Below the pieces are notes generated by a model. That model saw nothing but the letters and a program-made list of their open reading frames with translations. It ran no database searches and had not been told where the DNA came from. The position numbers and the translations under genes were made by a program. A DNA stretch of 43,900 nucleotides from Clostridium sp. CAG:448 (lineage in GTDB: Bacteria > Bacillota > Clostridia > Oscillospirales > CAG-272), in contig FR890455.1 of the NCBI GenBank assembly GCA_000433415.1, positions 1 through 43,900 on the forward strand, written 5' to 3'. Each line of letters opens with the position of its first letter. Within the stretch, counting starts at the first letter, position 1. Of this stretch, positions 1 to 43,900 are shown piece after piece.

Positions 1-2499
1 CGCCCGCAACCGCAGAGTGCGCAGAGCCTGCAAAATCTTCTGAATCAGCAAAGAATGGCAGCACAGCAGAGCGGTAAACCGATGCCTGCCCCCGTGCCGC
101 CAAAGGCGCCGGTACAGCCGGTGCGCCCGGTCGGACAGCGTCCTGCGGCATCCGCACAGGGCAATGCCGGTAACAGCATGCAGCGCCAGACGCCCGCAGG
201 AAACAGAGCGCCTCAATCTCAGCAGCAATCGCAGAGACCGCAGGGGGGCAATGCGCAGCAGTCCGGTCGTTATCAGAACCCCTTCTCCGGGGCGCAGAAC
301 CGTCCGCAAAACGGCGGAAACCGCACGCAGGGAGGCGCGCAGGGACGTCCGAACGGTCAGAACCGTCCGCAGAACGGCGGGCGTGACCGCGGCGGAATGG
401 GGATGGATAAGGACTATGTACCGAATACGCCCAGAGAGCATTTCCAGCCGCAGCCGATTGTTCGCGCGCAGACACCCAAGGGGGGCGACGGACAGAACAA
501 GCAGCGGGGTGCCGTCCGCGTGGTGGACACCCGTTCCAATGCGGTGGATCTGTCCAAGTACGATGAGAAATTAGATACTTTCGATAATGTAGCCGACAGC
601 GCTTCTTCCAAGCCGGAAGCATCGCGCGTCAAGAAGCCGACAGCCGCAACACGTCAGCAACCGGGCGGAAAGGGAAATCCGTTTGCCGGCAAGACCAACA
701 ATCAGCGCGGCGGAAAGAAACAGCAGGCGCCTATCAAGAAGGCTCCGCTGAATGTGCAGATTCCGGATGAAATTGTGGTCAGTGACCTTGCCGCAAGGCT
801 CAAAGTGACCGCAGGTGAAGTGGTCAAGCGCCTGATGATGATGGGCGTCATGGCAACACTGAATCAGACGGTGGACTATGACACCGCAGCGCTTGTTGCG
901 GAAGAACTGGGCGCGATTCCGTCCAAGGAAGTGGTTGTTACCATTGAAGAGAAGCTGTTCGGCGGCGAAGAAGAGAATCAGGATAAGCCGGAGGATTTGG
1001 TGGAGCGTGCCCCGGTCGTCTGTGTTATGGGACATGTTGACCACGGTAAAACCTCGCTTCTGGATGCCATCCGCCATACCAACGTGACCACGGGTGAGGC
1101 AGGCGGTATCACACAGCATATCGGTGCATACCGTGTCAAGGTCAAGGGACGTGACATCACGTTCTTGGATACGCCCGGACATGAAGCGTTTACCGCTATG
1201 CGTGCAAGAGGCGCGCAGGCAACGGATATTGCTATTCTGGTGGTTGCTGCAGACGACGGTATTATGCCGCAGACGGTGGAAGCCATCAACCATGCAAAGG
1301 CTGCCGGCATTGACATTGTTGTTGCCATCAATAAGATGGATAAACCTGCGGCTAACCCGGAAAATGTCAAGCAGGAGCTGACCAAGTATGATCTTGTTCC
1401 GGAAGAATGGGGCGGAGATGTCATCTGCGTGCCCGTTTCCGCCGTGACCAAACAGGGCATTGACGATTTGTTGGAATCCGTTCTGCTGGTTGCGGACATC
1501 AAGGAACTGAAGGCTAATCCGAACCGCCGCGCCAAAGGCGTTGTCATTGAGGCAAAGCTGGATCGCGGCAGAGGACCGGTTGCGACCATTCTCGTGCAGA
1601 ACGGTACGTTGCACCCCGGTGATATTGTCATTGCCGGCACCGCCGTGGGAAGAGTCCGTGCGATGACCGATTATATGGGCAGGGCGCTCAAGGCGGCAGG
1701 TCCCTCTGTTCCGGTCGAAATCACGGGATTGGATGCGGTTCCGACTGCCGGAGATGAGTTCAATGCGGTAGAAGACGAGCGTATGGCAAGAGAGCTTGCC
1801 GACCGTCGCCGTACCAGCGCTAAGGAAGAAAACTTCCGGATCAATGCGCGCGCAAGCCTGAACGATTTGTTTGCACAGATTTCCGAGGGCGTCAAGACGC
1901 TGAACGTCATTGTCAAGGCGGATGTTGACGGTTCTGCGGAGGCAGTCAAAGCGTCGCTCTCCAAGCTTGCAAACGAAGAGGTCAAGGTCAATGTTATTCA
2001 TGCCGCCGCCGGTGGTATTACCGAGGGCGATGTGATGTTTGCCGCTGCGTCGAATGCGATTATTGTCGGGTTCAACACCCGTCCGGATAAGCAGGCATTG
2101 GATTCCGCGGAGCGTCAGGGCGTTGAAATCCGGACCTACCGTGTCATTTATGAGTGCATTGAGGAGATTACCGCCGCGATGAAGGGAATGCTTGCGCCCA
2201 AGTACCGCGAAGTTTTGCTTGGACATGTCGAGGTGCGGCAGATTTTCAAGATTTCCAAAGTGGGTACCATCGCAGGTTCTTATGTACAGGACGGCAAAGT
2301 GACGAGGAATTCCAAAATTCGTATTGTCCGCGACGGCATTGTGATATTTGAGGACGAGATTGCATCCCTGCGCCGTGAGAAGGACGACGTCAAGGAAGTT
2401 GCCGCAGGCTATGAATGCGGTATCGGACTGGAGAAATATAACGACATCAAGCTCGGAGACATTCTGGAAGCATATGTAATGGAAGAAATCAAACAGTAA
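1..2499 (+). CDS. infB: Translation initiation factor IF-2. The frame is open to base 1, so the true start may lie upstream of the window; the first in-window ATG is at 55.
   Basis: GTPase motifs [20 protein letters not shown] and NKMD are present. The N-terminus is Q/G/N/R/P-rich and low-complexity, as is typical of IF-2. No stop occurs in this frame between base 1 and 55. Confidence 0.95.
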
Positions 2500-2611
2500 A
2501 ATGAAAAGGATGCCGGGCAAGCAAAGCGATTCGCGTCAAGCGGGGCGGTTTGCGCGGTATCCTTTTTGCGCAGTTGTATCTTTTCGCACAGGGAAGGAGG
2601 AGTGCATTTTT

Positions 2612-3331
2612 ATGGCATGGGAAGCATTGCAGAATCTGATTGACCGTTCTTCCCGGATTGTCTTTTTCGGCGGTGCCGGTGTTTCGACCGAAAGCGGGGT
2701 GCCGGATTTTCGCAGCACGGACGGGCTTTATCATCAACAATTCCGCTATCCGCCGGAAACCATTCTGTCCCACAGCTTTTTCATGGCACATACGGAAGAA
2801 TTTTATGACTTCTACCGTGAAAAACTGTTGATTGAGAACGCGCTTCCCAACCCCGCGCACCGAAAGCTGGCGGAACTGGAGCGTGCCGGAAAAATGACCG
2901 GCGTGGTCACACAGAACATTGACGGGCTGCATACGCTGGCAGGATCGGAGCGCGTGTTTGAACTGCACGGCTCGGTTCATCGGAATTACTGTATGCGGTG
3001 CGGCAGGTTTTACCCGCGCGCCTATATTGCGGAGACGGTTGGCGTTCCACGCTGTTCCTGCGGCGGCATTGTGAAGCCGGATGTGGTTTTGTATGAGGAG
3101 CCCTTGAATGACCGGGTGGTCGCCGGCGCGGTGGATGCAATCCGCCGTGCGGATCTGATGATCATCGGCGGAACTTCCCTTGCGGTTTATCCGGCGGCAG
3201 GGTTGATACGCTGTTTTGGCGGGCAGGATCTGGTACTGATCAACCGTGACCCGACGGGGGCGGACGATGAAGCATCCTTGATTATCCGCGAGCCGATCGG
3301 GCAGGTGCTCGGCAGTATGCGGATTGAGTAA
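2612..3331 (+). CDS. cobB: NAD-dependent protein deacylase, Sir2/sirtuin family
   Basis: Motifs GAGVSTESGVPDFRS and QNIDGLH are present, with a Cys4 zinc site (CMRCG...CSCGG). The ATG at 2612 is preceded by GGAAGGAGG (2592-2600). The track ORF from 2501 looks like a non-coding upstream extension. Confidence 0.9.
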   Translation: MAWEALQNLIDRSSRIVFFGGAGVSTESGVPDFRSTDGLYHQQFRYPPETILSHSFFMAHTEEFYDFYREKLLIENALPNPAHRKLAELERAGKMTGVVTQNIDGLHTLAGSERVFELHGSVHRNYCMRCGRFYPRAYIAETVGVPRCSCGGIVKPDVVLYEEPLNDRVVAGAVDAIRRADLMIIGGTSLAVYPAAGLIRCFGGQDLVLINRDPTGADDEASLIIREPIGQVLGSMRIE

Positions 3332-3419
3332 GACGAAAAACGGAATCGAAATCCGGCGGGGATCGGCGTTCACCGCCGCGGACGGAGAAAAATGCGGAGT
3401 AGAAAGTAAAACAGTGAAG

Positions 3420-4004
3420 ATGGAGATGTCAAAAGAACCGAAAAACAAAGACGGAAAGGAACGGCAGGATGACCTGACGCATGAAAAATCGTGTGGTGCG
3501 TTGGTGTTCCGACGCGAAGCGGGCACGGGAACTTATTATATTCTGATGATACGGCACCGGCGCGGCGGATACCGTTCTTTCCCAAAGGGACATATGGAAG
3601 CGGGAGAAAGCGAACGGCAGACGGCGGTACGGGAAGTGATGGAGGAAACATCGGTCCGGATCCGGATCCGGTCCCCTTTCAGACAGCGGATTCGCTACAG
3701 CCCAACCCCCGGGGTTTCCAAAGACGTAATCTATTTTCTTGCCCGTACCGAAAATCCGGAGATTCATGCGCGGGAGGGCGAGATTGCGGAAGTGGAGTGG
3801 ATTCCTGTCCGCGGCGCCGAACACAAGCTGAGCCATGCAAACGATCGGGCGGTTTTCAGAGCCGCTTTGCGCGCTTTGCGCCGGGAGCTCCGGCGGGAGC
3901 GCGATCCTGCATCGGTGCACCCCACCGGGGAATCTGCGGCGGAATCGAAAGATGAAGCCAAGCAGGACCGGAAGGAACCTGCGGGGGAAGAGGGAGATAA
4001 GTGA
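3420..4004 (+). CDS. NUDIX hydrolase; start uncertain, since the open frame begins at a TTG at 3324
   Basis: The Nudix box GHMEAGESERQTAVREVMEETSV fits GX5EX7REUXEEXGU. The C-terminal tail is charged and low-complexity. No strong RBS precedes any candidate start. Confidence 0.8.
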   Translation: MEMSKEPKNKDGKERQDDLTHEKSCGALVFRREAGTGTYYILMIRHRRGGYRSFPKGHMEAGESERQTAVREVMEETSVRIRIRSPFRQRIRYSPTPGVSKDVIYFLARTENPEIHAREGEIAEVEWIPVRGAEHKLSHANDRAVFRAALRALRRELRRERDPASVHPTGESAAESKDEAKQDRKEPAGEEGDK

Positions 4005-4225
4005 GGTTTCCGCTTCGCCTTTCCGAATGTAATATTTTTGCCTGCCCTGTACGATGCGGTTCACGAAAGGGGCGGGCTTTTCTTTCGCCGAAAATTCTTT
4101 TCTCGGATTTTTTCCTGCGCATGAATAATCTGCGTAAGATGGGCAAGAATACTAACGTACCTAAAAATTGCCGGACAGTCCGGCACGACACAGGACGAAT
4201 CTTCGGAAGAAAAAGGAGAAAAATT

Positions 4226-4999
4226 ATGTGGCAGAAATTCAAAACCAAGTGTAAAGCGTTCTTTACCAACCGCGCCGCGATCGTTGTGATGGTGATTATT
4301 CTGGTCACCCTCAGCGTGATCCTGGCAGTGACCTTCGCAATGAACCGCGCAAAGAAGACAGACAAACCCGCTCCGACACCGGACGGTACCACCCAGCCCG
4401 CCGACACCAAGGCGAATGCGGACGGCAGTGAACAGGGCGAAATTCCGATCTATAACGATAAGCCCGGTACCGAAGACGATCTCAAGGACAAACCCTCCGA
4501 CCCTGCATACCTGCTGCCCGTATCCGGCACGCTCTCCAAGGAACATGACGCCGGTGTTCAGGTCTGGTCCGCTACGATGGGGGACTACCGCGTGCACCTC
4601 GGCATTGATATTGCCTCCGAAAAAGATGCGCCGGTCCTTGCAACAGCCGCCGGTGTGGTGTCCAAAATCTGGAATGACCCGTTGATGGGTGTTTGCGTTG
4701 CGTTGGAACACGAGAACAATGTCTGCTCGATTTATAAGAATCTGGGCGCAAACCTTTCCGCCGGTATTTCCGAAGGAAAGAGTGTCAAAGCCGGACAGCA
4801 GATCGGCGTTGTAGGCGAGACGGCAAACGTTGAGCTTGCAGAAGAGCCGCACCTCCACTTTGAAATGACTGCAAACGGTCTTTCCGTGGATCCGTTGAAT
4901 TATTTCAGCAAAGACGCAGTGCAGACCCTTTCAACCGATACCGCTTATGAGGACAATACTGTCAAGGAGCCGGTGTCCACTGACAAAAAGGGAAAGTAA
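4226..4999 (+). CDS. Membrane-anchored M23 (LytM-type) metallopeptidase
   Basis: The M23 zinc motifs HLGIDI and HLHFEM are present, with an N-terminal TM helix (AAIVVMVIILVTLSVILAV). The ATG at 4226 is preceded by AAAGGAG (4212-4218). The track ORF from 4001 is an upstream extension. Confidence 0.85.
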   Translation: MWQKFKTKCKAFFTNRAAIVVMVIILVTLSVILAVTFAMNRAKKTDKPAPTPDGTTQPADTKANADGSEQGEIPIYNDKPGTEDDLKDKPSDPAYLLPVSGTLSKEHDAGVQVWSATMGDYRVHLGIDIASEKDAPVLATAAGVVSKIWNDPLMGVCVALEHENNVCSIYKNLGANLSAGISEGKSVKAGQQIGVVGETANVELAEEPHLHFEMTANGLSVDPLNYFSKDAVQTLSTDTAYEDNTVKEPVSTDKKGK

Positions 5000-5010
5000 T
5001 TTTTCGATTC

Positions 5011-5048
5011 GGCACGACCGTCCGTCTTTCGGACGGCCGTGCTTTTAT
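5011..5048 (+). terminator. Rho-independent terminator after the M23 peptidase gene
   Basis: GC-rich hairpin GCACGACCGTCCG/CGGACGGCCGTGC followed by TTTTAT. Confidence 0.7.
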
Positions 5049-5546
5049 GTATGGTTTTTTGAATTTGTTTGCTATTAACAAATGGTTGAAAAAGAAACAC
5101 CGGAGGAATTTCAAAATTGAATTTAATGCCTGAATGCGGATACGGGAGAGCGATATAGGAATATTATATTGTCCGCTATAGCCTGTGTATATAAGATAAA
5201 AATAATCGATTTATATTACTTAAAAAATGAAAATATAAAACGAGCAGAACTAACGCGCAGAAAGGCGGAATTTGTCGGATGAAAATGCAACCGCAGGAAA
5301 TAAAAATGCAAAAGCGGAAAGATTTGAGTACCAACCGGATGAAAACAAATACCTTTGTGAATAATATTCGCCGAAATATGAATATTTTGCAAAAATTGAC
5401 GTTGTAATCACTATTTATACACATAATATTCACTCTTGATGCGTTGTACGTTTTCTCTTGGCTTAAACGATGATGTCATATTACACAACGCAAGGCAGGA
5501 AACAGCTTTCTGAATGGGCTATAAAGTAGAAAATCACGGCAGGGTA

Positions 5547-5575
5547 TTGCAAAGAGATCGGCTGTGTGCTATAAT
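5547..5575 (+). promoter_or_regulatory. Candidate sigma-A promoter (distal, P1)
   Basis: TTGCAA (5547-5552), a 17-nt spacer, then TATAAT (5570-5575). It lies about 360 nt upstream of the binding-protein ATG. Confidence 0.45.
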
Positions 5576-5778
5576 TTACAGCATCAAAGCAGTGACCGTT
5601 TTGCATGAACTTTTTTGAAAGTTGCAAAATGCCCGCCTGGAGCGTGCGCCCGGTCCTGTTTTGGATCGGATCCTGTCTGCGCTGTGGAAGGCGCAAATAG
5701 GGGAGCGAGAGCCGCGTGCTTTTGTGGAATATTTTTTGAATATTGTGCAAAATGTGCGAATGTTTGTTGTTTTTGCCG

Positions 5779-5807
5779 TTGACAGCACGGATGTGATATG
5801 GTATAAT
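5779..5807 (+). promoter_or_regulatory. Candidate sigma-A promoter (proximal, P2) of the Opp-like operon
   Basis: TTGACA (5779-5784), a 17-nt spacer, then TGgTATAAT (extended -10, TATAAT at 5802-5807). It lies about 120 nt upstream of the ATG at 5936. Confidence 0.6.
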
Positions 5808-5935
5808 AACAGAAAGGCTTTGTTCCCGCATGCGCAGTGAACTGCAGAGAAAGGGTTCGGGCAAAAAATAAAGGAAATATACTGGCGCACAGTTACTGCA
5901 CGCCGCTATATAATTTTTGAATGGAGGAATCCGCA

Positions 5936-8230
5936 ATGAAAAAATTCAGATTACTTGCACTTGTGCTGGCACTTCTGATGGTTGTTCCGTTTGTTGCATC
6001 CTGCACGGACAAAAAGGATGACAACACAACAACTGCAGCTGACAGCAAGGGCACCGAGACCGGTGACACAACGTCTGCCGGTGATAAGGTGAAGGGTGAT
6101 ATCGATCCCGCGGATGCAGTGGACCACAAGGACTTTACATCCGTCTATGAAAAGATCGGCTCCAAAGTTACCATTGATATGGTTACTGAGGACGAAGAGG
6201 GCCTGGCTTGGGTTACTGTCGAGGGTGTCAAGTACGAGCTCGGCATGGACTTTTTGTCCATGGCAATGGTTTACAGAACCGATGTTCCTGCAAACAGCGA
6301 GAAGTACAAGACCGCCGATGACGTTTACAACGAATGGTGGAAGCTCTACATCCAGAGATGGAACTACCTGGTTCCCGAAATTCCGCTTTATTCCAACCAG
6401 TACTTTGATCTCTACAACGCAAAGATCGAGGGACTTGTAACGACTCCTTACTGGGGGCCCGCAGATGCGATCGTCGCTGCGAAGGTTACGACCGCTGATA
6501 ACAGCGTAATCCTCGGTAGTTCAACTGACCTGTCCGGTTCGTTCCGTAACTCATCCTGGGGCAAGTCCAACCCCGGTTCTTCTGACTTGGATATCCAGAA
6601 TCTGACCACCGGTTATTCCATCATCATGGCCAGCAAGGACGGTAACTACAGTTGGAACGAGGGTGTTGTTGACGGTACGCCTGCTTCCAAGGTCAACGAA
6701 GACGGCACGCTTACCTTCACCATCAAGATCAAGAAGGATCTGAAGTTCAGCGACAATTCCGCAATCAACGCAAAGAACTATATTGCGGCACTGCTGTCCA
6801 ACTCCACTCCTGTCGGTGCGGCTGCAGGCGGTAGCGGTACTGCGGGTCAGACTGTTGTTGGCTTTGCTGAGTTCAGTGCTTATGACGGCACGAACGACGG
6901 CAAGGAAGTCGGCGACAAGAACAAAGTGACCGCAACGAAGTTCTTCAAGGGCGTTCAGTTGCTGGATGATTACACCTTCGCTGTGACCTATACTTCCGAT
7001 TATGCAGGTTACTACTACTCCATTGTCAATGCAGGCTTCTCTCCTGACCCGCTACCGCTCTACCTCGGCTCCGAGGGTGCGATCGTTGTCGATGAGGCAA
7101 CCAAGGCTTGCGGTCTGAACGATGCATTCTATGCAAAAGTGACCGAGAACGGCGCGGAAACCTACAAGGTTGCCGGCGAGATCGTTGCAAACATGAAGTG
7201 GAATTCTGCACTGCCTTATTCCGGTCCTTATGTGGTCAGCAACTATGATGACAATACCCACACCGCTACCCTGAAGCTCAACCCCGTATATCCCGGTGAC
7301 AGCTTCCGCGGCAAAGCTTCCATCGCAACCATTACCTACGTCAAGTTGGTAGATGAAACCCAGATGGATATGTTCAAGCAGGGTCAGGTTGACGTGATTG
7401 CCGGTATCACCGGTGGTGACGCTACCAAGGCTGCTCTGAAGATCGTAAATGACAATCCCGACAAGTATAAGGAAACACACTACGACCGTGCCGGCTACGG
7501 TAAGCTCGGCTTCCGTTGCGACTTCGGTTCGACCTCCTTTGCTTCTGTCCGTCGTGCTATTATGCTCACCATTAACCGCAATGAGTTCGCACAGACCTTC
7601 ACCGGCGGTTACGGCAGCGTTGTTCACGGCCCGTATTATGAAGGTTCCGCTGCTTACAAGGCTGTAAAGGATACCATTAAGCTGAATGTTTACACCTACA
7701 GCGTGCAGAGCGCAATTGACGAACTGGTTGATGGCGGTTGGATCTACAATGAAAAGGGTGAAAAGTTTGATGCTGCCAAGGATACTGTCCGTTACAAGAA
7801 GCTGAGCGGCTATGAGCTGAGCTCCGATAACCTCAAGTTCAAGTCCACGGACGGCAAGTACAGTGTGATTAAACTGGACGGTGAGTACTATATGCCTCTG
7901 GTTGTCAACTGGTATGGCACACAGCCCAACGCCGTAACCGATCAGCTGGTTACCGCATGGCAGACTGCCAAGGCTGCGAAGGACATCGGTATGTATATCA
8001 CCTACACCTCTACGGAATTCAACCCCGGTATCTACGGTGAGTTGTATCGCATGGAGGAGAATGGTTATGACGGCACACCGAAGCTGAATGCGATTAACTT
8101 CGCTACCGGTTTCACCAGCGCAGTTTATGACTACGCCTTCAACTGGACGCTGAACCAGAATATGTACAACGATTACAACTCCGCACACCTGATGGATGAG
8201 GCTGACTTCTACGAGAAATATACCAAATAA
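5936..8230 (+). CDS. ABC transporter substrate-binding lipoprotein, family 5 (Opp/Dpp/Nik type), unusually large at 764 aa
   Basis: Lipoprotein signal MKKFRLLALVLALLMVVPFVASC, then a T/D/G/K-rich linker. The family-5-like core includes TFTIKIKKDLKFSDNSAINAKNY. RBS GGAGGAA lies at 5923-5929. The gene sits directly upstream of OppBCDF-type genes. Confidence 0.85.
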   Translation: MKKFRLLALVLALLMVVPFVASCTDKKDDNTTTAADSKGTETGDTTSAGDKVKGDIDPADAVDHKDFTSVYEKIGSKVTIDMVTEDEEGLAWVTVEGVKYELGMDFLSMAMVYRTDVPANSEKYKTADDVYNEWWKLYIQRWNYLVPEIPLYSNQYFDLYNAKIEGLVTTPYWGPADAIVAAKVTTADNSVILGSSTDLSGSFRNSSWGKSNPGSSDLDIQNLTTGYSIIMASKDGNYSWNEGVVDGTPASKVNEDGTLTFTIKIKKDLKFSDNSAINAKNYIAALLSNSTPVGAAAGGSGTAGQTVVGFAEFSAYDGTNDGKEVGDKNKVTATKFFKGVQLLDDYTFAVTYTSDYAGYYYSIVNAGFSPDPLPLYLGSEGAIVVDEATKACGLNDAFYAKVTENGAETYKVAGEIVANMKWNSALPYSGPYVVSNYDDNTHTATLKLNPVYPGDSFRGKASIATITYVKLVDETQMDMFKQGQVDVIAGITGGDATKAALKIVNDNPDKYKETHYDRAGYGKLGFRCDFGSTSFASVRRAIMLTINRNEFAQTFTGGYGSVVHGPYYEGSAAYKAVKDTIKLNVYTYSVQSAIDELVDGGWIYNEKGEKFDAAKDTVRYKKLSGYELSSDNLKFKSTDGKYSVIKLDGEYYMPLVVNWYGTQPNAVTDQLVTAWQTAKAAKDIGMYITYTSTEFNPGIYGELYRMEENGYDGTPKLNAINFATGFTSAVYDYAFNWTLNQNMYNDYNSAHLMDEADFYEKYTK

Positions 8231-8295
8231 TCATTTATCGGAAGTCGTCTGACCAAGATAAATCCCGATCGGCGCGGCTGATCAAAGCATAAACG

Positions 8296-8326
8296 GCAGA
8301 AGCGGCAAATCATTTGCCGCTTCTGC
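8296..8326 (+). terminator. Intra-operon stem-loop (partial terminator or mRNA stabiliser) between the binding-protein and permease genes
   Basis: Perfect 12-bp stem GCAGAAGCGGCA/TGCCGCTTCTGC with a 7-nt loop. No U-run follows, so attenuation or processing is more likely than full termination. Confidence 0.5.
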
Positions 8327-8386
8327 TCAATTGGTGTATATGCGTATGTGTAAATACCAGGCAAAAAAATTGTTGGGGGAGTTCCT

Positions 8387-9409
8387 ATGGGAAAATACAT
8401 ACTGAAACGATTGCTATACATAGTGCTTGTATTTCTGATATTGTCTTTTTTGATGTATCTGATTTACAATATGCTGCCGGTCGATAAAGCCGCTGCGAAA
8501 GCAAGTGAAGAAGTAAAACTGAGCAAGGGCAAATTGGATTACGATGAGCGATATGCATTCTGGCAGAAGCGTTACGGAACAGACGGAAACCTGATGGAAC
8601 GCTACGGTCGCTGGATCGGCGTTTATCCGTACTCTGACGGGTCTTTCAACGGCATGTTGCAGGGAAATTTGGGCGAATCCTCGGAAAAAGGATTGCCCGT
8701 GACCGAATTGCTCAAAGAGCCGATGAAGAATACGGTGTTCATCAATATTTTTGCAACCATTCTGGCACTGGGAATCACGATTCCTTTGGGCATTTTCTGT
8801 GCGGTCAAACGTGGATCGCGCCGCGATGTTGCCGTACAGATCGGCACCATTGTCGGTTATAGTTTACCTACATTTATTATTGCAATTGTCTTTATCTGGC
8901 TGTTTGCCGTTGTACTCGGCTGGTTCCCTGTCGCAGGGATGCAGACCGCCGGATATACGGAGTGGTCACCGATGCGTCAGTTCTGGGACAGAATGTACCA
9001 TTACGCACTGCCGCTGATCATTATGACTTTCTGCTCTTTGGGCGGAATGACCCGGTATGTACGTGCCTCCATGATTGAAGCGCTCAACATGGATTGCATC
9101 CGTACCGCACGCGCCAAAGGCTTGCGTGAGAAGGTCGTTATTTATACACACGCATGGAGAAATGCGCTGATTCCGATCGTGACGCTTGTCATCGGTTGGT
9201 TCCTTGGCATTTTTTCCGGTTCTTTGATGATCGAAAATATCTTTGCTTTGAACGGTGTCGGTAAGATGTACTACACTGCGCTGACGACCAATGACAACGA
9301 AGTTGTGTTGGCGTTGCAGATGTTCTATGTCCTGCTCGGCTTGTTGGGCAACCTGATTATAGATATCACATACGGATTCGTCGACCCGCGTATCCGTGTC
9401 AACAAATAA
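8387..9409 (+). CDS. ABC transporter permease, OppB/DppB type
   Basis: The N-terminus MGKYILKRLLYIVLVFLI is typical, and the protein is polytopic with a BPD_transp_1-like core (RTARAKGL motif). Confidence 0.9.
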   Translation: MGKYILKRLLYIVLVFLILSFLMYLIYNMLPVDKAAAKASEEVKLSKGKLDYDERYAFWQKRYGTDGNLMERYGRWIGVYPYSDGSFNGMLQGNLGESSEKGLPVTELLKEPMKNTVFINIFATILALGITIPLGIFCAVKRGSRRDVAVQIGTIVGYSLPTFIIAIVFIWLFAVVLGWFPVAGMQTAGYTEWSPMRQFWDRMYHYALPLIIMTFCSLGGMTRYVRASMIEALNMDCIRTARAKGLREKVVIYTHAWRNALIPIVTLVIGWFLGIFSGSLMIENIFALNGVGKMYYTALTTNDNEVVLALQMFYVLLGLLGNLIIDITYGFVDPRIRVNK

Positions 9410-9427
9410 GAAAAGGAGGATTGAAAG

Positions 9428-11371
9428 ATGGCTGAGAAGAAGCAGGAAACAAAAAAATCCTCCAACGGGTTTGCGCCGTGGAGATGGATCCGACGCATGT
9501 TCATGGGCGCCAGCAAAGAGCTGTCCCAGGAGGAAATCCTGGCAGTTGAAAAGCTGGAGAGCCCGTCCAAACTGGCAGTGAAGGCGTTCTTCCGCCGTAA
9601 ATTGGCGGTGGTTGCGCTCATCGTGCTGATTTCTCTGTTTGCATTTGTCTTTATCGGACCGCTGTTTTTGCCGATGGATGTGAACTTCACCGACGCAAAC
9701 CAGGCAAATATCGGACCGGTAATGTCGATGCGCAGCGTGCCGTCCGGTATGAAAAATCAGATCCGGACGATTAACGGCTATGCAAACTTTACCGTCGGCG
9801 TTTCCGAGGATAACACCCTCTATATTTGGGGGTATAGCAAGGATGCGTTGACCAAGGTGGATTATTCCAAGACCCCTGAGGAGATTCAGAATGGTAAGGT
9901 GTACCTTGCCGCCACCGGTCGTGACCATGTGATTGCCGTAACGACGGACGGTCAGATTGTCGGTTGGGGTGATAAATCCCGCGGACAGTACGGCGTATTT
10001 AACGGGAATGAAGAGGATCCGATCATTCAGATGCCGGATGAATTGCTCAACGGTAAAATTGAAGATGTTTCCAAAATTTCCTCACTTGCCTGCGGCTATC
10101 AGGCTTCCGCCATTGTCATTGACGGTAAGCTGTATGCCTGGGGAAATACCAAGGCTTGCCTGAACCTGGAGGCGGCAACGAAGCTGGAACGTACCGATGT
10201 CAAAAAAGTGGTGTTCTCCAACTATTACATTCTGGTACAGTTTGAGGACGGGAGCATATCCTGTCCGGGCGGAATTCTGAACAATGAGCGTATCAATACC
10301 GCAGACGGAACGCGCGTCAAGCTTTTGACTTATCTGAAAGATCAGACGGTGGTTGACATTGCGGCAACCAAGGATTGCTTTGCCATTCTTCTGGATGGCG
10401 GCGAGGTGATCATACAGGGTGCCTCCAAGTACAACGAGGACGTTGTGCCGGAGCTTCCCGCCGGAGAGAAACTGGTCAGTGTGTCGGGCGGTGCCAACCA
10501 TTTTGTCGGCGTCAGCGATGCCGGCAAGGCATATGCCTGGGGTTCCAACGACAAGGGTCAGTGCGATAAGATCAACGGTCAGGCGTGCGCAACTGCCTAT
10601 ACGGGTGCGTACCAAACTTACCTGGTTGACGAAAACGGCAGTCTTGTCCGGAGTGCGGGTCTGCGCGGATACCTGTTCGGAACCGATTCCAACGGACGTG
10701 ATACCTTTACTAGGATTATGCACGGCGGTAAGATGACCATGACCATCGGTGCGGTAGCCGTCATTGTTTCCTCTGTGATTGCCATTATCATCGGCTGTCT
10801 GTCGGGTTATTTCGGCGGCTGGGTTGATATGGTGCTGATGCGTATTACGGAAATTTTCTCGGCAATTCCGTTTTTGCCGTTCGCTATGATGCTTTCGTAT
10901 GTCCTCTCGAAACGACCGATCAGTGAGAATATGCGGATTTTCATCATCATGATTATCCTCGGTCTGCTCTCATGGACGGGTCTTGCCCGCATGATCCGCG
11001 GACAGGTGCTTGCAGAGCGTGAGAAGGAATTCGTAACCGCAGCCAAATCCATGGGTGTCAAAGAGGGACGCATTGCGTTCAAGCATATTTTGCCCAACGT
11101 GATTTCCGTTATTTTGGTCAGTATGACGTTGGATTTTGCCGGCTGTCTGCTGACGGAGTCTTCGTTGTCTTACCTTGGCTTCGGCGTTCAGCAGCCCCGT
11201 CCGACATGGGGAAATATGCTGAACGGTGCCAATAACTCCATCGTAATTCAGAACTATTGGTGGCAGTGGGTGTTCCCGGCAATTTTCCTTGCGATTGCAA
11301 CCATCAGCATCAATATTATCGGCGATACATTGCGTGATGTTCTTGACCCCAAGAGCAGTCAGGAAAAGTAA
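9428..11371 (+). CDS. ABC transporter permease, OppC/DppC type, with a roughly 310-aa RCC1-like beta-propeller inserted in the first extracytoplasmic loop
   Basis: TM1 spans aa 58-81. Seven RCC1-type repeats follow, for example ATGRDHVIAVTTDGQIVGWGDKSRGQYG and GGANHFVGVSDAGKAYAWGSNDKGQCD. Then come the OppC hallmark GTDSNGRDTFTRIMHGG and the MetI-like TM core. Confidence 0.9.
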   Translation: MAEKKQETKKSSNGFAPWRWIRRMFMGASKELSQEEILAVEKLESPSKLAVKAFFRRKLAVVALIVLISLFAFVFIGPLFLPMDVNFTDANQANIGPVMSMRSVPSGMKNQIRTINGYANFTVGVSEDNTLYIWGYSKDALTKVDYSKTPEEIQNGKVYLAATGRDHVIAVTTDGQIVGWGDKSRGQYGVFNGNEEDPIIQMPDELLNGKIEDVSKISSLACGYQASAIVIDGKLYAWGNTKACLNLEAATKLERTDVKKVVFSNYYILVQFEDGSISCPGGILNNERINTADGTRVKLLTYLKDQTVVDIAATKDCFAILLDGGEVIIQGASKYNEDVVPELPAGEKLVSVSGGANHFVGVSDAGKAYAWGSNDKGQCDKINGQACATAYTGAYQTYLVDENGSLVRSAGLRGYLFGTDSNGRDTFTRIMHGGKMTMTIGAVAVIVSSVIAIIIGCLSGYFGGWVDMVLMRITEIFSAIPFLPFAMMLSYVLSKRPISENMRIFIIMIILGLLSWTGLARMIRGQVLAEREKEFVTAAKSMGVKEGRIAFKHILPNVISVILVSMTLDFAGCLLTESSLSYLGFGVQQPRPTWGNMLNGANNSIVIQNYWWQWVFPAIFLAIATISINIIGDTLRDVLDPKSSQEK

Positions 11372-11391
11372 GAGCGGAGGTGAATGACGAA

Positions 11392-12411
11392 ATGGCATTA
11401 TTGGAAGTAAAAAACCTGCACACCTATTTCAAGACCCGAAAGGGAATTGTCAAGGCTGTCAACGACGTTTCCTATTCACTGGATGAAAAACGCACCATTG
11501 GTATTGTCGGAGAGTCCGGATCCGGAAAGAGCGTTTCTGCGATGAGCATTCTGCGCCTTTTGGATTCCAACGGATATATTGCCGAGGGGGAAATCCTGTT
11601 TGAAGGCAAGGACCTGACCAAGTTCTCCCAAAAACAGATGTACGATATCCGAGGCAATCAGATTTCGGTTATTTTCCAGGAGCCGATGACCTCCTTGAAC
11701 CCTGTGTTCACGGTCGAGAGACAGTTGTCCGAACCTTTTATGATTCACCAGAATATGGGGAAAAGAGAAGCGGCAAAGCATGCGCTGCAAATGCTTTACG
11801 ATGTGCAGATTCCGAACCCGGAGGCAGTCATCAAGCAGTATCCGCACCAGCTTTCCGGCGGTATGCGGCAGCGTGTGATGATTGCGATGGCATTGGCTTG
11901 CCGTCCTAAAATTCTGATTGCCGATGAGCCGACGACGGCGCTGGACGTGACTATCCAGGCGCAGATTCTCCGGCTGATGAACGATTTACAGCGTGAGAAC
12001 GGGACGTCTATTATTTTTATCACGCACGATTTGGGCGTTATCAACGAAATGGCTGACGACGTGGTGGTTATGTACTGCGGTCAGGTCGTGGAACAGGCAT
12101 CGGCGCGTGTCATTTTTACTGATTGCAAGATGAGCCATCCGTATACGGAAGGCCTGATGAACAGTATTCCGCGGATTGATAACATTACCCATAAACTGGA
12201 ACCGATCCCCGGCGTGGTTCCTCACCCGCTTGCATTGCCGAAGGGATGTAAGTTTGCCCCTCGTTGCAAGTATGCGACGCAGAAATGTCTGGACGGAGAG
12301 CCGGCACTTGTTGAGGTTTGCCCCGGTCAGAAAATCCGTTGCTTCTATCCCGAAAAGGAGGTGAGAAACAGTGCCGAACACAAAAAAGCTCTTATCAATC
12401 ACGAATCTTAA
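11392..12411 (+). CDS. ABC transporter ATP-binding protein, OppD/DppD type; an alternative GTG start lies at 11380
   Basis: Walker A GESGSGKS, signature LSGGMRQR, Walker B ILIADEPTTALD, and a C-terminal oligopeptide-type extension (HPYTEGLMNSIP). GGAGG lies at 11376-11380. Confidence 0.9.
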   Translation: MALLEVKNLHTYFKTRKGIVKAVNDVSYSLDEKRTIGIVGESGSGKSVSAMSILRLLDSNGYIAEGEILFEGKDLTKFSQKQMYDIRGNQISVIFQEPMTSLNPVFTVERQLSEPFMIHQNMGKREAAKHALQMLYDVQIPNPEAVIKQYPHQLSGGMRQRVMIAMALACRPKILIADEPTTALDVTIQAQILRLMNDLQRENGTSIIFITHDLGVINEMADDVVVMYCGQVVEQASARVIFTDCKMSHPYTEGLMNSIPRIDNITHKLEPIPGVVPHPLALPKGCKFAPRCKYATQKCLDGEPALVEVCPGQKIRCFYPEKEVRNSAEHKKALINHES

Positions 12412-13963
12412 GAAATATTTCCCTATCGCCAAGTCCAGCATCTTCCAGAAACAGCAGTACTATGTCAAGGCAAACGAGGATATTACACTGGACATTTACG
12501 AGGGCGAAACGCTCGGTATCGTGGGTGAGTCCGGTTGCGGAAAATCCACGCTTGGACGTGTTCTGTTGCAGTTGTATGAGCAGACTGCCGGCACAACCAT
12601 GTATTATGGTGTTTCCCGTGCAGAGGTCGCCCCGCGGTATGTTTTGGATACGCTTCGGCATGTGGATAAGTACAAGGCAAGATTGCAAAAGGCAAAAGCT
12701 CATGCAAAGGCGATGGCGGAGAAGGCAGATGCGTTAGGTGATCAGGCGTCGTTTTTTGACCTGCAGAACAAAAACCTGGCACTGGCAGAGGCACAGACTG
12801 CGGAGGCTCACATTGCCAAGATCCTGGGCGGATTCCTGGTGCGGGATACCAAAACGGGGGCCGCGCTGCTTTACAAGAAGGCGTTGCTCGCAGATGCAAG
12901 TGCCGCATTGAATGAACGGATCCGTGATGTTGACCTGCTTTTGGATGAAACTGCCGATGACGATCAGAAACCGTTGAGTGCGGCGAAACGCAAGAAACTG
13001 CTTGATGCTCGCTCCGCGTTGTCCACACAGCGGGATCAAAAGAAAGCGCATATGTCCGAGCTGGATCAAAAGATCGCGACGGCGAAAAAGCCATATCTTG
13101 ACGATCCGGAGTTTTTGAAGTACGAGGAGATGCTGGATGATGGCATTGACCTTGCTCGGCTGAAATATTCCGAAATGCGCCTTTTGCGCAAAGATTTGCA
13201 ATTGGTTTTCCAGGATCCGTATTCCTCCCTCAACCCGCGTATGACGGTGGGACAAATCATTGAGGAGGGCTTGGTGGCACACAAGTTCTACCGGCATGGT
13301 TCCCCGAAGATGAAGGAGCATATTTTGAATGTGATGCGGATGTGCGGCTTGCAGGATTATATGTTGCACCGCTATCCCCACCAGTTTTCCGGTGGCCAGC
13401 GTCAGCGGATTTCGATTGCCCGTGCGCTTGCCGTTCACCCCAAATTTGTGGTTTGCGACGAGTGCGTCAGCGCGCTGGACGTGTCCATTCAGTCGCAGAT
13501 TATCAACCTGCTTTTGGAGCTGAAGGAAAAAGAGCATCTGACCTATATGTTCATTTCCCATGACCTGTCGGTTGTCCGTTATATTTCGGACCGTATCTGC
13601 GTGATGTATTTGGGTAACATTGTGGAATTGGCGGACGCGGCGACCATCTTTGATGACCCCCGTCACCCGTACACAGTGGCACTGCTTTCATCGATTCCTA
13701 CGACTGACCCGGACAGCTTGCAGAAAGAGCGGATTCTTCTGGAGGGGAATATCCCCAGCCCGATTAAGCCGCCGTCCGGCTGTAAATTCCATACGCGTTG
13801 CTATATGGCGTGCGATAAATGCAAGCGCGTTCCGCCTGCGTTGACGGAGGTGGAGCCGGGACATTTTGTTGCCTGCCATTTCCCGCAGCGTAAAATTGAT
13901 GAAAAGGGGAATTACCTGTTTGAATTGCCTGCCACGGAAAGGAAATCGGCGCGTGTCGATTGA
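12371..13963 (+). CDS. ABC transporter ATP-binding protein, OppF/DppF type, with a roughly 175-aa helical insertion
   Basis: Walker A GESGCGKS at aa 52-59, Q-loop QLVFQDP only at aa 277-283, signature FSGGQRQR, Walker B FVVCDECVSALD. The GTG start sits 9 nt after GGAGG and overlaps the upstream gene by 41 nt. Confidence 0.9.
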   Translation: MPNTKKLLSITNLKKYFPIAKSSIFQKQQYYVKANEDITLDIYEGETLGIVGESGCGKSTLGRVLLQLYEQTAGTTMYYGVSRAEVAPRYVLDTLRHVDKYKARLQKAKAHAKAMAEKADALGDQASFFDLQNKNLALAEAQTAEAHIAKILGGFLVRDTKTGAALLYKKALLADASAALNERIRDVDLLLDETADDDQKPLSAAKRKKLLDARSALSTQRDQKKAHMSELDQKIATAKKPYLDDPEFLKYEEMLDDGIDLARLKYSEMRLLRKDLQLVFQDPYSSLNPRMTVGQIIEEGLVAHKFYRHGSPKMKEHILNVMRMCGLQDYMLHRYPHQFSGGQRQRISIARALAVHPKFVVCDECVSALDVSIQSQIINLLLELKEKEHLTYMFISHDLSVVRYISDRICVMYLGNIVELADAATIFDDPRHPYTVALLSSIPTTDPDSLQKERILLEGNIPSPIKPPSGCKFHTRCYMACDKCKRVPPALTEVEPGHFVACHFPQRKIDEKGNYLFELPATERKSARVD

Positions 13964-14187
13964 CACTGTGCCGCGGTCGGAAGATGATTTGGAGAAGGCT
14001 GAAAAAATCCACACGCGAACAGGAAGAGGAATTCAGCGAGCGATTGAGTGAAGAAAAGCTGAGTGCCAAGGATAAGTTTGCAATGGTGCTGTCGGCATTT
14101 CTTGTGATTGTTTTGCCCTGCATTGCAATTCTGGTTGGATTGTCTTTGCTGGTGATGTTCCTGTTTGGCGTTCTTCTGTTGGTTTGA
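13960..14187 (+). CDS. Possible small tail-anchored membrane protein (75 aa)
   Basis: The TTG start overlaps the OppF-type stop (aTTGA). A charged N-terminal half is followed by one long hydrophobic segment, FAMVLSAFLVIVLPCIAILVGLSLLVMFLFGVLLLV. A strong terminator follows. No homology was recognised. Confidence 0.3.
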   Translation: MTLCRGRKMIWRRLKKSTREQEEEFSERLSEEKLSAKDKFAMVLSAFLVIVLPCIAILVGLSLLVMFLFGVLLLV

Positions 14188-14199
14188 AGCATAAAATGC

Positions 14200-14240
14200 G
14201 GAATCGCTACAAGGCGTTTGGCTTGTGGCGATTCCTTTTG
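14200..14240 (+). terminator. Rho-independent terminator of the Opp-like operon
   Basis: 14-bp stem (GGAATCGCTACAAG/CTTGTGGCGATTCC, one G-U pair), 8-nt loop, then TTTT. Confidence 0.7.
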
Positions 14241-14286
14241 CTTGCGCGCACGAAAAGTGTGTCTCTGTTGACATGAAAGAAAACGA

Positions 14287-14315
14287 TTGTCTTTTTATAC
14301 GCGGTGTGCTATAAT
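14287..14315 (+). promoter_or_regulatory. Candidate sigma-A promoter
   Basis: TTGTCT, a 17-nt spacer, then TGcTATAAT (TATAAT at 14310-14315), about 55 nt upstream of the ATG at 14369. Confidence 0.5.
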
Positions 14316-14368
14316 TGGGGCGGATGAAAAGGGATGAAAGAACGCTTCCATAGGGAGGAATTTTTCTT

Positions 14369-15136
14369 ATGACGGAGATCGTTGCACGGCGCGCATTTTC
14401 GCCGCTCTATATCGGATTTGACATTGCGTTTTTTGTGTTGCTGCTCTGTTGCTTTGGAAAAAGAAATACATGACTGTTTTAATCGGTGTGCTCGCCGGAA
14501 TTTTGTATCTGCTTGTGGATTTCGGAATTTTCCATTTGGTCTGCCATTCCCGCAGTATAACCGAGGGATATAGCCTGTTTCTTGTTTTGCTGTGGATGTC
14601 GATGAGTTACGGTTTTACCAATTTTGCGTGGATTTGGCTGTGGATTTCCAAAGACAGGGATTTGTTTTTGTGGTCCTTCCTCATTTTACTGTGGTGGTTT
14701 GTCTGCCCGCTGCTTTCTGCGACCTTCAGCCCTGCCGATATGCCGCAGATCGTCATTCAGCGTACAACCGGGGATATCACGGGTATATGGCAGTTATCTT
14801 GTTTCTTGGATATTTGGCTCTGATTGTGTACAATCTGTGGCAGAGGGAATATGCCGCTCGTATCAATCTTGTCTGGCTGCTTGCCATCGGAATTTTGGTT
14901 CAGTTCGGTTGGGAAGCGGGATTGCTGCTTGGCGGCATCCGCTCGGCAGGATTTACTGCATGGGAGGATAAGCTGCGCACACTCCTTGTAATTCTCTGTT
15001 GGAGACCAATTTGGGAATGCCGTATATTTATCTGGCTTACAGTCGCCGTTTTACCGAGCAGATGCACCGCAAAGAACAGAGAATTTCCATGGTTGCATGT
15101 ATCCGAGAGAACAATGGAAAAAGAGTAAGAGCGTAA
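14369..15136 (+). pseudogene. Polytopic membrane-protein gene interrupted by three apparent -1 frameshifts
   Basis: GGGAGG (14353-14358) precedes the ATG at 14369, which opens a 34-codon hydrophobic ORF stopping at 14471. Protein-like hydrophobic sequence continues in the frame of track ORF 14449..14823. It then continues in the frame of 14592..15128 (MAVILFLGYLALIVYNLW...). Probably it shifts once more after about 14972-14995 (NSLLETNLGMPYIYLAY..., stop 15134-15136). The first two junctions coincide with homopolymers: A5 at 14457-14461 and G4 near 14770. Confidence 0.5.
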
Positions 15137-15153
15137 TATTTGACTGTATGGCA

Positions 15154-15492
15154 CTAAGCGCTTTTGGTGTATTTTTTTATGATTCGGAGAAATACATCTC
15201 CTTCCTGCGGGCTGATCTGATCCCGGACAAGGGAATATATTTTGTTCAGTAGCTGTAATTCTTCCTCACTCATATACGCACGGTCCAGCGTATGATCTCC
15301 AAGGACGGTAATTCCCCCGTATTTGCCCGCCTTGACCTCAAGCGGGGCGTGAAAAACGGCTTCAATTTCAAAAATATCACGTTGAATGGTCCTGACGGAA
15401 ACGCCGAAGAGATCCGCAAGCTGCGGCATCGTTGCCTTTCGCGCCAGGCAAAGATATTTATAGATTTCAAGCCTGCGTTCGGCTGTTCCCAT
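15154..15492 (-). CDS. Small HTH transcriptional regulator (DeoR/HTH_11-like N-terminal domain)
   Basis: The segment RRLEIYKYLCLARKATMPQLADLFGVSVRTIQRDI is a winged-helix/HTH pattern. The protein is 112 aa. Confidence 0.8.
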   Translation of the reverse strand: MGTAERRLEIYKYLCLARKATMPQLADLFGVSVRTIQRDIFEIEAVFHAPLEVKAGKYGGITVLGDHTLDRAYMSEEELQLLNKIYSLVRDQISPQEGDVFLRIIKKYTKSA

Positions 15493-15600
15493 CGGACCTC
15501 CTTTCTGTAAAATATAAAAAGCATGACAAACAGCCTGAGTGGCTACTTGTCATGCTCGTATGTCTTGGCATCGTGCTATGTACAAAGTGCAAAGTGTTGA

Positions 15601-15792
15601 TTATGTCGTTCTTTGAGAAAAACAGATGTGCAGATTCGGTTGTACTTTTACTGCCAGCGTGTTTTTGCAGTTCTGACACTTGATGATAATGTCTGCTTCC
15701 TTTTCGTTATTTTCCGATGATTTTGTAAGCAAAAGCGACTTGTCTGAATCGCAGGCGCGTTTGCCGCAGATCGGGCATTGATATCTCGTCAT
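15601..15792 (-). CDS. Small Cys-rich zinc-ribbon protein (63 aa)
   Basis: MTRYQCPICGKRAC...KCQNCKNTL carries two CxxC pairs. The ATG at 15792 is preceded by AAGGAG with 5-nt spacing. The longer track ORF (to 15954) runs through a terminator-like hairpin and is unlikely to be real. Confidence 0.6.
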   Translation of the reverse strand: MTRYQCPICGKRACDSDKSLLLTKSSENNEKEADIIIKCQNCKNTLAVKVQPNLHICFSQRTT

Positions 15793-15910
15793 AAATCTCC
15801 TTGCCTTTTTCGACTCTTGAAAATGTTTTTTGTTTTTCAATAAAACTTTCCGGACTTCCGTGTTGTGTGGACATGGGTCTTGTTCGGTGAAGCGGGGTTT
15901 TTTGGGGGGG

Positions 15911-15949
15911 AAAAATAGGTGCATATCCGGACGGGGACCGACGCACCTA
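15911..15949 (-). terminator. Intrinsic-terminator-like hairpin inside the leader upstream of the Zn-ribbon gene; possible attenuator or sRNA 3' end
   Basis: On the minus strand, TAGGTGC...GCACCTA has an inner CGG/CCG extension and is followed by TTTTT and then C7. Confidence 0.45.
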
Positions 15950-16179
15950 AGCAAATTTTTTTGCGGGACAGCTATTAGGCAGCATGAGAGGTTGCGAAAA
16001 TCCGAACTGCAGGTTTTTGACCCACTCCGAAACGGGATGGCGCTGGGATTGCCAAACAGTTTTATGCTCGACAGACCGGGAGAAGAACCGGTCCGTTTTT
16101 GGTGCGGAATCCAGCAGGCTGTTTTCCTTGCTTTTCGGTATTGATGGATGATTTTTGCAAGTTCGGAACTTTCGGTTTT

Positions 16180-16208
16180 ATTATATCACGCAAAAAAGCG
16201 CTTGTCAA
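16180..16208 (-). promoter_or_regulatory. Consensus sigma-A promoter reading leftwards
   Basis: The minus strand reads TTGACA-AGCGCTTTTTTGCGTGA(17 nt)-TATAAT with a TG extended -10. A 13-bp palindrome AAGTTCCGAACTT (16159-16171) sits just downstream of the predicted start site and is a candidate operator. Confidence 0.6.
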
Positions 16209-16217
16209 GCGCTTTTT
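16192..16217 (-). terminator. Terminator hairpin downstream of the methyltransferase gene, overlapping the -35 box of the next promoter
   Basis: Palindrome AAAAAGCGCTTGTCAAGCGCTTTTT. It forms a GC stem flanked by A-run and T-run, so it is usable in both orientations. Confidence 0.55.
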
Positions 16218-16445
16218 GAAACTTTACGTTTTGTTTACAATTGGATTATCAAAATCCGCTTGCTCTGGGATGTACCGGAATAGGATCGGTGTAGCTGGTG
16301 TAGATCCGGTATCGAAACCGCTTGAAAAAACTATGCGTTTACGGACTGATCTTGCCGGTGTGGGGGCGCATTTCGTGAGTTTGGAGGGGAATTCGCTATA
16401 AACGGATGCATATAACAAACGTATAATTTATAAAACAATTTATCA

Positions 16446-17675
16446 TTAAACGATTTGAAAGATAAAAAACTTGAGATAGTCGGTTTCCGGAACATTCCAG
16501 AGAATCGGATGGTCCGGCGATTGCTGACGTGCTTCAATCTGCCGCAGAGAAACCCCTGCATCTGCCGCGGCGTTGTGCAGCATCTGCTTGAAATAGGTCT
16601 CTGTCATAAAATGCGAACAGGAGCATGTTGCCAGGTATCCGCCGCGCGGCAGGATGCGCATAGCGCGTGTGTTGATTTCCCGATACCCTTTGATCGCATT
16701 GCGCAAGGTATCTCTGCTTTTTGTAAAGGCAGGGGGATCGAGAATTATAAAATCATAAGGATGCTGTCCGGATGCTTCCAAGCGGGCAAGCAAGTCGAAA
16801 ACATCCTCGCAAAGATAGCTGATCCGGTCAGAAAATCCGTTGCGGACGGCGTTCCGCGCCGCGATACGCAGTGCATCGGCGGAAACATCTACCGACGTGA
16901 CGGCTTGCGCGTCGCCTGCGGCTGCGTTCAAACCGAAGGAGCCGGTGTGTGTAAAGCAGTCCAGAACCCGTTTGCCTTTTGCAATGGGACGGATTGCATT
17001 CCGGTTGTATTTTTGATCCAGAAAGAATCCGGTCTTTTGACCGTTTATGTAATCAACCTCGTAGAAAATGCCGTTTTCACAGATTTCGGTCAGTCCGTCG
17101 GTATCACTTTCCAGTCCTTCGCCGGCATAGAAACCGCAACCGGTTTCCATTCCTTCCAGCTTGCGGATCGGGGAATCATTCCGCAGATAAATCACACGGA
17201 TGTTTTGATGGTATTCTTCGCGCAGAATGCACACGATGGTGGGATAAAGCAGATCGCGCAGGCGGTCGGTTCCCAGGCACAGTGATTCAATAACCAGTAC
17301 ATCGCCGAAGCGATCTACCGTCAGCCCCGGAAGCATATCTGCCTCGCCGAAAATCAAACGGCAACAGGAAAAATCCGGCTCACCCATAACCGTATGCCGA
17401 TAGTCGATTGCCCAGCGAAGCCGGCGTTCCCAGAAGGCGCGGTCAAAACGATCATTCGGATTTCGTGAGATCAGCCGTACACGGATTTTGGAGTGGCTGT
17501 TGAAAAAGCCGGTACCGAGAAACTTGCCCTTTGCGGATCGGATGCAAACGAGAGAGCCGTCTTCAACCTCTGCATCCGGTCCGGCGGTGATCTCGTCTGC
17601 ATATACCCATACATGCCCGCCCCGCAAGAGTGTTTCTGCCTTTGGCGTGACAGTTACCGTGGAAAATTCTGTCAT
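16446..17675 (-). CDS. rlmI: Class I SAM-dependent rRNA methyltransferase with an N-terminal PUA-like domain (RlmI/YwbD family)
   Basis: SAM-binding motif VLDCFTHTGSFGLNAA and DFIILDPPAF are present. The N-terminus TVTPKAETLLRGGHVWVY is typical of the family. The ATG at 17675 has an upstream AAAGGAA. The track ORF start at 17744 is an extension. Confidence 0.85.
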   Translation of the reverse strand: MTEFSTVTVTPKAETLLRGGHVWVYADEITAGPDAEVEDGSLVCIRSAKGKFLGTGFFNSHSKIRVRLISRNPNDRFDRAFWERRLRWAIDYRHTVMGEPDFSCCRLIFGEADMLPGLTVDRFGDVLVIESLCLGTDRLRDLLYPTIVCILREEYHQNIRVIYLRNDSPIRKLEGMETGCGFYAGEGLESDTDGLTEICENGIFYEVDYINGQKTGFFLDQKYNRNAIRPIAKGKRVLDCFTHTGSFGLNAAAGDAQAVTSVDVSADALRIAARNAVRNGFSDRISYLCEDVFDLLARLEASGQHPYDFIILDPPAFTKSRDTLRNAIKGYREINTRAMRILPRGGYLATCSCSHFMTETYFKQMLHNAAADAGVSLRQIEARQQSPDHPILWNVPETDYLKFFIFQIV

Positions 17676-17715
17676 ATTATCATTCCTTTCAGATTGGTGT
17701 CGGATAAACAAAATC

Positions 17716-17744
17716 AGTATAGCACAACTCCGGCAGAAAAGCAA
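17716..17744 (-). promoter_or_regulatory. Candidate sigma-A promoter of the methyltransferase gene
   Basis: The minus strand reads TTGCTT, a 17-nt spacer, then TGcTATACT. Confidence 0.5.
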
Positions 17745-18595
17745 GTGAAATCTTCCTTGTGCAAAAATTATAAATCTTTGATTGACAAATGAACGAATTG
17801 TTTTTCATTGAATGGCAAGACGAGGATTTTTGGCTCAATAAAGAGGTGAGCGCATGCCTCTGCGGGGTGAAGGCGGTCGATGTGCATATGCGGGTTGAAA
17901 ATAGACAGATCAAGGAAAAATCGGATGAAATGGTGACCTTGGGACAAGGGCCTGGTAAGTGGGACGTTAAAAGCTGCTCCGATCAAAACGGAAGGTTTGT
18001 TTTGCGTAGCGCATTCATTTGGTCTTTGGGGGGGGATTGAAACGCGCGTTTCGACAGGCTTGGAATTTGAACTCCTGCGGATGTTGTGTAGCGCAGGGCA
18101 CAAGGAAAAGCCGGAAAGTTATGGCGGTTATCTTTATGTAAAAATGTATCCGATTAACAAAATAGGAAGAAAATGGAATATTTAACAATAAAAAATGGCG
18201 GAACGGGCGCAAAGAAGCCTTCGGAATAAAAATTGTGGATGTTGCGCATGTGTAGAAATTTTGGCTCCGAAATTGTGCAATATGCGCAAAAAGAAAAAGC
18301 TGTTTTAGTTGGAAAAATCAGGAAAGAAGAAGAAAAGAACTTTTGTAGAGTAAATATAATTTACTGTCAAAGAAGAACGACATTTTGCGGGGCAAAAACG
18401 AGTGGCAAATGGTACAAAATCGAATCCGACAGTACGCCATATGTGCAAAAATAACGTAAATAAAAATTACAATTTGAGAAAGGGAAGATTCTGCGGTTTT
18501 GAGAGCCGAAAGTGTGTATGGTACGAATGGACGGTTTGTATGTGAAGATTTGGTGTCGGGCAGTGCGACACGGGGTGAGGGGAAAATGTTTGTGC

Positions 18596-18624
18596 TTGAC
18601 AAAGGCGGGGCGGTGTGGTATGAT
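18596..18624 (+). promoter_or_regulatory. Candidate sigma-A promoter of the seven-gene transporter operon
   Basis: TTGACA (18596-18601), a 17-nt spacer, then TGgTATGAT (18619-18624). Confidence 0.6.
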
Positions 18625-18630
18625 ATAGCT

Positions 18631-19166
18631 ATCAATTTAGGGCATTTTGCACCCATGAATTGCGATGCAGGCGCCCGTCGTGCACAAACGCCTCTTGAAT
18701 AAGGAGGCGTTTGCGCAAAAGAACCGCCGCGGCAGGTGGCGTCCGGGACCGAGGGACGGCATTTGCAGCGGCGGGTCTTGGCCGAAGCTTTTGCAGCGGC
18801 GTGTCTTGACCGACAATTGCATAGCAATCATGCTGAATGCCGCGGATCGTGACTCCCGGGATGCCCGTTTATCGTGCGGATCGGGAGGAGACGATGGGCT
18901 TTTTACCGGCGCGAGCCGTGTAGAGGTGCGGTCCGGTCGTACGTTGCCGGATACCGTTGCTGCGGTTGCTGCGAAAGCGAGACCGTGCATTGCTTGCCGA
19001 CGGATTGTTTCCTTGTTTCCTTGAGATCGGTTCTGCTCGGAACGGATGGCAGGGGAAGAGGCGATTTGCCGGCGGCGGGCACAGGTATGATTGGCGGCGC
19101 ACAATACCCCAATTGGGTCGGCGGTTTTCCGCGCCGGATCCAAAGAAATGCAGGAGGAAAGGTTTA
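18631..19166 (+). promoter_or_regulatory. Long (about 535 nt) GC-rich non-coding 5' leader with hairpins and short tandem repeats
   Basis: No protein-like ORF exists on either strand. A 10-bp hairpin CAAACGCCTC/GAGGCGTTTG lies at 18685-18714. A 24-nt direct repeat TTTGCAGCGGCG(G/T)GTCTTG(G/A)CCGA occurs at 18762-18785 and 18790-18813. GTTGCTGCG occurs twice (18956-18973) and TTGTTTCC twice (19005-19020). Confidence 0.4.
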
Positions 19167-22100
19167 ATGAAGAAAACGAAATTCCAAAGATTCGCGGCGT
19201 GCCTTCTCGCGCTTACAATGCTTCTGGGATCCGCTCTGGTTTCTGTCAGTGCGGCAACCGGGACATCTGATGCGTCGAGCGGTTCGTCCGTTACGGACAA
19301 GAGTCTGCAGGAAATCCGCGAGTTGCTCAATGCGATTTCGTACAGTGAGTACGTTCTGTCCGACGTATTTACCACGACTGGATACGCAAAGGAGCAGATT
19401 GTCATCGATGTGCTGGCAGATATTGATACGAGCAGAGACGGAAACTGCTACATTGACGATGAAAAGGTCAAAGAGCTGACCGCGGGCGGAAATGCAGATA
19501 AGGTGAATGACTATGCACATAAGTCCACCCTTTACCGTGACGCAGACGGCAATGAGATTGAGAGCCTTTATACGCCGTCCAACGGTTCCGTGTCTTGGAA
19601 GGTGGAACTCAGCGAAAGCGCCAAGTATGCCATCGTGATCGAATATTACGCGGTGACGGGCAAGGCGACGGCTGTGGAACGTGTTTTCAAAATCAATGAT
19701 AAAGTGCCTTTTTCCGAGGCGCGTTACCTGACGCTGAACAAAAACTGGGTGACAGAGCCTGTCCAGTATCAGTTGCGTGACGGCGAAACGGCTGAAAGTG
19801 CGAAAGCGGATTTGGAATCGATCGGTTTGACCGTTACCAAGGATGAGAGCGGAAATCTTTACTGTGCAATTCCGGAGGTTTGGGATGAAGAACTTGTCAA
19901 GGCGTGTGAAGATCGCGGCTTGCGCTTCTTCTTGACTGACGTTACCAATAATGAGATCCGCAGTGCCGCGGTGCAGGCGCCTGTGTGGACAAATTATTAT
20001 CTGCGCGATTCCAGCGGATACTATACAGATAACTTTGTTTTTGCCCTGGAGAAGGGAACCAACATCCTGACCCTGGAAGGCAAGAACGAACCCCTTGCAA
20101 TCAAATCCATTCGCCTGGTTCCGGTGGAAGAAACGCCGACCTATGATGAGTACATCAAGAATCTGGGGAGTGTGAAGAACAATGCCAACAGCACAGTGCG
20201 TCTGGAAGCGGAGTATCCCAATGCCACTTCCTCCAAGACCATTTATCCGACTGAGGACCGTTCCGATGCTGCGAACTCGCCGTCGGATGTTTCCCGCACG
20301 GTGATGAATACGCTGGGTGGTGAAAAATGGCAGACTGCCGGTCAGTATGTCGAGTACAACTTCCGCGTCAGCGGCTCGGGTATGTATGACCTGATTTCCC
20401 ATTTCCGCCAAAATATCCTGGACGGCATGTATGTGTGCCGCAGCCTGGAGATTTACAGCCATAACGTGGAAGAGGGAACTGCCGGCTACTACAACGGTGC
20501 ACCCTTTGAAGAAGCAAAGTCGTTGCGCTACAATTACAGTGCCAACTGGAATGTAACAAAACTGACAGACGGATCCACCGGGTCGGACGGTAAGACCCGC
20601 AACTACCCAATCTACTTTGTGGGAACCGACGATAATAAGGATGCATATTACACCATCCGTTTTGTGGTTACGCTCGGCTCCATGGGTGATATTGTCCGCG
20701 AAGTACAGGAAATTTTGAATTCCGTCAACAATGACTATCTGAACATCCTTCGTCTGACCGGTGCAAACCCCAATACATACAACTCTTACGGATTCTCCCG
20801 CGTCATGCCGGATACCCTGATCGACATGATCGTACAGTCCAGAAGACTGGACAATTCCGAAAACAAGAACAATAAGAATTATCAGCCTGGACTTGCGGAA
20901 CGGTTGACCACCCTGGCAGGACAGAAATCCTCTAACGTTGGTACGCTGCAGCGGATCGCGGATCTGCTCAAGAAGATGGGAACCGACGAAGAAGAAATTC
21001 CCACGAACCTTGAAAACCTCAAGACCTATATCGGGACCCTGGGAACCTTCCTTTCGGACGCACAGACACAGCCGCTGCTTCTTGACTATATCCTGATTCG
21101 TCCTGCGGATTCTGCCGAAAAGATGCCACGCGGCAAGGCGGGATTCTTCCAGGCGATTGCGCACGAAGTCTCCGGCTTCTTCATGAGCTTTGTCCGTGAC
21201 TATAACAGCATGGGTTCCATGGACGAGGATGCGGACAAGAGCATTGAAGTATGGCTGGCATACGGACGTGACCAATCTCAGGTTATCCGTAACCTGATTA
21301 ACAATGACTTTACACCGAATACCGGTGTTGCGGTTGACCTGAAGCTGGTTGCGGCTGCAACTCTTCTGCCTTCCATTTTGTCTGGCTCCGGACCGGATGT
21401 TTATCTGGGGCTGGGACAGGCGGATGTTATCAACTACGCGATTCGTTCTGCACTGATCAATATTGATGACCGTGCGGATTTTGCTGAAGTGCGTGACAAC
21501 TTCAACGATGCAGCAATGCTGGTGCTTGGTATTGAAGATGCAGACCAGATCATGCATTACTACGGGCTGCCTGAAACGCAATCCTTTACCATGATGTTTG
21601 TCCGTGACGACGTGCTTGCAGACCTCGGTCTGGAAGTACCCAAGACATGGGACGATATTCTGGCGGCGGTTCCAGTGCTCCAGTCGCAGAAGATGGAAAT
21701 CGGTCTGACCACGGACTTCCAGATTTTCCTGTATCAGCGCAACGGTGAGCTGTTTGCGGATAACGGTATGAGAATCAACCTGGATTCGGTTGTGGGACTT
21801 TCTTCCTTCGAATATATGTGTAACCTGTTTACGCAGTATTCTTTCCCGTATACCTACAATGCGGCAAACCGTTTCCGTACCGGTGAAATGCCGATCATCA
21901 TCGGTGATTACACCGCTATGTACAACCAACTGAAGGTTTTTGCAACTGAAATCGAAGGCGCATGGGAATTCCTTCCGATGCCCGGTATCAAGCAGGAAGA
22001 CGGCAGTATCAACAATGTGTCGATTTCTTCCATTGCGGCTGTTGTCATGGTGTCCGGCGTTGAGGACAAAGACAGCGCTTGGGAGTATATGAAGTGGTAC

Positions 22101-22871
22101 ACCGGAAAGGATTGCCAGAGCGACTATACCAACGAGATGGTTGCAATCCTTGGTCCTTCCGCAAAGCACCCGACGGCGAATAAGTACGCGCTGGAGGATT
22201 TGCCCTGGACGACCTCGGAGCTGGCACAGGTGCAGGCACAGTTCAACAACCTCGCGGCAGTGCCGAACTATCCCGGTGCTTACATTATCGGTCGTTATAC
22301 CAACTTCGCATTCCTGTCCGCTTATAACGACAAAGCTGACCCTGCCGAATCCATTCTTTCTTACGTGCCGACCATCAACAAGGAAATTACACGTAAGCGG
22401 AACGAATTCAAGCTGGAAACCCTGGAGGCGGGCGAAACGCTTGCAAGCAAGCGTTTGAACCAGGCAACCGGTCTGCTCGATAAGATTGAGAAGAACAGCG
22501 ACTATAAGAGCGATTATGCAGAGGTAATCCGTGAGGCGAAGGCTGCAATCAAAGATCAGAACGAAAACGGTCTGATGATGGCGGCGGAAAAATTGCGCGG
22601 AATTCTGCGTGAACTGGATCCGAATTATCAGTATGTCGAATCTCATGCGAACGACGGTAATACCAATTATAAGAACAGTACTTATTGGAAGAATCTTGAA
22701 TCACTCATGGGCTACGATATGAATGATTTAAGCCTGACAAACAAAGAGAAGAAAAAGCTGAGAAAGTGCTACTACTACGAAGCCTACGATCTGACAGACG
22801 AGATGGCAACGCTTCTGCACTTTGCCGCTGAGTATATGGAAGACGCAGCAGCTGCGCTTTCCACATATTGA
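19167..22871 (+). CDS. Giant secreted ABC substrate-binding protein (family 1 core) with a roughly 690-aa N-terminal extension carrying two CBM-like modules, plus a C-terminal helical tail
   Basis: AGGAGG (19152-19157) precedes the ATG at 19167. Signal peptide MKKTKFQRFAACLLALTMLLGSALVSVSA. CBM-like segments include SWKVELSESAKYAIVIEYY... and RLEAEYPNATS...GEKWQTAGQYVEYNFRVSGSGMYDL. The binding-protein core starts near aa 691 (IEVWLAYGRDQSQVIRNLINNDFTPNTGVAVDLKLV...). The track ORF start at 18957 is an extension. Confidence 0.85.
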   Translation: MKKTKFQRFAACLLALTMLLGSALVSVSAATGTSDASSGSSVTDKSLQEIRELLNAISYSEYVLSDVFTTTGYAKEQIVIDVLADIDTSRDGNCYIDDEKVKELTAGGNADKVNDYAHKSTLYRDADGNEIESLYTPSNGSVSWKVELSESAKYAIVIEYYAVTGKATAVERVFKINDKVPFSEARYLTLNKNWVTEPVQYQLRDGETAESAKADLESIGLTVTKDESGNLYCAIPEVWDEELVKACEDRGLRFFLTDVTNNEIRSAAVQAPVWTNYYLRDSSGYYTDNFVFALEKGTNILTLEGKNEPLAIKSIRLVPVEETPTYDEYIKNLGSVKNNANSTVRLEAEYPNATSSKTIYPTEDRSDAANSPSDVSRTVMNTLGGEKWQTAGQYVEYNFRVSGSGMYDLISHFRQNILDGMYVCRSLEIYSHNVEEGTAGYYNGAPFEEAKSLRYNYSANWNVTKLTDGSTGSDGKTRNYPIYFVGTDDNKDAYYTIRFVVTLGSMGDIVREVQEILNSVNNDYLNILRLTGANPNTYNSYGFSRVMPDTLIDMIVQSRRLDNSENKNNKNYQPGLAERLTTLAGQKSSNVGTLQRIADLLKKMGTDEEEIPTNLENLKTYIGTLGTFLSDAQTQPLLLDYILIRPADSAEKMPRGKAGFFQAIAHEVSGFFMSFVRDYNSMGSMDEDADKSIEVWLAYGRDQSQVIRNLINNDFTPNTGVAVDLKLVAAATLLPSILSGSGPDVYLGLGQADVINYAIRSALINIDDRADFAEVRDNFNDAAMLVLGIEDADQIMHYYGLPETQSFTMMFVRDDVLADLGLEVPKTWDDILAAVPVLQSQKMEIGLTTDFQIFLYQRNGELFADNGMRINLDSVVGLSSFEYMCNLFTQYSFPYTYNAANRFRTGEMPIIIGDYTAMYNQLKVFATEIEGAWEFLPMPGIKQEDGSINNVSISSIAAVVMVSGVEDKDSAWEYMKWYTGKDCQSDYTNEMVAILGPSAKHPTANKYALEDLPWTTSELAQVQAQFNNLAAVPNYPGAYIIGRYTNFAFLSAYNDKADPAESILSYVPTINKEITRKRNEFKLETLEAGETLASKRLNQATGLLDKIEKNSDYKSDYAEVIREAKAAIKDQNENGLMMAAEKLRGILRELDPNYQYVESHANDGNTNYKNSTYWKNLESLMGYDMNDLSLTNKEKKKLRKCYYYEAYDLTDEMATLLHFAAEYMEDAAAALSTY

Positions 22872-22909
22872 CCGTCTTCCGATTATAAATCCACAAAGGA
22901 GAAACGCAT

Positions 22910-23857
22910 ATGTCAGAAAGAACGGCAACTAAAAAAGCTGTTTCGCGGAAAGATATGACCAAGGCGCAGTGGACATGGAAAGAGATGAAGCGCAACTGGG
23001 TTGCCTATGTAATGGTTGCCCCGTACATGATTCTCTTTACGCTGTTTACCGTTGTGCCGGTGGTGCTTTCCATCTTCATCAGCTTTACGGACTTCAATAT
23101 GCTGGAATGGCCGAACTTCGTTTTTCTGGACAACTACATCACGTTGTTCTTTGATGACGATATTTTCCTCATTGCAGTCAAAAACACTTTCATTTTCGCG
23201 GTGATTGTCGGACCTGCCTCCTACCTGATGTCTTACATGGTGGCGTGGTTCATCAATGAATTGCCGCCTAAGATCCGGGCGGTTGTAACCCTGATCTTCT
23301 ACGCGCCTTCCATTTCCGGTCAGGTTTACTTGATTTGGGGTACCTTGTTCTCGTCCGACTCCTATGGTTGGGTCAACGCAACATTGCTCAAACTTGGACT
23401 GATTGACAAGGAGATTTTGTTCTTCCAGGATGAAAAATACGTAATGCCTCTGTGTATTATCGTTTCGCTTTGGACCTCGTTGGGTACTTCCTTCCTGGCG
23501 TTTATCGCAGGTTTGCAGGGGGTTGACCGCTCGCTTTACGAAGCGGGTGCGGTGGACGGTGTCAAGAACCGTTGGCAGGAACTTTGGTATATTACGTTGC
23601 CGTCTATGAAGCCGCAGTTGATGTTTGGTGCGGTGATGTCCATTACCGGTTCGTTTGGATTTGGCGGTATCGTTACCGCGCTTGCCGGTTTCCCGTCCGT
23701 CAACTACTGTGCACATACCATCATGCACCATCTGGAAGACTACGGCGGACAGCGATATGAAATCGGTTATTCTTCTACCATCGCGGTCATTCTGTTTGCC
23801 ATTATGATGGGCGCGAACATGTTGGTGAAGAAAATACTCTCGAAGGTAGGTACGTAA
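22910..23857 (+). CDS. Carbohydrate ABC transporter permease (MalF/LplB-like), pair 1
   Basis: Six-TM MetI-like pattern with EAA loop LYEAGAVDGVKNRWQELWYITLPSMKP. RBS AAAGGAG. Confidence 0.9.
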   Translation: MSERTATKKAVSRKDMTKAQWTWKEMKRNWVAYVMVAPYMILFTLFTVVPVVLSIFISFTDFNMLEWPNFVFLDNYITLFFDDDIFLIAVKNTFIFAVIVGPASYLMSYMVAWFINELPPKIRAVVTLIFYAPSISGQVYLIWGTLFSSDSYGWVNATLLKLGLIDKEILFFQDEKYVMPLCIIVSLWTSLGTSFLAFIAGLQGVDRSLYEAGAVDGVKNRWQELWYITLPSMKPQLMFGAVMSITGSFGFGGIVTALAGFPSVNYCAHTIMHHLEDYGGQRYEIGYSSTIAVILFAIMMGANMLVKKILSKVGT

Positions 23858-23860
23858 GTT

Positions 23861-24733
23861 ATGGCGAAATTAAGAACAAGAAAACATAAAGTCGTACTTG
23901 CCCGTTCCGCGGGGGGCGATGCATTTATCACTGTAATTTTGGTCATCCTGGGCGCATTTATGTTCCTGCCGATGCTGTATGTGTTCATGCAGGCGCTGAA
24001 GCCGTTGGATGAGTTGTGGATGTACCCGCCACGCTTCTACGTGATGAGCCCGACCTTATCCAACTTTACGGATTTGTTCCAGCTCATGAACACTTCCTGG
24101 GTTCCGTTTTCCCGTTACGTTTTCAATACCGTTCTGACGTCCGTTGCCGGTACTTTCGGACACCTGTTCCTTGCATCTCTTGCGGCATACTGCATGGCAA
24201 AGATCAAGTTTCCCGGGCGCAACGCCATGTTCTGGACGGTACAGACCTCACTGATGTTCAACTCCACCGTTACGACCATTACCTCCTTCATTCTGATGTC
24301 GGCTTTGGGTTGGTTGGATACCTACTGGGCGCTGATCGTTCCTGCGTGGTGTAGTTCCTTGGGACTTTATCTGATGAAGCAGTTCATGGATACCAACATC
24401 ACCGATGCGGTTTTGGAGTCCGCGCGGCTTGACGGCGCGAGAGAATTGCGCATTTATTGGACCATTGCGATGCCCATGGTTAAGCCTGCATGGCTGACCC
24501 TGATCATTTACTGCTTCCAGAACCTGTGGAATGCGGGAGCTTCTATGTACATTTACTCCGAGCAGTTGAAATCCTTCAACTATGCCATCGGTCAGATTAC
24601 CGCGGGCGGTATCAAGCGTGCCGGTGCGTCGGCAGCCGCTTCTGTGGTCATGATGATGGTGCCGATCATTGTGTTTGTTATTTCACAGTCCAACATCATT
24701 GAGACCATGGGCTCCAGTGGTATGAAGGACTGA
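23861..24733 (+). CDS. Carbohydrate ABC transporter permease (MalG/LplC-like), pair 1
   Basis: EAA loop VLESARLDGARELRIYWTIAMPMVKP. It starts 3 nt after the upstream stop. Confidence 0.9.
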   Translation: MAKLRTRKHKVVLARSAGGDAFITVILVILGAFMFLPMLYVFMQALKPLDELWMYPPRFYVMSPTLSNFTDLFQLMNTSWVPFSRYVFNTVLTSVAGTFGHLFLASLAAYCMAKIKFPGRNAMFWTVQTSLMFNSTVTTITSFILMSALGWLDTYWALIVPAWCSSLGLYLMKQFMDTNITDAVLESARLDGARELRIYWTIAMPMVKPAWLTLIIYCFQNLWNAGASMYIYSEQLKSFNYAIGQITAGGIKRAGASAAASVVMMMVPIIVFVISQSNIIETMGSSGMKD

Positions 24734-24749
24734 TAAGGGAGGGAACGAA

Positions 24750-26915
24750 ATGAAAAAACTGACCGCAATATTTTGTGTCGTCTTCGTTGCGCTCTTGCTC
24801 CTGACGGCGTTTCCGCTCCGTGCCAGTGCCGGCTCGGCATATCAGACTTATACATACTCCATTGACGGCTATGCCCTGTATTCGCCGGATGCGTATACGG
24901 CTGTAACCACTGTGGACTCGGAGTATATGGGATTGCTGGATAAGTCATTGTTCGCAAATCCTGTTGCGATTGATAATCCCGGCGATATGGTTACGGATGA
25001 CGACGGCAATGTTTACATCGCCGATACCGGTAATAACCGGATCGTTGTTTTGGACCGTTACTATAAGGTGCGTTTTGTAATTACCGAATTCCGGAACGAT
25101 CAGGGCGTTGCGGATGCACTGACGGCGCCGCAGGGTGTGTTCGTCACCGACGAAAACATTTGGGTTTGCGACTCAGGTGCCAACCGGATCGTGGCATTCG
25201 ACCGGGACGGTAACTTTGACCGCCTTGTCGAGGAACCGGAAAGTGAATTGTTTGAATCCGATTCCGTTTATAAGCCGGTTGCGATGGCAGTCGACCAATA
25301 CGGCAGACTGTATGTCGTTTCTTCTACGACTTATCAGGGAATCATTGTCATGACCAATGACGGTGAGTTTAACGGTTTTATCGGTACACAGGCAGTGGCG
25401 CTTTCCGCTTGGGAAATCCTTTGGCGTCGTTTCCAAACCGACGCGCAGAAGGAATATGCCGATGAAGTTGTCGCAACCGAGTTCAATAACATTACGATCA
25501 ACAAAGACGGTTTCATTTATGTAACCACCTCTTCCATTAAGGATTCCTCTGTAGAGAGTGCAATCAAGGGAAAAGATAAGAAGGGTACATACATGCCGGT
25601 CAAGATGCTGAATGCCAACGGCGATGAAATCATGCGCCGGAACGGCTTCTGGGCTCCTGCCGGAGAGATTGACTATGCTACGGAATCCACTGCGGAAATC
25701 CGCGGCGTATCCACAATCATTGACGTTGCTGTCGGTGAAGAAGGCACGTGGTCCATCATTGACGAAAAGAGAAACCGTGTTTATACCTACGATTTTGACG
25801 GAAACCTGCTTTACGCTTTCGGCGACAGCGGCACCATGTTGGGCGGTCTTGCCAGTGTGGAGGCAATCACGTATCAGGGCGATACCATGCTGATACTGGA
25901 TAAGACCAACGACAACATTACGGTGTTCAACCGTACCGAGTACGGTGATATTCTGATTCAGGCATTGGCGGCAGAAAACACACAGGATTACGATCTTGCC
26001 ATCAACCTGTGGACGGAAGTTCTGAAGCGTAACAACAACTTCGATGCGGCATACGTCGGTATCGGAGATGCGATGTACCGGAACGGACAGTATCAGGAAT
26101 CGCTTGCCTACTATGAGGCTGCGTATGAAACGACCGGCTGGTCCAAGTCCTATAAGGAAATCCGTACAGAGTGGATGTCAACCTACTTCTTGCTGTTCGT
26201 TGTCATCATTGTTGCCGTCATTGTTGGTGTGGTTCTCTTGTTCAAGACAATGGGAAAGATCAACAAGAAAGCAACTCACAACGGCAGAGCCCGCAAAACC
26301 TACGGACAGGAAGTTGCGTATGCGTTCCACGTTATCGCACATCCGTTTGACGGTTTTTGGGATCTGAAGCATGAGCACAGAGGTTCTGTGCGCGGTGCAC
26401 TGACCATTATTGCCGTTACCGTTCTTGTGTTCTTCTATCAGGCAATCGGTTCCGGTTATCTGGTCAATCCGTATGGTGGTTACACTACGATTTTCACGCA
26501 GTTGCTTGCTGTCCTGGTTCCTCTGTTCCTGTTCGTTGTGGCAAACTGGTGTCTGACCACCTTGTTTGACGGCGAAGGTAGCTTTAAGGATGTGTTCATC
26601 GCGGCAGGATACAGCCTGACACCGATCCCGCTGTTGGTTCTTCCTGCGACCATCTACTCCAACTTTGCAATCAGCACCGAGGTGGATATCATTTCCTTTG
26701 TGGGAACCTTGGCGTTTATCTGGATGGGAATTCTCCTGTTCTTCGGTACGCAGGTTACGCATGACTACGGTATCGGCGGAAATGTCCTTGCCATTCTGGG
26801 AACCGCTGTGGGTATGATCTTTATCATGTTCTTTGCAATTCTGTTTTCCACGCTTGTCGCAAAGCTGGTCAGCCTTGTGACCAACATTGTGGTGGAGTTG
26901 CAGTACAGAATGTAA
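24750..26915 (+). CDS. Membrane protein with a signal peptide, a six-bladed NHL-repeat propeller, a TPR-like segment, one TM helix and a C-terminal Yip1-like multi-TM domain
   Basis: NHL repeats include PGDMVTDDDGNVYIADTGNNRIVVLD and PQGVFVTDENIWVCDSGANRIVAFD. TPR-like segment AYVGIGDAMYRNGQYQESLAYYEAAYE. TM helix at aa 477-498. Yip1-like region HPFDGFWDL...FDGEGSFKDVFIAAGYSLTPIPLL. RBS GGGAGGG. Confidence 0.85.
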   Translation: MKKLTAIFCVVFVALLLLTAFPLRASAGSAYQTYTYSIDGYALYSPDAYTAVTTVDSEYMGLLDKSLFANPVAIDNPGDMVTDDDGNVYIADTGNNRIVVLDRYYKVRFVITEFRNDQGVADALTAPQGVFVTDENIWVCDSGANRIVAFDRDGNFDRLVEEPESELFESDSVYKPVAMAVDQYGRLYVVSSTTYQGIIVMTNDGEFNGFIGTQAVALSAWEILWRRFQTDAQKEYADEVVATEFNNITINKDGFIYVTTSSIKDSSVESAIKGKDKKGTYMPVKMLNANGDEIMRRNGFWAPAGEIDYATESTAEIRGVSTIIDVAVGEEGTWSIIDEKRNRVYTYDFDGNLLYAFGDSGTMLGGLASVEAITYQGDTMLILDKTNDNITVFNRTEYGDILIQALAAENTQDYDLAINLWTEVLKRNNNFDAAYVGIGDAMYRNGQYQESLAYYEAAYETTGWSKSYKEIRTEWMSTYFLLFVVIIVAVIVGVVLLFKTMGKINKKATHNGRARKTYGQEVAYAFHVIAHPFDGFWDLKHEHRGSVRGALTIIAVTVLVFFYQAIGSGYLVNPYGGYTTIFTQLLAVLVPLFLFVVANWCLTTLFDGEGSFKDVFIAAGYSLTPIPLLVLPATIYSNFAISTEVDIISFVGTLAFIWMGILLFFGTQVTHDYGIGGNVLAILGTAVGMIFIMFFAILFSTLVAKLVSLVTNIVVELQYRM

Positions 26916-26936
26916 CTTAGAGGAGAGGAGAAAAAA

Positions 26937-29900
26937 ATGAAATCAGGTTACAGAATAATTTCAATGTTCTTGACTCTTTTGTTACTGTTCGGCGCACTGG
27001 AGTGTCTGGTGATTACGACGTATGCGGATGAGGAAACGACAACGGACGGCGGAACCACCGGCGGAGACGAGGATACGGTTACAACGGTTGACTATACCGT
27101 TACTCCCTATGTTTCCGAAGCAGACAAACTGGCAACCATGACGCATTATCCGCATGCGGATAAAAAGGTAAAGAGCGAAAACGGTAAGACCTATAGCTAT
27201 CAGCTTTACGTGGATGAATATTCCGGTGAGGTTGCGGAGGTCTACTGCGACGAGAATGGGAACATTATCGATACGCTGTTTACCAACCCGTACGATGTAG
27301 GTGTGTCCACCGCGTCCACCTCCATCAAACAGCAGATCCTGTCGCAGATCACCGTAAAATATACGGATAACGATAACGACAAGTACTTCTACAGCTATGA
27401 GCAGGCTGCAATGCGCAACCAGATCAAGGTGAAGAAGATCAAAAACGGTATCCGCGTGGAATATACCATCGGACGTGAGGAAGCACGTTTGCTGCTCCCC
27501 AGACTGATTACCAATGAGCGTTTTGAAACGATGATTCTGGCGCCGATGCGTGAGGCACTGGGCGAGAATTCCTTCATGTACAAGAAATTCACTGCATACT
27601 ATCTGGAAAAGAATCTGGATAAGATTACTTCCCAGCGTGCAAGAGAAGAAATGATCGCAGTGTTTCCGATCGTGGAGAAGTACGCCGTTTGGGTCTTTGA
27701 CCCGACTGCATCCGACGCCGAGAAGAACCTTTGTGAGGAATTGATCAAGGCGAACTGCCCGGATTATTCCTACGAGGAATTGGACACCGACCATGAAATG
27801 ACGCAGTATCAGGGTGAAGAAGATAATCCACCGCTGTTTAAGATGGCGTTGGAGTATACGCTGGATGCCAACGGTATGACTGTTCGTTTGCCTGCAAACG
27901 GTATCCGGTTCAATGAGTCCCTGTATCAGTTGACCTATGTGGAGGTTCTTCCTTACATGGGAGCGGGCAATAACCTGTATAACGGGTATACGATGTACCC
28001 GGACGGTTCAGGCGCGCTGTTCGCATTTGCCGATCCGTCTCTGAAAACCAAAATTTCGGTTACAGGTAAGGTTTACGGATCCGACTACGCTTACCATACC
28101 ATTTCCGGTACCTATCAGCAGGCGATCCGCTATCCGGTGTACGGTATTCAGGAGGATACGACCTATGTGAACCTGGAGCAGGAGGATGGTACAAGTACCA
28201 TTATTTCCGGTTCTGTGGTGAAGAAAATGGAAGACATGACAACCGTTCCAGATGCGTTGCGCGCGTATAAGCAGCTTTTGAACGCAAGTGCCAATGCAAC
28301 GGGAGATTCGCAGGTCACACGGACTGATATTACCAAGAGCCGCGCATTCCTCGCCATCATTGAAGAAGGAGATGCTTTGGCATCAATCTCTACATACACG
28401 GACGCAACCGAGAGCGAATATAGCGCAATGCGGATGCAGTTCAATCCCCGCCCGAAGGACTCCTACAACATTCAGGATTCCATCTCGGTTGGTTCCAACT
28501 CTACTTGGACCGTGGTCAGTAACCGAAAGTATGTCGGAAACTACAAGATCCGTTATGTCCTGTGTACAGATGAGAAAACCGCCAAGGCGGAGAATCTGGA
28601 TAAGTACTATGACGCAAGCTGGTTTGGCATGGCAGTCGCGTACCGGGATTACCTGGAGCGCGAAGGTGCTCTGACCCGTTTGACCGCGGAGGATATTGAA
28701 GACGATATTCCGCTGTACATCGAATCGTTCGGTACGCTGGAAACGACCGAGAAAATCCTGTCCGTCCCGGTCAATGTAATGACCCCTCTGACGACCTTTG
28801 AGAATGTCAAAACCATGTATGACGAATTGAGCAAAGCCGGTATCAAGAATATCAATTTCAAGCTGACCGGTTTTGCAAATGGCGGTATGTACTCCAATGT
28901 GCCGTACGATCTGAAGTTTGAGAATTCGGTAGGCGGCAACAAGGGATTCCAGGAACTCTTGGATTACGCAAAAGAAGTATCCGAGCAGACCGGAAAGCAC
29001 CTGGGCATTTATCCTGATTTTGATTTTGCATACGTTGTGAATGACACATTGTTTGATGCCACCGTGCTCAAACTGCATGCGTCAAAGACCATTGACGACC
29101 GTTATGCAAGTAAAAAATACTATGTTGCAACCAAGCAGAAGTATCAGGGCAGATACGAAATGGTGCTCTCGCCGGCGTATATGAGCCACTTCTACAAGCA
29201 CTTGATTGCAAATTATCTGGGTAATTTCAACAATGTAACCGGTATTTCCGTTGGTTCGCTTGGTTCCGCTCTGAACTCTGACTTTGATGAGGATGAGCCT
29301 TACAACCGCGAGGACGCAAAGGAATTCACAATCAGCGCCTTTGAGTATCTGAATAAGGCGGGACTGAGTGTGATGACCGAAGGCGGCAACTCCTATACCT
29401 GGAAATATGCGGATCATATCCTGGGAATTTCCCTGGATTCCAGCCGTTATAACAAGGCAAGTTGCTCCATTCCGTTTGTCGGTGTCATTCTGCACGGTTA
29501 CAAACAGTTCTCCGACGATCCGCTCAACATGGAGGGCGATATCCAGTACGCCATGTTGAAGATTCTGGAAAACGGAGCTTCTCCGTATTTCACACTTTCC
29601 TATCAGAACACACAGAAGCTCAAGGACTTCACCTATCTGAGCAACTACTATTCCGTGCGTTATGATATCTGGAAAGAGGATATGATTGACAAGTACAACG
29701 AGCTGAACGCTGTGTTGCGGGATGTACAGCTCAATCTGATCACCAAGCACGAATTTATCAACGGTACCCGTGTACCTGACGTAGATGAATTGGAATCGGA
29801 TATCGACCAGGCGATGAGCGAATATCGCGAAAGAGAACTCGCCGAAGTTGAGGAAGCGGAAAAGCTGCTCCTGCAGAAGGTGGGTAATGCCCGTAAGAAG

Positions 29901-31670
29901 ATCAGAGAGGTAGAAGATGCCCTCGCAAAGGCAGTGACAGCGACAGGTTCCGCAAGAAACAATGCGCAGGTCAACAAGTTTACGGTCGATGACAAGATGG
30001 CAAATTACAAGTCTGCCATTCTTGAGTATGTCGATGCGGTTGCAAAGGGTTGGGATAAACTGGCGGATTCCACGGATGAGACAGACGCGGCAAATTATCA
30101 GGCGTATGTCAACACCACAAAATCCGTTACCAAGGAACGCTACCGTCTGATCGTCGCTTTGGCACAGGTCGGAAACTATGCGAAGATTGCTGAGGATTCC
30201 ATGAATTCCGTTATTGAGCTTTTGGATGTCAGCCGTCAGGCAGTCGAGGATGTCAAGAACGGTGTCAAGGATATTGAGGACGAAGCAGTTAAACAGACAA
30301 TCATCAGTGATTCCGAGCGCCTGTACAATCTGTCTGCACTGTACCTGAACGGTCTTGCAAACGGAGAAAAGGGCTACTATGAGGTGAAGGCACGCTACCA
30401 GGATGCATACTTTGATCAGTTGCTTGCCGACGGCACCAGACTTTATGATCTGAATGCGGAGTATGAAAAGGTTGTGCAGTATATGACTGCGGTTGCCGCA
30501 TTGGATAGTCTTCTGAGCGCAAAGAAGAATTTGACTGCTGCTCTTGCTGCAATTGAAAAGGCAACGGCTTTGGTGGAAACCCGCCGGAAGGCAGTTGACG
30601 AGGCGGCAGATGATGCAGCCAAAGAGAAAGCGGAAGCCGCACTGCAGACTGCAAAAGAAGATCTTGCAACGCAGGAAAGCAACCGCGACGCACTGAATGT
30701 GCTGATTGAAAAGCTGATTGCGGCCGGTACCGAGGCGGGTTACGATCTGGATGCCATCGAAAAGGCAGAAGACCTGAAGATCAAAGCAGACGTACCGTAT
30801 GTGTACACCACTTCAAACAGTGAAGCTCTGCGTCAGTATGTTGTATACAGCTTGGGCAGTAAACTGAATGCCGAGTTGGGTATTGCAGGCGAGATCAACG
30901 CTTATGCCGAAAAATATGTACTTGCAGAGGCTTACATTGCCGCAAAGAAAGCTTACGATACGGCTGTTAAGGATGAGGCAAAGGCAAAGCAGGCATATGA
31001 GAAGGATCAGACCGATGCACTGAAGGCTGCTTACGAAGCTGCACAGAAGGTAAAGGCTGATTGCAAGGCGGTGATGGATGCATACCTTGCAAAGGATGCG
31101 GCGCTTGAAAAGGTCACCAATGTAAATCAGTACGTAACCGTAGGCGACTATGTGAAGTTTGTCTATGAACAGAGCAACCTCTCCTATGCGTTGATCAGTG
31201 CACGAAACAAACTCAAAAAGGAAATCGCCGATCAGCTCGGAACTGACTTCACAGAGGAATCCCTTAATATTCCTGCCAAGGTGCAGGCAACCGACTTCTT
31301 CAGCTTTACTTATTGCATCACGGAAAATAAGGAATTGGCAGCCAAGGCGTTTGAAGAAAGCGTACAGGGCGTACTTGATTTCTGTTCCAGTGTGGAACTC
31401 CCTGCCGAGTACACGGTTACACGCAAGGACATCACTGACAGAATGTCAAACAACAATTCCGGTACAAAAGAAGAAGAAACCAAGACTGACTTTGATAAGT
31501 ACGCGACCAGCGGCAATAAGATTGTTGCCGTGACGTACGGTAATGATGATGGCAGTGTCAAGAAGGTCATCATTATCAACTACAACAACTTCGCGGTAAA
31601 GGTAGAGTACAATGGCAAGCTGTACACCATTGCGAAATTCGGTTATGAGATTATTCTCGGCAATCATTGA
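26937..31670 (+). CDS. 1577-aa secreted or membrane-anchored protein. It has a large N-terminal domain of unknown function (possibly the family annotated DUF5696, glycosidase-like), a roughly 490-aa alpha-helical insertion, and a short beta-rich C-terminus.
   Basis: RBS GAGGAGAGGAG. N-terminal hydrophobic signal or anchor IISMFLTLLLLFGAL. Central segments read PLYIESFGTLE..., LTGFANGGMY, GIYPDFDFAYV and VMTEGGNSYTW...IPFVGVILHGY. An A/E/K/D-rich helical region spans aa ~948-1435. The C-terminus reads KIVAVTYGNDDGSVKKVIIINYNNFAVKVEYNGKLYTI. Confidence 0.85.
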   Translation: MKSGYRIISMFLTLLLLFGALECLVITTYADEETTTDGGTTGGDEDTVTTVDYTVTPYVSEADKLATMTHYPHADKKVKSENGKTYSYQLYVDEYSGEVAEVYCDENGNIIDTLFTNPYDVGVSTASTSIKQQILSQITVKYTDNDNDKYFYSYEQAAMRNQIKVKKIKNGIRVEYTIGREEARLLLPRLITNERFETMILAPMREALGENSFMYKKFTAYYLEKNLDKITSQRAREEMIAVFPIVEKYAVWVFDPTASDAEKNLCEELIKANCPDYSYEELDTDHEMTQYQGEEDNPPLFKMALEYTLDANGMTVRLPANGIRFNESLYQLTYVEVLPYMGAGNNLYNGYTMYPDGSGALFAFADPSLKTKISVTGKVYGSDYAYHTISGTYQQAIRYPVYGIQEDTTYVNLEQEDGTSTIISGSVVKKMEDMTTVPDALRAYKQLLNASANATGDSQVTRTDITKSRAFLAIIEEGDALASISTYTDATESEYSAMRMQFNPRPKDSYNIQDSISVGSNSTWTVVSNRKYVGNYKIRYVLCTDEKTAKAENLDKYYDASWFGMAVAYRDYLEREGALTRLTAEDIEDDIPLYIESFGTLETTEKILSVPVNVMTPLTTFENVKTMYDELSKAGIKNINFKLTGFANGGMYSNVPYDLKFENSVGGNKGFQELLDYAKEVSEQTGKHLGIYPDFDFAYVVNDTLFDATVLKLHASKTIDDRYASKKYYVATKQKYQGRYEMVLSPAYMSHFYKHLIANYLGNFNNVTGISVGSLGSALNSDFDEDEPYNREDAKEFTISAFEYLNKAGLSVMTEGGNSYTWKYADHILGISLDSSRYNKASCSIPFVGVILHGYKQFSDDPLNMEGDIQYAMLKILENGASPYFTLSYQNTQKLKDFTYLSNYYSVRYDIWKEDMIDKYNELNAVLRDVQLNLITKHEFINGTRVPDVDELESDIDQAMSEYRERELAEVEEAEKLLLQKVGNARKKIREVEDALAKAVTATGSARNNAQVNKFTVDDKMANYKSAILEYVDAVAKGWDKLADSTDETDAANYQAYVNTTKSVTKERYRLIVALAQVGNYAKIAEDSMNSVIELLDVSRQAVEDVKNGVKDIEDEAVKQTIISDSERLYNLSALYLNGLANGEKGYYEVKARYQDAYFDQLLADGTRLYDLNAEYEKVVQYMTAVAALDSLLSAKKNLTAALAAIEKATALVETRRKAVDEAADDAAKEKAEAALQTAKEDLATQESNRDALNVLIEKLIAAGTEAGYDLDAIEKAEDLKIKADVPYVYTTSNSEALRQYVVYSLGSKLNAELGIAGEINAYAEKYVLAEAYIAAKKAYDTAVKDEAKAKQAYEKDQTDALKAAYEAAQKVKADCKAVMDAYLAKDAALEKVTNVNQYVTVGDYVKFVYEQSNLSYALISARNKLKKEIADQLGTDFTEESLNIPAKVQATDFFSFTYCITENKELAAKAFEESVQGVLDFCSSVELPAEYTVTRKDITDRMSNNNSGTKEEETKTDFDKYATSGNKIVAVTYGNDDGSVKKVIIINYNNFAVKVEYNGKLYTIAKFGYEIILGNH

Positions 31671-31684
31671 TGGGAGGTGTGAAG

Positions 31685-32674
31685 ATGACAAACCAAGCAA
31701 AAGCACAAACAACAGTGACTCCCGGCAAGACGGCACCGAAAAAGCGTAAGATTGCCTCTTTGGACAAACGAAAAGCACGGATGGGGTGGGTATTCGTCCT
31801 GCCCTTCGTGATCGGATTTGTCTGCGTTTATCTGCCGATTATCTTTGAGTCCATTCAACTCAGTTTTTACAAAATTTCCATTGTGGGTGCCGGCGGCGGC
31901 TTTGAAAAAGAGTTCGTTGGCTGGGACAACTACAGTTGGGCACTCGGAACCGACCCGGACTTCGTCCGCACGTTGGTGGAGGGTCTGAAGGAACTGGCAT
32001 TCGATATTCCCGCGATCATCATTTTCTCCCTGTTCATGGCAGTGTTGCTGAACCAGAAAATGATCGGACGTGCGGCATTTCGTGCAATCTTCTTCATCCC
32101 GGTTATTCTTTCCACCGGTATCATGGAGTCCATTGACGCACAGAACATTCTGTCCAGTTACATGGATTCTACCTCCGGTATCGACGACGGTTCGGGAACC
32201 AGCGCGGCGACAGAAATCGTTTCGGCGATCGATATTGAGCGGCTGTTCTCAAACATGAAGGTCGGAGAAGGCATGGTTGAATACGTTGTAAACATGATCA
32301 ACGATATTTACGACATTGTTAACCGTTCCGGCGTACAGATGCTGATCTTCCTTGCCGGCTTGCAGTCTATCTCCCCTGCCATTTATGAGGCGTGCAAGAT
32401 TGACGGCGCAACCTCGTGGGAAACCTTCTGGAAGATTACATTCCCGATGATCAGCCCGATGATTCTTGTAAACGGTATTTATACCATTATCGACTCCTTT
32501 ACGACCGATTCCAATACAGTTATGACCTACATTGCGTCTGTGTATAAACAGAACGACGGTGACGTCCGCAGTTCTGCAATGGCGTGGATGTACTTCCTGA
32601 TTGTCATTGCCATCATCGCCGTAGTCGGAGCAATCTTCTCTGCATTTGTCTTCTATCAGAGAAGGGAATCTTAA
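31685..32674 (+). CDS. Carbohydrate ABC transporter permease (MalF-like), pair 2
   Basis: GGGAGG (31672-31677) precedes the ATG at 31685. EAA loop IYEACKIDGATSWETFWKITFPMISP. Confidence 0.9.
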   Translation: MTNQAKAQTTVTPGKTAPKKRKIASLDKRKARMGWVFVLPFVIGFVCVYLPIIFESIQLSFYKISIVGAGGGFEKEFVGWDNYSWALGTDPDFVRTLVEGLKELAFDIPAIIIFSLFMAVLLNQKMIGRAAFRAIFFIPVILSTGIMESIDAQNILSSYMDSTSGIDDGSGTSAATEIVSAIDIERLFSNMKVGEGMVEYVVNMINDIYDIVNRSGVQMLIFLAGLQSISPAIYEACKIDGATSWETFWKITFPMISPMILVNGIYTIIDSFTTDSNTVMTYIASVYKQNDGDVRSSAMAWMYFLIVIAIIAVVGAIFSAFVFYQRRES

Positions 32675-32692
32675 AGAAAGGAGGAGCAGAAA

Positions 32693-33802
32693 ATGGAGAA
32701 AACAAATCAAGCGGTTGCCGCAAACGAAAGCGGCAGACCGATTATTAAAGAGTCAAAGCGTTCCATCAAGATGGACTTTGACCGCACACCGCTGAAGGAT
32801 CGGCTGAAGGCGAAATTCCTGAACATGTATTTTGTAACCAGAGTGATCTGGTACATCTTCCGCCTGGTTCTTCTGATCGGTATTTCCTATATCGTTCTGT
32901 ATCCCTTCTTTACAAAGATTGCCGGTTCCTTTATGGCACCGGAGGACTTCGTAGATGTAACGGTTCGTTTGATCCCGAAGCATTGGACGTTGGATATTTA
33001 CAAGGCGATTATCACAGAGCTGGATTATTTTGAGGCATTTCTGAATTCCTTCATTTTGTCCGGTATGGTCGCTTTGATGCAGACGTTTATCTGTTCTTTG
33101 ATCGGCTACGGCTTGGCAAAGTTCCGTTTCAAGGGAAATAAGCTGGTATTCATGCTCGTAATCCTGACCATGGTGGTCCCGCACCAGACCCTGCAGCTTT
33201 CCATGTTCATGAATTTCCGCTTCTTCGATGTGTTCGGCATTCTGTCCTTCCTGAGCGGAGGTGTGACAACCGGTATTGAGGGGTTGGATGGCATCCTCTC
33301 CAAGATCCATTTGCTGAATTTCCCGAACGGGTTGAATCTGACAAAGACTTATGCACCGTTGATTATTCTGTCCATGACCGGACTTGCATTTAAGAACGGT
33401 TTGTACGTCTTCATGATGCGTCAGTTCTTTACGGGAATTCCGGAATCTTTGGAGGAATCGGCATATATCGACGGATCGGGAACGTTCCGTACCTTCCTGA
33501 CCATCATTCTGCCGATGTCTATTCCGATGATGATTACGATTTTCCTGTTCGCTTTCTGTTGGCAGTGGACCGACGACTTCTACACGTCTTTGTTCTACAT
33601 CAACCAGCAGGTGAAATTGTTGACCGGCATTGTGGAGATCCCGCCGAGTCTGAAGTTGGATTATGCGGGCAAGTCGTTGTATGAAGCGGCGATTCGGAAT
33701 ACCTGCGGTATTATGATTATTCTGCCTTTGATTATCCTCTATATCTTCTGCCAGAACTTCCTGGTACAGGGTATTGAGCGTTCGGGTATCACCGGCGAAT
33801 AA
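32693..33802 (+). CDS. Carbohydrate ABC transporter permease (MalG-like, enlarged external loops), pair 2
   Basis: RBS AGGAGGAG. EAA loop LEESAYIDGSGTFRTFLTIILPMSIP. Confidence 0.9.
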   Translation: MEKTNQAVAANESGRPIIKESKRSIKMDFDRTPLKDRLKAKFLNMYFVTRVIWYIFRLVLLIGISYIVLYPFFTKIAGSFMAPEDFVDVTVRLIPKHWTLDIYKAIITELDYFEAFLNSFILSGMVALMQTFICSLIGYGLAKFRFKGNKLVFMLVILTMVVPHQTLQLSMFMNFRFFDVFGILSFLSGGVTTGIEGLDGILSKIHLLNFPNGLNLTKTYAPLIILSMTGLAFKNGLYVFMMRQFFTGIPESLEESAYIDGSGTFRTFLTIILPMSIPMMITIFLFAFCWQWTDDFYTSLFYINQQVKLLTGIVEIPPSLKLDYAGKSLYEAAIRNTCGIMIILPLIILYIFCQNFLVQGIERSGITGE

Positions 33803-33841
33803 TCCGATCGGCAGATGATCTTACAACAGGGATTGTGACAC

Positions 33842-33869
33842 ACATTCAAACAAACATTCAAACAAACAT
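33842..33869. repeat. Short tandem repeat, 12-mer ACATTCAAACAA x 2.3
   Basis: Read directly from the sequence. It lies between the operon's last stop codon and its terminator hairpin. Confidence 0.9.
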
Positions 33870-33873
33870 AAAG

Positions 33874-33904
33874 GAAAGCCGTTATCCGTGGGATAGCGGC
33901 TTTC
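33874..33904 (+). terminator. Terminator hairpin after the seven-gene operon
   Basis: 14-bp stem GAAAGCCGTTATCC/GGATAGCGGCTTTC (one G-U pair), loop GTG, weak T-rich tail (TCTCTG). Confidence 0.6.
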
Positions 33905-33934
33905 TCTGAGAAGGCGAAGTATTGCGGGAGAGAT

Positions 33935-35284
33935 ATGGATAAAAAGAACAAAGCAACGCGTTACCGGCAACCGGACCGGATCCGACATCCGGAAAAAATC
34001 CGACATTTTGACTTTTCCGTCAAACCAAAGAAACCCGGGCCTCTATTTTCGGTTGCCAAGCATATCCTGGCATGGCCGGATTTGCGGCGACGACATGCAA
34101 AGATTGACAAAGTCAATATGGAATCTCTGGAGGGCAAGCCGTATCTGCTCTTGGTGACGCATTCCTATTTCTGTGATTTTGCCGTGATGATGAAGGTGAC
34201 ACATCCGCACCCCGTGATCAATGTCATGACGCTGGAAGGATTCAATACCTATTCCGCACCATTGATGCGCGCATTGGGGGTCATCGGAAAGCGCAAATTT
34301 GTGCAGGATTTTCATTTGATACGCAATATGAAGTATACGGTGGAGAAACTGAAATGCATTTTTTGTCTGTTTCCGGAGGCACGTTATTCACTGGACGGAT
34401 GCGGTTCCTACATCCCGGAGTCTACGGCAAGCCTTGTTAAGTTGTTGGGGGTTCCGGTCGTGGTACTGCGGATTCACGGGAATTTTGTCACGTGTCCGCA
34501 ATGGAACAAGATTGATAAGGGAACTTATATTGAGGGACGTGCGGAGCCGATTATCACTGCACAGGAAACGCAAACACTTTCCAAAGAGGAGATTTTTACC
34601 CGCATTCGCACCAATTTTACTTATGATGATTTCCGCTGGCAGGCAGAGAACCGCATCCGGATTGACCATCCGCGACGGGCAGAGGGGTTACATTGCCTTT
34701 TGTATAAATGCCCGCATTGCGGGAAGGAATACGAAACCGATTCTGCCGGGACGGAGCTTTGGTGCCGTGCCTGCGGAAAACGTTGGGAGATGGATGTATA
34801 CGGGCAATTGCACGCAAAAGAGGGGGAAACGGAATATCCGCATATTCCCGATTGGTCTGCGTGGGAACGCGATTGTGTGCGGCATGAGATCCTTTCCGGC
34901 ACTTACCGGTTTGAAAGCGAGGCACGCATAGAAACGCTGCCCGGTTGGAAAAAGTTTTACAAACACGGAAGCGGCAGACTGATACAGGATATGACAGGTA
35001 CCTATGTGATTTGCGACAATCTTTACGGAAAGGGAGAATTTACGCTCCATAAAAAGCCGCTGGAGTTGGACAGTGTGCATATCGAGTACGACTATCTTGG
35101 CAGAGGGGATGCGGTTGACATTTCTGTCCCCGATGACAGCTTCTGGTGCTATATAAGGGCCCGTGACGCTATTACGAAACTTTCATTTGCAACCGAAGAA
35201 CTATACCAGAATGCCCGCGCCCGGCGACAGGTTCCGGTGCGGGAGAGCACGCTCTGTCCGGCGGAAACGCCGTCCGCCAAGTAG
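33935..35284 (+). CDS. PlsC/LPLAT-family acyltransferase with a C-terminal zinc-ribbon-containing domain
   Basis: HX4D motif THSYFCD, FPEARYS (FPEGTR-like motif III), and CPHCGKEY...WCRACGKRW. Confidence 0.75.
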   Translation: MDKKNKATRYRQPDRIRHPEKIRHFDFSVKPKKPGPLFSVAKHILAWPDLRRRHAKIDKVNMESLEGKPYLLLVTHSYFCDFAVMMKVTHPHPVINVMTLEGFNTYSAPLMRALGVIGKRKFVQDFHLIRNMKYTVEKLKCIFCLFPEARYSLDGCGSYIPESTASLVKLLGVPVVVLRIHGNFVTCPQWNKIDKGTYIEGRAEPIITAQETQTLSKEEIFTRIRTNFTYDDFRWQAENRIRIDHPRRAEGLHCLLYKCPHCGKEYETDSAGTELWCRACGKRWEMDVYGQLHAKEGETEYPHIPDWSAWERDCVRHEILSGTYRFESEARIETLPGWKKFYKHGSGRLIQDMTGTYVICDNLYGKGEFTLHKKPLELDSVHIEYDYLGRGDAVDISVPDDSFWCYIRARDAITKLSFATEELYQNARARRQVPVRESTLCPAETPSAK

Positions 35285-35349
35285 CGTATTTGGAACCATG
35301 GATTAACATAAATACTGCTTTTTGAAAAGCGGTAGGTAAGGAGAGGGCA

Positions 35350-38300
35350 ATGAAAAAAAGAATGACGAGGTCCGGATACCTGCTCTCAGGTGTTCTGGCG
35401 GAAATTTTGCTTGCAACTGCGATGCTTTTTATGCTGTCCTGCCGCGGGGAACCGGAAAATCCAGCCCCAAATGATCCCGTAACAGAAGAATCCGGTACCG
35501 CCGATCCGTCCGGATCAGACAGCGGAGAGCAAACCAGGGCGGAGGAAACCAGCGGGGGGCATCTTGATGGAGATGACCTGTTTGTAGCGGTCCGTTCGGT
35601 TTACCCTGTGCCGCAAAACGTCATTTTGCCGGACGGATCAACGTCGCAGAAAGTACCGGCAATTCCTGCCGCACTGTCCGCGGATGGGGACGCTGCACCC
35701 TACGCAGCGCTTCTGCGGGAGTGGGGGTTTTTGTCCTCGCAGGAAAATGCCCTGCCTGTCCGGATCGCGGTGCAGGATATGTCCGATCTGTTTGCAAGCG
35801 GCGCCGAGGAAGGATATGAATTGGTTCTTTCGTCAGATGGTGTGTGTATTACCGCCGGAAGCGACCGCGGCGTATACTATGCGTTGGTTACGCTTTCACA
35901 ACTGGCGGAAGACGGGAAGCTTCCCTGCCTGACCGTCCGTGATGCGCCTGCCGTTCCTGAACGCGGTGTGATTGAGGGCTTTTACGGAGCGGCGTACACA
36001 ACACTGTTCCGTAAAGAGCTGTTTGCGTTTATGGGGCACCAAAAAATGAATACCTATATCTATGCGCCGAAGGATGACGCAAAGCACCGAAGCAAATGGA
36101 GAGAGCTGTATACCGCAGAGGAGCTGGAAGAATTGCGCACACTAATTGACAGCGCTTCGCAAAACCGCGTCCGATTTGTCTATGCGATTTCACCGGGCGG
36201 CGATATTCGGTTGGATCGCGGCTACAAGCAGGATTTTGCAAATCTGACTGCCAAGTGTGAGCAGCTTTATGAGATCGGTGTGCGTGATTTTGCCGTGCTT
36301 CTGGATGACATTCCGACATTGAATGCGGAAGGACACGCAGGGTTGCTCAACGATTTTCAGGAGCAATTTGTCCGCACGCATGAGGGTGTTTCCGATCTGA
36401 TCTGTATTACCACGGAGTATACCGATCCCATGCTGACCGCATATACAGATCAAATTGCACCGCTTCTGAATCCTGATCTGCGCCTGATGTGGACAGGACC
36501 CGGTGTGGTCCCGGCGTCCATCCGCGTTTCCGATCTGCAAAAAATCAATGCCAAGTACGGACGTCAGGTATACCTGTGGTGGAATTATCCGGTCAATGAT
36601 GTACTGGTAGACCATTTGTACATGGCGCCCTGCCAGGGGTTGGATCAGGAGTTGGCAGGCTCTATCTGCGGATTTGTTGCCAATCCCATGAATCAGGGGC
36701 ACGCTTCACTTTATCCGCTTTTTACGGTTGCCGATTATCTTTGGAATCCCGTGGCATATAATCAGGAAGCCTCCATCCGGGCTGCCGCGGCATATTTGGC
36801 ACCGGATGCCGGGGATGCGGCACTGACCTTCGTTGACATGGTCGGTGCCTGTCCGCAAAACGGGAACAAGTCGACCGTTGCACTGGGCAAGCTTGTGGAT
36901 GAATGGCGGGCTTCCGGCGAGGATCCGAAGAAGCTGAAACCGATTCTGGAAATGCTGGAGCGCATGCCCGGGGATCTGCAGACTCTGCGCCGTGCCGATG
37001 CGGCATTGAATGCCGAAGCAGGCGAATGGTTTGACAAGGCGGAGGCATATTGCCGCATGGCGATTTGTTATTTTGAGGCGGAGCAGGCGTATGCAGCCGG
37101 GCAGACGGATACGGTGCTTGCGCAGATCGGAAATTACAGCCTGTTGGCGGAAACGGTATCCGACAATCGCCGTGTCGTTTCTCCCGACGTTCTGACGCCG
37201 CTGATCGCCGGACTGACCCAGCGGATCAATGTGCTTGCCGGCATTGCGCAACCGTCCGTTTCCCTGCGTGCAACCGCTATTACCAATGCAAACCATTACA
37301 TGGATTATACGGTCGACCGGATCTGCGACGGCGATGACTCGACGTATTTCTGGTCGCACGGCGCCATGTGGCAGGCGGCACCCGGCACGACGGGTTATGT
37401 AGGACTGGATTTCGGTGAAGTCGTTCACATATACAATCTTTATATTGCTACAGGAGAAAACGGCGGGGATGTCTTTACCCATGCGGCAATTGAGTATTCG
37501 ACGGATCAAAAAACATGGACCACCATTTGCGAGGGACAGTTTGGCGAGCAGATCTATTTGGAATCCCTTTCTTTTGACGCACGGTATGTGCGGATGCGCA
37601 ACACCGATACAAGTGCAACCGGCTGGGTCAAGGTGCGGGTGTTTGAGGCAAACACGAATCGCACGGTTGCAGCCATTGCAGGAAAGCCGGGAATTTCCAC
37701 AACACTGACGACCTATCAGGATTACGTGATAGACCATGTGACGGACGGAAATGCCGATACTTACTTCTGGGCGGCACGTGCCGTTGTTGCGGGGGATTAT
37801 GTGATGATGGATCTGGGCGCGCCCTGTCGTATTACCGGCATTTTGCTGGAAACGGGTGTAGGGGGTCACAGTGCGGATTACATGCAGCATGCGCAGTTGC
37901 AGTATTCGGCTGACGGCTATGTCTGGACGGTTCTGGATACCCCCGGGCAGGGCAGAGCAACCTATGAAGGGTTGGAGATTACCGCTCGATATGTTCGTCT
38001 GATTGCCACCGCAGACCAGACCAATTGGTTTACCATGTCGGCATTTACGGTGCTGCACGATCCCTATCAACATCCCTTATTGTCCTCCGACGATGATTTC
38101 CTTTCCCCAGCGGACCTGTGTGCGCTGACGGATCATAATGTTCTGACGGGTGTGACGGTTCCTGCGGGAAACAAGGGCAAAACGCTGACCGTACTTTTGA
38201 CTGATGCCGCGTCTGTCCGCTTCTTTATCGCAGGACAGACGGACGGAGAGGCTGTTGTAACGCTGTACGACGCGAACGGGAAAAAACTGTCTGCGCACTC

Positions 38301-38397
38301 CCTGAGCAGCGGACTGCACTTGGATGTACAGGATGCCGCAACCGCCGTGATTACCTTCGGAAACAGTAGTCTGACCCTTTCGGAAATCCTGTTTTAG
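35350..38397 (+). CDS. GH84 family beta-N-acetylglucosaminidase (O-GlcNAcase/NagJ-like) lipoprotein with two C-terminal F5/8 type C (CBM32-like) modules
   Basis: Lipobox FMLSC. GH84 hallmarks RGVIEGFYGAAY, MNTYIYAPKDDAKHRSKWRELY, catalytic Asp pair in FAVLLDDIP, and LWWNYPVNDV. Two repeats of the type D(R/H)(I/V)xDG(D/N)xxTYFW occur. Confidence 0.9.
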   Translation: MKKRMTRSGYLLSGVLAEILLATAMLFMLSCRGEPENPAPNDPVTEESGTADPSGSDSGEQTRAEETSGGHLDGDDLFVAVRSVYPVPQNVILPDGSTSQKVPAIPAALSADGDAAPYAALLREWGFLSSQENALPVRIAVQDMSDLFASGAEEGYELVLSSDGVCITAGSDRGVYYALVTLSQLAEDGKLPCLTVRDAPAVPERGVIEGFYGAAYTTLFRKELFAFMGHQKMNTYIYAPKDDAKHRSKWRELYTAEELEELRTLIDSASQNRVRFVYAISPGGDIRLDRGYKQDFANLTAKCEQLYEIGVRDFAVLLDDIPTLNAEGHAGLLNDFQEQFVRTHEGVSDLICITTEYTDPMLTAYTDQIAPLLNPDLRLMWTGPGVVPASIRVSDLQKINAKYGRQVYLWWNYPVNDVLVDHLYMAPCQGLDQELAGSICGFVANPMNQGHASLYPLFTVADYLWNPVAYNQEASIRAAAAYLAPDAGDAALTFVDMVGACPQNGNKSTVALGKLVDEWRASGEDPKKLKPILEMLERMPGDLQTLRRADAALNAEAGEWFDKAEAYCRMAICYFEAEQAYAAGQTDTVLAQIGNYSLLAETVSDNRRVVSPDVLTPLIAGLTQRINVLAGIAQPSVSLRATAITNANHYMDYTVDRICDGDDSTYFWSHGAMWQAAPGTTGYVGLDFGEVVHIYNLYIATGENGGDVFTHAAIEYSTDQKTWTTICEGQFGEQIYLESLSFDARYVRMRNTDTSATGWVKVRVFEANTNRTVAAIAGKPGISTTLTTYQDYVIDHVTDGNADTYFWAARAVVAGDYVMMDLGAPCRITGILLETGVGGHSADYMQHAQLQYSADGYVWTVLDTPGQGRATYEGLEITARYVRLIATADQTNWFTMSAFTVLHDPYQHPLLSSDDDFLSPADLCALTDHNVLTGVTVPAGNKGKTLTVLLTDAASVRFFIAGQTDGEAVVTLYDANGKKLSAHSLSSGLHLDVQDAATAVITFGNSSLTLSEILF

Positions 38398-38445
38398 TAG
38401 ACCGGGCGGCTCCTTCCTTTGAGAAGGTGACTTCATCAACTCAAT

Positions 38446-38490
38446 AAAAACCGTCCGATGCCTTGTGTAAAGGCGTTCGGACGGTTTGTT
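38446..38490. terminator. Bidirectional terminator between convergent genes
   Basis: AAAAACCGTCCGA..GCCTT/AAGGC..TCGGACGGTTTGTT. The stem is bipartite and flanked by an A-run and a T-run. Confidence 0.7.
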
Positions 38491-38514
38491 TCTGTATATC
38501 GGTCAATTCCTCTG

Positions 38515-39099
38515 TCAAAGGAGAATGACGCAAAGGCAAAGACAAAAGGAAGCAATTGCCGTAAGCGTTCCCATAGCGAGATCACGTTTGGTGTGCCGGG
38601 CAAGATAGAGGGAGGACCACGCAACTCCTGCGGCTAAGAGAGCGGTGGGGAACAGCCAGTACCATCCCAGGAAATAAACGGCAATCACCAACGGACCGAC
38701 AATCCCACAGGCGTGACCGCTTGCGTGTAGCTTCAGAACCTTATTGAAGAAAATGAGAATAAAGACGGAGCAGAGGTAGGTAAAGAAAATAAACTTCAGT
38801 TGCGGCGTTGTCCGATCCAAAAGACAATAAATGACGCCTCCCACATACCCGATGCCGCTGGTGACGAATGCCAGCTTTCGCTGACCGTCACGCCCCTTTT
38901 TCCGCAGAGCGGGGATCAGCGCGGAAAGCGGATAGGCAAGGGTAGGAAGAACCGCGAGAAATCCGATTGCCGCAAATAGCTGCCCGATATGATAAAAGAA
39001 GGCAGGACGCAGAAAATAAAGTAACAGGAGCAATGTCGTGACTAGGAATGGCGGAACCGTAATGACGCGAATGGATTTTGCAATGGATTTTTTACTCAT
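38515..39099 (-). CDS. Polytopic membrane protein, possibly a PAP2-superfamily phosphatase
   Basis: Six hydrophobic segments are present, with ASGH and RHTKRD motifs resembling PAP2 motifs PSGH and SRX5HX3D. RBS AAGGAG. Confidence 0.6.
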   Translation of the reverse strand: MSKKSIAKSIRVITVPPFLVTTLLLLLYFLRPAFFYHIGQLFAAIGFLAVLPTLAYPLSALIPALRKKGRDGQRKLAFVTSGIGYVGGVIYCLLDRTTPQLKFIFFTYLCSVFILIFFNKVLKLHASGHACGIVGPLVIAVYFLGWYWLFPTALLAAGVAWSSLYLARHTKRDLAMGTLTAIASFCLCLCVILL

Positions 39100-39354
39100 A
39101 GAACTCTCCTTCTGTTTGATGCGATTTTTGTATCTGTTTTTATTTTCCGATTTTTCAAATCAAGGCCCTACCGGATCAGTCGTTTGTGTGACCGGATGCA
39201 GTGAAGGTCACATGCGCCGAGGCAACTGACGGGACCTGATCAGATCCGATGAAAACAGTATACGTCATCCGGCTCTGAAATGCAACCTACTCCGTGTTCG
39301 CGTGCCTCTACACTGCATTTTTGCCGTTGTAGACTTCTGACAGTCAGTTCTACA

Positions 39355-39390
39355 GAAAAAAATGAGGACTCTACGATTCGTAGAGTCCCT
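39355..39390 (-). terminator. Rho-independent terminator of the XRE-membrane regulator gene
   Basis: On the minus strand, GGACTCTACG-AAT-CGTAGAGTCC is followed by TCATTTTTTT. Confidence 0.65.
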
Positions 39391-39429
39391 ACTTTTATAC
39401 GATATTCAGCCGATTTTTGACAAAATACA

Positions 39430-40068
39430 TCATTTTCGGAATTTTGGCAGGCGCAGATGAAAACAAAGCAGAATAATGAGCTGCGTCGGGAGAATGAGCA
39501 CCAGGATCTGCCACCAGTTATGAGACAGGGAGAGAAAAACAAGGTACACCGTCAGAATGAGCGACCATGCAATGCCGGAAATGAAGTAAAAATTGTTTTT
39601 CCGTTTTCCCCAAATGGAATTGAAGACGGTCAGCACAATAAAGATGACTGGTACTGCAAACTGAAAGACCAATGGTTGACGGATGTCACACAGATAGAGT
39701 ACGATAAAGACAAGGATTGCGACGGTCAGGATTCCCATTGCGGTCAGGAGCATGAGGATAATGTAACTGAACCGGTGATTTTTTGCGGCCTTCGGAACGG
39801 GCTCCTCCCCGTGATCGTGCAGCAGGTAATCGACGCTGACCCCGAACAGACGGCTCATCTGCAACAGAACATATGCATCCGGCACGGCATCTCCGCGTTC
39901 CCATTTGGAAATGGCTTTGTCAGAGTAATTGAGCGCATTGCCCACTTCCAGTTGCGTCATTTTCTGTGCCTGACGCAGGGCGGCAATATTGGCGGCAACT
40001 GTCTTGCGTAGTGTTTCCACCGAATCCGCACAGGCGGGCGGGTTTTGTATGGATTTGCCGGTTTCCAA
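39430..40068 (-). CDS. XRE-family HTH regulator fused to a four-TM membrane domain
   Basis: HTH LRQAQKMTQLEVGNALNYSDKAISKWERGDAVPD followed by four hydrophobic helices. A TTG start at 40068 lies 9 nt after AGGAGG. The track ORF extends to 40176. Confidence 0.8.
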   Translation of the reverse strand: METGKSIQNPPACADSVETLRKTVAANIAALRQAQKMTQLEVGNALNYSDKAISKWERGDAVPDAYVLLQMSRLFGVSVDYLLHDHGEEPVPKAAKNHRFSYIILMLLTAMGILTVAILVFIVLYLCDIRQPLVFQFAVPVIFIVLTVFNSIWGKRKNNFYFISGIAWSLILTVYLVFLSLSHNWWQILVLILPTQLIILLCFHLRLPKFRK

Positions 40069-40321
40069 ATGCACATTCCTCCTTTCGGCTCCGATGTGTA
40101 TCAGTATACCGCATTTTGCCCGAAAATGCAAGGGCGGGTGTGAGAAATTCAAGAAAAATTCACGCAATGTTCTCACGGCGATTAAGTAGAGACGGCATAA
40201 TAATAGCGTACTGACCGGGAGGCGGTTTTGTCATTCCGGCAGTGTTGTTTGCGATGTGCGGTGCCTCTTTTTTTCTCGCCGGTGTTGCGGACACAGAGAA
40301 GAGGAGGTGTATAAAAAACCG

Positions 40322-40765
40322 ATGGGAATTTTTAAAAAACGGGTTTCCGGTTTCTTTTACGGCAGGTACGGGATTGATACACTTTACTACGTTCTGATTG
40401 TACTTTACGTGATTATCATTGTCGCGGCTTGGGTGGTTGGTTTACTCTGCAAAAAGACACTTGTGGGCATTATTGTTTATTCCGTACTTTACGTGGTCGG
40501 ACTGCTGCTCTTGTTTTATATATTCTTCCGTGTTATGTCCAGAAATATCCCCCGTCGCCGGCGGGAAAACGAGGCTTTTTTGCGTTTTGTCCATAAGCTA
40601 TCCCCACGCCGTCGCCGAAAGCGCCCGAAGGATGATGCGGAGCACATATTCCGCTACTGTAAATACTGCAAAGCCCTTTTGCGCTTGCCGCGCGAACCGG
40701 GCCAGCATCAGGTTCGTTGTCCGCGTTGCGGGAAGCTGTTTGACCTTTATGTCGATCCGAAATAA
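40322..40765 (+). CDS. Small membrane protein with a C-terminal zinc ribbon (147 aa)
   Basis: Two TM helices, an Arg-rich linker, and YCKYCKALL...RCPRCGKLF. The ATG at 40322 lies downstream of GAGGAGG. It is divergent from the XRE-membrane gene. Confidence 0.65.
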   Translation: MGIFKKRVSGFFYGRYGIDTLYYVLIVLYVIIIVAAWVVGLLCKKTLVGIIVYSVLYVVGLLLLFYIFFRVMSRNIPRRRRENEAFLRFVHKLSPRRRRKRPKDDAEHIFRYCKYCKALLRLPREPGQHQVRCPRCGKLFDLYVDPK

Positions 40766-40814
40766 CCTTTCGCAGAATTGAAAACGGGCAAAACTACTCT
40801 TGTCGGAAAAGGCA

Positions 40815-40861
40815 AAGCCACCGCAAATGGGAGCAAAATCCATCTGCGGTGGCTCTTTTTG
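40815..40861. terminator. Terminator between convergent genes
   Basis: Stem GCCACCGCAAATGG/CCATCTGCGGTGGC followed by CTTTTT. Confidence 0.7.
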
Positions 40862-40952
40862 GTGTAGTTTCTTGCAGTCGGCGTCATGAACGGCAACCAC
40901 CCGGCATCATCTCTGCCGTACGGCGTTTGTGCCGGATGAAACATTTGCGGAT

Positions 40953-41333
40953 TCATTGATCCGCTGTGACCGTTGCGCCAAAGGGGAAAATGGCAAGCTT
41001 CATAATTTTGAAACATTGAATCCCGCGCGGAATGCCGATGAGTGTGATGCAGTTGGCAATGCCGACGGACAGATAAGCAAGCGCCATTTCCCAACCGCCG
41101 ATCAGGACCCAGAAAACATTCGCGACAGGGTGTGATTTGAATTGCAGGACAACGCGTTTTCCCTGGGGCAAAAAGGACAGACGTGCCGCCTTGAAGCATT
41201 GCAGTCCGAAGGGGATGCCGATGATGGTCATGCAAAGTGCCACGCCCCAGATTCCCCATAAAATTGCGAACCAAAGCCCACAGCACAAAACCCAAAGTAT
41301 TTTTGAAATGATACCCCATATTTTACGAAACAT
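40953..41333 (-). CDS. yccF: YccF-domain inner membrane protein
   Basis: Duplicated motif TIIGIPFGLQCFK / TLIGIPRGIQCFK. The protein is 126 aa. RBS AAGGAG. Confidence 0.85.
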   Translation of the reverse strand: MFRKIWGIISKILWVLCCGLWFAILWGIWGVALCMTIIGIPFGLQCFKAARLSFLPQGKRVVLQFKSHPVANVFWVLIGGWEMALAYLSVGIANCITLIGIPRGIQCFKIMKLAIFPFGATVTADQ

Positions 41334-41429
41334 ATCCGTAGCTCCTTGTAAGTAAAGGCGATGTAAGGCATTTCCCTGCTTTTGGCGGTGGTGATTTTTT
41401 CGGAACGATGCCGTCGCCGCCTTGATTGT

Positions 41430-41458
41430 AGTTTACCATAAACGGGCGAGGTTGTCAA
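41430..41458 (-). promoter_or_regulatory. Candidate promoter of yccF
   Basis: The minus strand reads TTGACA, a 17-nt spacer, then TAAACT. It overlaps the stop of the MATE remnant. Confidence 0.4.
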
Positions 41459-42021
41459 TCCTGATTGCTTATGGCATTCTTTCTTTCGCGTACTTCCTTT
41501 TCCCGTTCTCTGAAAATGCGCGGGAAGGTCGTAAAAATGACGATCGTTGTGATGATCCCCGCCACAAGATCCGCAATGCCTTCCGAGAGATACACACCCC
41601 GGAAGCCGAGGAAGTGTGTCAGAACAAAGCAGAGGGGAATCAGGATAATGACCTTCCGTGTGACCGCAAGCAATAGCGCGCATTTTGCCTGTCCGAGCGC
41701 GACATTGACATTTTGCAGGGTCATCTGTACAAAAAACATGATGGAACCCATCAGGAACAGGGGACAGTATTGTTTTACAATCTGCGTGACCGATTCGTTT
41801 GCGGAGAAGAGACATGCGTACATTTCGGGAAATGCGAGTGAGAGTGACCAGACAATCACGGCAAAACAAAACGCAATCACGGTGACGTACCGGATGCCTT
41901 TTTTTCCGTAGTTATAGCTGACAAAAGGCTGCATGCCGTTGCCCAGACCGTTCAGGGAAAGGGAAATCATTCGACACATCCGTCCTTTCCGAACCGGAAT
42001 GAGAAACTTTTCAGGCAGCAA
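41455..42021 (-). pseudogene. C-terminal remnant (about 175 aa) of a MATE-family efflux transporter
   Basis: NGLGNGMQPFVSYNYGKK followed by four or five TM helices resembles only the second half of a roughly 450-aa MATE protein. The ORF's first codon lies inside the hpf terminator, and there is no RBS. Confidence 0.55.
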
Positions 42022-42046
42022 AAAAGCGGCGCCCTTTCGGGCGCCG
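42019..42046 (-). terminator. Rho-independent terminator of hpf
   Basis: On the minus strand, GGCGCCC-GAAA-GGGCGCC is followed by GCTTTTTT. Confidence 0.75.
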
Positions 42047-42063
42047 ATCAGATTCCTGGCATT

Positions 42064-42609
42064 TTAATTGTTCGGCATAATCAGACCGTAAGTGCCGTCA
42101 TTGCGCCGGTAGACCACGCAGACTTTTTCGTTTTCGCTGTTATGGAAGACAAAAAAGGTGTGCTCCAGCAGGTTCATCTGCATGATGGCATCCTCCGGTG
42201 TCATCGGATGGTATTCAAAAATTTTGGTGCGGGTAATCAGGTTGTTTTCCTGATCCTCTTCATAGTCTTCCTCAAAGAAGGGAAGCGGTTCTTCGGGAGC
42301 CGGTATAAATGCTTCCTCACGCAGGCGCTTTGCAAGCTTGGTCTTGTTCTTGCGGATTTGTCGTTCGATTGCGTCTATTGATTTATCCAGCGCGTCCCGG
42401 AAGGATTCTGCGCCCACCTCGCTGCGGAACAGTGTATTCGCAGCGTTGATTGTAATTTCCAGTGTGGAAACGTTGTGCTTGCGGCTCAGCGTTACGGTTG
42501 CTTCCGCTTCGGTCTTGAAGTACTTGTCCAGCTTTGCGAGCTTTTTTTCGATCAGCTGCTTGGTATCTTCGTACACGTTCATCTGTCTGCCGATAATGTT
42601 GATCTTCAT
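42064..42609 (-). CDS. hpf: Ribosome hibernation-promoting factor, long form
   Basis: The N-terminus MKINIIGRQMNVYEDTKQLIEKKLAKLDKYF is typical, and a C-terminal dimerisation domain (VCVVYRRNDGTYGLI) is present. The protein is 181 aa. Confidence 0.95.
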   Translation of the reverse strand: MKINIIGRQMNVYEDTKQLIEKKLAKLDKYFKTEAEATVTLSRKHNVSTLEITINAANTLFRSEVGAESFRDALDKSIDAIERQIRKNKTKLAKRLREEAFIPAPEEPLPFFEEDYEEDQENNLITRTKIFEYHPMTPEDAIMQMNLLEHTFFVFHNSENEKVCVVYRRNDGTYGLIMPNN

Positions 42610-42675
42610 ATAAAAGTACCTCCTCTGTTTTCAGAGGGACGACCGCGTTGTCGTGCCTCCCTCTGTTGCACCTTT

Positions 42676-42704
42676 ATTATAGCATGCTTTTTTGATGTTG
42701 TAAA
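42676..42704 (-). promoter_or_regulatory. Candidate sigma-A promoter of hpf
   Basis: The minus strand reads TTTACA, a 17-nt spacer, then TGcTATAAT. Confidence 0.55.
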
Positions 42705-42797
42705 GTGCTTCCATGAATAAAAGGAGATTCTTTCTGATTTTTGTGGAAAATGACGGTGAACGTTGTGTGGAGAGGGAGCAAGAAATTCCTTTTCTCA

Positions 42798-42826
42798 TTG
42801 ACAAAGTGCGCACATTGGGATATAAT
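42798..42826 (+). promoter_or_regulatory. Consensus sigma-A promoter of ligA
   Basis: TTGACA (42798-42803), a 17-nt spacer, then TATAAT (42821-42826). Confidence 0.65.
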
Positions 42827-42884
42827 AAAAGGGAGTGGGCTATTTTTTGCATATAGATATCCAGGAGAAAGGCGGTTATTCGGT

Positions 42885-43900
42885 ATGGAACAAAAGGATG
42901 CGGTTTATGAAGAATTGGTCGCACTGCGCAAAACGGTTGCGCATCATGCAAGGCTGTATTATGTGGAGGACGCACCGCAGATTCCGGACTATGAGTATGA
43001 CCGGATGTACCGACGGTTGTCGGAACTGGAGGCGGCGCATCCCGAATATTTCGATCCTGCGTCACCGACACAACGCGTTGGCGGAATGCCGCTGGAGAAA
43101 TTTGACAAGGTCACGCACGCGGTCCGGATGAATTCACTTGCGGATGTGTTTTCTTTCGATGAACTGCATGAATATCTGCGCGGCGTGTCTGCCACGGTAT
43201 CGGATGCCCTTTGGTCGGTAGAACCTAAAATCGACGGACTTTCGGTTGCGCTTCACTATGAAAACGGTGTGTTTGTACAGGGCGCAACGCGCGGAAACGG
43301 GGAGGTCGGCGAGGACGTAACGCAGAATCTGCGCACCGTGTTTTCGCTTCCCCTGACTCTGCCGGAGCCGTTGACATTGACTGTCCGGGGTGAGGTCTAT
43401 ATGCCGCGGCAGGTTTTTGAACGACTGAATGCCAAGCGTTCCGCGGCGGGGCAGGCATTGCTTGCCAATCCCCGCAATGCCGCTGCGGGTTCTTTGCGGC
43501 AATTGGATCCCCAGGTAACTGCCTCACGCGGGCTGGATCTTTTCATTTTCAACCTGCAGGCGGGAAATCTGTATACGGACGGACATGCCCTCGTTTCCCA
43601 TACCGAAACACTGGATCGTCTTGCGGCGCTCGGCTTCCCGGTAATCGGGGAGCGCATCCTTACGTCTTCCTATGAGGAGATGATTGCGCAGATCGAAAAG
43701 ATCGGTGCATTGCGGGATGGGCTTGCGTATGATATTGACGGTGTGGTGGTCAAAATTGACGATCTTGCGACCCGTACATTGTTGGGGGAGGGGGTCAATA
43801 CACCCAAATGGGCGGTTGCCTATAAGTTTCCGCCGGAACAAAAACAGACCCGTCTTGTCGGGATCACGGTTCAGGTCGGACGCACCGGCGTGCTGACCCC
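42885..43900 (+). CDS. ligA: NAD-dependent DNA ligase, N-terminal part; it continues past the window end
   Basis: My own translation from the ATG at 42885 gives MEQKDAVYEELVALRKTVAHHARLYYVEDAPQIPDYEYDRMY...VEPKIDGLSVAL...GATRGNGEVGEDVT. This contains the adenylation motif KxDG. The frame is open to base 43900, and the ORF is absent from the track because no stop occurs in the window. Confidence 0.95.
   Translation, partial: MEQKDAVYEELVALRKTVAHHARLYYVEDAPQIPDYEYDRMYRRLSELEAAHPEYFDPASPTQRVGGMPLEKFDKVTHAVRMNSLADVFSFDELHEYLRGVSATVSDALWSVEPKIDGLSVALHYENGVFVQGATRGNGEVGEDVTQNLRTVFSLPLTLPEPLTLTVRGEVYMPRQVFERLNAKRSAAGQALLANPRNAAAGSLRQLDPQVTASRGLDLFIFNLQAGNLYTDGHALVSHTETLDRLAALGFPVIGERILTSSYEEMIAQIEKIGALRDGLAYDIDGVVVKIDDLATRTLLGEGVNTPKWAVAYKFPPEQKQTRLVGITVQVGRTGVLT

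Follow-up and report, generated by a model that had tools for sequence, protein, structure and literature searches.

In the window, by which we mean the whole stretch of 43,900 nucleotides of Clostridium sp. CAG:448 DNA that was analysed (contig FR890455.1), we studied a five-gene operon for an Opp-type ABC importer (Table 1). Pfam and NCBIfam searches identified an OppB-type permease, two ATPases of the oligo_HPY kind and a family-5 substrate-binding protein, and between the OppB and ATPase genes lay an OppC-type permease gene with a large insertion. The promoter-like site upstream of the operon presented 12 of the 12 consensus bases and is, by this consensus match only, putative; the terminator-like hairpin lay after oppF. 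The best NCBIfam model for OppB was Opp4B (236 bits, under the cut-off). The order of the five genes was identical in 80 of 80 related loci, as far as their contigs extend. No flanking partner gene was conserved among these loci: the commonest flanking family was found in 14 of the 80 only, which is clade-specific synteny, and the M23 peptidase encoded upstream in the window had no counterpart at that place in any of the 80.

Table 1 Features of the operon and of its OppC-type permease (nucleotide positions of the window; aa, residues of the encoded protein)
Feature	Position	Strand	Remarks
Promoter-like site upstream of the operon	5779..5807	+	TTGACA, 17-nt spacer, TATAAT, TG extension
Oversized family-5 substrate-binding lipoprotein	5921..8230	+	Pfam SBP_bac_5; ORF of 769 aa
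Stem-loop with perfect 14-bp stem, after the binding-protein gene and before oppB	8296..8326		Without T-tract on the + strand
OppB-type permease, 340 aa, ordinary size	8387..9409	+	Pfam BPD_transp_1
OppC cytoplasmic N-terminal tail, aa 1-57	9428..9598	+	Basic, conserved helix WRWIRRMF
OppC TM1, aa 58-81, inside OppC_N	9599..9670	+	Pfam, hydropathy, alignment with E. coli OppC TM1
Conserved extracytoplasmic linker, aa 82-110	9671..9757	+	Low-confidence model, pLDDT <50 for aa 82-99
Predicted seven-bladed RCC1/BLIP-II-like beta-propeller, aa 111-412	9758..10663	+	OppC TM1-TM2 external loop
Blade 1, aa 112-135	9761..9832	+	WG at 134; DSSP strands 112-116, 121-126, 131-135
Blade 2, aa 158-181	9899..9970	+	WG at 180, then GQYG; strands 158-163, 167-172, 177-181
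Blade 3, aa 217-240	10076..10147	+	WG at 238; strands 217-222, 226-231, 234-240
Blade 4, aa 258-298	10199..10321	+	Degenerate; strands 258-264, 267-272, 288-290, 296-298
Blade 5, aa 308-331	10349..10420	+	Degenerate sequence; DSSP strands 308-313, 317-322, 327-331
Blade 6, aa 349-372	10472..10543	+	GxxH 355-358, WG 371, GQ 377-378; strands 349-354, 358-363, 367-372
Blade 7, aa 389-411	10592..10660	+	Degenerate; strands 389-392, 396-400, 406-411
OppC core, aa 413-647	10664..11371	+	GTDxxGRD, TM2-TM6, EAA loop at aa ~534-556
OppD-type ATPase, 343 aa	11380..12411	+	C-terminal oligo_HPY domain
OppF-type ATPase, 530 aa	12371..13963	+	41-nt overlap with oppD
Terminator-like hairpin after oppF	14200..14235	+	14-bp stem, T-tract, tail TTTTGCTT

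The OppC-type permease of 647 aa is encoded by an uninterrupted ORF (9428-11371, positive strand). Pfam recognized OppC_N (PF12911) at aa 45-97, with 41.1 bits (cut-off 23.9), and BPD_transp_1 (PF00528) at aa 452-642, with 124 bits. Between both domains RCC1_2 reached 76 bits (cut-off 22) in three stretches, the strongest of them at blade 6 (aa 350-378); RCC1 had a whole-protein score of 33 bits (cut-off 21.7), and WD40_RLD scored 98.6 bits in the insert, under its cut-off of 150. The four families that an earlier note on this DNA had proposed to look for, OppC_N, RCC1_2, RCC1 and BPD_transp_1, were all found. The alignment with E. coli OppC (E = 2.5e-51) paired E. coli residues 29-72 with query residues 50-93 and residues 80-301 with 413-643, i.e., query residues 93-413 stand in place of E. 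coli residues 72-80. About 320 additional residues therefore separate TM1 from the GTDxxGRD motif, as compared with about eight in an ordinary OppC. The translation agreed with the earlier note in that aa 58-81 are hydrophobic and that the OppC/DppC motif GTDSNGRDTFTRIMHGG spans aa 418-434, with GTDxxGRD at aa 418-425; its remark on the usual shortness of this loop was borne out as well, both by the eight residues mentioned and by the 14 curated OppC-like NCBIfam models, all of which place the motif 19-121 residues from the N-terminus, against 414 here.

None of the named-equivalog NCBIfam models compared (OppC, DppC, NikC, Opp1-4C, GsiD, SapC and others) reached its cut-off with this OppC, the best being Opp4C with 306.2 bits against 350 and the others falling further short of theirs. 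The permease is a subunit of an Opp/Dpp-family ABC importer, of the OppC branch. Its core was 39% identical to that of E. coli OppC (8z21_B), and it shares with the OppC-type permeases of E. coli OppBCDF (8z21) and M. tuberculosis OppABCD (8j5q) the TM1 (OppC_N), the GTDxxGRD motif, five more transmembrane helices and the EAA loop, at 33-39% core identity. The systems are also alike in OppB, the two oligo_HPY ATPases and the family-5 binding protein; they differ in the ~320 residues, including the whole propeller, that replace the ~8 loop residues. The N-terminal tail has 13 K/R against 7 D/E; its residues W20, R23 and G27 were invariant in both alignments A1 and A3, and F25 was invariant in A1 and nearly so in A3. 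This tail evolves as fast as the propeller. The linker presented 62% mean identity across homologues, with D89, N94, P97 and P105 invariant in A1 and P97 in A3 too.

The AlphaFold2 model of the insert had pLDDT values of 77-95 in 10-residue blocks, and DSSP assigned seven strand groups to it, six of them blades with three strands of at least three residues and the remaining one, blade 4, with four short strands. Foldseek gave a probability of 1.0 for UVR8, BLIP-II, RPGR, HERC2 and RCC1. The best E-values corresponded to UVR8 (7e-17 by sequence and 6e-16 by Foldseek), and BLIP-II was the best size-normalised match (target-normalised TM-score of 0.72-0.74, E ~3e-15). These named RCC1-like members shared 14-20% identity with the propeller in Foldseek. 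Around 300 of the ~320 inserted residues are thus confidently predicted to fold as a seven-bladed RCC1/BLIP-II-like propeller. The interval 9740-10664 (aa 105-412), where the earlier note had located it, agreed with the confidently modelled region (aa ~100-412), and the three repeat strings quoted there were present at aa 161-188, 221-240 and 354-380. The seven repeats were of unequal quality: four blades had a clear WG motif (W134, W180, W238 and W371) and blades 4, 5 and 7 were degenerate in sequence, but seven strand groups were modelled all the same. Blade 4 was also the most variable one (36% mean identity), and homologues in alignment A3 had insertions of variable length immediately ahead of it. 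The propeller is joined flexibly to TM1 through the linker of about 30 residues and is directly continuous with the entry of TM2, as blade 7 runs straight into the GYLFGTD motif; its orientation relative to the membrane domain was modelled with low confidence (pTM 0.59).

The propeller resembles BLIP-II (beta-lactamase inhibitor protein II) of Streptomyces exfoliatus (1jtd, 3qi0; RCC1_2) in being a compact bacterial propeller outside the cytoplasm; the three main strands that DSSP assigned to most of its blades may correspond to the three-stranded blades of BLIP-II. Unlike BLIP-II, a free soluble inhibitor with which it shares 18-20% identity, it lies within the chain of a polytopic membrane protein, and there is no reason for expecting it to bind beta-lactamases. 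With UVR8, RCC1, RPGR and the HERC2 RLD it shares the seven-bladed fold and the GxxH / WG / GQLG signature; it differs from such eukaryotic domains in its extracytoplasmic location and in its blades of ~43 aa on average, those of eukaryotic RCC1-like domains having 51-68 aa. The sequence offers no basis for expecting Ran-GEF, beta-lactamase-inhibitor or UV-B-sensing activity.

The location of the propeller was deduced from the EAA loop, which is necessarily cytoplasmic and three transmembrane helices away from the insert, from the positive-inside rule (the OppC N-terminal tail is basic family-wide, with a median pI of 10.3) and from homology to the solved OppC structures. These place it outside the membrane, in the first extracytoplasmic loop of OppC, and not in the cytoplasm, in accordance with the earlier proposal. 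Judged from its point of insertion, it would adjoin the docking surface for the binding protein there. The central claim of the earlier note, an RCC1/BLIP-II-type propeller in the external loop of an OppC beside that surface, was therefore sustained by Pfam, alignment, AlphaFold2 and Foldseek. A database protein with OppC_N, the propeller and three SLH domains but no permease core (P0253) was first taken as proof of the extracellular location. It was rejected: it comes from a 2.4-kb contig with 2x coverage, ceases to resemble the family halfway through blade 5 and follows an OppB C-terminus, and another protein (P0284) has its first ~320 residues in common with P0253 and then arginine-rich sequence resembling a frameshift. 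In view of the contig, the divergence point and P0284, we considered P0253 an assembly chimera and left it out of the evidence.

With proteins clustered at 90% identity, over 120 clusters had the OppC-propeller architecture. Full-length matches came from at least 80 species-level genomes, all of them of uncultured gut Clostridia with no cultured representative among them, and a survey of the distribution, as suggested earlier, recovered the same five-gene operon in them. A continuous propeller-OppC ORF of 622-707 aa was present in 80 independent genomes, and a protein identical to the 647-aa query in the protein collection searched. Purifying selection acts on the propeller, as dN/dS was 0.04-0.16 across 19 close pairs independent of each other, with a mean identity of 52% against 88% for the OppC membrane domain within the family, and its seven blades were retained down to 31% identity. 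Almost all its conserved positions were RCC1 structural residues (G, W, GQ and GxxH), and the family alignments showed no conserved pocket or cluster of non-structural residues, a pattern that fits a co-evolving protein interface. When the insert by itself was used to look for close relatives that stand free, a word-index search returned OppC fragments only. In an exhaustive search giant multi-repeat proteins dominated the matches, every single-stretch full-length match checked was another OppC fusion, and the next-closest RCC1 relatives were bacterial surface proteins of large size in which Big, Flg_new and SpaA domains occur. A literature search on the permease-propeller architecture retrieved nothing relevant, and this together with the NCBIfam scores agrees with the earlier remark that no functional description was known; the architecture is one for which we found neither a paper nor a curated family, in a transporter that is otherwise of a known kind.

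The binding protein had 764 aa from its likely start at 5936, about 200 aa above the usual size, and began with a signal peptide containing a lipobox cysteine. Its AlphaFold2 model (mean pLDDT 83, with residues 18-49, counted from the start at 5936, as a low-confidence linker) matched OppA, NikA, AppA and CntA about equally in Foldseek, with 12-14% identity and the cluster C fold, so that the comparison with solved binding proteins gave no substrate clue. The sole PDB sequence match was OppA 9p48, an unpublished entry. The transported substrate is probably peptide-like. The binding-protein gene was found wherever the contig extends far enough upstream, and in all the loci with a complete ORF (72 of the 80) its product was oversized, with 703-837 aa, even in operons whose propeller was only 31-35% identical. 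Note that the matches listed (the top 120 or 80) all belonged to the propeller family and included no propeller-less sister operon, so this co-occurrence stands without a negative control.

To compare evolutionary rates, propeller distances were correlated after removal of the ATPase-based phylogenetic background. Over the full region the best correlation was with the binding protein (partial r 0.69), and in 80-column subsamples this value was 0.55 +/- 0.04, against 0.42 for OppB, 0.36 for the OppC membrane domain and 0.31 for the OppC N-terminal tail. The binding protein in turn co-varied with OppB at 0.64 and with the membrane domain of OppC at 0.57; such co-variation is soft evidence, and all exposed parts may share rate shifts. 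Gross charge complementarity was absent, since propeller and binding protein are both acidic (median pI 4.8 and 4.4, respectively).

The most likely role of the propeller, to which we assign a probability of roughly 0.4, would be that of a platform on which its cognate binding protein docks. The constantly oversized binding protein and the way in which its rate tracks that of the propeller lend this idea, as well as the tether proposed in the earlier note, indirect support. The propeller would keep the large lipoprotein in place, or orient it, at the OppB/OppC surface during the transport cycle and would make the translocator specific for its own binding protein. In other respects the system would work as ordinary Opp systems do, the binding protein capturing the substrate and delivering it to OppBC for import driven by ATP. 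Against this model count the absence of gross charge complementarity and the fact that numerous Opp systems of Gram-positive bacteria operate with a lipoprotein as binding protein and no such domain. The nearest analogy is the P2 loop of MalF, which binds MalE with micromolar affinity and remains bound to it throughout the cycle (PMC6906923). Both are large folded extracytoplasmic domains that interrupt a loop in the membrane subunit of a type I importer, next to the docking site. MalF P2 is Ig-like, has ~185 aa and lies between TM3 and TM4, as compared with ~300 aa between TM1 and TM2 of OppC for the propeller, and the two have no sequence or fold relationship; a likeness in docking would be one of analogy.

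Other explanations share part of this evidence. The propeller could recruit a partner other than the binding protein, such as a peptidase or peptidoglycan hydrolase that is secreted or wall-associated, or a component of the cell wall or S-layer, so that substrate generation or the placement of the transporter would be coupled to uptake. RCC1/BLIP-II propellers are generic protein-binding modules, the surface proteins that are next-closest in sequence would suit such a function, and the fast evolution of the propeller is expected at an interface with an evolving protein. BLIP-II itself, a seven-bladed propeller with three strands per blade, acts purely by protein binding, and its target is an enzyme of the penicillin-binding-protein fold (PMC6121496). 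We consider this recruitment unlikely, though, as no gene beside the operon was conserved, the M23 peptidase included, and the rate co-variation favours the binding protein. Direct binding of the transported substrate, or of a ligand akin to it, is quite improbable; the propeller would then serve as a second receptor, pre-concentrate the substrate or filter it by size above the translocation pathway. The second substrate receptor put forward in the earlier note gained no support. The location beside the entrance of the translocation pathway would be suitable, and the propellers that gate peptide access in prolyl oligopeptidases and those of some lectins that bind sugars were counted in its favour. 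Yet the family has no conserved cluster of non-structural residues, its propeller differs from multivalent lectin propellers in that three of seven blades are degenerate, and a complete cluster-C binding protein is always there for substrate capture; it also counts against ligand binding that small ligands are not known to us from any RCC1-like propeller.

No better in prospect is a purely structural or assembly role with no specific ligand, in which the propeller would, for instance, stabilise the OppB/OppC heterodimer, shield the transporter or keep it at a distance from the wall. The conserved positions are chiefly fold-determining and the orientation of the domain was not confidently modelled, as would suit such a role, but OppC homologues elsewhere assemble without a propeller, and the purifying selection that has kept seven blades down to 31% identity argues for more than a passive spacer. 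That the fusion arose through faulty assembly or gene calling, which would have joined a separate RCC1 protein to a permease, has next to no probability: P0253 does resemble such a chimera, but the identical database protein, the uninterrupted ORF in 80 independent genomes and the dN/dS values refute it for the family.

As a docking platform, the propeller would provide a second, independent case of binding-protein recruitment mediated by a membrane subunit, with a different fold, in a different loop and in a different importer family than MalF P2, and with a binding protein that is unusual in its size and divergence; the substrate of a widespread gut transporter would also become easier to find. 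To our knowledge, MalF P2 is the one well-studied folded extracellular domain on a type I ABC importer's membrane subunit, and it has shaped current ideas of binding-protein recruitment. A more tentative extension, which we hold to be doubtful, is that the Opp system is a permanently assembled extracellular machine in which the propeller retains on the translocator either the giant binding lipoprotein or another partner, for instance a hydrolase that releases peptides. Capture would in that case be linked physically to import, by a new accessory-domain solution among type I ABC importers that would be peculiar to uncultured, abundant Clostridia of the gut; we know of a solution of such kind only in MalF P2. 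In practical terms, the system offers a well-defined subject for cryo-EM or AlphaFold-Multimer, and its binding protein one for ligand fishing.

A further insertion was found in the OppF-type ATPase, which had about 175 additional residues (aa ~85-255) between the Walker A and the Q-loop region. The Pfam match to ABC_tran was broken into two stretches, and the alignment to M. tuberculosis OppD and E. coli OppF resumed at aa 258. In contrast to the constantly oversized binding protein, this insertion varied in length among the related loci, and in about 17 of 73 it was absent or shorter.

The OppC-type permease gene belongs to a five-gene operon on the positive strand of the window (see table). 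In a Pfam search of its 647-aa product, OppC_N covered aa 45-97 and BPD_transp_1 aa 452-642. In the part separating the two, RCC1_2 matched in three stretches (76 bits, cut-off 22), RCC1 also scored above threshold (33 bits, cut-off 21.7), and WD40_RLD, at 98.6 bits, stayed under its cut-off of 150. These profiles, flanked by the permease domains, confirmed the RCC1-like repeats that the earlier note had claimed at 9740-10664, i.e., aa 105-412, and all the landmarks it quoted were found at the given residue numbers of the translation. In phmmer alignments against the PDB, aa 50-93 corresponded to E. coli OppC 29-72 (TM1) and aa 413-643 to E. coli OppC 80-301; therefore about 320 residues take the place of about 8 in the TM1-TM2 loop, which is normally short, as had been stated. 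The GTDxxGRD motif is here at residue 414, whereas its distance to the N-terminus is 19-121 residues in 14 curated OppC-like NCBIfam models. By sequence membership the protein is assigned to the Opp/Dpp family as an OppC-type permease, and it reached the cut-off of none of the curated NCBIfam equivalogs.

Three lines of evidence (EAA loop, basic tail and OppC homology) place the insert outside the cell, where the earlier note had located it. In type I importers the EAA-type loop must touch the ATPases in the cytoplasm; here it lies at aa ~534-556, separated from the insert by three hydrophobic helices (aa 434-471, 475-494 and 498-524), so that the insert lies across the membrane from it. The 57-residue stretch ahead of TM1 contained 13 K/R, some of them in FFRRK right beside the membrane, and the 19 residues after TM1 had none; this basic tail is common to the family of propeller-bearing homologues (median pI 10.3). 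The core is also homologous to the OppC chains of the solved complexes 8z21 and 8j5q, in which both termini are cytoplasmic. The cytoplasmic tail (aa 1-57, 9428-9598) presented conserved W20, R23, F25 and G27, followed by E41, S45 and P46, and its conserved motif was modelled as a short helix (aa 16-26). Ahead of the part aligned with TM1, E. coli OppC is shorter by ~21 residues. The tail could be a contact site for the ATPases.

An AlphaFold2 model, based on an alignment of 28 homologues, gave pLDDT values of 77-95 for aa ~100-412, below 50 for the linker (aa 82-99) and 50-70 for the membrane core. Seven beta-strand groups were modelled, at aa 112-135, 158-181, 217-240, 258-298, 308-331, 349-372 and 389-411. 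Foldseek comparison with the PDB retrieved, at probability 1.0, UVR8 (E 6e-16), BLIP-II, RPGR, HERC2 and RCC1, the highest target-normalised TM-score (0.72-0.74) being that of BLIP-II (268-273 aa); the membrane part matched E. coli and M. tuberculosis OppC. The strand groups and these matches bear out, at the level of a model, the seven-bladed RCC1/BLIP-II-type propeller proposed earlier, and the inserted domain is assigned to the RCC1_2/BLIP-II family. The seven blades of BLIP-II have only three strands each (PMC6121496); in the model, DSSP assigned three main strands to 6/7 blades and four short ones to blade 4. The WG signature was retained in four blades, and blades 4, 5 and 7 were sequence-degenerate. 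As modelled, this is an extracytoplasmic propeller of protein-binding type, fixed at the TM2 entry and adjoining the surface where cluster-C binding proteins dock.

Features of the propeller-OppC operon and of the second ABC region
Feature	Position	Strand	Description
Promoter-like site	5779-5807		perfect consensus, upstream of operon
Binding protein	5921/5936-8230	+	family-5 binding lipoprotein, 769/764 aa
Stem-loop	8296-8326		perfect 14-bp stem, no T-tract on the + strand, in the 156-nt gap before oppB
oppB	8387-9409	+	OppB-type permease, 340 aa
oppC	9428-11371	+	OppC-type permease, 647 aa
oppD	11380-12411	+	OppD-type ATPase, 343 aa
oppF	12371-13963	+	OppF-type ATPase, 530 aa
Hairpin with T-tract	14200-14235		downstream of operon
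Second ABC region, first part	within 18957-38397		1304-aa ORF without Pfam match; two BPD_transp_1 permeases; 721-aa NHL + TPR + Yip1 membrane protein
Second ABC region, then	within 18957-38397		1577-aa DUF5696 protein; two further permeases; 1015-aa beta-N-acetylglucosaminidase (GH84) that also has F5/8 type C domains

When the whole protein was the query, over 120 clusters (90% identity level) were found, which share 62-76% identity with it and have its Pfam architecture and length; those with a name were called just "ABC transporter permease subunit", and named sources were Clostridia, Oscillospiraceae, Ruminococcaceae and Eubacteriales MAGs. Contigs representing one genome per species held 139 relatives, of which the best 80 were all near-full-length and from uncultured members of the gut Clostridia, among them Faecousia, Candidatus Scatosoma, Candidatus Apopatosoma and bins that bear the labels Christensenella, Christensenellaceae or Lachnospiraceae. 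When the insert by itself was searched exhaustively, giant surface proteins with many repeats made up most of the matches; the full-length, single-stretch matches that were inspected (31-52% identity) were again OppC_N + propeller + BPD_transp_1 fusions, from Clostridia MAGs wherever named. Family members came without exception from metagenome-assembled genomes, and an artefact as the origin of the architecture was excluded. One variant, P0253 (contig L081, 1-2437), in which OppC_N, five blades and three SLH domains follow an OppB C-terminus, was discarded as most likely an assembly chimera: its contig is 2.4 kb at 2x coverage, and P0284 shares the first ~320 residues of P0253 before an apparent frameshift.

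The gene order of binding protein, OppB, propeller-OppC, OppD and OppF was kept in 80/80 loci, as far as contigs extend. OppC (622-707 aa) had room for the propeller in every one of them, and the binding protein was oversized (703-837 aa) in all 72 loci with a complete ORF; in two operons whose propellers are only 31-35% identical to this one it measured 764 and 705 aa. OppF varied from 336 to 603 aa, its insertion being absent in ~10/73 loci and intermediate in 7/73. Thus, among these loci, all propeller-bearing, the propeller goes strictly together with the oversized binding protein and is uncoupled from the OppF insertion.

Mean identity within the family was 88% for the membrane core, 52% for the propeller and 36% for blade 4. 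With dN/dS of 0.04-0.16 (Nei-Gojobori, 19 independent close pairs) against ~0.01-0.07 for the core, the propeller is under constraint, roughly three times weaker than that on the core. The positions kept across the deepest divergence were nearly all RCC1 structural residues. Co-variation was measured from pairwise distances in 68 complete operons, with the background from the two ATPases removed. The partial r of the propeller was 0.69 with the binding protein (0.55 ± 0.04 in 80-column subsamples), 0.54 with OppB (0.42), 0.48 with the OppC membrane domain (0.36) and 0.31 with the OppC N-terminal tail (0.31), whose evolutionary rate is similar to the propeller's. The binding protein co-varied too with OppB (0.64) and the OppC core (0.57). 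The propeller's rate tracks the binding protein most closely, which is suggestive only.

By analogy with MalF P2, we tentatively propose, at a probability of about 40%, that the propeller would serve as a platform for docking and retaining its cognate oversized lipoprotein. The P2 loop binds MalE with micromolar affinity and keeps it attached through the whole cycle (PMC6906923); it is the nearest functional analogue, but differs from the propeller in both fold and loop position. It is unlikely that the propeller binds another partner instead, e.g., a hydrolase that releases peptides or some component of the wall; no gene beyond the operon was conserved among the 80 loci (maximum 14/80). Direct binding or filtering of the ligand is rather improbable, and a purely structural role for the propeller seems hardly probable. 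The binding-protein model (pLDDT 83) matched OppA, NikA, AppA and CntA alike (12-14% identity), and its fold gave no clue to the substrate. A literature search found no description of the OppC-propeller architecture, which agrees with the earlier note's statement that no functional one was known; since databases list its Pfam domains automatically, the combination is visible there, yet undescribed and unstudied.

The sole PDB sequence match of the binding protein was OppA 9p48. Its N-terminal segment YNEWWKLYIQRWNYLVPEIPLYSNQYFDLYNAKIE (aa 131-185 of the 769-aa ORF), among its best-conserved parts, aligns to the C-terminal 502-556 of that chain, and residues 425-575 to 166-307, a pattern suggestive of circular permutation, or of a transposed C-terminal element, in this subfamily. 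The stem-loop ahead of oppB may stabilise the mRNA or act as an attenuator and so set the binding protein:permease ratio.

The OppF insertion (aa ~85-255, ~12623-13135) extends the ATPase by ~175 residues after Walker A and before the Q-loop region; its content of Ala, Lys, Glu and Leu is high, a weak Pfam match to SMC_N spans it, and it is full length in most loci (OppF 526-603 aa, against 336-382 aa where absent). OppD and OppF also carry Cys-rich oligo_HPY C-terminal domains (12250-12400 and 13780-13900), e.g., CKFAPRCKYATQKC...C and CKFHTRCYMACDKC...C, respectively. Fe-S cluster-binding motifs have been reported for Opp/Dpp ATPases, and the Cys-rich domains appear to resemble them. The second ABC region, of sugar type and likewise heavily embellished, is probably a host-glycan utilisation locus.

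Follow-up and report, generated by a model that had tools for sequence, protein, structure and literature searches.

This locus comes from Clostridium sp. CAG:448, a species known from human-gut metagenomes, and raises the question of what kind of system is formed by two complete ABC permease pairs that are encoded together with one giant binding protein and two large proteins of other types. The window, i.e., the whole stretch of DNA that was analysed, comprises 43,900 nt, and all nucleotide positions are counted from its first letter.

Gene layout, expression signals and conservation

Seven open reading frames (g1 to g7) were found on the plus strand with intergenic gaps of 38, 3, 16, 21, 14, and 18 nt (from g1 to g7), and a GGAGG-like site lies ahead of all seven starts, that of g3 being weak. 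The earlier note's description of seven same-strand genes spaced by 3-38 nt, each with a Shine-Dalgarno site, was thereby confirmed. The genes and signals are as follows:

18596-18624, plus strand: sigma-70-type promoter (TTGACA, 17 nt, TATGAT, extended -10 TG)
18631-19166, plus strand: 5' leader of ~536 nt between promoter and g1
18640-18654, plus strand: conserved start-of-transcript motif TTTAGGGCATTTTGC in the 5' leader
18816-18828, plus strand: palindrome ATTGCATAGCAAT in the 5' leader
19167-22871, plus strand: g1, secreted giant solute-binding protein of 1234 aa (start at 19167)
22910-23857, plus strand: g2, MalF/UgpA-type ABC permease of 315 aa, first pair
23861-24733, plus strand: g3, MalG/UgpE-type ABC permease of 290 aa, first pair
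24750-26915, plus strand: g4, NHL-TPR-Yip1 membrane protein of 721 aa
26937-31670, plus strand: g5, secreted DUF5696 protein of 1577 aa
31685-32674, plus strand: g6, MalF-type ABC permease of 329 aa from the ATG, second pair (a TTG at 31667 opens the frame ahead of the ATG at 31685)
32693-33802, plus strand: g7, MalG-type ABC permease of 369 aa with a loop insertion, second pair
33873-33905, plus strand: hairpin past the operon (15-bp stem, 3-nt loop, -23.5 kcal/mol)

With 11 of 12 consensus positions matched, the promoter outranks every other site in 17.7 kb, and the promoter scan detected nothing of similar quality inside the seven-gene operon. Its pattern (CTTGACA-N14-TGTGnTATnAT) is kept in the equivalent place at ~48 of 52 homologous loci, which bears out the claim of one near-consensus promoter at this site. 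In loci with the promoter pattern, leader lengths are mostly 125-536 nt; the CAG:448 leader has a folding z-score of -4.7 against shuffled sequences and no match in Rfam. In 11 loci, the palindrome ATTGCATAGCAAT lies 304-351 nt 5' of the start of g1, and in many loci the 5' leader motif itself forms a hairpin with a U run behind it. A long, structured leader of this kind, with its terminator-like hairpin, suggests that expression is conditional. The hairpin announced for the 3' side of the operon was recovered with its 15-bp stem, its tail (CUCUGAG) is not U-rich, and it is absent from the list of the terminator scan.

Relatives of g5 are encoded in at least 517 species-level genomes. The order g1-g7 is kept, wherever the contig allows, in all of the 82 loci from uncultured gut Clostridia and likewise in a further, more distant gut Clostridia locus with 39% identity (83 loci altogether). 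Seven genes in this order were also found in two cultured species, on the 243-kb plasmid pNP243 of Butyrivibrio fibrisolvens and on a Paenibacillus cellulosilyticus replicon, and in both clusters the best match of each gene is its positional orthologue. The flanks of homologous loci differ completely. Because every homologous locus examined has this order, the seven-gene layout is not due to chance; by sequence comparison, the seven genes are a single conserved operon, presumably with one transcript, and this unit spans two classes of Bacillota, from gut Clostridia to Paenibacillus. According to the gene-neighbourhood check, the Yip1 and DUF5696 genes stay with the permeases in every locus examined, and the earlier note's statement that genes of these two kinds neighbour such transporters in clostridial and Paenibacillus genomes proved right, with generic names only. 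A functionally characterised homologous locus, raised beforehand as a possible refutation, was not found in the literature, and the literature searches returned no paper on the seven-gene operon and none containing 'DUF5696' or 'PF18952'.

The encoded proteins

The claimed domain content was recovered by the domain scan, with BPD_transp_1 in all four permeases (25.0 bits for g2, just under the Pfam cut-off of 26.4), NHL, TPR, and Yip1 in g4, and DUF5696 in g5. EAA-type loops had been claimed for all four permeases and are indeed there (g2, YEAGAVDG; g3, LESARLDG; g6, YEACKIDG; g7, EESAYIDG). Against NCBIfam, g2 is weakly UgpA-like, g3 UgpE-like, and g7 MalG/UgpE-like, all far below the equivalog cut-offs, and among solved structures, g3 is closest to AlgM2, SugB, and MalG and g7 to SugB and MalG. 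The two MalF/MalG-type subunits with EAA loop that are typical of CUT1 importers are thus present twice, and from their sequences the permease pairs would be expected to import sugars or oligosaccharides. At 28% identity between g6 and g2 and 26% between g7 and g3, g2/g3 and g6/g7 are old paralogous pairs. An extra extracytoplasmic loop is present in g6, and its positional orthologues in Butyrivibrio (40% identity) and Paenibacillus (36%) are closer to g6 than they are to g2.

No MalK/MsmK-type ATPase was found in the operon or the window, and none of MalK type was found within the ±10 kb flanks of the 82 loci by a scan for Walker A plus LSGGQ, the two flank matches being opposite-strand proteins of 591 and 642 aa. 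The earlier note was mistaken in stating that the window encodes no ATPase at all, as two Opp-type ABC ATPases lie at 11380-13963, in a separate Opp/Dpp-type operon upstream (5921-13963):

11380-12411: ABC ATPase with oligo_HPY
12371-13963: ABC ATPase with oligo_HPY

CUT1 importers are known to be served by ATPases encoded at other genomic sites (MsmK/MsiK), and the orthologous Paenibacillus cluster is headed by ugpC, a gene for a UgpC/MsmK-type (MalK-type) ATPase; for both reasons, the absent ATPase is not an oddity specific to this system.

The g1 protein has a signal peptide and no lipobox; neither a lipobox nor a sortase signal was found in the sequences of g1 or g5. Apart from a helical linker between the CBM-like and binding domains and a helical tail, it consists of:

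19527-20672, plus strand: two CBM6/35-like beta-sandwich domains (~aa 121-502), predicted structure
21285-22112, plus strand: family-1 binding domain (aa 707-982), SBP_bac_1

It is 100% identical to 'extracellular solute-binding protein family 1 [Clostridium sp. CAG:448]'. At whole length no Pfam match was obtained, the C-terminal half alone matched SBP_bac_1 (E 7e-18, 66 bits vs a cut-off of 26), and residues 690-987 matched the solved family-1 binding protein 5ysb in the PDB search, 1elj also being matched. With SBP_bac_1 or SBP_bac_8 also present in its homologues, g1 represents the extracytoplasmic family-1 binding protein of CUT1 importers. The well-predicted part of its AlphaFold model is the N-terminal half, which matches CBM35/CBM6 structures with a probability of 1.0, and confidence is low over the binding-protein domain; some homologues have Pfam matches to CBM_35 or Golvesin_C.

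In g4, a signal peptide is followed by an NHL beta-propeller (~aa 30-400), TPR repeats (aa 404-465), a transmembrane helix (480-498), a basic loop, and a Yip1 domain (aa 526-696) with five transmembrane helices. Pfam matches were obtained for NHL (E 4e-10), TPR_16/TPR_2, and Yip1 (PF04893; E 1e-15, 58 bits vs a cut-off of 28.6, model positions 1-171 of 173). Transmembrane segments were located by a hydropathy scan at 480-498, 549-567, 580-598, 615-633, 647-665, and 679-697, so that g4 has both the gathering score and, with five segments at aa 549-697, the core of about five transmembrane segments that characterise the Yip1 family. In Butyrivibrio, two separate genes encode the NHL-TPR-transmembrane and Yip1 parts, with the break in the cytoplasmic loop. 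Assembly of the ABC transporter YknXYZ is modulated by a Yip1 protein, YknW (PMC4887032), and from this precedent and the conserved gene linkage, g4 may be a YknW-like ABC-transporter assembly factor.

The match of g5 to DUF5696 (PF18952) is strong (E 3e-128, 429 bits vs a cut-off of 25.6), and its regions are the following:

27054-29771, plus strand: glycosidase-like region (aa 40-945), beta-sandwich plus (beta/alpha)8 barrel, predicted fold
29772-31478, plus strand: coiled-coil insertion of ~570 residues (aa ~946-1514)
31479-31667, plus strand: small conserved C-terminal beta domain (aa ~1515-1577), from comparison with short homologues

A Foldseek search with the AlphaFold model of g5, which is of medium confidence (pLDDT 73, pTM 0.64), matched the GH129 structure 5wzn (E 1e-12) as well as GH101 (6qep), GH36, GH31, and GH97 structures, and these related alpha-glycosidase/lyase families account for 28 of the 28 matches at E <= 1e-3, with modest TM-scores of 0.33-0.47. 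The N-terminal beta-sandwich plus barrel of the GH27/31/36 clan type is seen in g5 at the level of the predicted model only, and on this model g5 would have enzymatic activity. A search with the C-terminal region gave matches to coiled-coil proteins only. Short homologues are without the coiled coil, and as their barrel runs straight to the C-terminal domain, the coiled coil is an insertion; it must fold back as a hairpin and could form an arm of up to ~40 nm. The length of this putative arm, tens of nanometres, would differ between species.

Proposed function and competing explanations

The operon's products probably make up a composite apparatus for carbohydrate uptake that is based on CUT1-type ABC importers, with the following roles. 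The two CBM6/35-like modules of g1 would hold a polymeric glycan and its family-1 binding domain would take the oligosaccharide, secreted g5 with its alpha-glycosidase-like fold would act at the cell surface by cutting or trimming the captured glycan, and the g2/g3 and g6/g7 heterodimers would carry the product(s) across the membrane. The g4 protein would anchor and organise the extracellular proteins and translocators, and a MalK/MsmK/UgpC-type ATPase from elsewhere in the genome would be the energy source. We infer for such an apparatus that its seven proteins physically assemble, with g4 as scaffold, and that transport is inward. Dedicated glycan capture, processing, and import, as put forward in the earlier note, fits the CBM6/35-like modules, the predicted fold of g5, and the conserved gene order; the hint at mucin or GlcNAc as substrate fared worse, as it rests on a neighbouring GH84 gene that adjoins the operon in 0 of the 82 related loci searched:

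35350-38397: GH84 gene, neighbour of the operon in the CAG:448 window

The presence of one binding protein for two permease pairs in the operon also counts against the uptake reading, as do the missing lipobox and sortase signals that would keep g1 and g5 on the cell, the low confidence of the g1 model over its binding-protein domain, and, for g5, the modest TM-scores and the negative sequence searches against glycoside hydrolases.

The apparatus might instead serve the cell's own envelope by recycling, remodelling or sensing a cell-wall or surface glycopolymer, not by foraging, in which case the DUF5696 enzyme would act on the polymer inside the wall, trimming it, and the fragments would be taken back up by the transporters. 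A minor share of the probability is given to this explanation, which draws on the housekeeping genes found as neighbours in the 82 gut Clostridia loci (RlmI-like methyltransferase, 21; alanyl-tRNA synthetase (alaS), 12; SpoIIGA-like, SigE-like, and Suf-like, 9 each; AbrB/SpoVT-like, 8), with one locus sitting between groEL and rpsL-fusA-tuf. Such surroundings are unusual for a nutrient-foraging locus and count against uptake, and neither a regulator nor a glycan-degrading enzyme nor a gene of sugar catabolism is a consistent neighbour of the operon in these loci; within the window, the nearest HTH gene (39430-40176) is on the other strand and does not adjoin the operon. Also in line with an envelope role are the near-consensus, conserved promoter, the similarity of the putative ~40 nm hairpin to the thickness of a Gram-positive wall, and the conservation of the permeases g2 and g3, which exceeds that of the adjoining rRNA methyltransferase (55-76% identity, as compared to 75-86% for g2 over the 82 loci and 96% in the nearest relative). 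However, the Butyrivibrio cluster adjoins a GH43 gene, genes for a histidine kinase and a response regulator, and two more binding-protein genes, a typical setting for nutrient glycans, CBM6/35-type modules are best known in enzymes acting on plant and algal polysaccharides, and the structured leader points to expression under certain conditions.

It is quite improbable that the DUF5696 protein is non-catalytic, i.e., a glycan-binding or structural stalk with a degenerate glycosidase fold, so that import would proceed without a processing step. Sequence-level links of g5 to catalogued glycoside hydrolase families were not obtained, as PDB searches with g5 itself and with its profile gave no glycoside hydrolase match, a relaxed Pfam scan gave no glycoside hydrolase family even at E <= 10, and hhalign against the GH31 enzyme YicI of E. 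coli gave a probability of only 0.25%. In addition, no residue could be assigned as acid/base or as nucleophile, the invariant NSDFDEDEPYNRED loop around D782, the putative active-site loop, is poorly modelled (pLDDT below 50), and coiled-coil insertions of hundreds of residues are not usual in glycosidases. On the other hand, the residues D356, D383, D782, R791, N818, H853, N864, and E878 stay invariant across Clostridia and Bacilli, scored over homologues at 22-28% overall identity, and invariant polar and acidic residues at such divergence are what one sees in a conserved active site and not in a scaffold; in the model, D782 appears to follow a predicted barrel strand, as a nucleophile would in the matched families, where the nucleophile comes after strand 4 of the barrel and the acid/base after strand 6.

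Two ordinary, independent CUT1 transporters that became neighbours by accident, with unrelated genes inserted between them, would agree with each pair alone being a standard MalF/MalG-type heterodimer and with the common use of a shared ATPase from elsewhere in CUT1 systems, but this is very improbable and, because of the synteny, close to refuted, given the same tightly spaced seven-gene order in every examined locus of gut Clostridia, Lachnospiraceae, and Bacilli, best matches to positional orthologues despite completely different flanks, a single binding-protein gene with the two pairs in the window, and one conserved promoter with no comparable internal one.

Wider reading and comparison with known systems

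The preferred uptake reading can be extended to one wall-spanning machine of seven proteins, a monoderm counterpart of the Sus utilisome of Bacteroidota, although this is speculative and unlikely to hold in all its parts jointly. In such a machine, the two different ABC translocators would be kept next to each other by the Yip1 domain of g4, the NHL propeller and TPR repeats of g4 would serve as docking sites for g1 and g5, which have no anchor, the antiparallel coiled-coil arm of g5 would cross the peptidoglycan to the glycan, and g1, or g5 itself, would feed both translocators. If this were true, DUF5696 would found a new glycoside hydrolase family.

Among known systems, YknWXYZ of Bacillus likewise has a Yip1 membrane protein encoded with an ABC transporter (PMC4887032). 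The YknYZ transporter is of the MacB exporter type and has a membrane fusion protein, whereas the partners in the operon are type-I importer permeases, and g4 differs from YknW by its additional extracellular NHL propeller and TPR repeats. With GH129 NagBb (alpha-N-acetylgalactosaminidase), GH101 EngBF, GH36 alpha-galactosidases, GH31, and GH97, g5 appears to share the fold of beta-sandwich, (beta/alpha)8 barrel, and C-terminal beta domain (Foldseek with aa 40-945: E 1e-12 to 1e-4, probability ~1.0). It differs from these enzymes in having no detectable sequence similarity to them and a 570-residue coiled coil between the barrel and the C-terminal domain.

A canonical CUT1 importer has one binding protein and one permease heterodimer. 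The family-1 binding domain and the MalF/MalG-type heterodimers with EAA loops are common to the operon and the CUT1 importers (TC 3.A.1.1: MalEFGK2, LpqY-SugABC, AlgQ-AlgM1M2SS, UgpBAEC), and a MalK/UgpC-type ATPase is linked in the Paenibacillus orthologous cluster. In contrast to these importers, the operon has two paralogous permease pairs with a single binding protein, which is some three times as large as is usual, bears CBM6/35-like modules as well as helical extensions, and lacks a lipid anchor, and it encodes the large, conserved NHL-TPR-Yip1 and DUF5696 proteins between the pairs.

Gram-positive polysaccharide utilisation loci are defined by the co-location of a glycan-degrading enzyme, a transporter, and a regulator. 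The operon in gut Clostridia differs in having no recurring linked regulator or catalogued glycan-degrading enzyme in the 82 loci; no linked regulator was found in the window either, and two-component genes accompany the Butyrivibrio copy. Candidates for a linked carbohydrate-active enzyme are the DUF5696 protein (at fold level), the non-syntenic GH84 in CAG:448, and the GH43 in Butyrivibrio. Such loci and the Sus-type utilisome combine genes for glycan binding at the surface, for a glycosidase-like extracellular protein, and for a dedicated importer. Judged by domains and models, putative glycan-binding, glycosidase-like, and importer proteins are also encoded together here, with ABC permeases in place of the TonB-dependent transporter of the Sus-type utilisome, and in an architecture that is fixed at seven genes, not modular as in utilisation loci.

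Gene layout, expression signals and leader

The seven genes of the operon and the features around it are listed below, with positions in nucleotides of the window.

Features in and around the operon
5921–13963: Opp/Dpp-type ABC operon with outsized extracellular parts, namely a family-5 binding protein of 769 aa and a 647-aa OppC-type permease carrying an RCC1-repeat beta-propeller between OppC_N helix and permease core, then two OppD/F-type ATPases
13964–16445: about 2.5 kb with no ORF above 178 aa, no tRNA and no Rfam match
16446–17744, minus strand: RlmI-like PUA/SAM methyltransferase
18596–18624: operon promoter
18816–18828: palindrome in the leader
19167–22871, plus strand: g1, giant binding protein, 1234 aa
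22910–23857, plus strand: g2, permease of the first pair, 315 aa (BPD_transp_1)
23861–24733, plus strand: g3, permease of the first pair, 290 aa (BPD_transp_1)
24750–26915, plus strand: g4, membrane protein, 721 aa (NHL, TPR, Yip1)
26937–31670, plus strand: g5, 1577 aa (DUF5696, E 3e-128)
31685–32674, plus strand: g6, permease of the second pair, 329 aa counted from the ATG, with the ORF opening at TTG 31667 (BPD_transp_1)
32693–33802, plus strand: g7, permease of the second pair, 369 aa (BPD_transp_1)
33935–35284: 449-aa soluble protein with a zinc-ribbon motif (aa 257–287) and a weak acyltransferase match
35350–38397: protein of 1015 aa, hydrophobic in one N-terminal segment, with the domains GH20b, GH84 (NAGidase) and F5/8 type C, located shortly after the operon

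The ORFs, the intergenic gaps (38, 3, 16, 21, 14, and 18 nt in order from g1 to g7) and the promoter, which had 11 of 12 matches plus an extended −10 TG and was the top-scoring site of the region scanned, bore out the earlier note's description of seven consecutive, tightly spaced plus-strand genes behind one promoter. Its Shine-Dalgarno sites were recovered as GGAGG-like sequences 5′ of all seven starts, though the one of g3 was weak, and the hairpin that it placed at the end of the operon was found 3′ of g7 as a strong stem (15 bp, −23.5 kcal/mol), but with a tail that is not U-rich. The domain scan that it had proposed, performed with Pfam, assigned BPD_transp_1 to the four permeases (g2 slightly below the cut-off, at 25.0 versus 26.4 bits), NHL, TPR and Yip1 to g4, and DUF5696 to g5, and returned no match for g1 as a whole protein. 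EAA-type loops, read from the protein sequences, were retained in all four permeases, as had been claimed. The binding protein and permeases conform to the CUT1 family of ABC sugar importers, and g5 and g4 are members of the Pfam families DUF5696 and Yip1, respectively.

Of 52 homologous loci, about 48 retain the promoter, and where its pattern was found the leader was mostly 125–536 nt long. At the leader start lies a conserved A/T-rich-AGGG motif, A(A/T)TTAGGG(C/T)A, which in single-sequence folds of many loci pairs with a downstream CCYGAAUUU(U) to give a 5′ terminator-like hairpin and U run with variable inner stems; the window's own copy is without the U run. For 24 leader starts, RNAalifold returned no consensus structure, the inner stems being too divergent for alignment. 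Possible roles of this hairpin are attenuation or, as a 5′ stem-loop, stabilisation of the mRNA. The leader also holds the perfect palindrome ATTGCATAGCAAT, a candidate operator or RNA element, which is conserved in 11 loci (the window, L003, L005, L007–L011, L013, L016, and L063) at a distance of 304–351 nt 5′ of the g1 start. Promoter, leader and palindrome point to leader-based regulation. Searches against Rfam yielded nothing credible for the leader (E-value mode) or the whole window (gathering mode), and no tRNA genes were detected in the window. A 119-codon ORF in the leader (18665–19024) was treated as non-coding, given its Arg/Gly/Pro-rich product and the absence of a ribosome-binding site.

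Conservation in gut Clostridia and cultured carriers

Relatives of g5 were recovered from at least 517 species-level genomes by a pattern scan with one genome per species, and the DUF5696 family comprises 3,904 clusters at 50% identity (E ≤ 1e-3). When g1–g7 were searched by tblastn against 82 loci (the best 80 from the pattern scan and two fetched earlier), the order g1-g2-g3-g4-g5-g6-g7 on one strand was found in all 82, as far as each contig extends, so that the co-occurrence singled out in the earlier note for a neighbourhood check is conserved. With the nearest relative (L003) set aside, identities across loci were about 45–59% for g1, 55–71% for g4, 44–57% for g5, 62–75% for g6, and 52–72% for g7; g2 and g3 were each 74–86% identical, which exceeds the adjoining RlmI-like methyltransferase (55–76%). 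The gene of this methyltransferase is placed divergently 5′ of g1 both in the window and, at 50–76% identity, in 22 related loci, with an intergenic gap of 1–1.4 kb, as a local synteny reaching beyond the seven genes. A more distant locus (g5 39% identical) carries the same seven genes between groEL and rpsL-fusA-tuf. The window's locus recurs in several human-gut metagenome assemblies; a shorter g3 (284–285 aa) in two conspecific contigs (L086, ~15470–15480; L088, ~5870–5880), considered as a strain polymorphism, turned out to be an artefact of N runs at scaffold gaps with no real indel.

Flanks of the operon vary from locus to locus. Their clustered ORFs, named from motifs in their sequences, belonged to housekeeping families only (methyltransferase, alanyl-tRNA synthetase, SpoIIGA/SigE-like, Suf-like, and AbrB/SpoVT-like), and no recurrent glycan-degrading enzyme, regulator or catabolic gene was present among those of the homologous loci. 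The GH84 gene was weighed as a clue to the substrate and dropped as uninformative, since it adjoins the operon in none of the 82 related loci. A homologue of the zinc-ribbon protein (42% identity) was seen downstream of the operon in one locus only (L077), and, in conspecific contigs, the genes called in the region matching 13964–16445 were all small, among them one for an HTH_11-domain protein (L086, 5973–6311, minus strand).

A tblastn search of a plasmid collection returned two records with the cluster, both from cultured species. On pNP243 of Butyrivibrio fibrisolvens D1, genes for a histidine kinase, a response regulator and a GH43 enzyme are followed by those for a binding protein of 977 aa, two permeases, separate NHL-repeat and YIP1 proteins, a DUF5696 protein of 839 aa, a further two permeases, and two binding proteins of ordinary type. 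In Paenibacillus cellulosilyticus KACC 14175, ugpC comes first, followed by genes for a binding protein of 986 aa, two permeases, a YIP1 protein of 719 aa, a DUF5696 protein (757 aa), and two permeases. In both species, the best match of each window protein compared was its positional orthologue.

Identity of window proteins to their positional orthologues (Butyrivibrio; Paenibacillus)
g2: 60%; 44%
g3: 57%; 35%
g5: 27%; 22–24%
g6: 40%; 36%
g7: 39%; 27%

As the g2/g3 pair is only 26–28% identical to the g6/g7 pair and positional orthologues match best, the two permease pairs diverged before the Clostridia/Bacilli split and have stayed together ever since.

The earlier note was wrong in stating that the window encodes no ATPase: two ABC ATPases are encoded at 11380–12411 and 12371–13963. 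Both carry oligo_HPY domains and are part of the upstream Opp/Dpp-type operon (5921–13963), which rules them out as energisers of the seven-gene operon, and neither the operon nor the 43,900-nt window contains an ATPase of MalK/MsmK type. The puzzle of the missing ATPase is gone because ugpC in the Paenibacillus cluster encodes an ordinary ATPase of the MalK type; for most carriers, the ATPase would simply be encoded at another genomic site, a known situation among CUT1 systems.

Architecture of g1, g4 and g5

The g1 sequence is 100% identical to the Clostridium sp. CAG:448 protein recorded as “extracellular solute-binding protein family 1”. Its C-terminal half alone matched SBP_bac_1 (E 7e-18), with aa 690–987 matching 5ysb and 1elj, two family-1 binding proteins of solved structure. 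In the structure model, in which the N-terminal half is well predicted and the binding domain poorly modelled, the N-terminal half was matched by Foldseek to CBM35 and CBM6 modules (probability 1.0), and some g1 homologues have Pfam CBM_35 or Golvesin_C matches. A lipobox was absent from all of the giant binding proteins.

The AlphaFold model of g5 (aa 40–1000; pLDDT 73, pTM 0.64) matched GH129 NagBb (E 1e-12), GH101 EngBF, GH36 alpha-galactosidases, and GH31 and GH97 enzymes; all 28 structure matches at E ≤ 1e-3 fell within these related glycosidase families, at modest TM-scores of 0.33–0.47. PDB searches gave no real match with g5 itself and coiled-coil matches only with its profile, and no glycoside hydrolase family emerged when segments of g5 were scanned with Pfam at relaxed thresholds. 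Alignment of the DUF5696 profile with E. coli GH31 YicI by hhalign was not significant (probability 0.25%) and was confined to the first barrel strand and helix predicted for each protein. Thus, g5 does not belong to a catalogued glycoside hydrolase family, and the model places it at the level of fold, not of family. D356, D383, D782, R791, N818, H853, N864, and E878 are among the residues kept unchanged from Clostridia to Bacilli, which would be the pattern expected of a conserved active site.

In alignments of short DUF5696 homologues, the barrel end runs straight into a small conserved C-terminal beta domain, whereas about 570 helical residues lie between the two in g5; the longest members of the family exceed 2,500 residues. 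Since the short homologues join the two domains directly, the coiled coil is an insertion whose ends must meet, and hence probably an antiparallel hairpin of up to ~40 nm.

In g4, a signal peptide precedes an NHL propeller and TPR repeats; a single transmembrane helix and a basic loop then lead to the Yip1 domain, which has five helices. Its Butyrivibrio equivalent (L084, the pNP243 locus, 9189–11284) is encoded by two genes overlapping by 22 nt, one for the NHL-TPR-TM part and one for a YIP1 protein of 206 aa; because the break falls exactly in the cytoplasmic basic loop, the halves of g4 are separable modules. The propeller on the OppC-type permease of the neighbouring operon parallels the NHL propeller of g4. 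In Bacillus, the Yip1 protein YknW modulates ABC transporter assembly (PMC4887032).

A probable composite importer and its alternatives

The operon is probably a composite CUT1-type importer for the capture, surface cleavage and import of a glycan, with the ATPase supplied from elsewhere. The CBM-like modules of g1 would catch the polymer and its binding domain would take up an oligosaccharide, g5 would cut or trim the glycan at the surface, and g2/g3 and g6/g7 would carry the products across the membrane, with g4 as putative anchor and organiser of the parts and energy from an MsmK/UgpC-type ATPase encoded at another site. Of this picture, the analysis directly shows gene content, folds, synteny and the ATPase linkage in Paenibacillus, and infers the activity of the enzyme, the assembly, the part played by g4 and the substrate.

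An envelope-recycling or sensing role, with which the housekeeping neighbourhood and the absence of regulators beside the operon would fit, is unlikely; the Butyrivibrio gene context speaks against it. It is less likely still that DUF5696 is non-catalytic. That two unrelated transporters are neighbours by chance is highly improbable and close to excluded by the synteny.

Literature searches found no paper on DUF5696 (PF18952) and, for Yip1 with ABC transporters, nothing on the operon, whose proteins and their relatives are annotated under generic names only (g1 as “extracellular solute-binding protein family 1”); the accessory set is undescribed. The one paper found to name CAG:448 is a cattle-microbiome survey, on another subject to judge from its title. 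The operon is carried by gut and rumen Clostridia that are abundant and for the most part uncultured, and it ranks among their most conserved surface systems. If the composite-importer model is right, two translocators, a Yip1 scaffold, a CBM-bearing binding protein and an enzyme on a coiled-coil stalk would form a new Gram-positive carbohydrate-uptake architecture. The operon also offers an initial lead on the function of DUF5696, likely a new family of glycosidases, and on that of bacterial Yip1 proteins in importers. The two cultured carriers, B. fibrisolvens D1 (WAA20_RS20510–20550) and P. cellulosilyticus KACC 14175 (HUB94_RS00490–00525), open the cluster to direct tests.

Compared with known systems, the locus in the window differs from a Gram-positive polysaccharide utilisation locus, in which a regulator is expected, in being without one. 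With CUT1 ABC sugar importers, the operon shares the binding protein and permeases, to which it adds a second translocator and a fixed, deeply conserved set of accessory parts.

Follow-up and report, generated by a model that had tools for sequence, protein, structure and literature searches.

A conserved importer-type gene cassette of Clostridia and Paenibacillus encodes a putative accessory membrane protein with an NHL propeller, TPR-like hairpins and a Yip1 domain

A gene in the window (43,900 nucleotides of contig FR890455.1 from Clostridium sp. CAG:448, the whole stretch of DNA that was analysed) encodes a protein in which an NHL beta-propeller and TPR-like hairpins, both predicted to lie outside the cell, are joined to a Yip1-type membrane domain within a conserved seven-gene cassette. 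This protein may be an accessory subunit, non-catalytic and dedicated to a multi-component ABC machine for carbohydrate import that the cassette as a whole encodes, a reading to which we assign a probability of about one half based on the architecture and topology, the tight operon, the synteny, the spread across lineages, the fission of the gene, the carbohydrate-related partner proteins and the precedent of YknW from Bacillus subtilis. We infer all of the physical contacts of the protein, its scaffold role and the substrate of the cassette.

The seven-gene cassette

The features of the cassette are given with the basis of each assignment in brackets.

18596..18624, +, putative promoter TTGACA-17-TATGAT with TG upstream, followed by a leader of ~540 nt (11/12 consensus match)
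19167..22871, +, giant extracytoplasmic SBP, 1234 aa (SBP_bac_1, profile vs PDB)
22910..23857, +, permease 1, MalF-type, 315 aa (BPD_transp_1)
23861..24733, +, permease 2, MalG-type, 290 aa (BPD_transp_1, 41 bits)
24750..26915, +, NHL-TPR-TM-Yip1 fusion protein, 721 aa (ATG start)
26937..31670, +, DUF5696 protein, 1577 aa (PF18952, 429 bits)
31667..32674, +, permease 3, MalF-type, 335 aa (BPD_transp_1, 39 bits)
32693..33802, +, permease 4, MalG-type, 369 aa, the last conserved gene of the cassette (BPD_transp_1, 39 bits)

The operon is tight, with intergenic gaps of -4 to 38 nt (the stop of the DUF5696 gene and the start of permease 3 overlap by 4 nt), and an ortholog locus of 83% identity (L001) has conserved the promoter-like block along with parts of the leader. 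EAA-type loops are present in the translations of permease 1 (YEAGAVDG...ITLP), permease 2 (ESARLDGARELRIYWTIAMP), permease 3 (YEACKIDG...ITFP) and permease 4 (ESAYIDGSGTFRTFLTIILP), and permease 1 is 54-97% identical across loci. With a family-1 SBP and BPD_transp_1 permeases that carry EAA loops, as in CUT1 importers, the cassette is by sequence a probable system of this type.

Across a synteny survey of 109 loci, a MalG-type permease lies directly upstream of the NHL-TPR-Yip1 gene in 89/89 loci, and the SBP plus two permeases precede it in all 57 loci with enough upstream flank (57/57). DUF5696 is immediately downstream in 91/92 loci (90/92, plus L021 by Pfam) and is followed by the MalF- and MalG-type permeases in 46/48; the complete cassette, in the order giant SBP, permease pair, NHL-TPR-Yip1, DUF5696 and second permease pair, is present at 65 loci. 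This order persists where the protein is only ~25-30% identical to that of the window, while the flanks beyond the cassette change completely between loci, and the lack of conservation outside indicates that the seven genes form a functional unit. The position between two permease pairs given in the preliminary description, which had been made from the window alone, is borne out by BPD_transp_1 matches on both sides, and the tie to ABC permeases is far stronger than could be seen there; absent from that description is DUF5696, the invariant partner, whose fold is GH129-like (see below). The reading as a generic membrane protein that shares an operon with the transporter by coincidence, functionally unlinked to it, has nothing in its favor but a single exception, L075, and is effectively refuted by synteny held across distant lineages and at such low identity while the flanks change. 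The L075 locus has the first permease pair and then the fused gene, with neither DUF5696 nor the second pair, such that contact with DUF5696 may not be obligatory, or the contig may be chimeric.

No ABC_tran gene occurs in the cassette at any mapped locus, and the only ABC ATPases of the window are those of an upstream Opp-type operon. In the Firmicutes, the ATPase of CUT1 importers is commonly shared and encoded elsewhere (MsmX/MsmK), so the missing ATPase is no argument against a role in transport. The cassette likewise contains no MFP or MacB-type gene, and Rfam and tRNA scans of the window returned nothing. A literature search on DUF5696 and on bacterial Yip1/NHL-ABC proteins found no published description of the cassette.

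Domain architecture and predicted topology

A GGGAGG Shine-Dalgarno sequence 7-8 nt 5' of the ATG provides the gene with a strong ribosome-binding site, and the encoded protein is divided into the following parts.

24750..24830, +, signal peptide, aa 1-27, predicted cleavage between ASA and GS (sequence, hydropathy)
24831..25937, +, six-bladed NHL beta-propeller, aa 28-396, predicted extracytoplasmic (Pfam NHL and SGL, AF2, Foldseek)
25938..26129, +, two TPR-like helical hairpins, aa 397-460 (Pfam TPR_2, AF2)
26130..26324, +, long helix aa 461-510, including TM1 at aa 480-498, then the start of a basic loop (AF2, hydropathy)
26325..26912, +, Yip1 domain, aa 526-696, five TM helices, with a C-terminal helix extension (PF04893, hydropathy, AF2)

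The signal peptide consists of MKK, a hydrophobic core (aa 4-22; AF2 places a helix at aa 2-19) and A25-S26-A27 followed by G28, and an N-terminal hydrophobic region is shared by 107/110 homologs, in agreement with the preliminary description. The NHL, TPR and Yip1 domains proposed there each score above their Pfam cut-offs: NHL (PF01436) with 39.8 bits against 20, in two stretches; TPR_2 marginally, with 28.4 against 27, while TPR_16 remains below its cut-off (31.1 against 32.7); and Yip1 (PF04893) with 58.2 against 28.6, over aa 526-696 and model positions 1-171 of 173. Sequence comparison with the PDB matches the propeller to the Pizza and PknD NHL proteins (1rwi; E ~1e-14) and the helical region to consensus-TPR proteins (E 1e-6).

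The AF2 model (mean pLDDT 95, pTM 0.88) contains beta strands across aa 33-395, which are read as six four-stranded blades, the number first proposed, and Foldseek likens the propeller to the NHL domains of TRIM71, Brat and Thin (E ~1e-14; target-normalised TM-scores 0.73-0.79, or 0.72-0.79 with TRIM2 included). The full-length protein returned propeller matches alone, leaving the Yip1 part uninformed by Foldseek. A conserved helical insertion (aa ~213-245) interrupts the propeller, and four antiparallel helices (aa 397-410, 414-427, 432-444 and 448-457) form the two hairpins of the TPR-like region that had been recognized from sequence. The ectodomain as a whole (aa 28-476) is acidic, with a net charge of -15 family-wide, and a whole-chain pTM of 0.88 suggests that ectodomain and membrane part may form a rigid unit in the model.

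It appears very unlikely that the propeller is an enzyme, such as a lyase, an esterase or a lactonase of the SGL/SMP-30 type, acting on the substrate prior to import with Yip1 as a mere anchor. The Pfam SGL match is just over its cut-off (29.1 against 26.3 bits), there are weak matches to ScyF/ScyE-type and phytase-like propellers, and virginiamycin B lyase is among the lower-ranked Foldseek matches. However, the SGL match is confined to aa 70-165 (model positions 131-225 of 246), which amounts to two blades and reflects the shared repeat, the NCBIfam matches are far below threshold (51 against 350 bits), and in structure the propeller is best matched by NHL domains that are not enzymes. Further, the conserved propeller residues across the 110 homologs are essentially structural NHL motif positions, the invariant ones falling on the P-x-D / Y-x-x-D / N-x-R repeat, with no catalytic-looking cluster among them beyond these positions, and a simple anchor would have no need of a conserved five-TM Yip1 domain that can be encoded separately.

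The membrane part follows the order outlined in the preliminary description, a single TM helix (aa 480-498; hydropathy peak 3.57), a basic loop (aa 499-548, with 10 K/R) and five further hydrophobic helices within aa 549-697, where AF2 has helices across aa 518-720. In the 110 aligned sequences the loop after TM1 has a mean of 10.6 K/R and a net charge of +6, and from this positive-inside count the propeller and TPR hairpins are predicted to lie outside the membrane, tethered to the Yip1 core, as had been proposed. The strongest conservation of the Yip1 domain, HPFDGFWDLKxExRGS and NWCLTTLxDGEG, is located on the predicted cytoplasmic face. If the role were that of a scaffold outside the cell and nothing more, these motifs would be left unexplained, and their placement hints at an additional cytoplasmic or regulatory contact.

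The same motifs bear on a role as sensor or regulator, in which the propeller/TPR part would detect substrate or the loaded SBP and the Yip1 motifs would gate the complex, recruit a trans-encoded ATPase or allocate it between the permease pairs. The predicted cytoplasmic conservation, the presence of two permease pairs with no ATPase of their own and the effect of YknW on how its transporter oligomerizes or assembles (PMC4338810) speak for such a role. It is nevertheless considered quite unlikely, as Pfam identifies no recognizable signalling output domain, the topology of the short loops is drawn from hydropathy and the positive-inside rule alone, and the idea overlaps the scaffold model, from which it is inseparable in silico.

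Family size and gene fission

The family comprises 1383 clusters at 50% identity (E<=1e-30) and is found at 598 or more metagenome loci. NCBI records label its proteins 'YIP1 family protein' without an assigned function; NCBIfam has no model for this protein, the giant SBP or the DUF5696 protein. The preliminary description regarded the architecture as unusual, which it is not, and held that its reading would suffer if the architecture proved to be common with a function already assigned; the architecture is common, but no function is attached to it. In an alignment of 110 family members, from 150 listed representatives of the 50%-identity clusters, conservation extends over the full length in 110/110 (28-52% identity), which argues against a chance pattern. 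Informative extra domains such as CBMs were sought in the longer members, where only additional NHL repeats or nothing recognizable occurs.

Hosts of the cassette are MAGs of gut and rumen Clostridia (uncultured Clostridia/Oscillospiraceae), one Spirochaetaceae MAG and cultured Paenibacillus (P. spongiae and P. xylanexedens). In Paenibacillus, the spirochaete and some of the Clostridia, the protein is split into an NHL-TPR-TM protein with a basic tail and a Yip1-only protein (52.8-61.9 bits to PF04893) whose gene overlaps or abuts the first. The split point is exactly the cytoplasmic loop, where the genes at L013, L017, L020 and L023 end and start, and the pairs occupy the same slot of the cassette as the fused gene. 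The fusion described previously is thus real in the window but not essential to the system, and the split pairs of other lineages identify the protein of the window as a fusion of two parts that work together. This natural fission argues for a 1:1 complex of the NHL-TPR-TM and Yip1 halves, as predicted from gene structure.

Partner proteins

The proteins encoded around the fusion gene are carbohydrate-related. The giant SBP has an N-terminal signal or anchor, a CBM35-like region and a family-1 sugar SBP domain, with the C-terminal half matching SBP_bac_1 at 66 bits. The best PDB match of the SBP ortholog profile is Lin1841, a beta-1,2-glucooligosaccharide SBP (5ysb; E 1.3e-30), and a further match covers residues 407-520 of CITase 5x7g (E 6e-8), which we take to be its CBM35 region. 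No canonical lipobox is found in the giant SBPs. Tethering of an otherwise free SBP was considered as the main role of the propeller and rejected, since the giant SBPs have their own N-terminal signal or anchor sequences and do not require it.

A more direct part in substrate binding is conceivable, with the propeller as the primary glycan receptor that captures glycans in a lectin-like manner and hands them over to the SBP or the permeases. The ectodomain is acidic and outside, the context is one of carbohydrate uptake, the NHL propeller of PknD (PDB 1rwi) is thought to be a ligand sensor, and between the window and Paenibacillus the ectodomain is ~30% identical against ~56% for the permeases of the first pair, as would be expected if specificity varies. 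Yet the cassette already has a dedicated SBP with CBM-like modules, no conserved aromatic cluster was seen beyond the NHL motif positions and the longer family members gain NHL repeats with no recognizable CBM, leaving primary glycan reception unlikely.

The DUF5696 protein is composed of an N-terminal anchor, a GH129/GH36-like beta-sandwich and (beta/alpha)8 barrel, a long helical insertion and terminal beta strands. Its AF2 model is of moderate confidence (pLDDT 74), and the best Foldseek match of the model is the GH129 alpha-N-acetylgalactosaminidase NagBb (5wzn; E 3.7e-16, TMt 0.63), followed by GH36, GH97 and GH31. A single-sequence search of the PDB gave no match and the sequence profile matches GH129 entries weakly (E 0.03-0.15), so the fold assignment rests on AF2 and Foldseek. 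Sequence similarity to NagBb is below significance, and the invariant Asp residues (D356, D383, D508 and D782), which are located in low-confidence loops of the model, could not be placed against the catalytic residues of NagBb. Unlike NagBb, the DUF5696 protein is membrane-anchored, often with a long coiled-coil insertion. We infer an enzymatic activity for the protein, which would make it a putative surface hydrolase.

Comparison with known systems

The preliminary description considered bacterial Yip1-domain proteins to be essentially uncharacterized, which overlooks YknW of B. subtilis, a Yip1-family accessory of the YknXYZ ABC transporter that is reported to bind to this transporter and to influence how it assembles (PMC4887032, PMC4338810). 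No other characterized bacterial precedent was found in the literature searched. YknW and the protein of the window, likened here by family and published description, are both polytopic Yip1-family membrane proteins encoded in ABC-transporter operons. YknW is small and lacks an ectodomain, whereas the Yip1 core described here is fused to or paired with the NHL-TPR ectodomain. The partners of YknW are the MacB-type exporter YknYZ and the membrane fusion protein YknX, and YknWXYZ exports or protects against the SDP toxin; the present protein has as partners an SBP, a GH-like protein and importer permeases of the BPD_transp_1 family. Due to these dissimilar partners we do not class the protein with the orthologs of YknW but regard it as possibly similar in its way of working, and the analogy, from a MacB-type exporter with its membrane fusion protein to a type I importer, is a loose one. 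Within these bounds, the scaffold or hand-over role put forward earlier would fit the cassette context and the YknW precedent.

Membership in the Yip1 family is at the level of the domain only. Eukaryotic Yip1/YIPF proteins share the same Pfam family (PF04893) and five TM helices, the domain entering the membrane from the cytoplasm and ending with its C-terminus on the other side, as predicted here, but have a cytosolic N-terminal domain and act in ER-Golgi trafficking with Rab GTPases, in contrast to a large extracytoplasmic domain in an ABC importer context; to our knowledge, no Rab/Ypt GTPases are to be expected in bacteria. The ectodomain resembles that of PknD of Mycobacterium tuberculosis, which likewise displays a six-bladed NHL propeller outside the cell on a single TM helix and in which the propeller is believed to serve in binding or sensing, not in catalysis. 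In PknD the propeller is coupled to a cytoplasmic Ser/Thr kinase, while here it leads via the TPR hairpins to the Yip1 bundle, with no signalling domain.

The family-1 SBP and the MalF/MalG-type permeases with EAA loops are shared with CUT1 importers, such as MalEFGK2 and the sophorooligosaccharide system of Listeria (Lin1841). Departing from the canonical arrangement, the cassette has two permease pairs per one SBP (~1000-1250 aa, with CBM-like modules and no lipobox), and NHL-TPR-TM, Yip1 and DUF5696 are extra conserved components absent from canonical CUT1 systems.

Proposed role

In the accessory-subunit reading, cleavage of the signal peptide would leave the acidic propeller and the two TPR hairpins outside the cell, atop a long rigid helix running into TM1, with the basic loop at the cytoplasmic face and the five-TM Yip1 bundle next. 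The bundle would dock laterally onto the MalF/G-type permease heterodimers, as YknW does with YknXYZ, and the propeller/TPR platform would hold the anchored GH129-like DUF5696 protein, the giant CBM-bearing SBP or both above two translocators. In this way, the products of glycan breakdown at the surface could be captured and imported without diffusing off, with the ATPase supplied in trans.

The SusCD 'utilisome' of the Bacteroidota is a stable surface assembly of glycan-binding protein, glycoside hydrolase and transporter that channels products inward. A Gram-positive counterpart, in which Yip1 and NHL-TPR join the GH129-like hydrolase, the giant SBP and two ABC translocators such that cleavage, capture and import are mechanically coupled, is offered tentatively, as a possibility with the odds against it. 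SusCD is an outer-membrane TonB-dependent transporter of unrelated proteins in a different envelope, and the likeness is one of logic only. If this tentative picture were true, bacterial Yip1 proteins would be general organisers of ABC-transporter assemblies and the cassette would represent a new class of type I importer, one in which accessory subunits are obligatory.

In the textbook view, a type I ABC importer has three parts, namely a binding protein, a pair of permeases and a pair of ATPases. The cassette enlarges this plan to seven or eight genes, through a Yip1-type protein, a propeller/TPR module outside the cell, another pair of permeases and the GH129-like DUF5696, and in this form it is widespread, being abundant in Clostridia of the gut and rumen and found also in soil Paenibacillus. 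Should these form one complex, it would illustrate how Gram-positive glycan degraders couple surface hydrolysis with uptake, provide a first function for DUF5696 and for bacterial 'YIP1 family' proteins in very large number, and make a general principle of what has YknW as its single precedent. As the cassette occurs in culturable Paenibacillus, the question is directly open to genetics and biochemistry.

Genomic surroundings

Downstream of the cassette in the window are a GH84 gene and a Zn-ribbon ORF, neither of which is conserved with the cassette. A universal substrate read from the flanking genes was considered and rejected, as housekeeping genes flank the cassette in many of the Clostridia and the sets of glycoside hydrolases differ elsewhere. 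Neighbours in other genomes include GH26, GH5, GH8, GH10, GH94, PF10091 (Glycoamylase), GH3 and LacI/AraC regulators, and by locus the sets are GH26/GH5, GH8, GH10/GH5 and GH94/PF10091/GH3.

The NHL-Yip1 protein and its predicted topology

The open reading frame at 24750..26915 (+), with an ATG start immediately 3' of a ribosome-binding site (GGGAGG), encodes 721 aa exactly where the preliminary description had placed it, and the features reported there (signal peptide, NHL blades, TPR pair, TM helix, and Yip1 domain) were all recovered by Pfam, hydropathy, or AlphaFold2. The Pfam models for NHL (39.8 bits vs. a cut-off of 20), TPR_2 (28.4 vs. 27), and Yip1 (58.2 vs. 28.6; aa 526-696) each scored over their cut-offs, and by its domains the protein belongs to all three families. 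A sequence search of the PDB returned NHL propellers (PknD/Pizza and TRIM types) and consensus TPRs. An AlphaFold2 model (pTM 0.88, mean pLDDT 95), based on an alignment of 110 family members with 28-52% identity, consists of beta strands at aa 33-395, read as six blades, four TPR helices (aa 397-457), a single unbroken helix (461-510) that includes TM1, and the Yip1 helices (518-720). The modelled propeller matched the NHL domains of TRIM71, Brat, Thin, and TRIM2 in a Foldseek search of the PDB (E ~1e-14; target-normalised TM-scores, 0.72-0.79). A match to the Pfam SGL model (29.1 bits vs. a cut-off of 26.3) covers two blades and barely exceeds its cut-off, which would fit an enzymatic propeller, but the propeller residues invariant across the 110 sequences are structural NHL positions and this function is considered improbable.

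Sequence and hydropathy delineate an N-terminus with MKK, a hydrophobic core (aa 4-22), and then ASA|GS, followed by TM1 (480-498) and five more hydrophobic segments within 549-697. The N-terminal hydrophobic region is present in 107 of the 110 proteins. Averaged over this alignment, the loop after TM1 has 10.6 K/R and a net charge of +6, the 440-residue ectodomain has a net charge of -15, and the short loops are almost uncharged. By the positive-inside rule, these charges predict an extracytoplasmic propeller and TPR and a cytoplasmic basic loop, in agreement with the orientation proposed previously. Within Yip1, the two motifs with the highest conservation, HPFDGFWDLKxExRGS and NWCLTTLxDGEG, both lie on the predicted cytoplasmic face, where they could allow the protein to act as a gating or ATPase-recruiting regulator, a role considered unlikely.

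A conserved seven-gene cassette

The gene is the fourth of seven in a cassette with intergenic gaps of -4 to 38 nt.

Genes of the cassette in the window
19167-22871, +, giant SBP
22910-23857, +, MalF-type permease (pair 1)
23861-24733, +, MalG-type permease (pair 1)
24750-26915, +, NHL-Yip1 protein
26937-31670, +, DUF5696 protein, 1577 aa
31667-32674, +, second MalF-type permease
32693-33802, +, second MalG-type permease

The window proteins were mapped by tblastn onto 109 loci (20 species-representative genomes, nine exact-protein look-ups, and 80 metagenomes), a set that includes one contig 100% identical to the window (L030) and one cassette shared by two loci (L025/L026). The synteny was near-obligatory. 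A MalG-type permease was immediately 5' of the NHL-Yip1 gene in 89 of 89 loci with enough flank, and the SBP and two permeases preceded it in 57 of 57. DUF5696 was immediately 3' in 90 of 92 loci by tblastn, with two further permeases in 46 of 48, and the entire cassette was present in 65 loci. One exception by tblastn, L021, has a DUF5696 downstream that was detected by Pfam, and an SBP-like C-terminus (L021 2-430), not a permease, directly 5' of the fused gene. The other, L075, is a genuine exception to the order, possibly on a chimeric contig, in which the fused gene (2021-4186) follows the first permease pair without DUF5696 or the second pair and guaA, a polysaccharide deacetylase, and other unrelated genes lie 3' on the opposite strand. 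These variants are either real half-cassettes or rearrangements, or else assembly artefacts. Beyond the cassette, flanking genes differ between clades (e.g., alaS, mreC/PBP2/maf, aminotransferase, and ROK kinase). A coincidental location of the gene in a transporter operon was considered and is effectively excluded.

No ABC ATPase was present inside the cassette in any mapped locus, and the only ABC ATPases in the window are those of the upstream Opp-type operon. Firmicutes CUT1 sugar importers often share a trans-encoded MsmX/MsmK ATPase, and EAA-type coupling loops are retained in all four permeases. Identity between the window and Paenibacillus is uneven, from 54-59% for permease pair 1 and 35-43% for pair 2 to 31-33% for the SBP, 30-33% for the NHL-Yip1 protein, and 25-26% for DUF5696, as would be expected if the translocation core is conserved and the surface parts evolve faster.

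Taxonomic reach, abundance, and gene fission

All 20 genome loci were from MAGs, 19 belonging to the Clostridia, Oscillospiraceae, or 'Eubacteriales' (gut and rumen) and one to the Spirochaetaceae. With the spirochaete DUF5696 as query, homologs were found in cultured Paenibacillus and Cohnella, and context look-ups located the cassette in P. spongiae and P. xylanexedens, as well as around the most divergent DUF5696 homologs (23-26% identity). Its presence in cultured Paenibacillus makes the system directly testable.

A word-indexed search with the NHL-Yip1 protein returned >4000 matches, the best 120 of which were all ~712-724 aa with the same domains; the named entries among these 120 read 'YIP1 family protein [Clostridia bacterium]'. 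An exhaustive search of 50%-identity cluster representatives yielded 17,748 at E<=1e-3, the best 150 being nearly all full-length (~690-745 aa; 29-53% identity), and a single degenerate pattern recovered at least 598 confirmed relatives from the metagenome collection. With 1383 clusters at E<=1e-30, the architecture represents a large, established family and is no rarity. It had been foreseen that the architecture might prove common and already have an assigned function; the former holds, while no function was assigned in any source searched and no paper on the family was found in the literature searched. The proteins are thus abundant in databases, and the cassette is undescribed in the literature that could be searched.

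In loci L013-L018, L020, and L023-L026 the slot is occupied by two genes. The product of the first (486-525 aa) has the signal peptide, the NHL propeller, and the TPR pair and ends with a single TM helix plus a short basic tail, and the second (206-228 aa), whose start abuts or overlaps the stop of the first, encodes Yip1 only. Relative to the window protein, the split point falls exactly within the basic cytoplasmic loop. Fused forms outnumbered split forms 95 to 12 among the loci compared, in a sample biased to the fused query. The two forms make up a classic Rosetta-stone case, in which the Yip1 bundle cooperates with the ectodomain-plus-TM1 module, probably at a ratio of 1:1, and the covalent link between them is optional. 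Taken alone, the gene is less exotic than first thought, since it is common and combines two proteins that are usually neighbours.

Partner proteins and candidate substrates

The C-terminal half of the giant SBP alone matched SBP_bac_1 at 66 bits, and a profile of 17 orthologs matched the whole of Lin1841 (E 1.3e-30), a Listeria beta-1,2-glucooligosaccharide-binding (sophorooligosaccharide-binding) protein and the best PDB match of the family, and with many other sugar SBPs. An N-terminal segment resembles residues 407-520 of a cycloisomaltooligosaccharide glucanotransferase (E 6e-8), which we take to be its CBM35 insert. Neither the giant SBP of the window nor its orthologs have a canonical lipobox, and they possess an N-terminal signal or anchor sequence; ordinary ~455-aa SBPs encoded just 5' in two Paenibacillus loci (L023 1525-2898 and L024 1664-3025) have lipoboxes (VIAAC and LIAAC).

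For aa 1-1050 of DUF5696, a moderate AF2 model (pLDDT 74, pTM 0.64) had as its top PDB fold match the GH129 alpha-N-acetylgalactosaminidase NagBb (E 3.7e-16, TMt 0.63), followed by GH36, GH97, and GH31 enzymes. A sequence profile independently gave weak matches (E 0.03-0.15) to NagBb and to 5opq, a 3,6-anhydro-D-galactosidase and presumably the Zobellia GH129 enzyme. Residues D356, D383, D508, and D782 do not vary, even in orthologs of 25% identity, and because they are not alignable to known catalytic residues the enzymatic activity is regarded as putative. DUF5696 proteins span 735 to 1838 aa. The extra length of the window protein comes from an apparently all-helical, coiled-coil-like insertion (~aa 950-1520; nt ~29790-31500) between the catalytic barrel and the final ~50 beta-strand residues, which is absent from Paenibacillus and the L013 clade and may be a stalk spanning the cell wall.

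The informative flanks are carbohydrate-related, including GH26/GH5/LacI, an AraC-type regulator with GH8 and esterases, and GH5 or GH10. Flanking the cassette on a Logan contig (L028, SRR13871838; fused 668-aa form) are GH94, two PF10091 (Glycoamylase) proteins, LacI, GH35/42, and GH3; PF10091 presumably corresponds to GH144, and we take this set to resemble a beta-1,2-glucan utilisation locus. It is consistent with Lin1841 as the best PDB match of the SBP and suggests a candidate substrate, at least for the L028 version. The identities of the partners and the informative flanks thus mark the cassette as a system for carbohydrate import, probably with varying substrate specificity. The NHL-Yip1 protein might serve such a system as a lectin-like glycan receptor, which seems unlikely.

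Regions bordering the cassette in the window
18596-18624, near-consensus promoter, then a ~540-nt leader
33935-35284, +, 449-aa open reading frame directly 3' of the cassette, weak Zn-ribbon match only
35350-38397, +, GH84 beta-N-acetylglucosaminidase, 1015 aa, with GH20b and two F5/8 type C domains

The ~1.4 kb 5' of the giant SBP gene (17745-19166) has no convincing open reading frame and no Rfam match. The leader shares several conserved blocks with the ortholog locus L001, among them a perfect palindrome, ATTGC-ATA-GCAAT (about 18800-18835), and another block ~60 nt 5' of the ribosome-binding site; the conserved leader could be an operator or regulatory RNA. The Zn-ribbon and GH84 genes occur in the identical contig L030, are absent from the other cassette loci, and lie outside the conserved unit. 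The presence of GH84 hints that the window organism forages on host glycans.

A proposed accessory subunit

The cassette is a CUT1-type importer with five departures from the canonical form. It has a second permease pair, its giant CBM-bearing SBP lacks a lipobox, and it adds three proteins: the GH129-like DUF5696, the NHL-TPR-TM protein, and Yip1. A conserved machine of this kind would surprise specialists in ABC transporters and gut glycans. At about even odds (roughly 0.5), the NHL-Yip1 protein is a non-catalytic accessory or scaffold subunit of the importer. The Yip1 bundle would dock onto the permease heterodimers, and the rigid helix-TPR-propeller platform would hold the membrane-anchored DUF5696 enzyme and/or the giant SBP over the translocators; we infer all of these contacts, and the substrate hand-over itself. 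The precedent is YknW. This Yip1-family protein reportedly associates with YknXYZ and influences how the complex assembles or its oligomeric state (PMC4887032; PMC4338810). The NHL-Yip1 protein may work like YknW, but the cassette lacks the MacB-type exporter and the membrane fusion protein that define the YknW system, so the protein is not a YknW ortholog at the level of the system.

Two proteins of the window's Opp-type operon are unusually long, the SBP at 769 aa (5921-8230) and the second ATPase at 530 aa (12371-13963). Its OppC-type permease (9428-11371, +; OppC_N aa 45-97, BPD_transp_1 aa 452-642) contains an RCC1-repeat beta-propeller of ~270 aa (Pfam stretches within aa 107-379). This propeller separates the N-terminal TM region from the permease core and is presumably located in the first extracytoplasmic loop, making it a second, unrelated instance in the window of membrane components of an ABC importer that bear an external propeller.

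Follow-up and report, generated by a model that had tools for sequence, protein, structure and literature searches.

A secreted long-form DUF5696 protein of a clostridial uptake operon, with a predicted GH129-like fold and a long helical appendage

The seven-gene operon and its DUF5696 gene

The window analysed in this study is the whole stretch of 43,900 nucleotides at positions 1 to 43,900 of contig FR890455.1 from Clostridium sp. CAG:448. An operon at 18957-33802 holds, in this order, a solute-binding protein (SBP), two permeases, an NHL-TPR-Yip1 protein, a DUF5696 protein and two further permeases, as follows:

18957..22871, plus strand: cassette gene 1, large SBP, which probably begins at M71 (nt 19167)
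22910..24733, plus strand: cassette genes 2-3, first ABC permease pair (UgpA/MalF-like and UgpE/MalG-like)
24750..26915, plus strand: cassette gene 4, signal peptide, NHL beta-propeller, TPR and Yip1 membrane domain (from Pfam)
26937..31670, plus strand: whole gene of the 1577-aa long-form DUF5696 protein, predicted to be GH129-like; ATG start, stop codon at 31668-31670
31685..33802, plus strand: cassette genes 6-7, second ABC permease pair

The cassette genes are tightly spaced and each has its own ribosome-binding site. The strong site of the DUF5696 gene, GAGGAGAGGAG, lies 7 nt 5' of its ATG, and the first permease of the second pair begins with the ATG at 31685, after the site GGGAGGTG. 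The SBP matched sugar SBPs in the PDB (5ysb, E = 1.9e-10) and was 30% identical to the Butyrivibrio SBP over the whole length.

The homologues examined, about 200 in all, comprised 120 database proteins and 80 independent genome loci. A protein was assigned here to the long-form subfamily when its parts follow the order core, block and tail and its C-terminal hairpin contains a helical block of about 240 aa or more; the window protein was found to have both this layout and the operon location of the subfamily. Close relatives were held by 476 species-level genomes, and the best 80 of these 476 were all from uncultured Clostridia, mostly of herbivore guts. Essentially all of the 80 loci carried the same seven genes; the SBP gene was present in 69/80, with the contig ending short of the SBP position in the remaining loci, and the NHL-TPR-Yip1 gene was conserved in 77 of 81 sources (the 80 loci and the window). 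Moreover, the cassette occurred with a short-form enzyme in the cultured species Butyrivibrio fibrisolvens and Paenibacillus cellulosilyticus. The flanks of the loci were searched for a recurrent CAZyme neighbour that could hint at the substrate, and none was found, the flanking genes being housekeeping genes. In addition, the SBP of long-form lineages has gained a helical C-terminal extension of 100-150 aa, which short-form SBPs lack and which lies at nt 22416-22868 in the window; the length of this extension was not significantly correlated with the length of the helical block (Spearman 0.30, p = 0.095). A GH84 gene that neighbours the operon in the window was not conserved among the loci.

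The 1577-aa open reading frame at 26937-31670 (+) was present exactly as an earlier description, made from the letters alone (the sequence-only reading), had given it, and the five motifs quoted there were all found in the translation (5/5). The N-terminus, in which a signal or anchor had been noticed, reads as a putative Sec signal peptide, in which a hydrophobic stretch of 20 residues lies between MKSGYR and TYA|DEE. The consensus signal peptide of the long forms ends in V-x-A|AE, and a lipobox was sought in aa 1-30 and not found. The parts of the protein were delimited as follows:

26937..27026, plus strand: putative signal peptide, aa 1-30 (MKSGYR, hydrophobic core, TYA|DEE); the next feature starts at 27027
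27027..27086, plus strand: acidic Thr/Gly-rich linker, aa 31-50 (from sequence; low AlphaFold confidence at its first residues)
27087..28703, plus strand: predicted N-terminal beta-rich domain with helical subdomains, aa 51-589 (AlphaFold, Foldseek, conservation)
28149..28328, plus strand: long-form-specific segment of 60 aa, aa 405-464 (alignment gaps here in 80% or more of the short forms)
28704..29726, plus strand: predicted (beta/alpha)8-like barrel, aa ~590-930 (strand/helix alternation in AlphaFold, GH129 as top fold match)
29280..29282, plus strand: codon of D782, candidate catalytic nucleophile (loop after barrel strand beta4; conservation)
29727..29768, plus strand: first strand of the C-terminal sandwich (LITKHEFINGT, to aa 944; end of the Pfam match, AlphaFold)
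29769..31517, plus strand: intradomain insertion, aa 945-1527, 583 aa (in-silico deletion, hhalign, DSSP)
31518..31667, plus strand: C-terminal tail with five predicted beta-strands, aa 1528-1577 (pLDDT ~92; hhalign; Pfam positions 578-603)

A split DUF5696 domain and its predicted active site

The protein matched Pfam PF18952 with E = 3.4e-128 and 429.2 bits against a gathering threshold of 25.6 bits, so that the DUF5696 membership suspected in the sequence-only reading was borne out. The family size of roughly 850-900 aa given with it agreed with the short forms, which measured 741-903 aa. The native Pfam match consisted of two stretches, the best of which covered profile positions 133-577, and it ended at about 576-577 of 612; short forms fill the profile from 3 to 612 of 612. 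When aa 945-1527 were removed in silico, the match reached 603/612 and rose from 430.3 to 445.0 bits (+14.7), which demonstrated that the DUF5696 domain is complete but split and that the helical block is an insertion, as had been proposed. Alignment with shorter homologues placed the insertion at the same residues. The beta-rich tail, for which five strands were predicted with pLDDT ~92, had been suggested to be the normal C-terminal sandwich of the family, and a profile of the tail did match the C-terminus of the short forms (hhalign P = 3.6e-4). It aligned with residues 802-838 of the 839 residues of the Butyrivibrio short form, which is the extreme C-terminus, and was collinear with the C-terminal domain of ZgGH129 in the family-profile match. 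The tail alone had no match in Pfam, and a tail HMM compared with two short forms alone was not significant. The hairpin turn at the insertion site was 7 residues long in 70 of the 82 matched short forms. Thus, the block was shown to be inserted in a tight hairpin between strands 1 and 2 of the C-terminal sandwich, so that its two ends are neighbours on the enzyme surface.

The (beta/alpha)8 glycoside-hydrolase-like core proposed in the sequence-only reading was supported at the level of the fold. An AlphaFold model of aa 41-1000 (model A; pLDDT 87.5, pTM 0.83) was compared with the PDB by Foldseek, and the best neighbours were GH129 structures (5opq, 8rzk, 5wz*) with E from 8e-21 to 2e-17, TM on target of 0.62-0.71 and about 900 alignment columns, followed by GH101, GH31, GH36, GH97 and GH13. 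Furthermore, GH129 was the sole family found when the DUF5696 family profile was run against PDB sequences. This match consisted of three collinear segments, and the alignments to individual GH129 proteins were partial (DagB, E = 3.6e-4; NagBb, 0.018-0.046). A single-sequence search of the PDB found no GH129 chain, and the Pfam GH101 profile had no match in the window protein. In the reverse direction, a NagBb-like GH129 fragment scored 57 bits on Pfam DUF5696, where the cut-off is 25.6 bits. These comparisons indicate that the sequence likeness to GH129 is at the superfamily level rather than the family level. In the model, aa 51-589 would be the counterpart of the GH129 N-terminal sandwich.

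Residue conservation was scored in 50 long and 99 short forms, which share only about 27% identity. The N-terminal domain contains the family-invariant residues D285, D356 (in PDGSG), D383 and E476, and the barrel contains the quoted motifs together with D782, R791, N818, H853, N864, E878 and K896; these 11 residues were 85-100% conserved in long and short forms. D782 was present in 100% of long and 99% of short forms, and E878, near strand beta8, was 99-100% conserved in both. H938, in the first strand of the C-terminal sandwich, was also kept across the family. The catalytic pair of NagBb is D435/E478 (PMC5698469), and we infer that D782 could be the equivalent of NagBb D435 and DagB D486, as a candidate only. 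The caution in the sequence-only reading that catalytic residues could not be assigned by eye still holds, given that no mapping onto GH129 was obtained. The full family profile aligned on GH129 only at the N-terminus, in the pre-barrel region with beta1-beta3 and in the C-terminal hairpin. A sub-profile limited to beta4-beta8 found no GH129 chain in the PDB and gave only chance matches (phycocyanin, CFAP69). With the NagBb fragment as seed, a search for homologues yielded nothing but fragments in which a frameshift precedes D435. About 30-45 residues beyond D782, where the acid/base of GH129 and GH101 is located, no conserved Glu was found, E815 being variable, and the acidic barrel residues differed between long and short forms at several positions. 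Because of these two observations, an inactive enzyme or a different mechanism is possible. In the proposed scheme, the active site would be built from the family-invariant residues, with D782 as the likely nucleophile and E878, D356, D383, D285, R791 and H853 as likely substrate-binding or acid/base residues.

The helical block and its evolution

The helical block noticed in the sequence-only reading is real; the extent given there (aa 948-1435, about 490 aa) was too short, and the block occupies the 583 aa from 945 to 1527. Its structure was modelled with AlphaFold on aa 378-1577 (model B; pTM 0.57), in which helices run from aa 949 to 1504. DSSP on the model assigned 77% helix and 2% strand to aa 945-1527, and the composition was A17 K10 E9 L9 D8, with 3 prolines in 546 aa. 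Two parts were distinguished:

29781..30263, plus strand: predicted proximal helix pair, H1 (aa 949-1036, 88 residues) and H2 (aa 1048-1109, 62 residues)
31449..31517, plus strand: low-complexity linker, aa 1505-1527, which returns the chain to the sandwich (pLDDT ~37, taken from model B residues 1131-1140)

Within the block, H1 and H2 were predicted best, with pLDDT up to ~90, and had diverged least, and they probably form an antiparallel helical hairpin. The heptad-like stretches that had been reported for the block were recovered in these two helices only (period 3.60 in H1 and 3.45 in H2, each p = 0.0045 against shuffles); those of eight other helices were not individually significant. Periodicity across the whole block was weak in a windowed FFT. 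This pattern is more in keeping with amphipathic hairpins or bundles of helices than with a single long coiled coil. The pLDDT of model B was 45-65 at roughly aa 1150-1210, 1260-1330 and 1400-1450, so the overall arrangement of the helices in the model is uncertain. The block is envisaged to fold back on itself, with the hairpin of the amphipathic helices H1 and H2 extending about 9-13 nm and being followed by further helical hairpins or bundles. Searched alone, the block had no match in Pfam and only 3 among 1.84 billion representatives, two of these being DUF5696 proteins of the long form and the third a fragment with the same sequence as the C-terminus of the window protein itself. Searches of the PDB and of viral fold libraries gave nothing significant, with low-TM matches to tape-measure-like or designed helical proteins.

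The core-block-tail layout was found in 118/120 database proteins and in about 76/80 genome loci. Across 153 homologues, a helical block of 237-989 aa was present at the same site, with the same A/E/L/D/K-rich and proline-poor composition. The insertion had been called lineage-specific, which holds for the sequence of the block only; as to presence, a large subfamily regularly has a block in this position, as seen in all of the roughly 200 close homologues examined. The sequence-only reading had set such an insertion against a helical region common to the whole family, and the region proved to be standard at the subfamily level only, the rest of DUF5696 being without it. In the pair formed by the window protein and its 99%-identical relative, pN/pS was 0.02 in the core, which indicates very strong purifying selection, and 0.11 in the block, which thus drifts about five times faster and is itself under purifying selection. 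At 81% core identity, the blocks were only 48% identical, and the 153 homologues had at least 15 types of block that could not be related by BLAST, the residual similarity between types being mostly anchored at the block start. Block similarity fell smoothly as the cores diverged, and closely related cores never carried unrelated blocks; this monotonic decay ruled out cassette swapping or mosaicism of the blocks. Internal repeats that could explain the length classes of the block were not seen in the 153 homologues. The block may be described, on the proposed reading, as a low-constraint structural appendage whose helicity and position are kept while its sequence and length drift quickly, and it would most plausibly serve as a spacer, an oligomerisation arm or a cell-surface docking arm rather than as a catalytic part.

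Two other accounts of the block were considered. Its unusual length, and the lack of homologues of the block outside these proteins, could suggest that the long open reading frame is an artefact, arising from mis-assembly or from the joining of a DUF5696 gene to an unrelated gene for a coiled coil. This account is effectively refuted: the conserved tail that completes the domain lies in the same frame 3' of the block, the core-block-tail order recurs in the database proteins and independent genome assemblies counted above, and an independent assembly also encodes this 1577-aa protein, 99% identical and differing mostly at synonymous sites. The second account likens the block to coiled-coil surface antigens and takes it for an exposed hypervariable region under diversifying selection by phage or host immunity, the variability being adaptive rather than drift. 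The number of unrelatable block types, the near absence of database matches to the block, the loss of block identity at 81% core identity and the secretion of the protein would all be expected on such an account. In the closest pair, however, block pN/pS lies far below 1; moreover, block similarity tracks core divergence, with neither swapping nor mosaicism, and no internal repeats or variation-generating elements were seen. Diversifying selection on the block was rejected on the pN/pS of the closest pair and on this tracking, and we regard it as very improbable.

Proposed role and comparison with known enzymes

The observations are best explained, in our judgement with a probability of roughly 60%, by a secreted GH129-fold glycosidase of an uptake operon that carries a low-constraint helical appendage, which includes placing DUF5696, as a distant branch, within the retaining alpha-glycosidase fold of GH129/GH101 type. 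On this explanation, the (beta/alpha)8 barrel of the secreted protein would stand between an N-terminal beta-sandwich and a small C-terminal one. The protein would process glycans outside the cell, as the enzyme of an uptake operon of seven genes that is self-contained and vertically inherited and whose permeases form two CUT1-type ABC pairs. The enzyme may trim an alpha-linked glycan, the products of which would be imported by the SBP and the permeases. DUF5696 was already known as a Pfam family; the relation to GH129 enzymes, suggested by profile comparison and structure prediction, is new here. No function has been assigned to DUF5696, a sizeable family, and the predicted GH129/GH101 fold together with the invariant import operon gives it one that can be tested. 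If the enzyme is active, it would be new in its specificity, or would define a CAZy family or subfamily of its own, and would bear on glycan breakdown in the rumen and hindgut. Furthermore, an all-helical arm of 240-990 residues that emerges from a 7-residue beta-turn is an unusual protein architecture; it has stayed at one site through a long stretch of evolution, its sequence meanwhile changing past recognition. The arms of the long forms make up a natural series in which the evolution of long helical appendages, and their role at the bacterial surface, can be studied.

The protein might instead be devoid of catalytic activity and serve the ABC importer as a glycan-binding or scaffold subunit with a GH129 fold, the block being its main functional part, as a structural arm. 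Several observations point in this direction: no acid/base equivalent was found, and sequence similarity to GH129 was undetectable over beta4-beta8; long forms have lost an Asp that short forms conserve, three residues ahead of the PF(Y) motif; the cassette lies among housekeeping genes and not in a CAZyme cluster; and Pfam lists DUF5696 as a family of unknown function, while a literature search for DUF5696, PF18952 and the cassette gene names found no mention. Nevertheless, 11 acidic or polar residues are highly conserved at about 27% identity, a pattern typical of an active site that is being maintained; purifying selection on the core is very strong; and DagB, which shares only the nucleophile with NagBb and is without the NagBb acid/base, is active all the same (PMC5698469). 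A dead subunit is therefore considered unlikely. A comparably doubtful extension of the glycosidase explanation is that the DUF5696 enzyme, the giant SBP, the NHL-TPR-Yip1 protein and the two permease pairs form one physical complex that couples glycan cleavage to import, in which the arm docks or spaces the enzyme. Such a complex might be a Gram-positive counterpart of the Sus-type 'utilisomes', previously undescribed in monoderm Firmicutes, and, if it exists, the working distance between the enzyme and the membrane or cell wall would be governed by the arm, which is 240-990 aa long.

The window protein was also compared with known proteins. DagB of Zobellia (ZgGH129), a marine Bacteroidetes enzyme of 693 aa encoded in a carrageenan-utilisation locus, was the best match both in structure (E = 8e-21) and in sequence (E = 3.6e-4). 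GH129 enzymes such as DagB comprise an N-terminal beta-sandwich, a (beta/alpha)8 barrel and a C-terminal Ig-like sandwich (PMC5698469), and this domain order is common to the window protein. The third matched segment was the C-terminal hairpin, where HEYLSADykVQRSRFSSGTEVIANL of DagB corresponds to HE..L, the turn and V.V.Y..G...NY; in DagB the hairpin is contiguous, without a helical insertion. The catalytic candidates of DagB are D486, E517 and E531. In addition, D285, a conserved Asp on a helix of the N-terminal domain, may recall DagB D202, which reaches into the active site of the partner in the dimer.

NagBb, the GH129 alpha-N-acetylgalactosaminidase of Bifidobacterium bifidum (about 640 aa; 5WZN, 5WZP, 5WZQ, 5WZR), has the same three-domain fold as that predicted for the window protein, with Foldseek E from 5e-19 to 2e-17 and TM on target of 0.68-0.71 at only about 10-15% identity. 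The profile match to NagBb was weak but specific, covering the pre-barrel region and beta1-beta3 (E = 0.018), and no alignment of NagBb D435/E478 with the window protein was obtained. No operon like that of the window has been reported for NagBb in the cited literature. The short forms of DUF5696, exemplified by WP_073386913.1 of Butyrivibrio fibrisolvens (839 aa) and WP_110042929.1 of Paenibacillus cellulosilyticus (757 aa), resemble the window protein in matching the Pfam family end to end, in the same cassette and in the same invariant residues; they differ in a core of only 22-28% identity and in lacking both the helical block and the segment at aa 405-464. GH101 (SpGH101, PDB 5A59; Pfam Glyco_hydro_101) has a related barrel (Foldseek E = 8.5e-11), although the TM was low (0.31-0.34) and the accessory domains differ. 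NagBb and GH101 have been described as similar in their catalytic domains (review PMC8106489), and NagBb-like fragments matched both PF12905 and PF18952.

Family and fold of the window protein

In this study, the window protein was found to be a secreted protein of GH129 fold, encoded within a conserved import operon, whose C-terminal sandwich has a helical insertion in one hairpin. Its gene is placed as follows:

26937-31670 (+): DUF5696 gene, ATG start, 1577 aa in translation

The ATG is preceded, at a distance of 7 nt, by a strong ribosome-binding site (GAGGAGAGGAG), and the gene starts 22 nt past the stop of the preceding gene. At its other end, GGGAGGTG separates the TGA from the ATG at 31685 with which the next gene opens. 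This spacing indicated a tightly packed operon. The N-terminus (MKSGYR, a hydrophobic stretch of 20 residues and TYA|DEE) looks like a Sec signal peptide and contains no lipobox. All motifs quoted in the sequence-only reading were found in the translation, and the A/E/K/D/L-rich region described there is real (A17 K10 E9 L9 D8; 3 of 546 aa are proline). Moreover, the suspected membership of DUF5696 was confirmed by Pfam, in which PF18952 was the sole and unambiguous match (E = 3.4e-128; best stretch aa 468-942 against profile positions 133-577 of 612). NCBIfam contained no model for the window protein, the PDB searched with the single sequence gave no relevant chain, and no mention of DUF5696 or PF18952 was found in the literature searched.

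The proposal of a distant (beta/alpha)8 glycoside-hydrolase-like core gained support from structure prediction. A confident AlphaFold2 model of aa 41-1000 (mean pLDDT 87.5, pTM 0.83), built from an alignment of 77 family members with the helical block (long forms) and without it (short forms), was searched against the PDB with Foldseek. The top rank was held by DagB, the Zobellia GH129-like 3,6-anhydro-D-galactosidase (5opq, 8rzk; E 8e-21 to 1e-19, TM on target 0.62), followed by NagBb, the GH129 alpha-GalNAc-ase of Bifidobacterium bifidum (E 5e-19 to 2e-17, TM on target 0.68-0.71), with GH101, GH31, GH36, GH97 and GH13 at lower ranks. The secondary structure of the model keeps to the GH129 domain order (PMC5698469), with an N-terminal beta-sandwich, a (beta/alpha)8 barrel and a C-terminal Ig-like sandwich. 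Furthermore, the DUF5696 family profile run against the whole PDB retrieved GH129 chains only, in collinear segments, with E of 3.6e-4 for DagB and 0.018-0.046 for NagBb. In addition, a metagenomic fragment 81% identical to NagBb scored 57.2 bits against Pfam DUF5696, for which the gathering cut-off is 25.6 bits. These structural, profile and fragment matches place DUF5696 within the GH129/GH101 glycosidase superfamily, as a remote branch (probability about 0.9 for family and fold).

The helical block in the C-terminal sandwich

Distant short forms are located on annotated plasmids of cultured Butyrivibrio fibrisolvens (WP_073386913.1, 839 aa) and Paenibacillus cellulosilyticus (WP_110042929.1, 757 aa), and a search seeded with the Butyrivibrio protein yielded 120 further ones of 741-903 aa. 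Short forms end in '...SHELLSEDLVKVTYDNGTRIYVNYSDSAITVDGVTVEARSFI', whereas the window protein runs '...TKHEFINGT', then about 580 aa, then 'KIVAVTYGNDDGSVKKVIIINYNNFAVKVEYNGKLYTIAKFGYEII'. The tail profile of the long forms aligns at the extreme C-terminus of the short forms (Butyrivibrio residues 802-838 of 839; hhalign P = 3.6e-4), and the Pfam profile is covered from 3 to 612 in short forms and ends at 577 in the window protein. The short-form hairpin consensus also aligns with a hairpin that is contiguous in the solved structure of DagB ('HEYLSADykVQRSRFSSGTEVIANL'), and in-silico removal of aa 945-1527 moved the end of the Pfam match from 576 to 603 and raised its score from 430.3 to 445.0 bits. 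The turn between a conserved His and the V.V.Y strand measures 7 residues in 70 of the 82 matched short forms and about 590 in the window protein, so that the two ends of the block must be neighbours on the C-terminal sandwich surface. The agreement of tail alignment, Pfam coverage, DagB hairpin and deletion upheld the earlier view of an insertion followed by the family's normal C-terminal sandwich, and the block is very probably intradomain, within the sandwich hairpin. The helical block had been given a length of about 490 aa; it is real, but the insertion spans aa 945-1527.

In a model of aa 378-1577 (mean pLDDT 75.8, pTM 0.57), aa 945-1527 were predicted as 77% helix and 2% strand. The block opens with helices of 88 residues (aa 949-1036) and 62 residues (aa 1048-1109), with pLDDT climbing to about 90 across aa 1007-1137; about 12 shorter helices of mixed confidence follow, and a low-confidence linker (aa 1505-1527) leads into a tail of five confident strands. 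Of the heptad-like stretches noted earlier, significant amphipathic periodicity was found for the two long helices (3.60 and 3.45 residues, p = 0.0045 each versus shuffles) but not for the remaining ones. Such a pattern is more in keeping with helical hairpins or bundles than with a single continuous coiled coil; judging from the helix lengths, an antiparallel hairpin of the two long helices would span roughly 9-13 nm. Searched alone, the block had no Pfam match, and neither the PDB nor a viral structure library contained a significant structural analogue. When HMMER was run exhaustively over 1.84 billion representatives, only 3 proteins were retrieved: two are DUF5696 long forms, and the third is a fragment whose sequence is that of the window protein's own C-terminus.

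In all of the 120 nearest database proteins (1204-2023 aa), the N-region and the core are conserved (core identity 54-81%) and the middle is not, and 118 have a conserved tail. With one genome scanned per species, 476 loci were found, of which the 80 best all belong to uncultured Clostridia, Eubacteriales or Oscillospiraceae. Most of these 80 come from the gut of sheep, goat, deer, yak and horse; each locus has one copy, and the proteins measure 1211-2043 aa. A helical block at the hairpin site is standard in a large subfamily and absent from the rest of DUF5696; the description of the block as lineage-specific holds for its sequence but not, across these 120 proteins and 80 loci, for its presence. 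Among 153 measurable homologues, the block ranges over 237-989 aa at constant composition (A13 E10 L9 D8 K7 T7 Y7, P 1.5%) and without internal repeats, and BLAST sorts it into at least 15 unrelated types, the window's having three members.

Block swapping was rejected, since block similarity decays smoothly with core identity, from 87-99% alignable at core identity of at least 65% to undetectable below 60%; the diversity is rapid vertical divergence. Adaptive, antigen-like hypervariability was also considered, and the comparison with one 99%-identical relative (run SRR22974109) gave no sign of diversifying selection on the block. Its pN/pS was 0.11 versus 0.02 for the core, indicating a block that is translated and constrained, although about five-fold more relaxed than the core. 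An assembly artefact as the origin of the reading frame is effectively excluded.

Conserved residues and proposed function

Long and short forms are about 27% identical, and few polar residues are kept.

Polar residues of the window protein conserved at 85-100% in long and short forms
N-domain: D285, D356 (in PDGSG), D383, E476
Barrel: D782, R791, N818, H853, N864, E878, K896

Strand beta4 is followed by a loop that contains D782; the GH129 nucleophile (NagBb D435 = DagB D486; PMC5698469) has such a location too, and D782 is the best nucleophile candidate and putative equivalent of D435/D486; sequence methods fail to link DUF5696 to GH129 over strands beta4-beta8. Less probably, the window protein is a catalytically dead scaffold: the long/short comparison showed no conserved Glu at the NagBb acid/base position. 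DagB, an active enzyme, likewise lacks that Glu (PMC5698469), and catalytic activity of the window protein is somewhat favoured. Several acidic barrel positions differ between long and short forms, which suggests a different specificity or acid/base position. Two stretches differ between long and short forms:

about 29400-29540 (+), aa about 826-866: invariant D826, D834 and E866 (in NMEGD); short forms carry a conserved Asp three residues before a PF(Y) motif, and NM(A/S)DD
28149-28328 (+), aa 405-464: 60 aa of the N-terminal domain, a second segment specific to long forms, predicted strand-strand-helix-helix, missing from 99 of 99 aligned short forms

The window protein would act as an extracellular retaining alpha-glycosidase that supplies the binding protein and permeases encoded next to it. 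The insertion, for which an elongated shape is modestly favoured, would form a low-constraint helical arm at the cell surface, serving as a spacer, oligomerisation or docking element; any one of these functions taken singly is doubtful. The GH129/GH101 fold and superfamily are already known, and DUF5696 exists in Pfam as an uncharacterised family. The DUF5696-GH129 link, the invariant seven-gene cassette and a subfamily-wide hypervariable helical arm of 240-990 aa, grown from a beta-turn, appear to be unreported in the searchable literature. The window protein offers an unusual architecture and a testable function while staying within known categories.

The import operon and its surroundings

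In essentially every sufficiently long locus, the gene order of the cassette is constant: large solute-binding protein, two ABC permeases, NHL-TPR-Yip1 membrane protein, DUF5696 and two more ABC permeases. This order recurs on the plasmids of Butyrivibrio and Paenibacillus, there with a short-form enzyme, and Paenibacillus has a UgpC-type ATPase upstream. A family-1 sugar-binding domain (5ysb, E = 1.9e-10) was recognised in the large protein of the window, which aligns along the full Butyrivibrio binding protein, and the permeases are UgpA/E- and MalF/G-like. No recurrent CAZymes flank the cassette in long-form loci, the flanking genes being housekeeping. The following features were observed in and around it:

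16446-17744 (-): PUA + SAM methyltransferase (RlmI-like), upstream of the cassette
18957-19166 (+): probable excess at the start of the binding-protein frame (mechanical start TTG 18957)
22416-22868 (+): C-terminal extension of the binding protein, aa 1154-1304
24750-26915 (+), listed together with L081 9189-11284: NHL-TPR-Yip1, 721 aa
33935-35284 (+): 449-aa protein, weak TFIIB-type zinc-ribbon match
35350-38397 (+): 1015-aa GH84 beta-N-acetylglucosaminidase with a GH20b domain and two F5/8 type C domains

The RlmI-like gene keeps its position in at least 10 other long-form loci, which places the cassette in a conserved core-genome neighbourhood. The binding protein probably starts at M71 (nt 19167), since a typical signal peptide (MKKTKFQRFAACLLALTMLL...) begins there and Butyrivibrio homology only at aa 87. 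Its extension of about 150 aa is helical-looking and A/L/E/D/K-rich, and is absent from the orthologues of Butyrivibrio and Paenibacillus. It measures 96-154 aa in 28 long-form loci, with the composition of the DUF5696 block, of which it could be a partner; the two lengths were not significantly correlated (rho = 0.30, p = 0.095). NHL-TPR-Yip1 is a single gene in the window and in Paenibacillus, and two overlapping genes (NHL-repeat and YIP1-family) in Butyrivibrio fibrisolvens. The pair of 449-aa and GH84 genes follows the cassette in this species and in its 99% relative, but in none of the other 80 loci.

Further observations concern an Opp-type operon of the window:

5921-8230 (+): family-5 solute-binding protein, unusually long at 769 aa
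9428-11371 (+): OppC-like ABC permease, 647 aa, with an RCC1-like beta-propeller at aa about 107-379
12371-13963 (+): OppF-like ATPase, 530 aa, ABC_tran match split into two stretches

The split match of the ATPase implies an insertion. In the permease, the propeller separates the N-terminal transmembrane segment (OppC_N) from the permease domain and presumably faces the outside of the cell.
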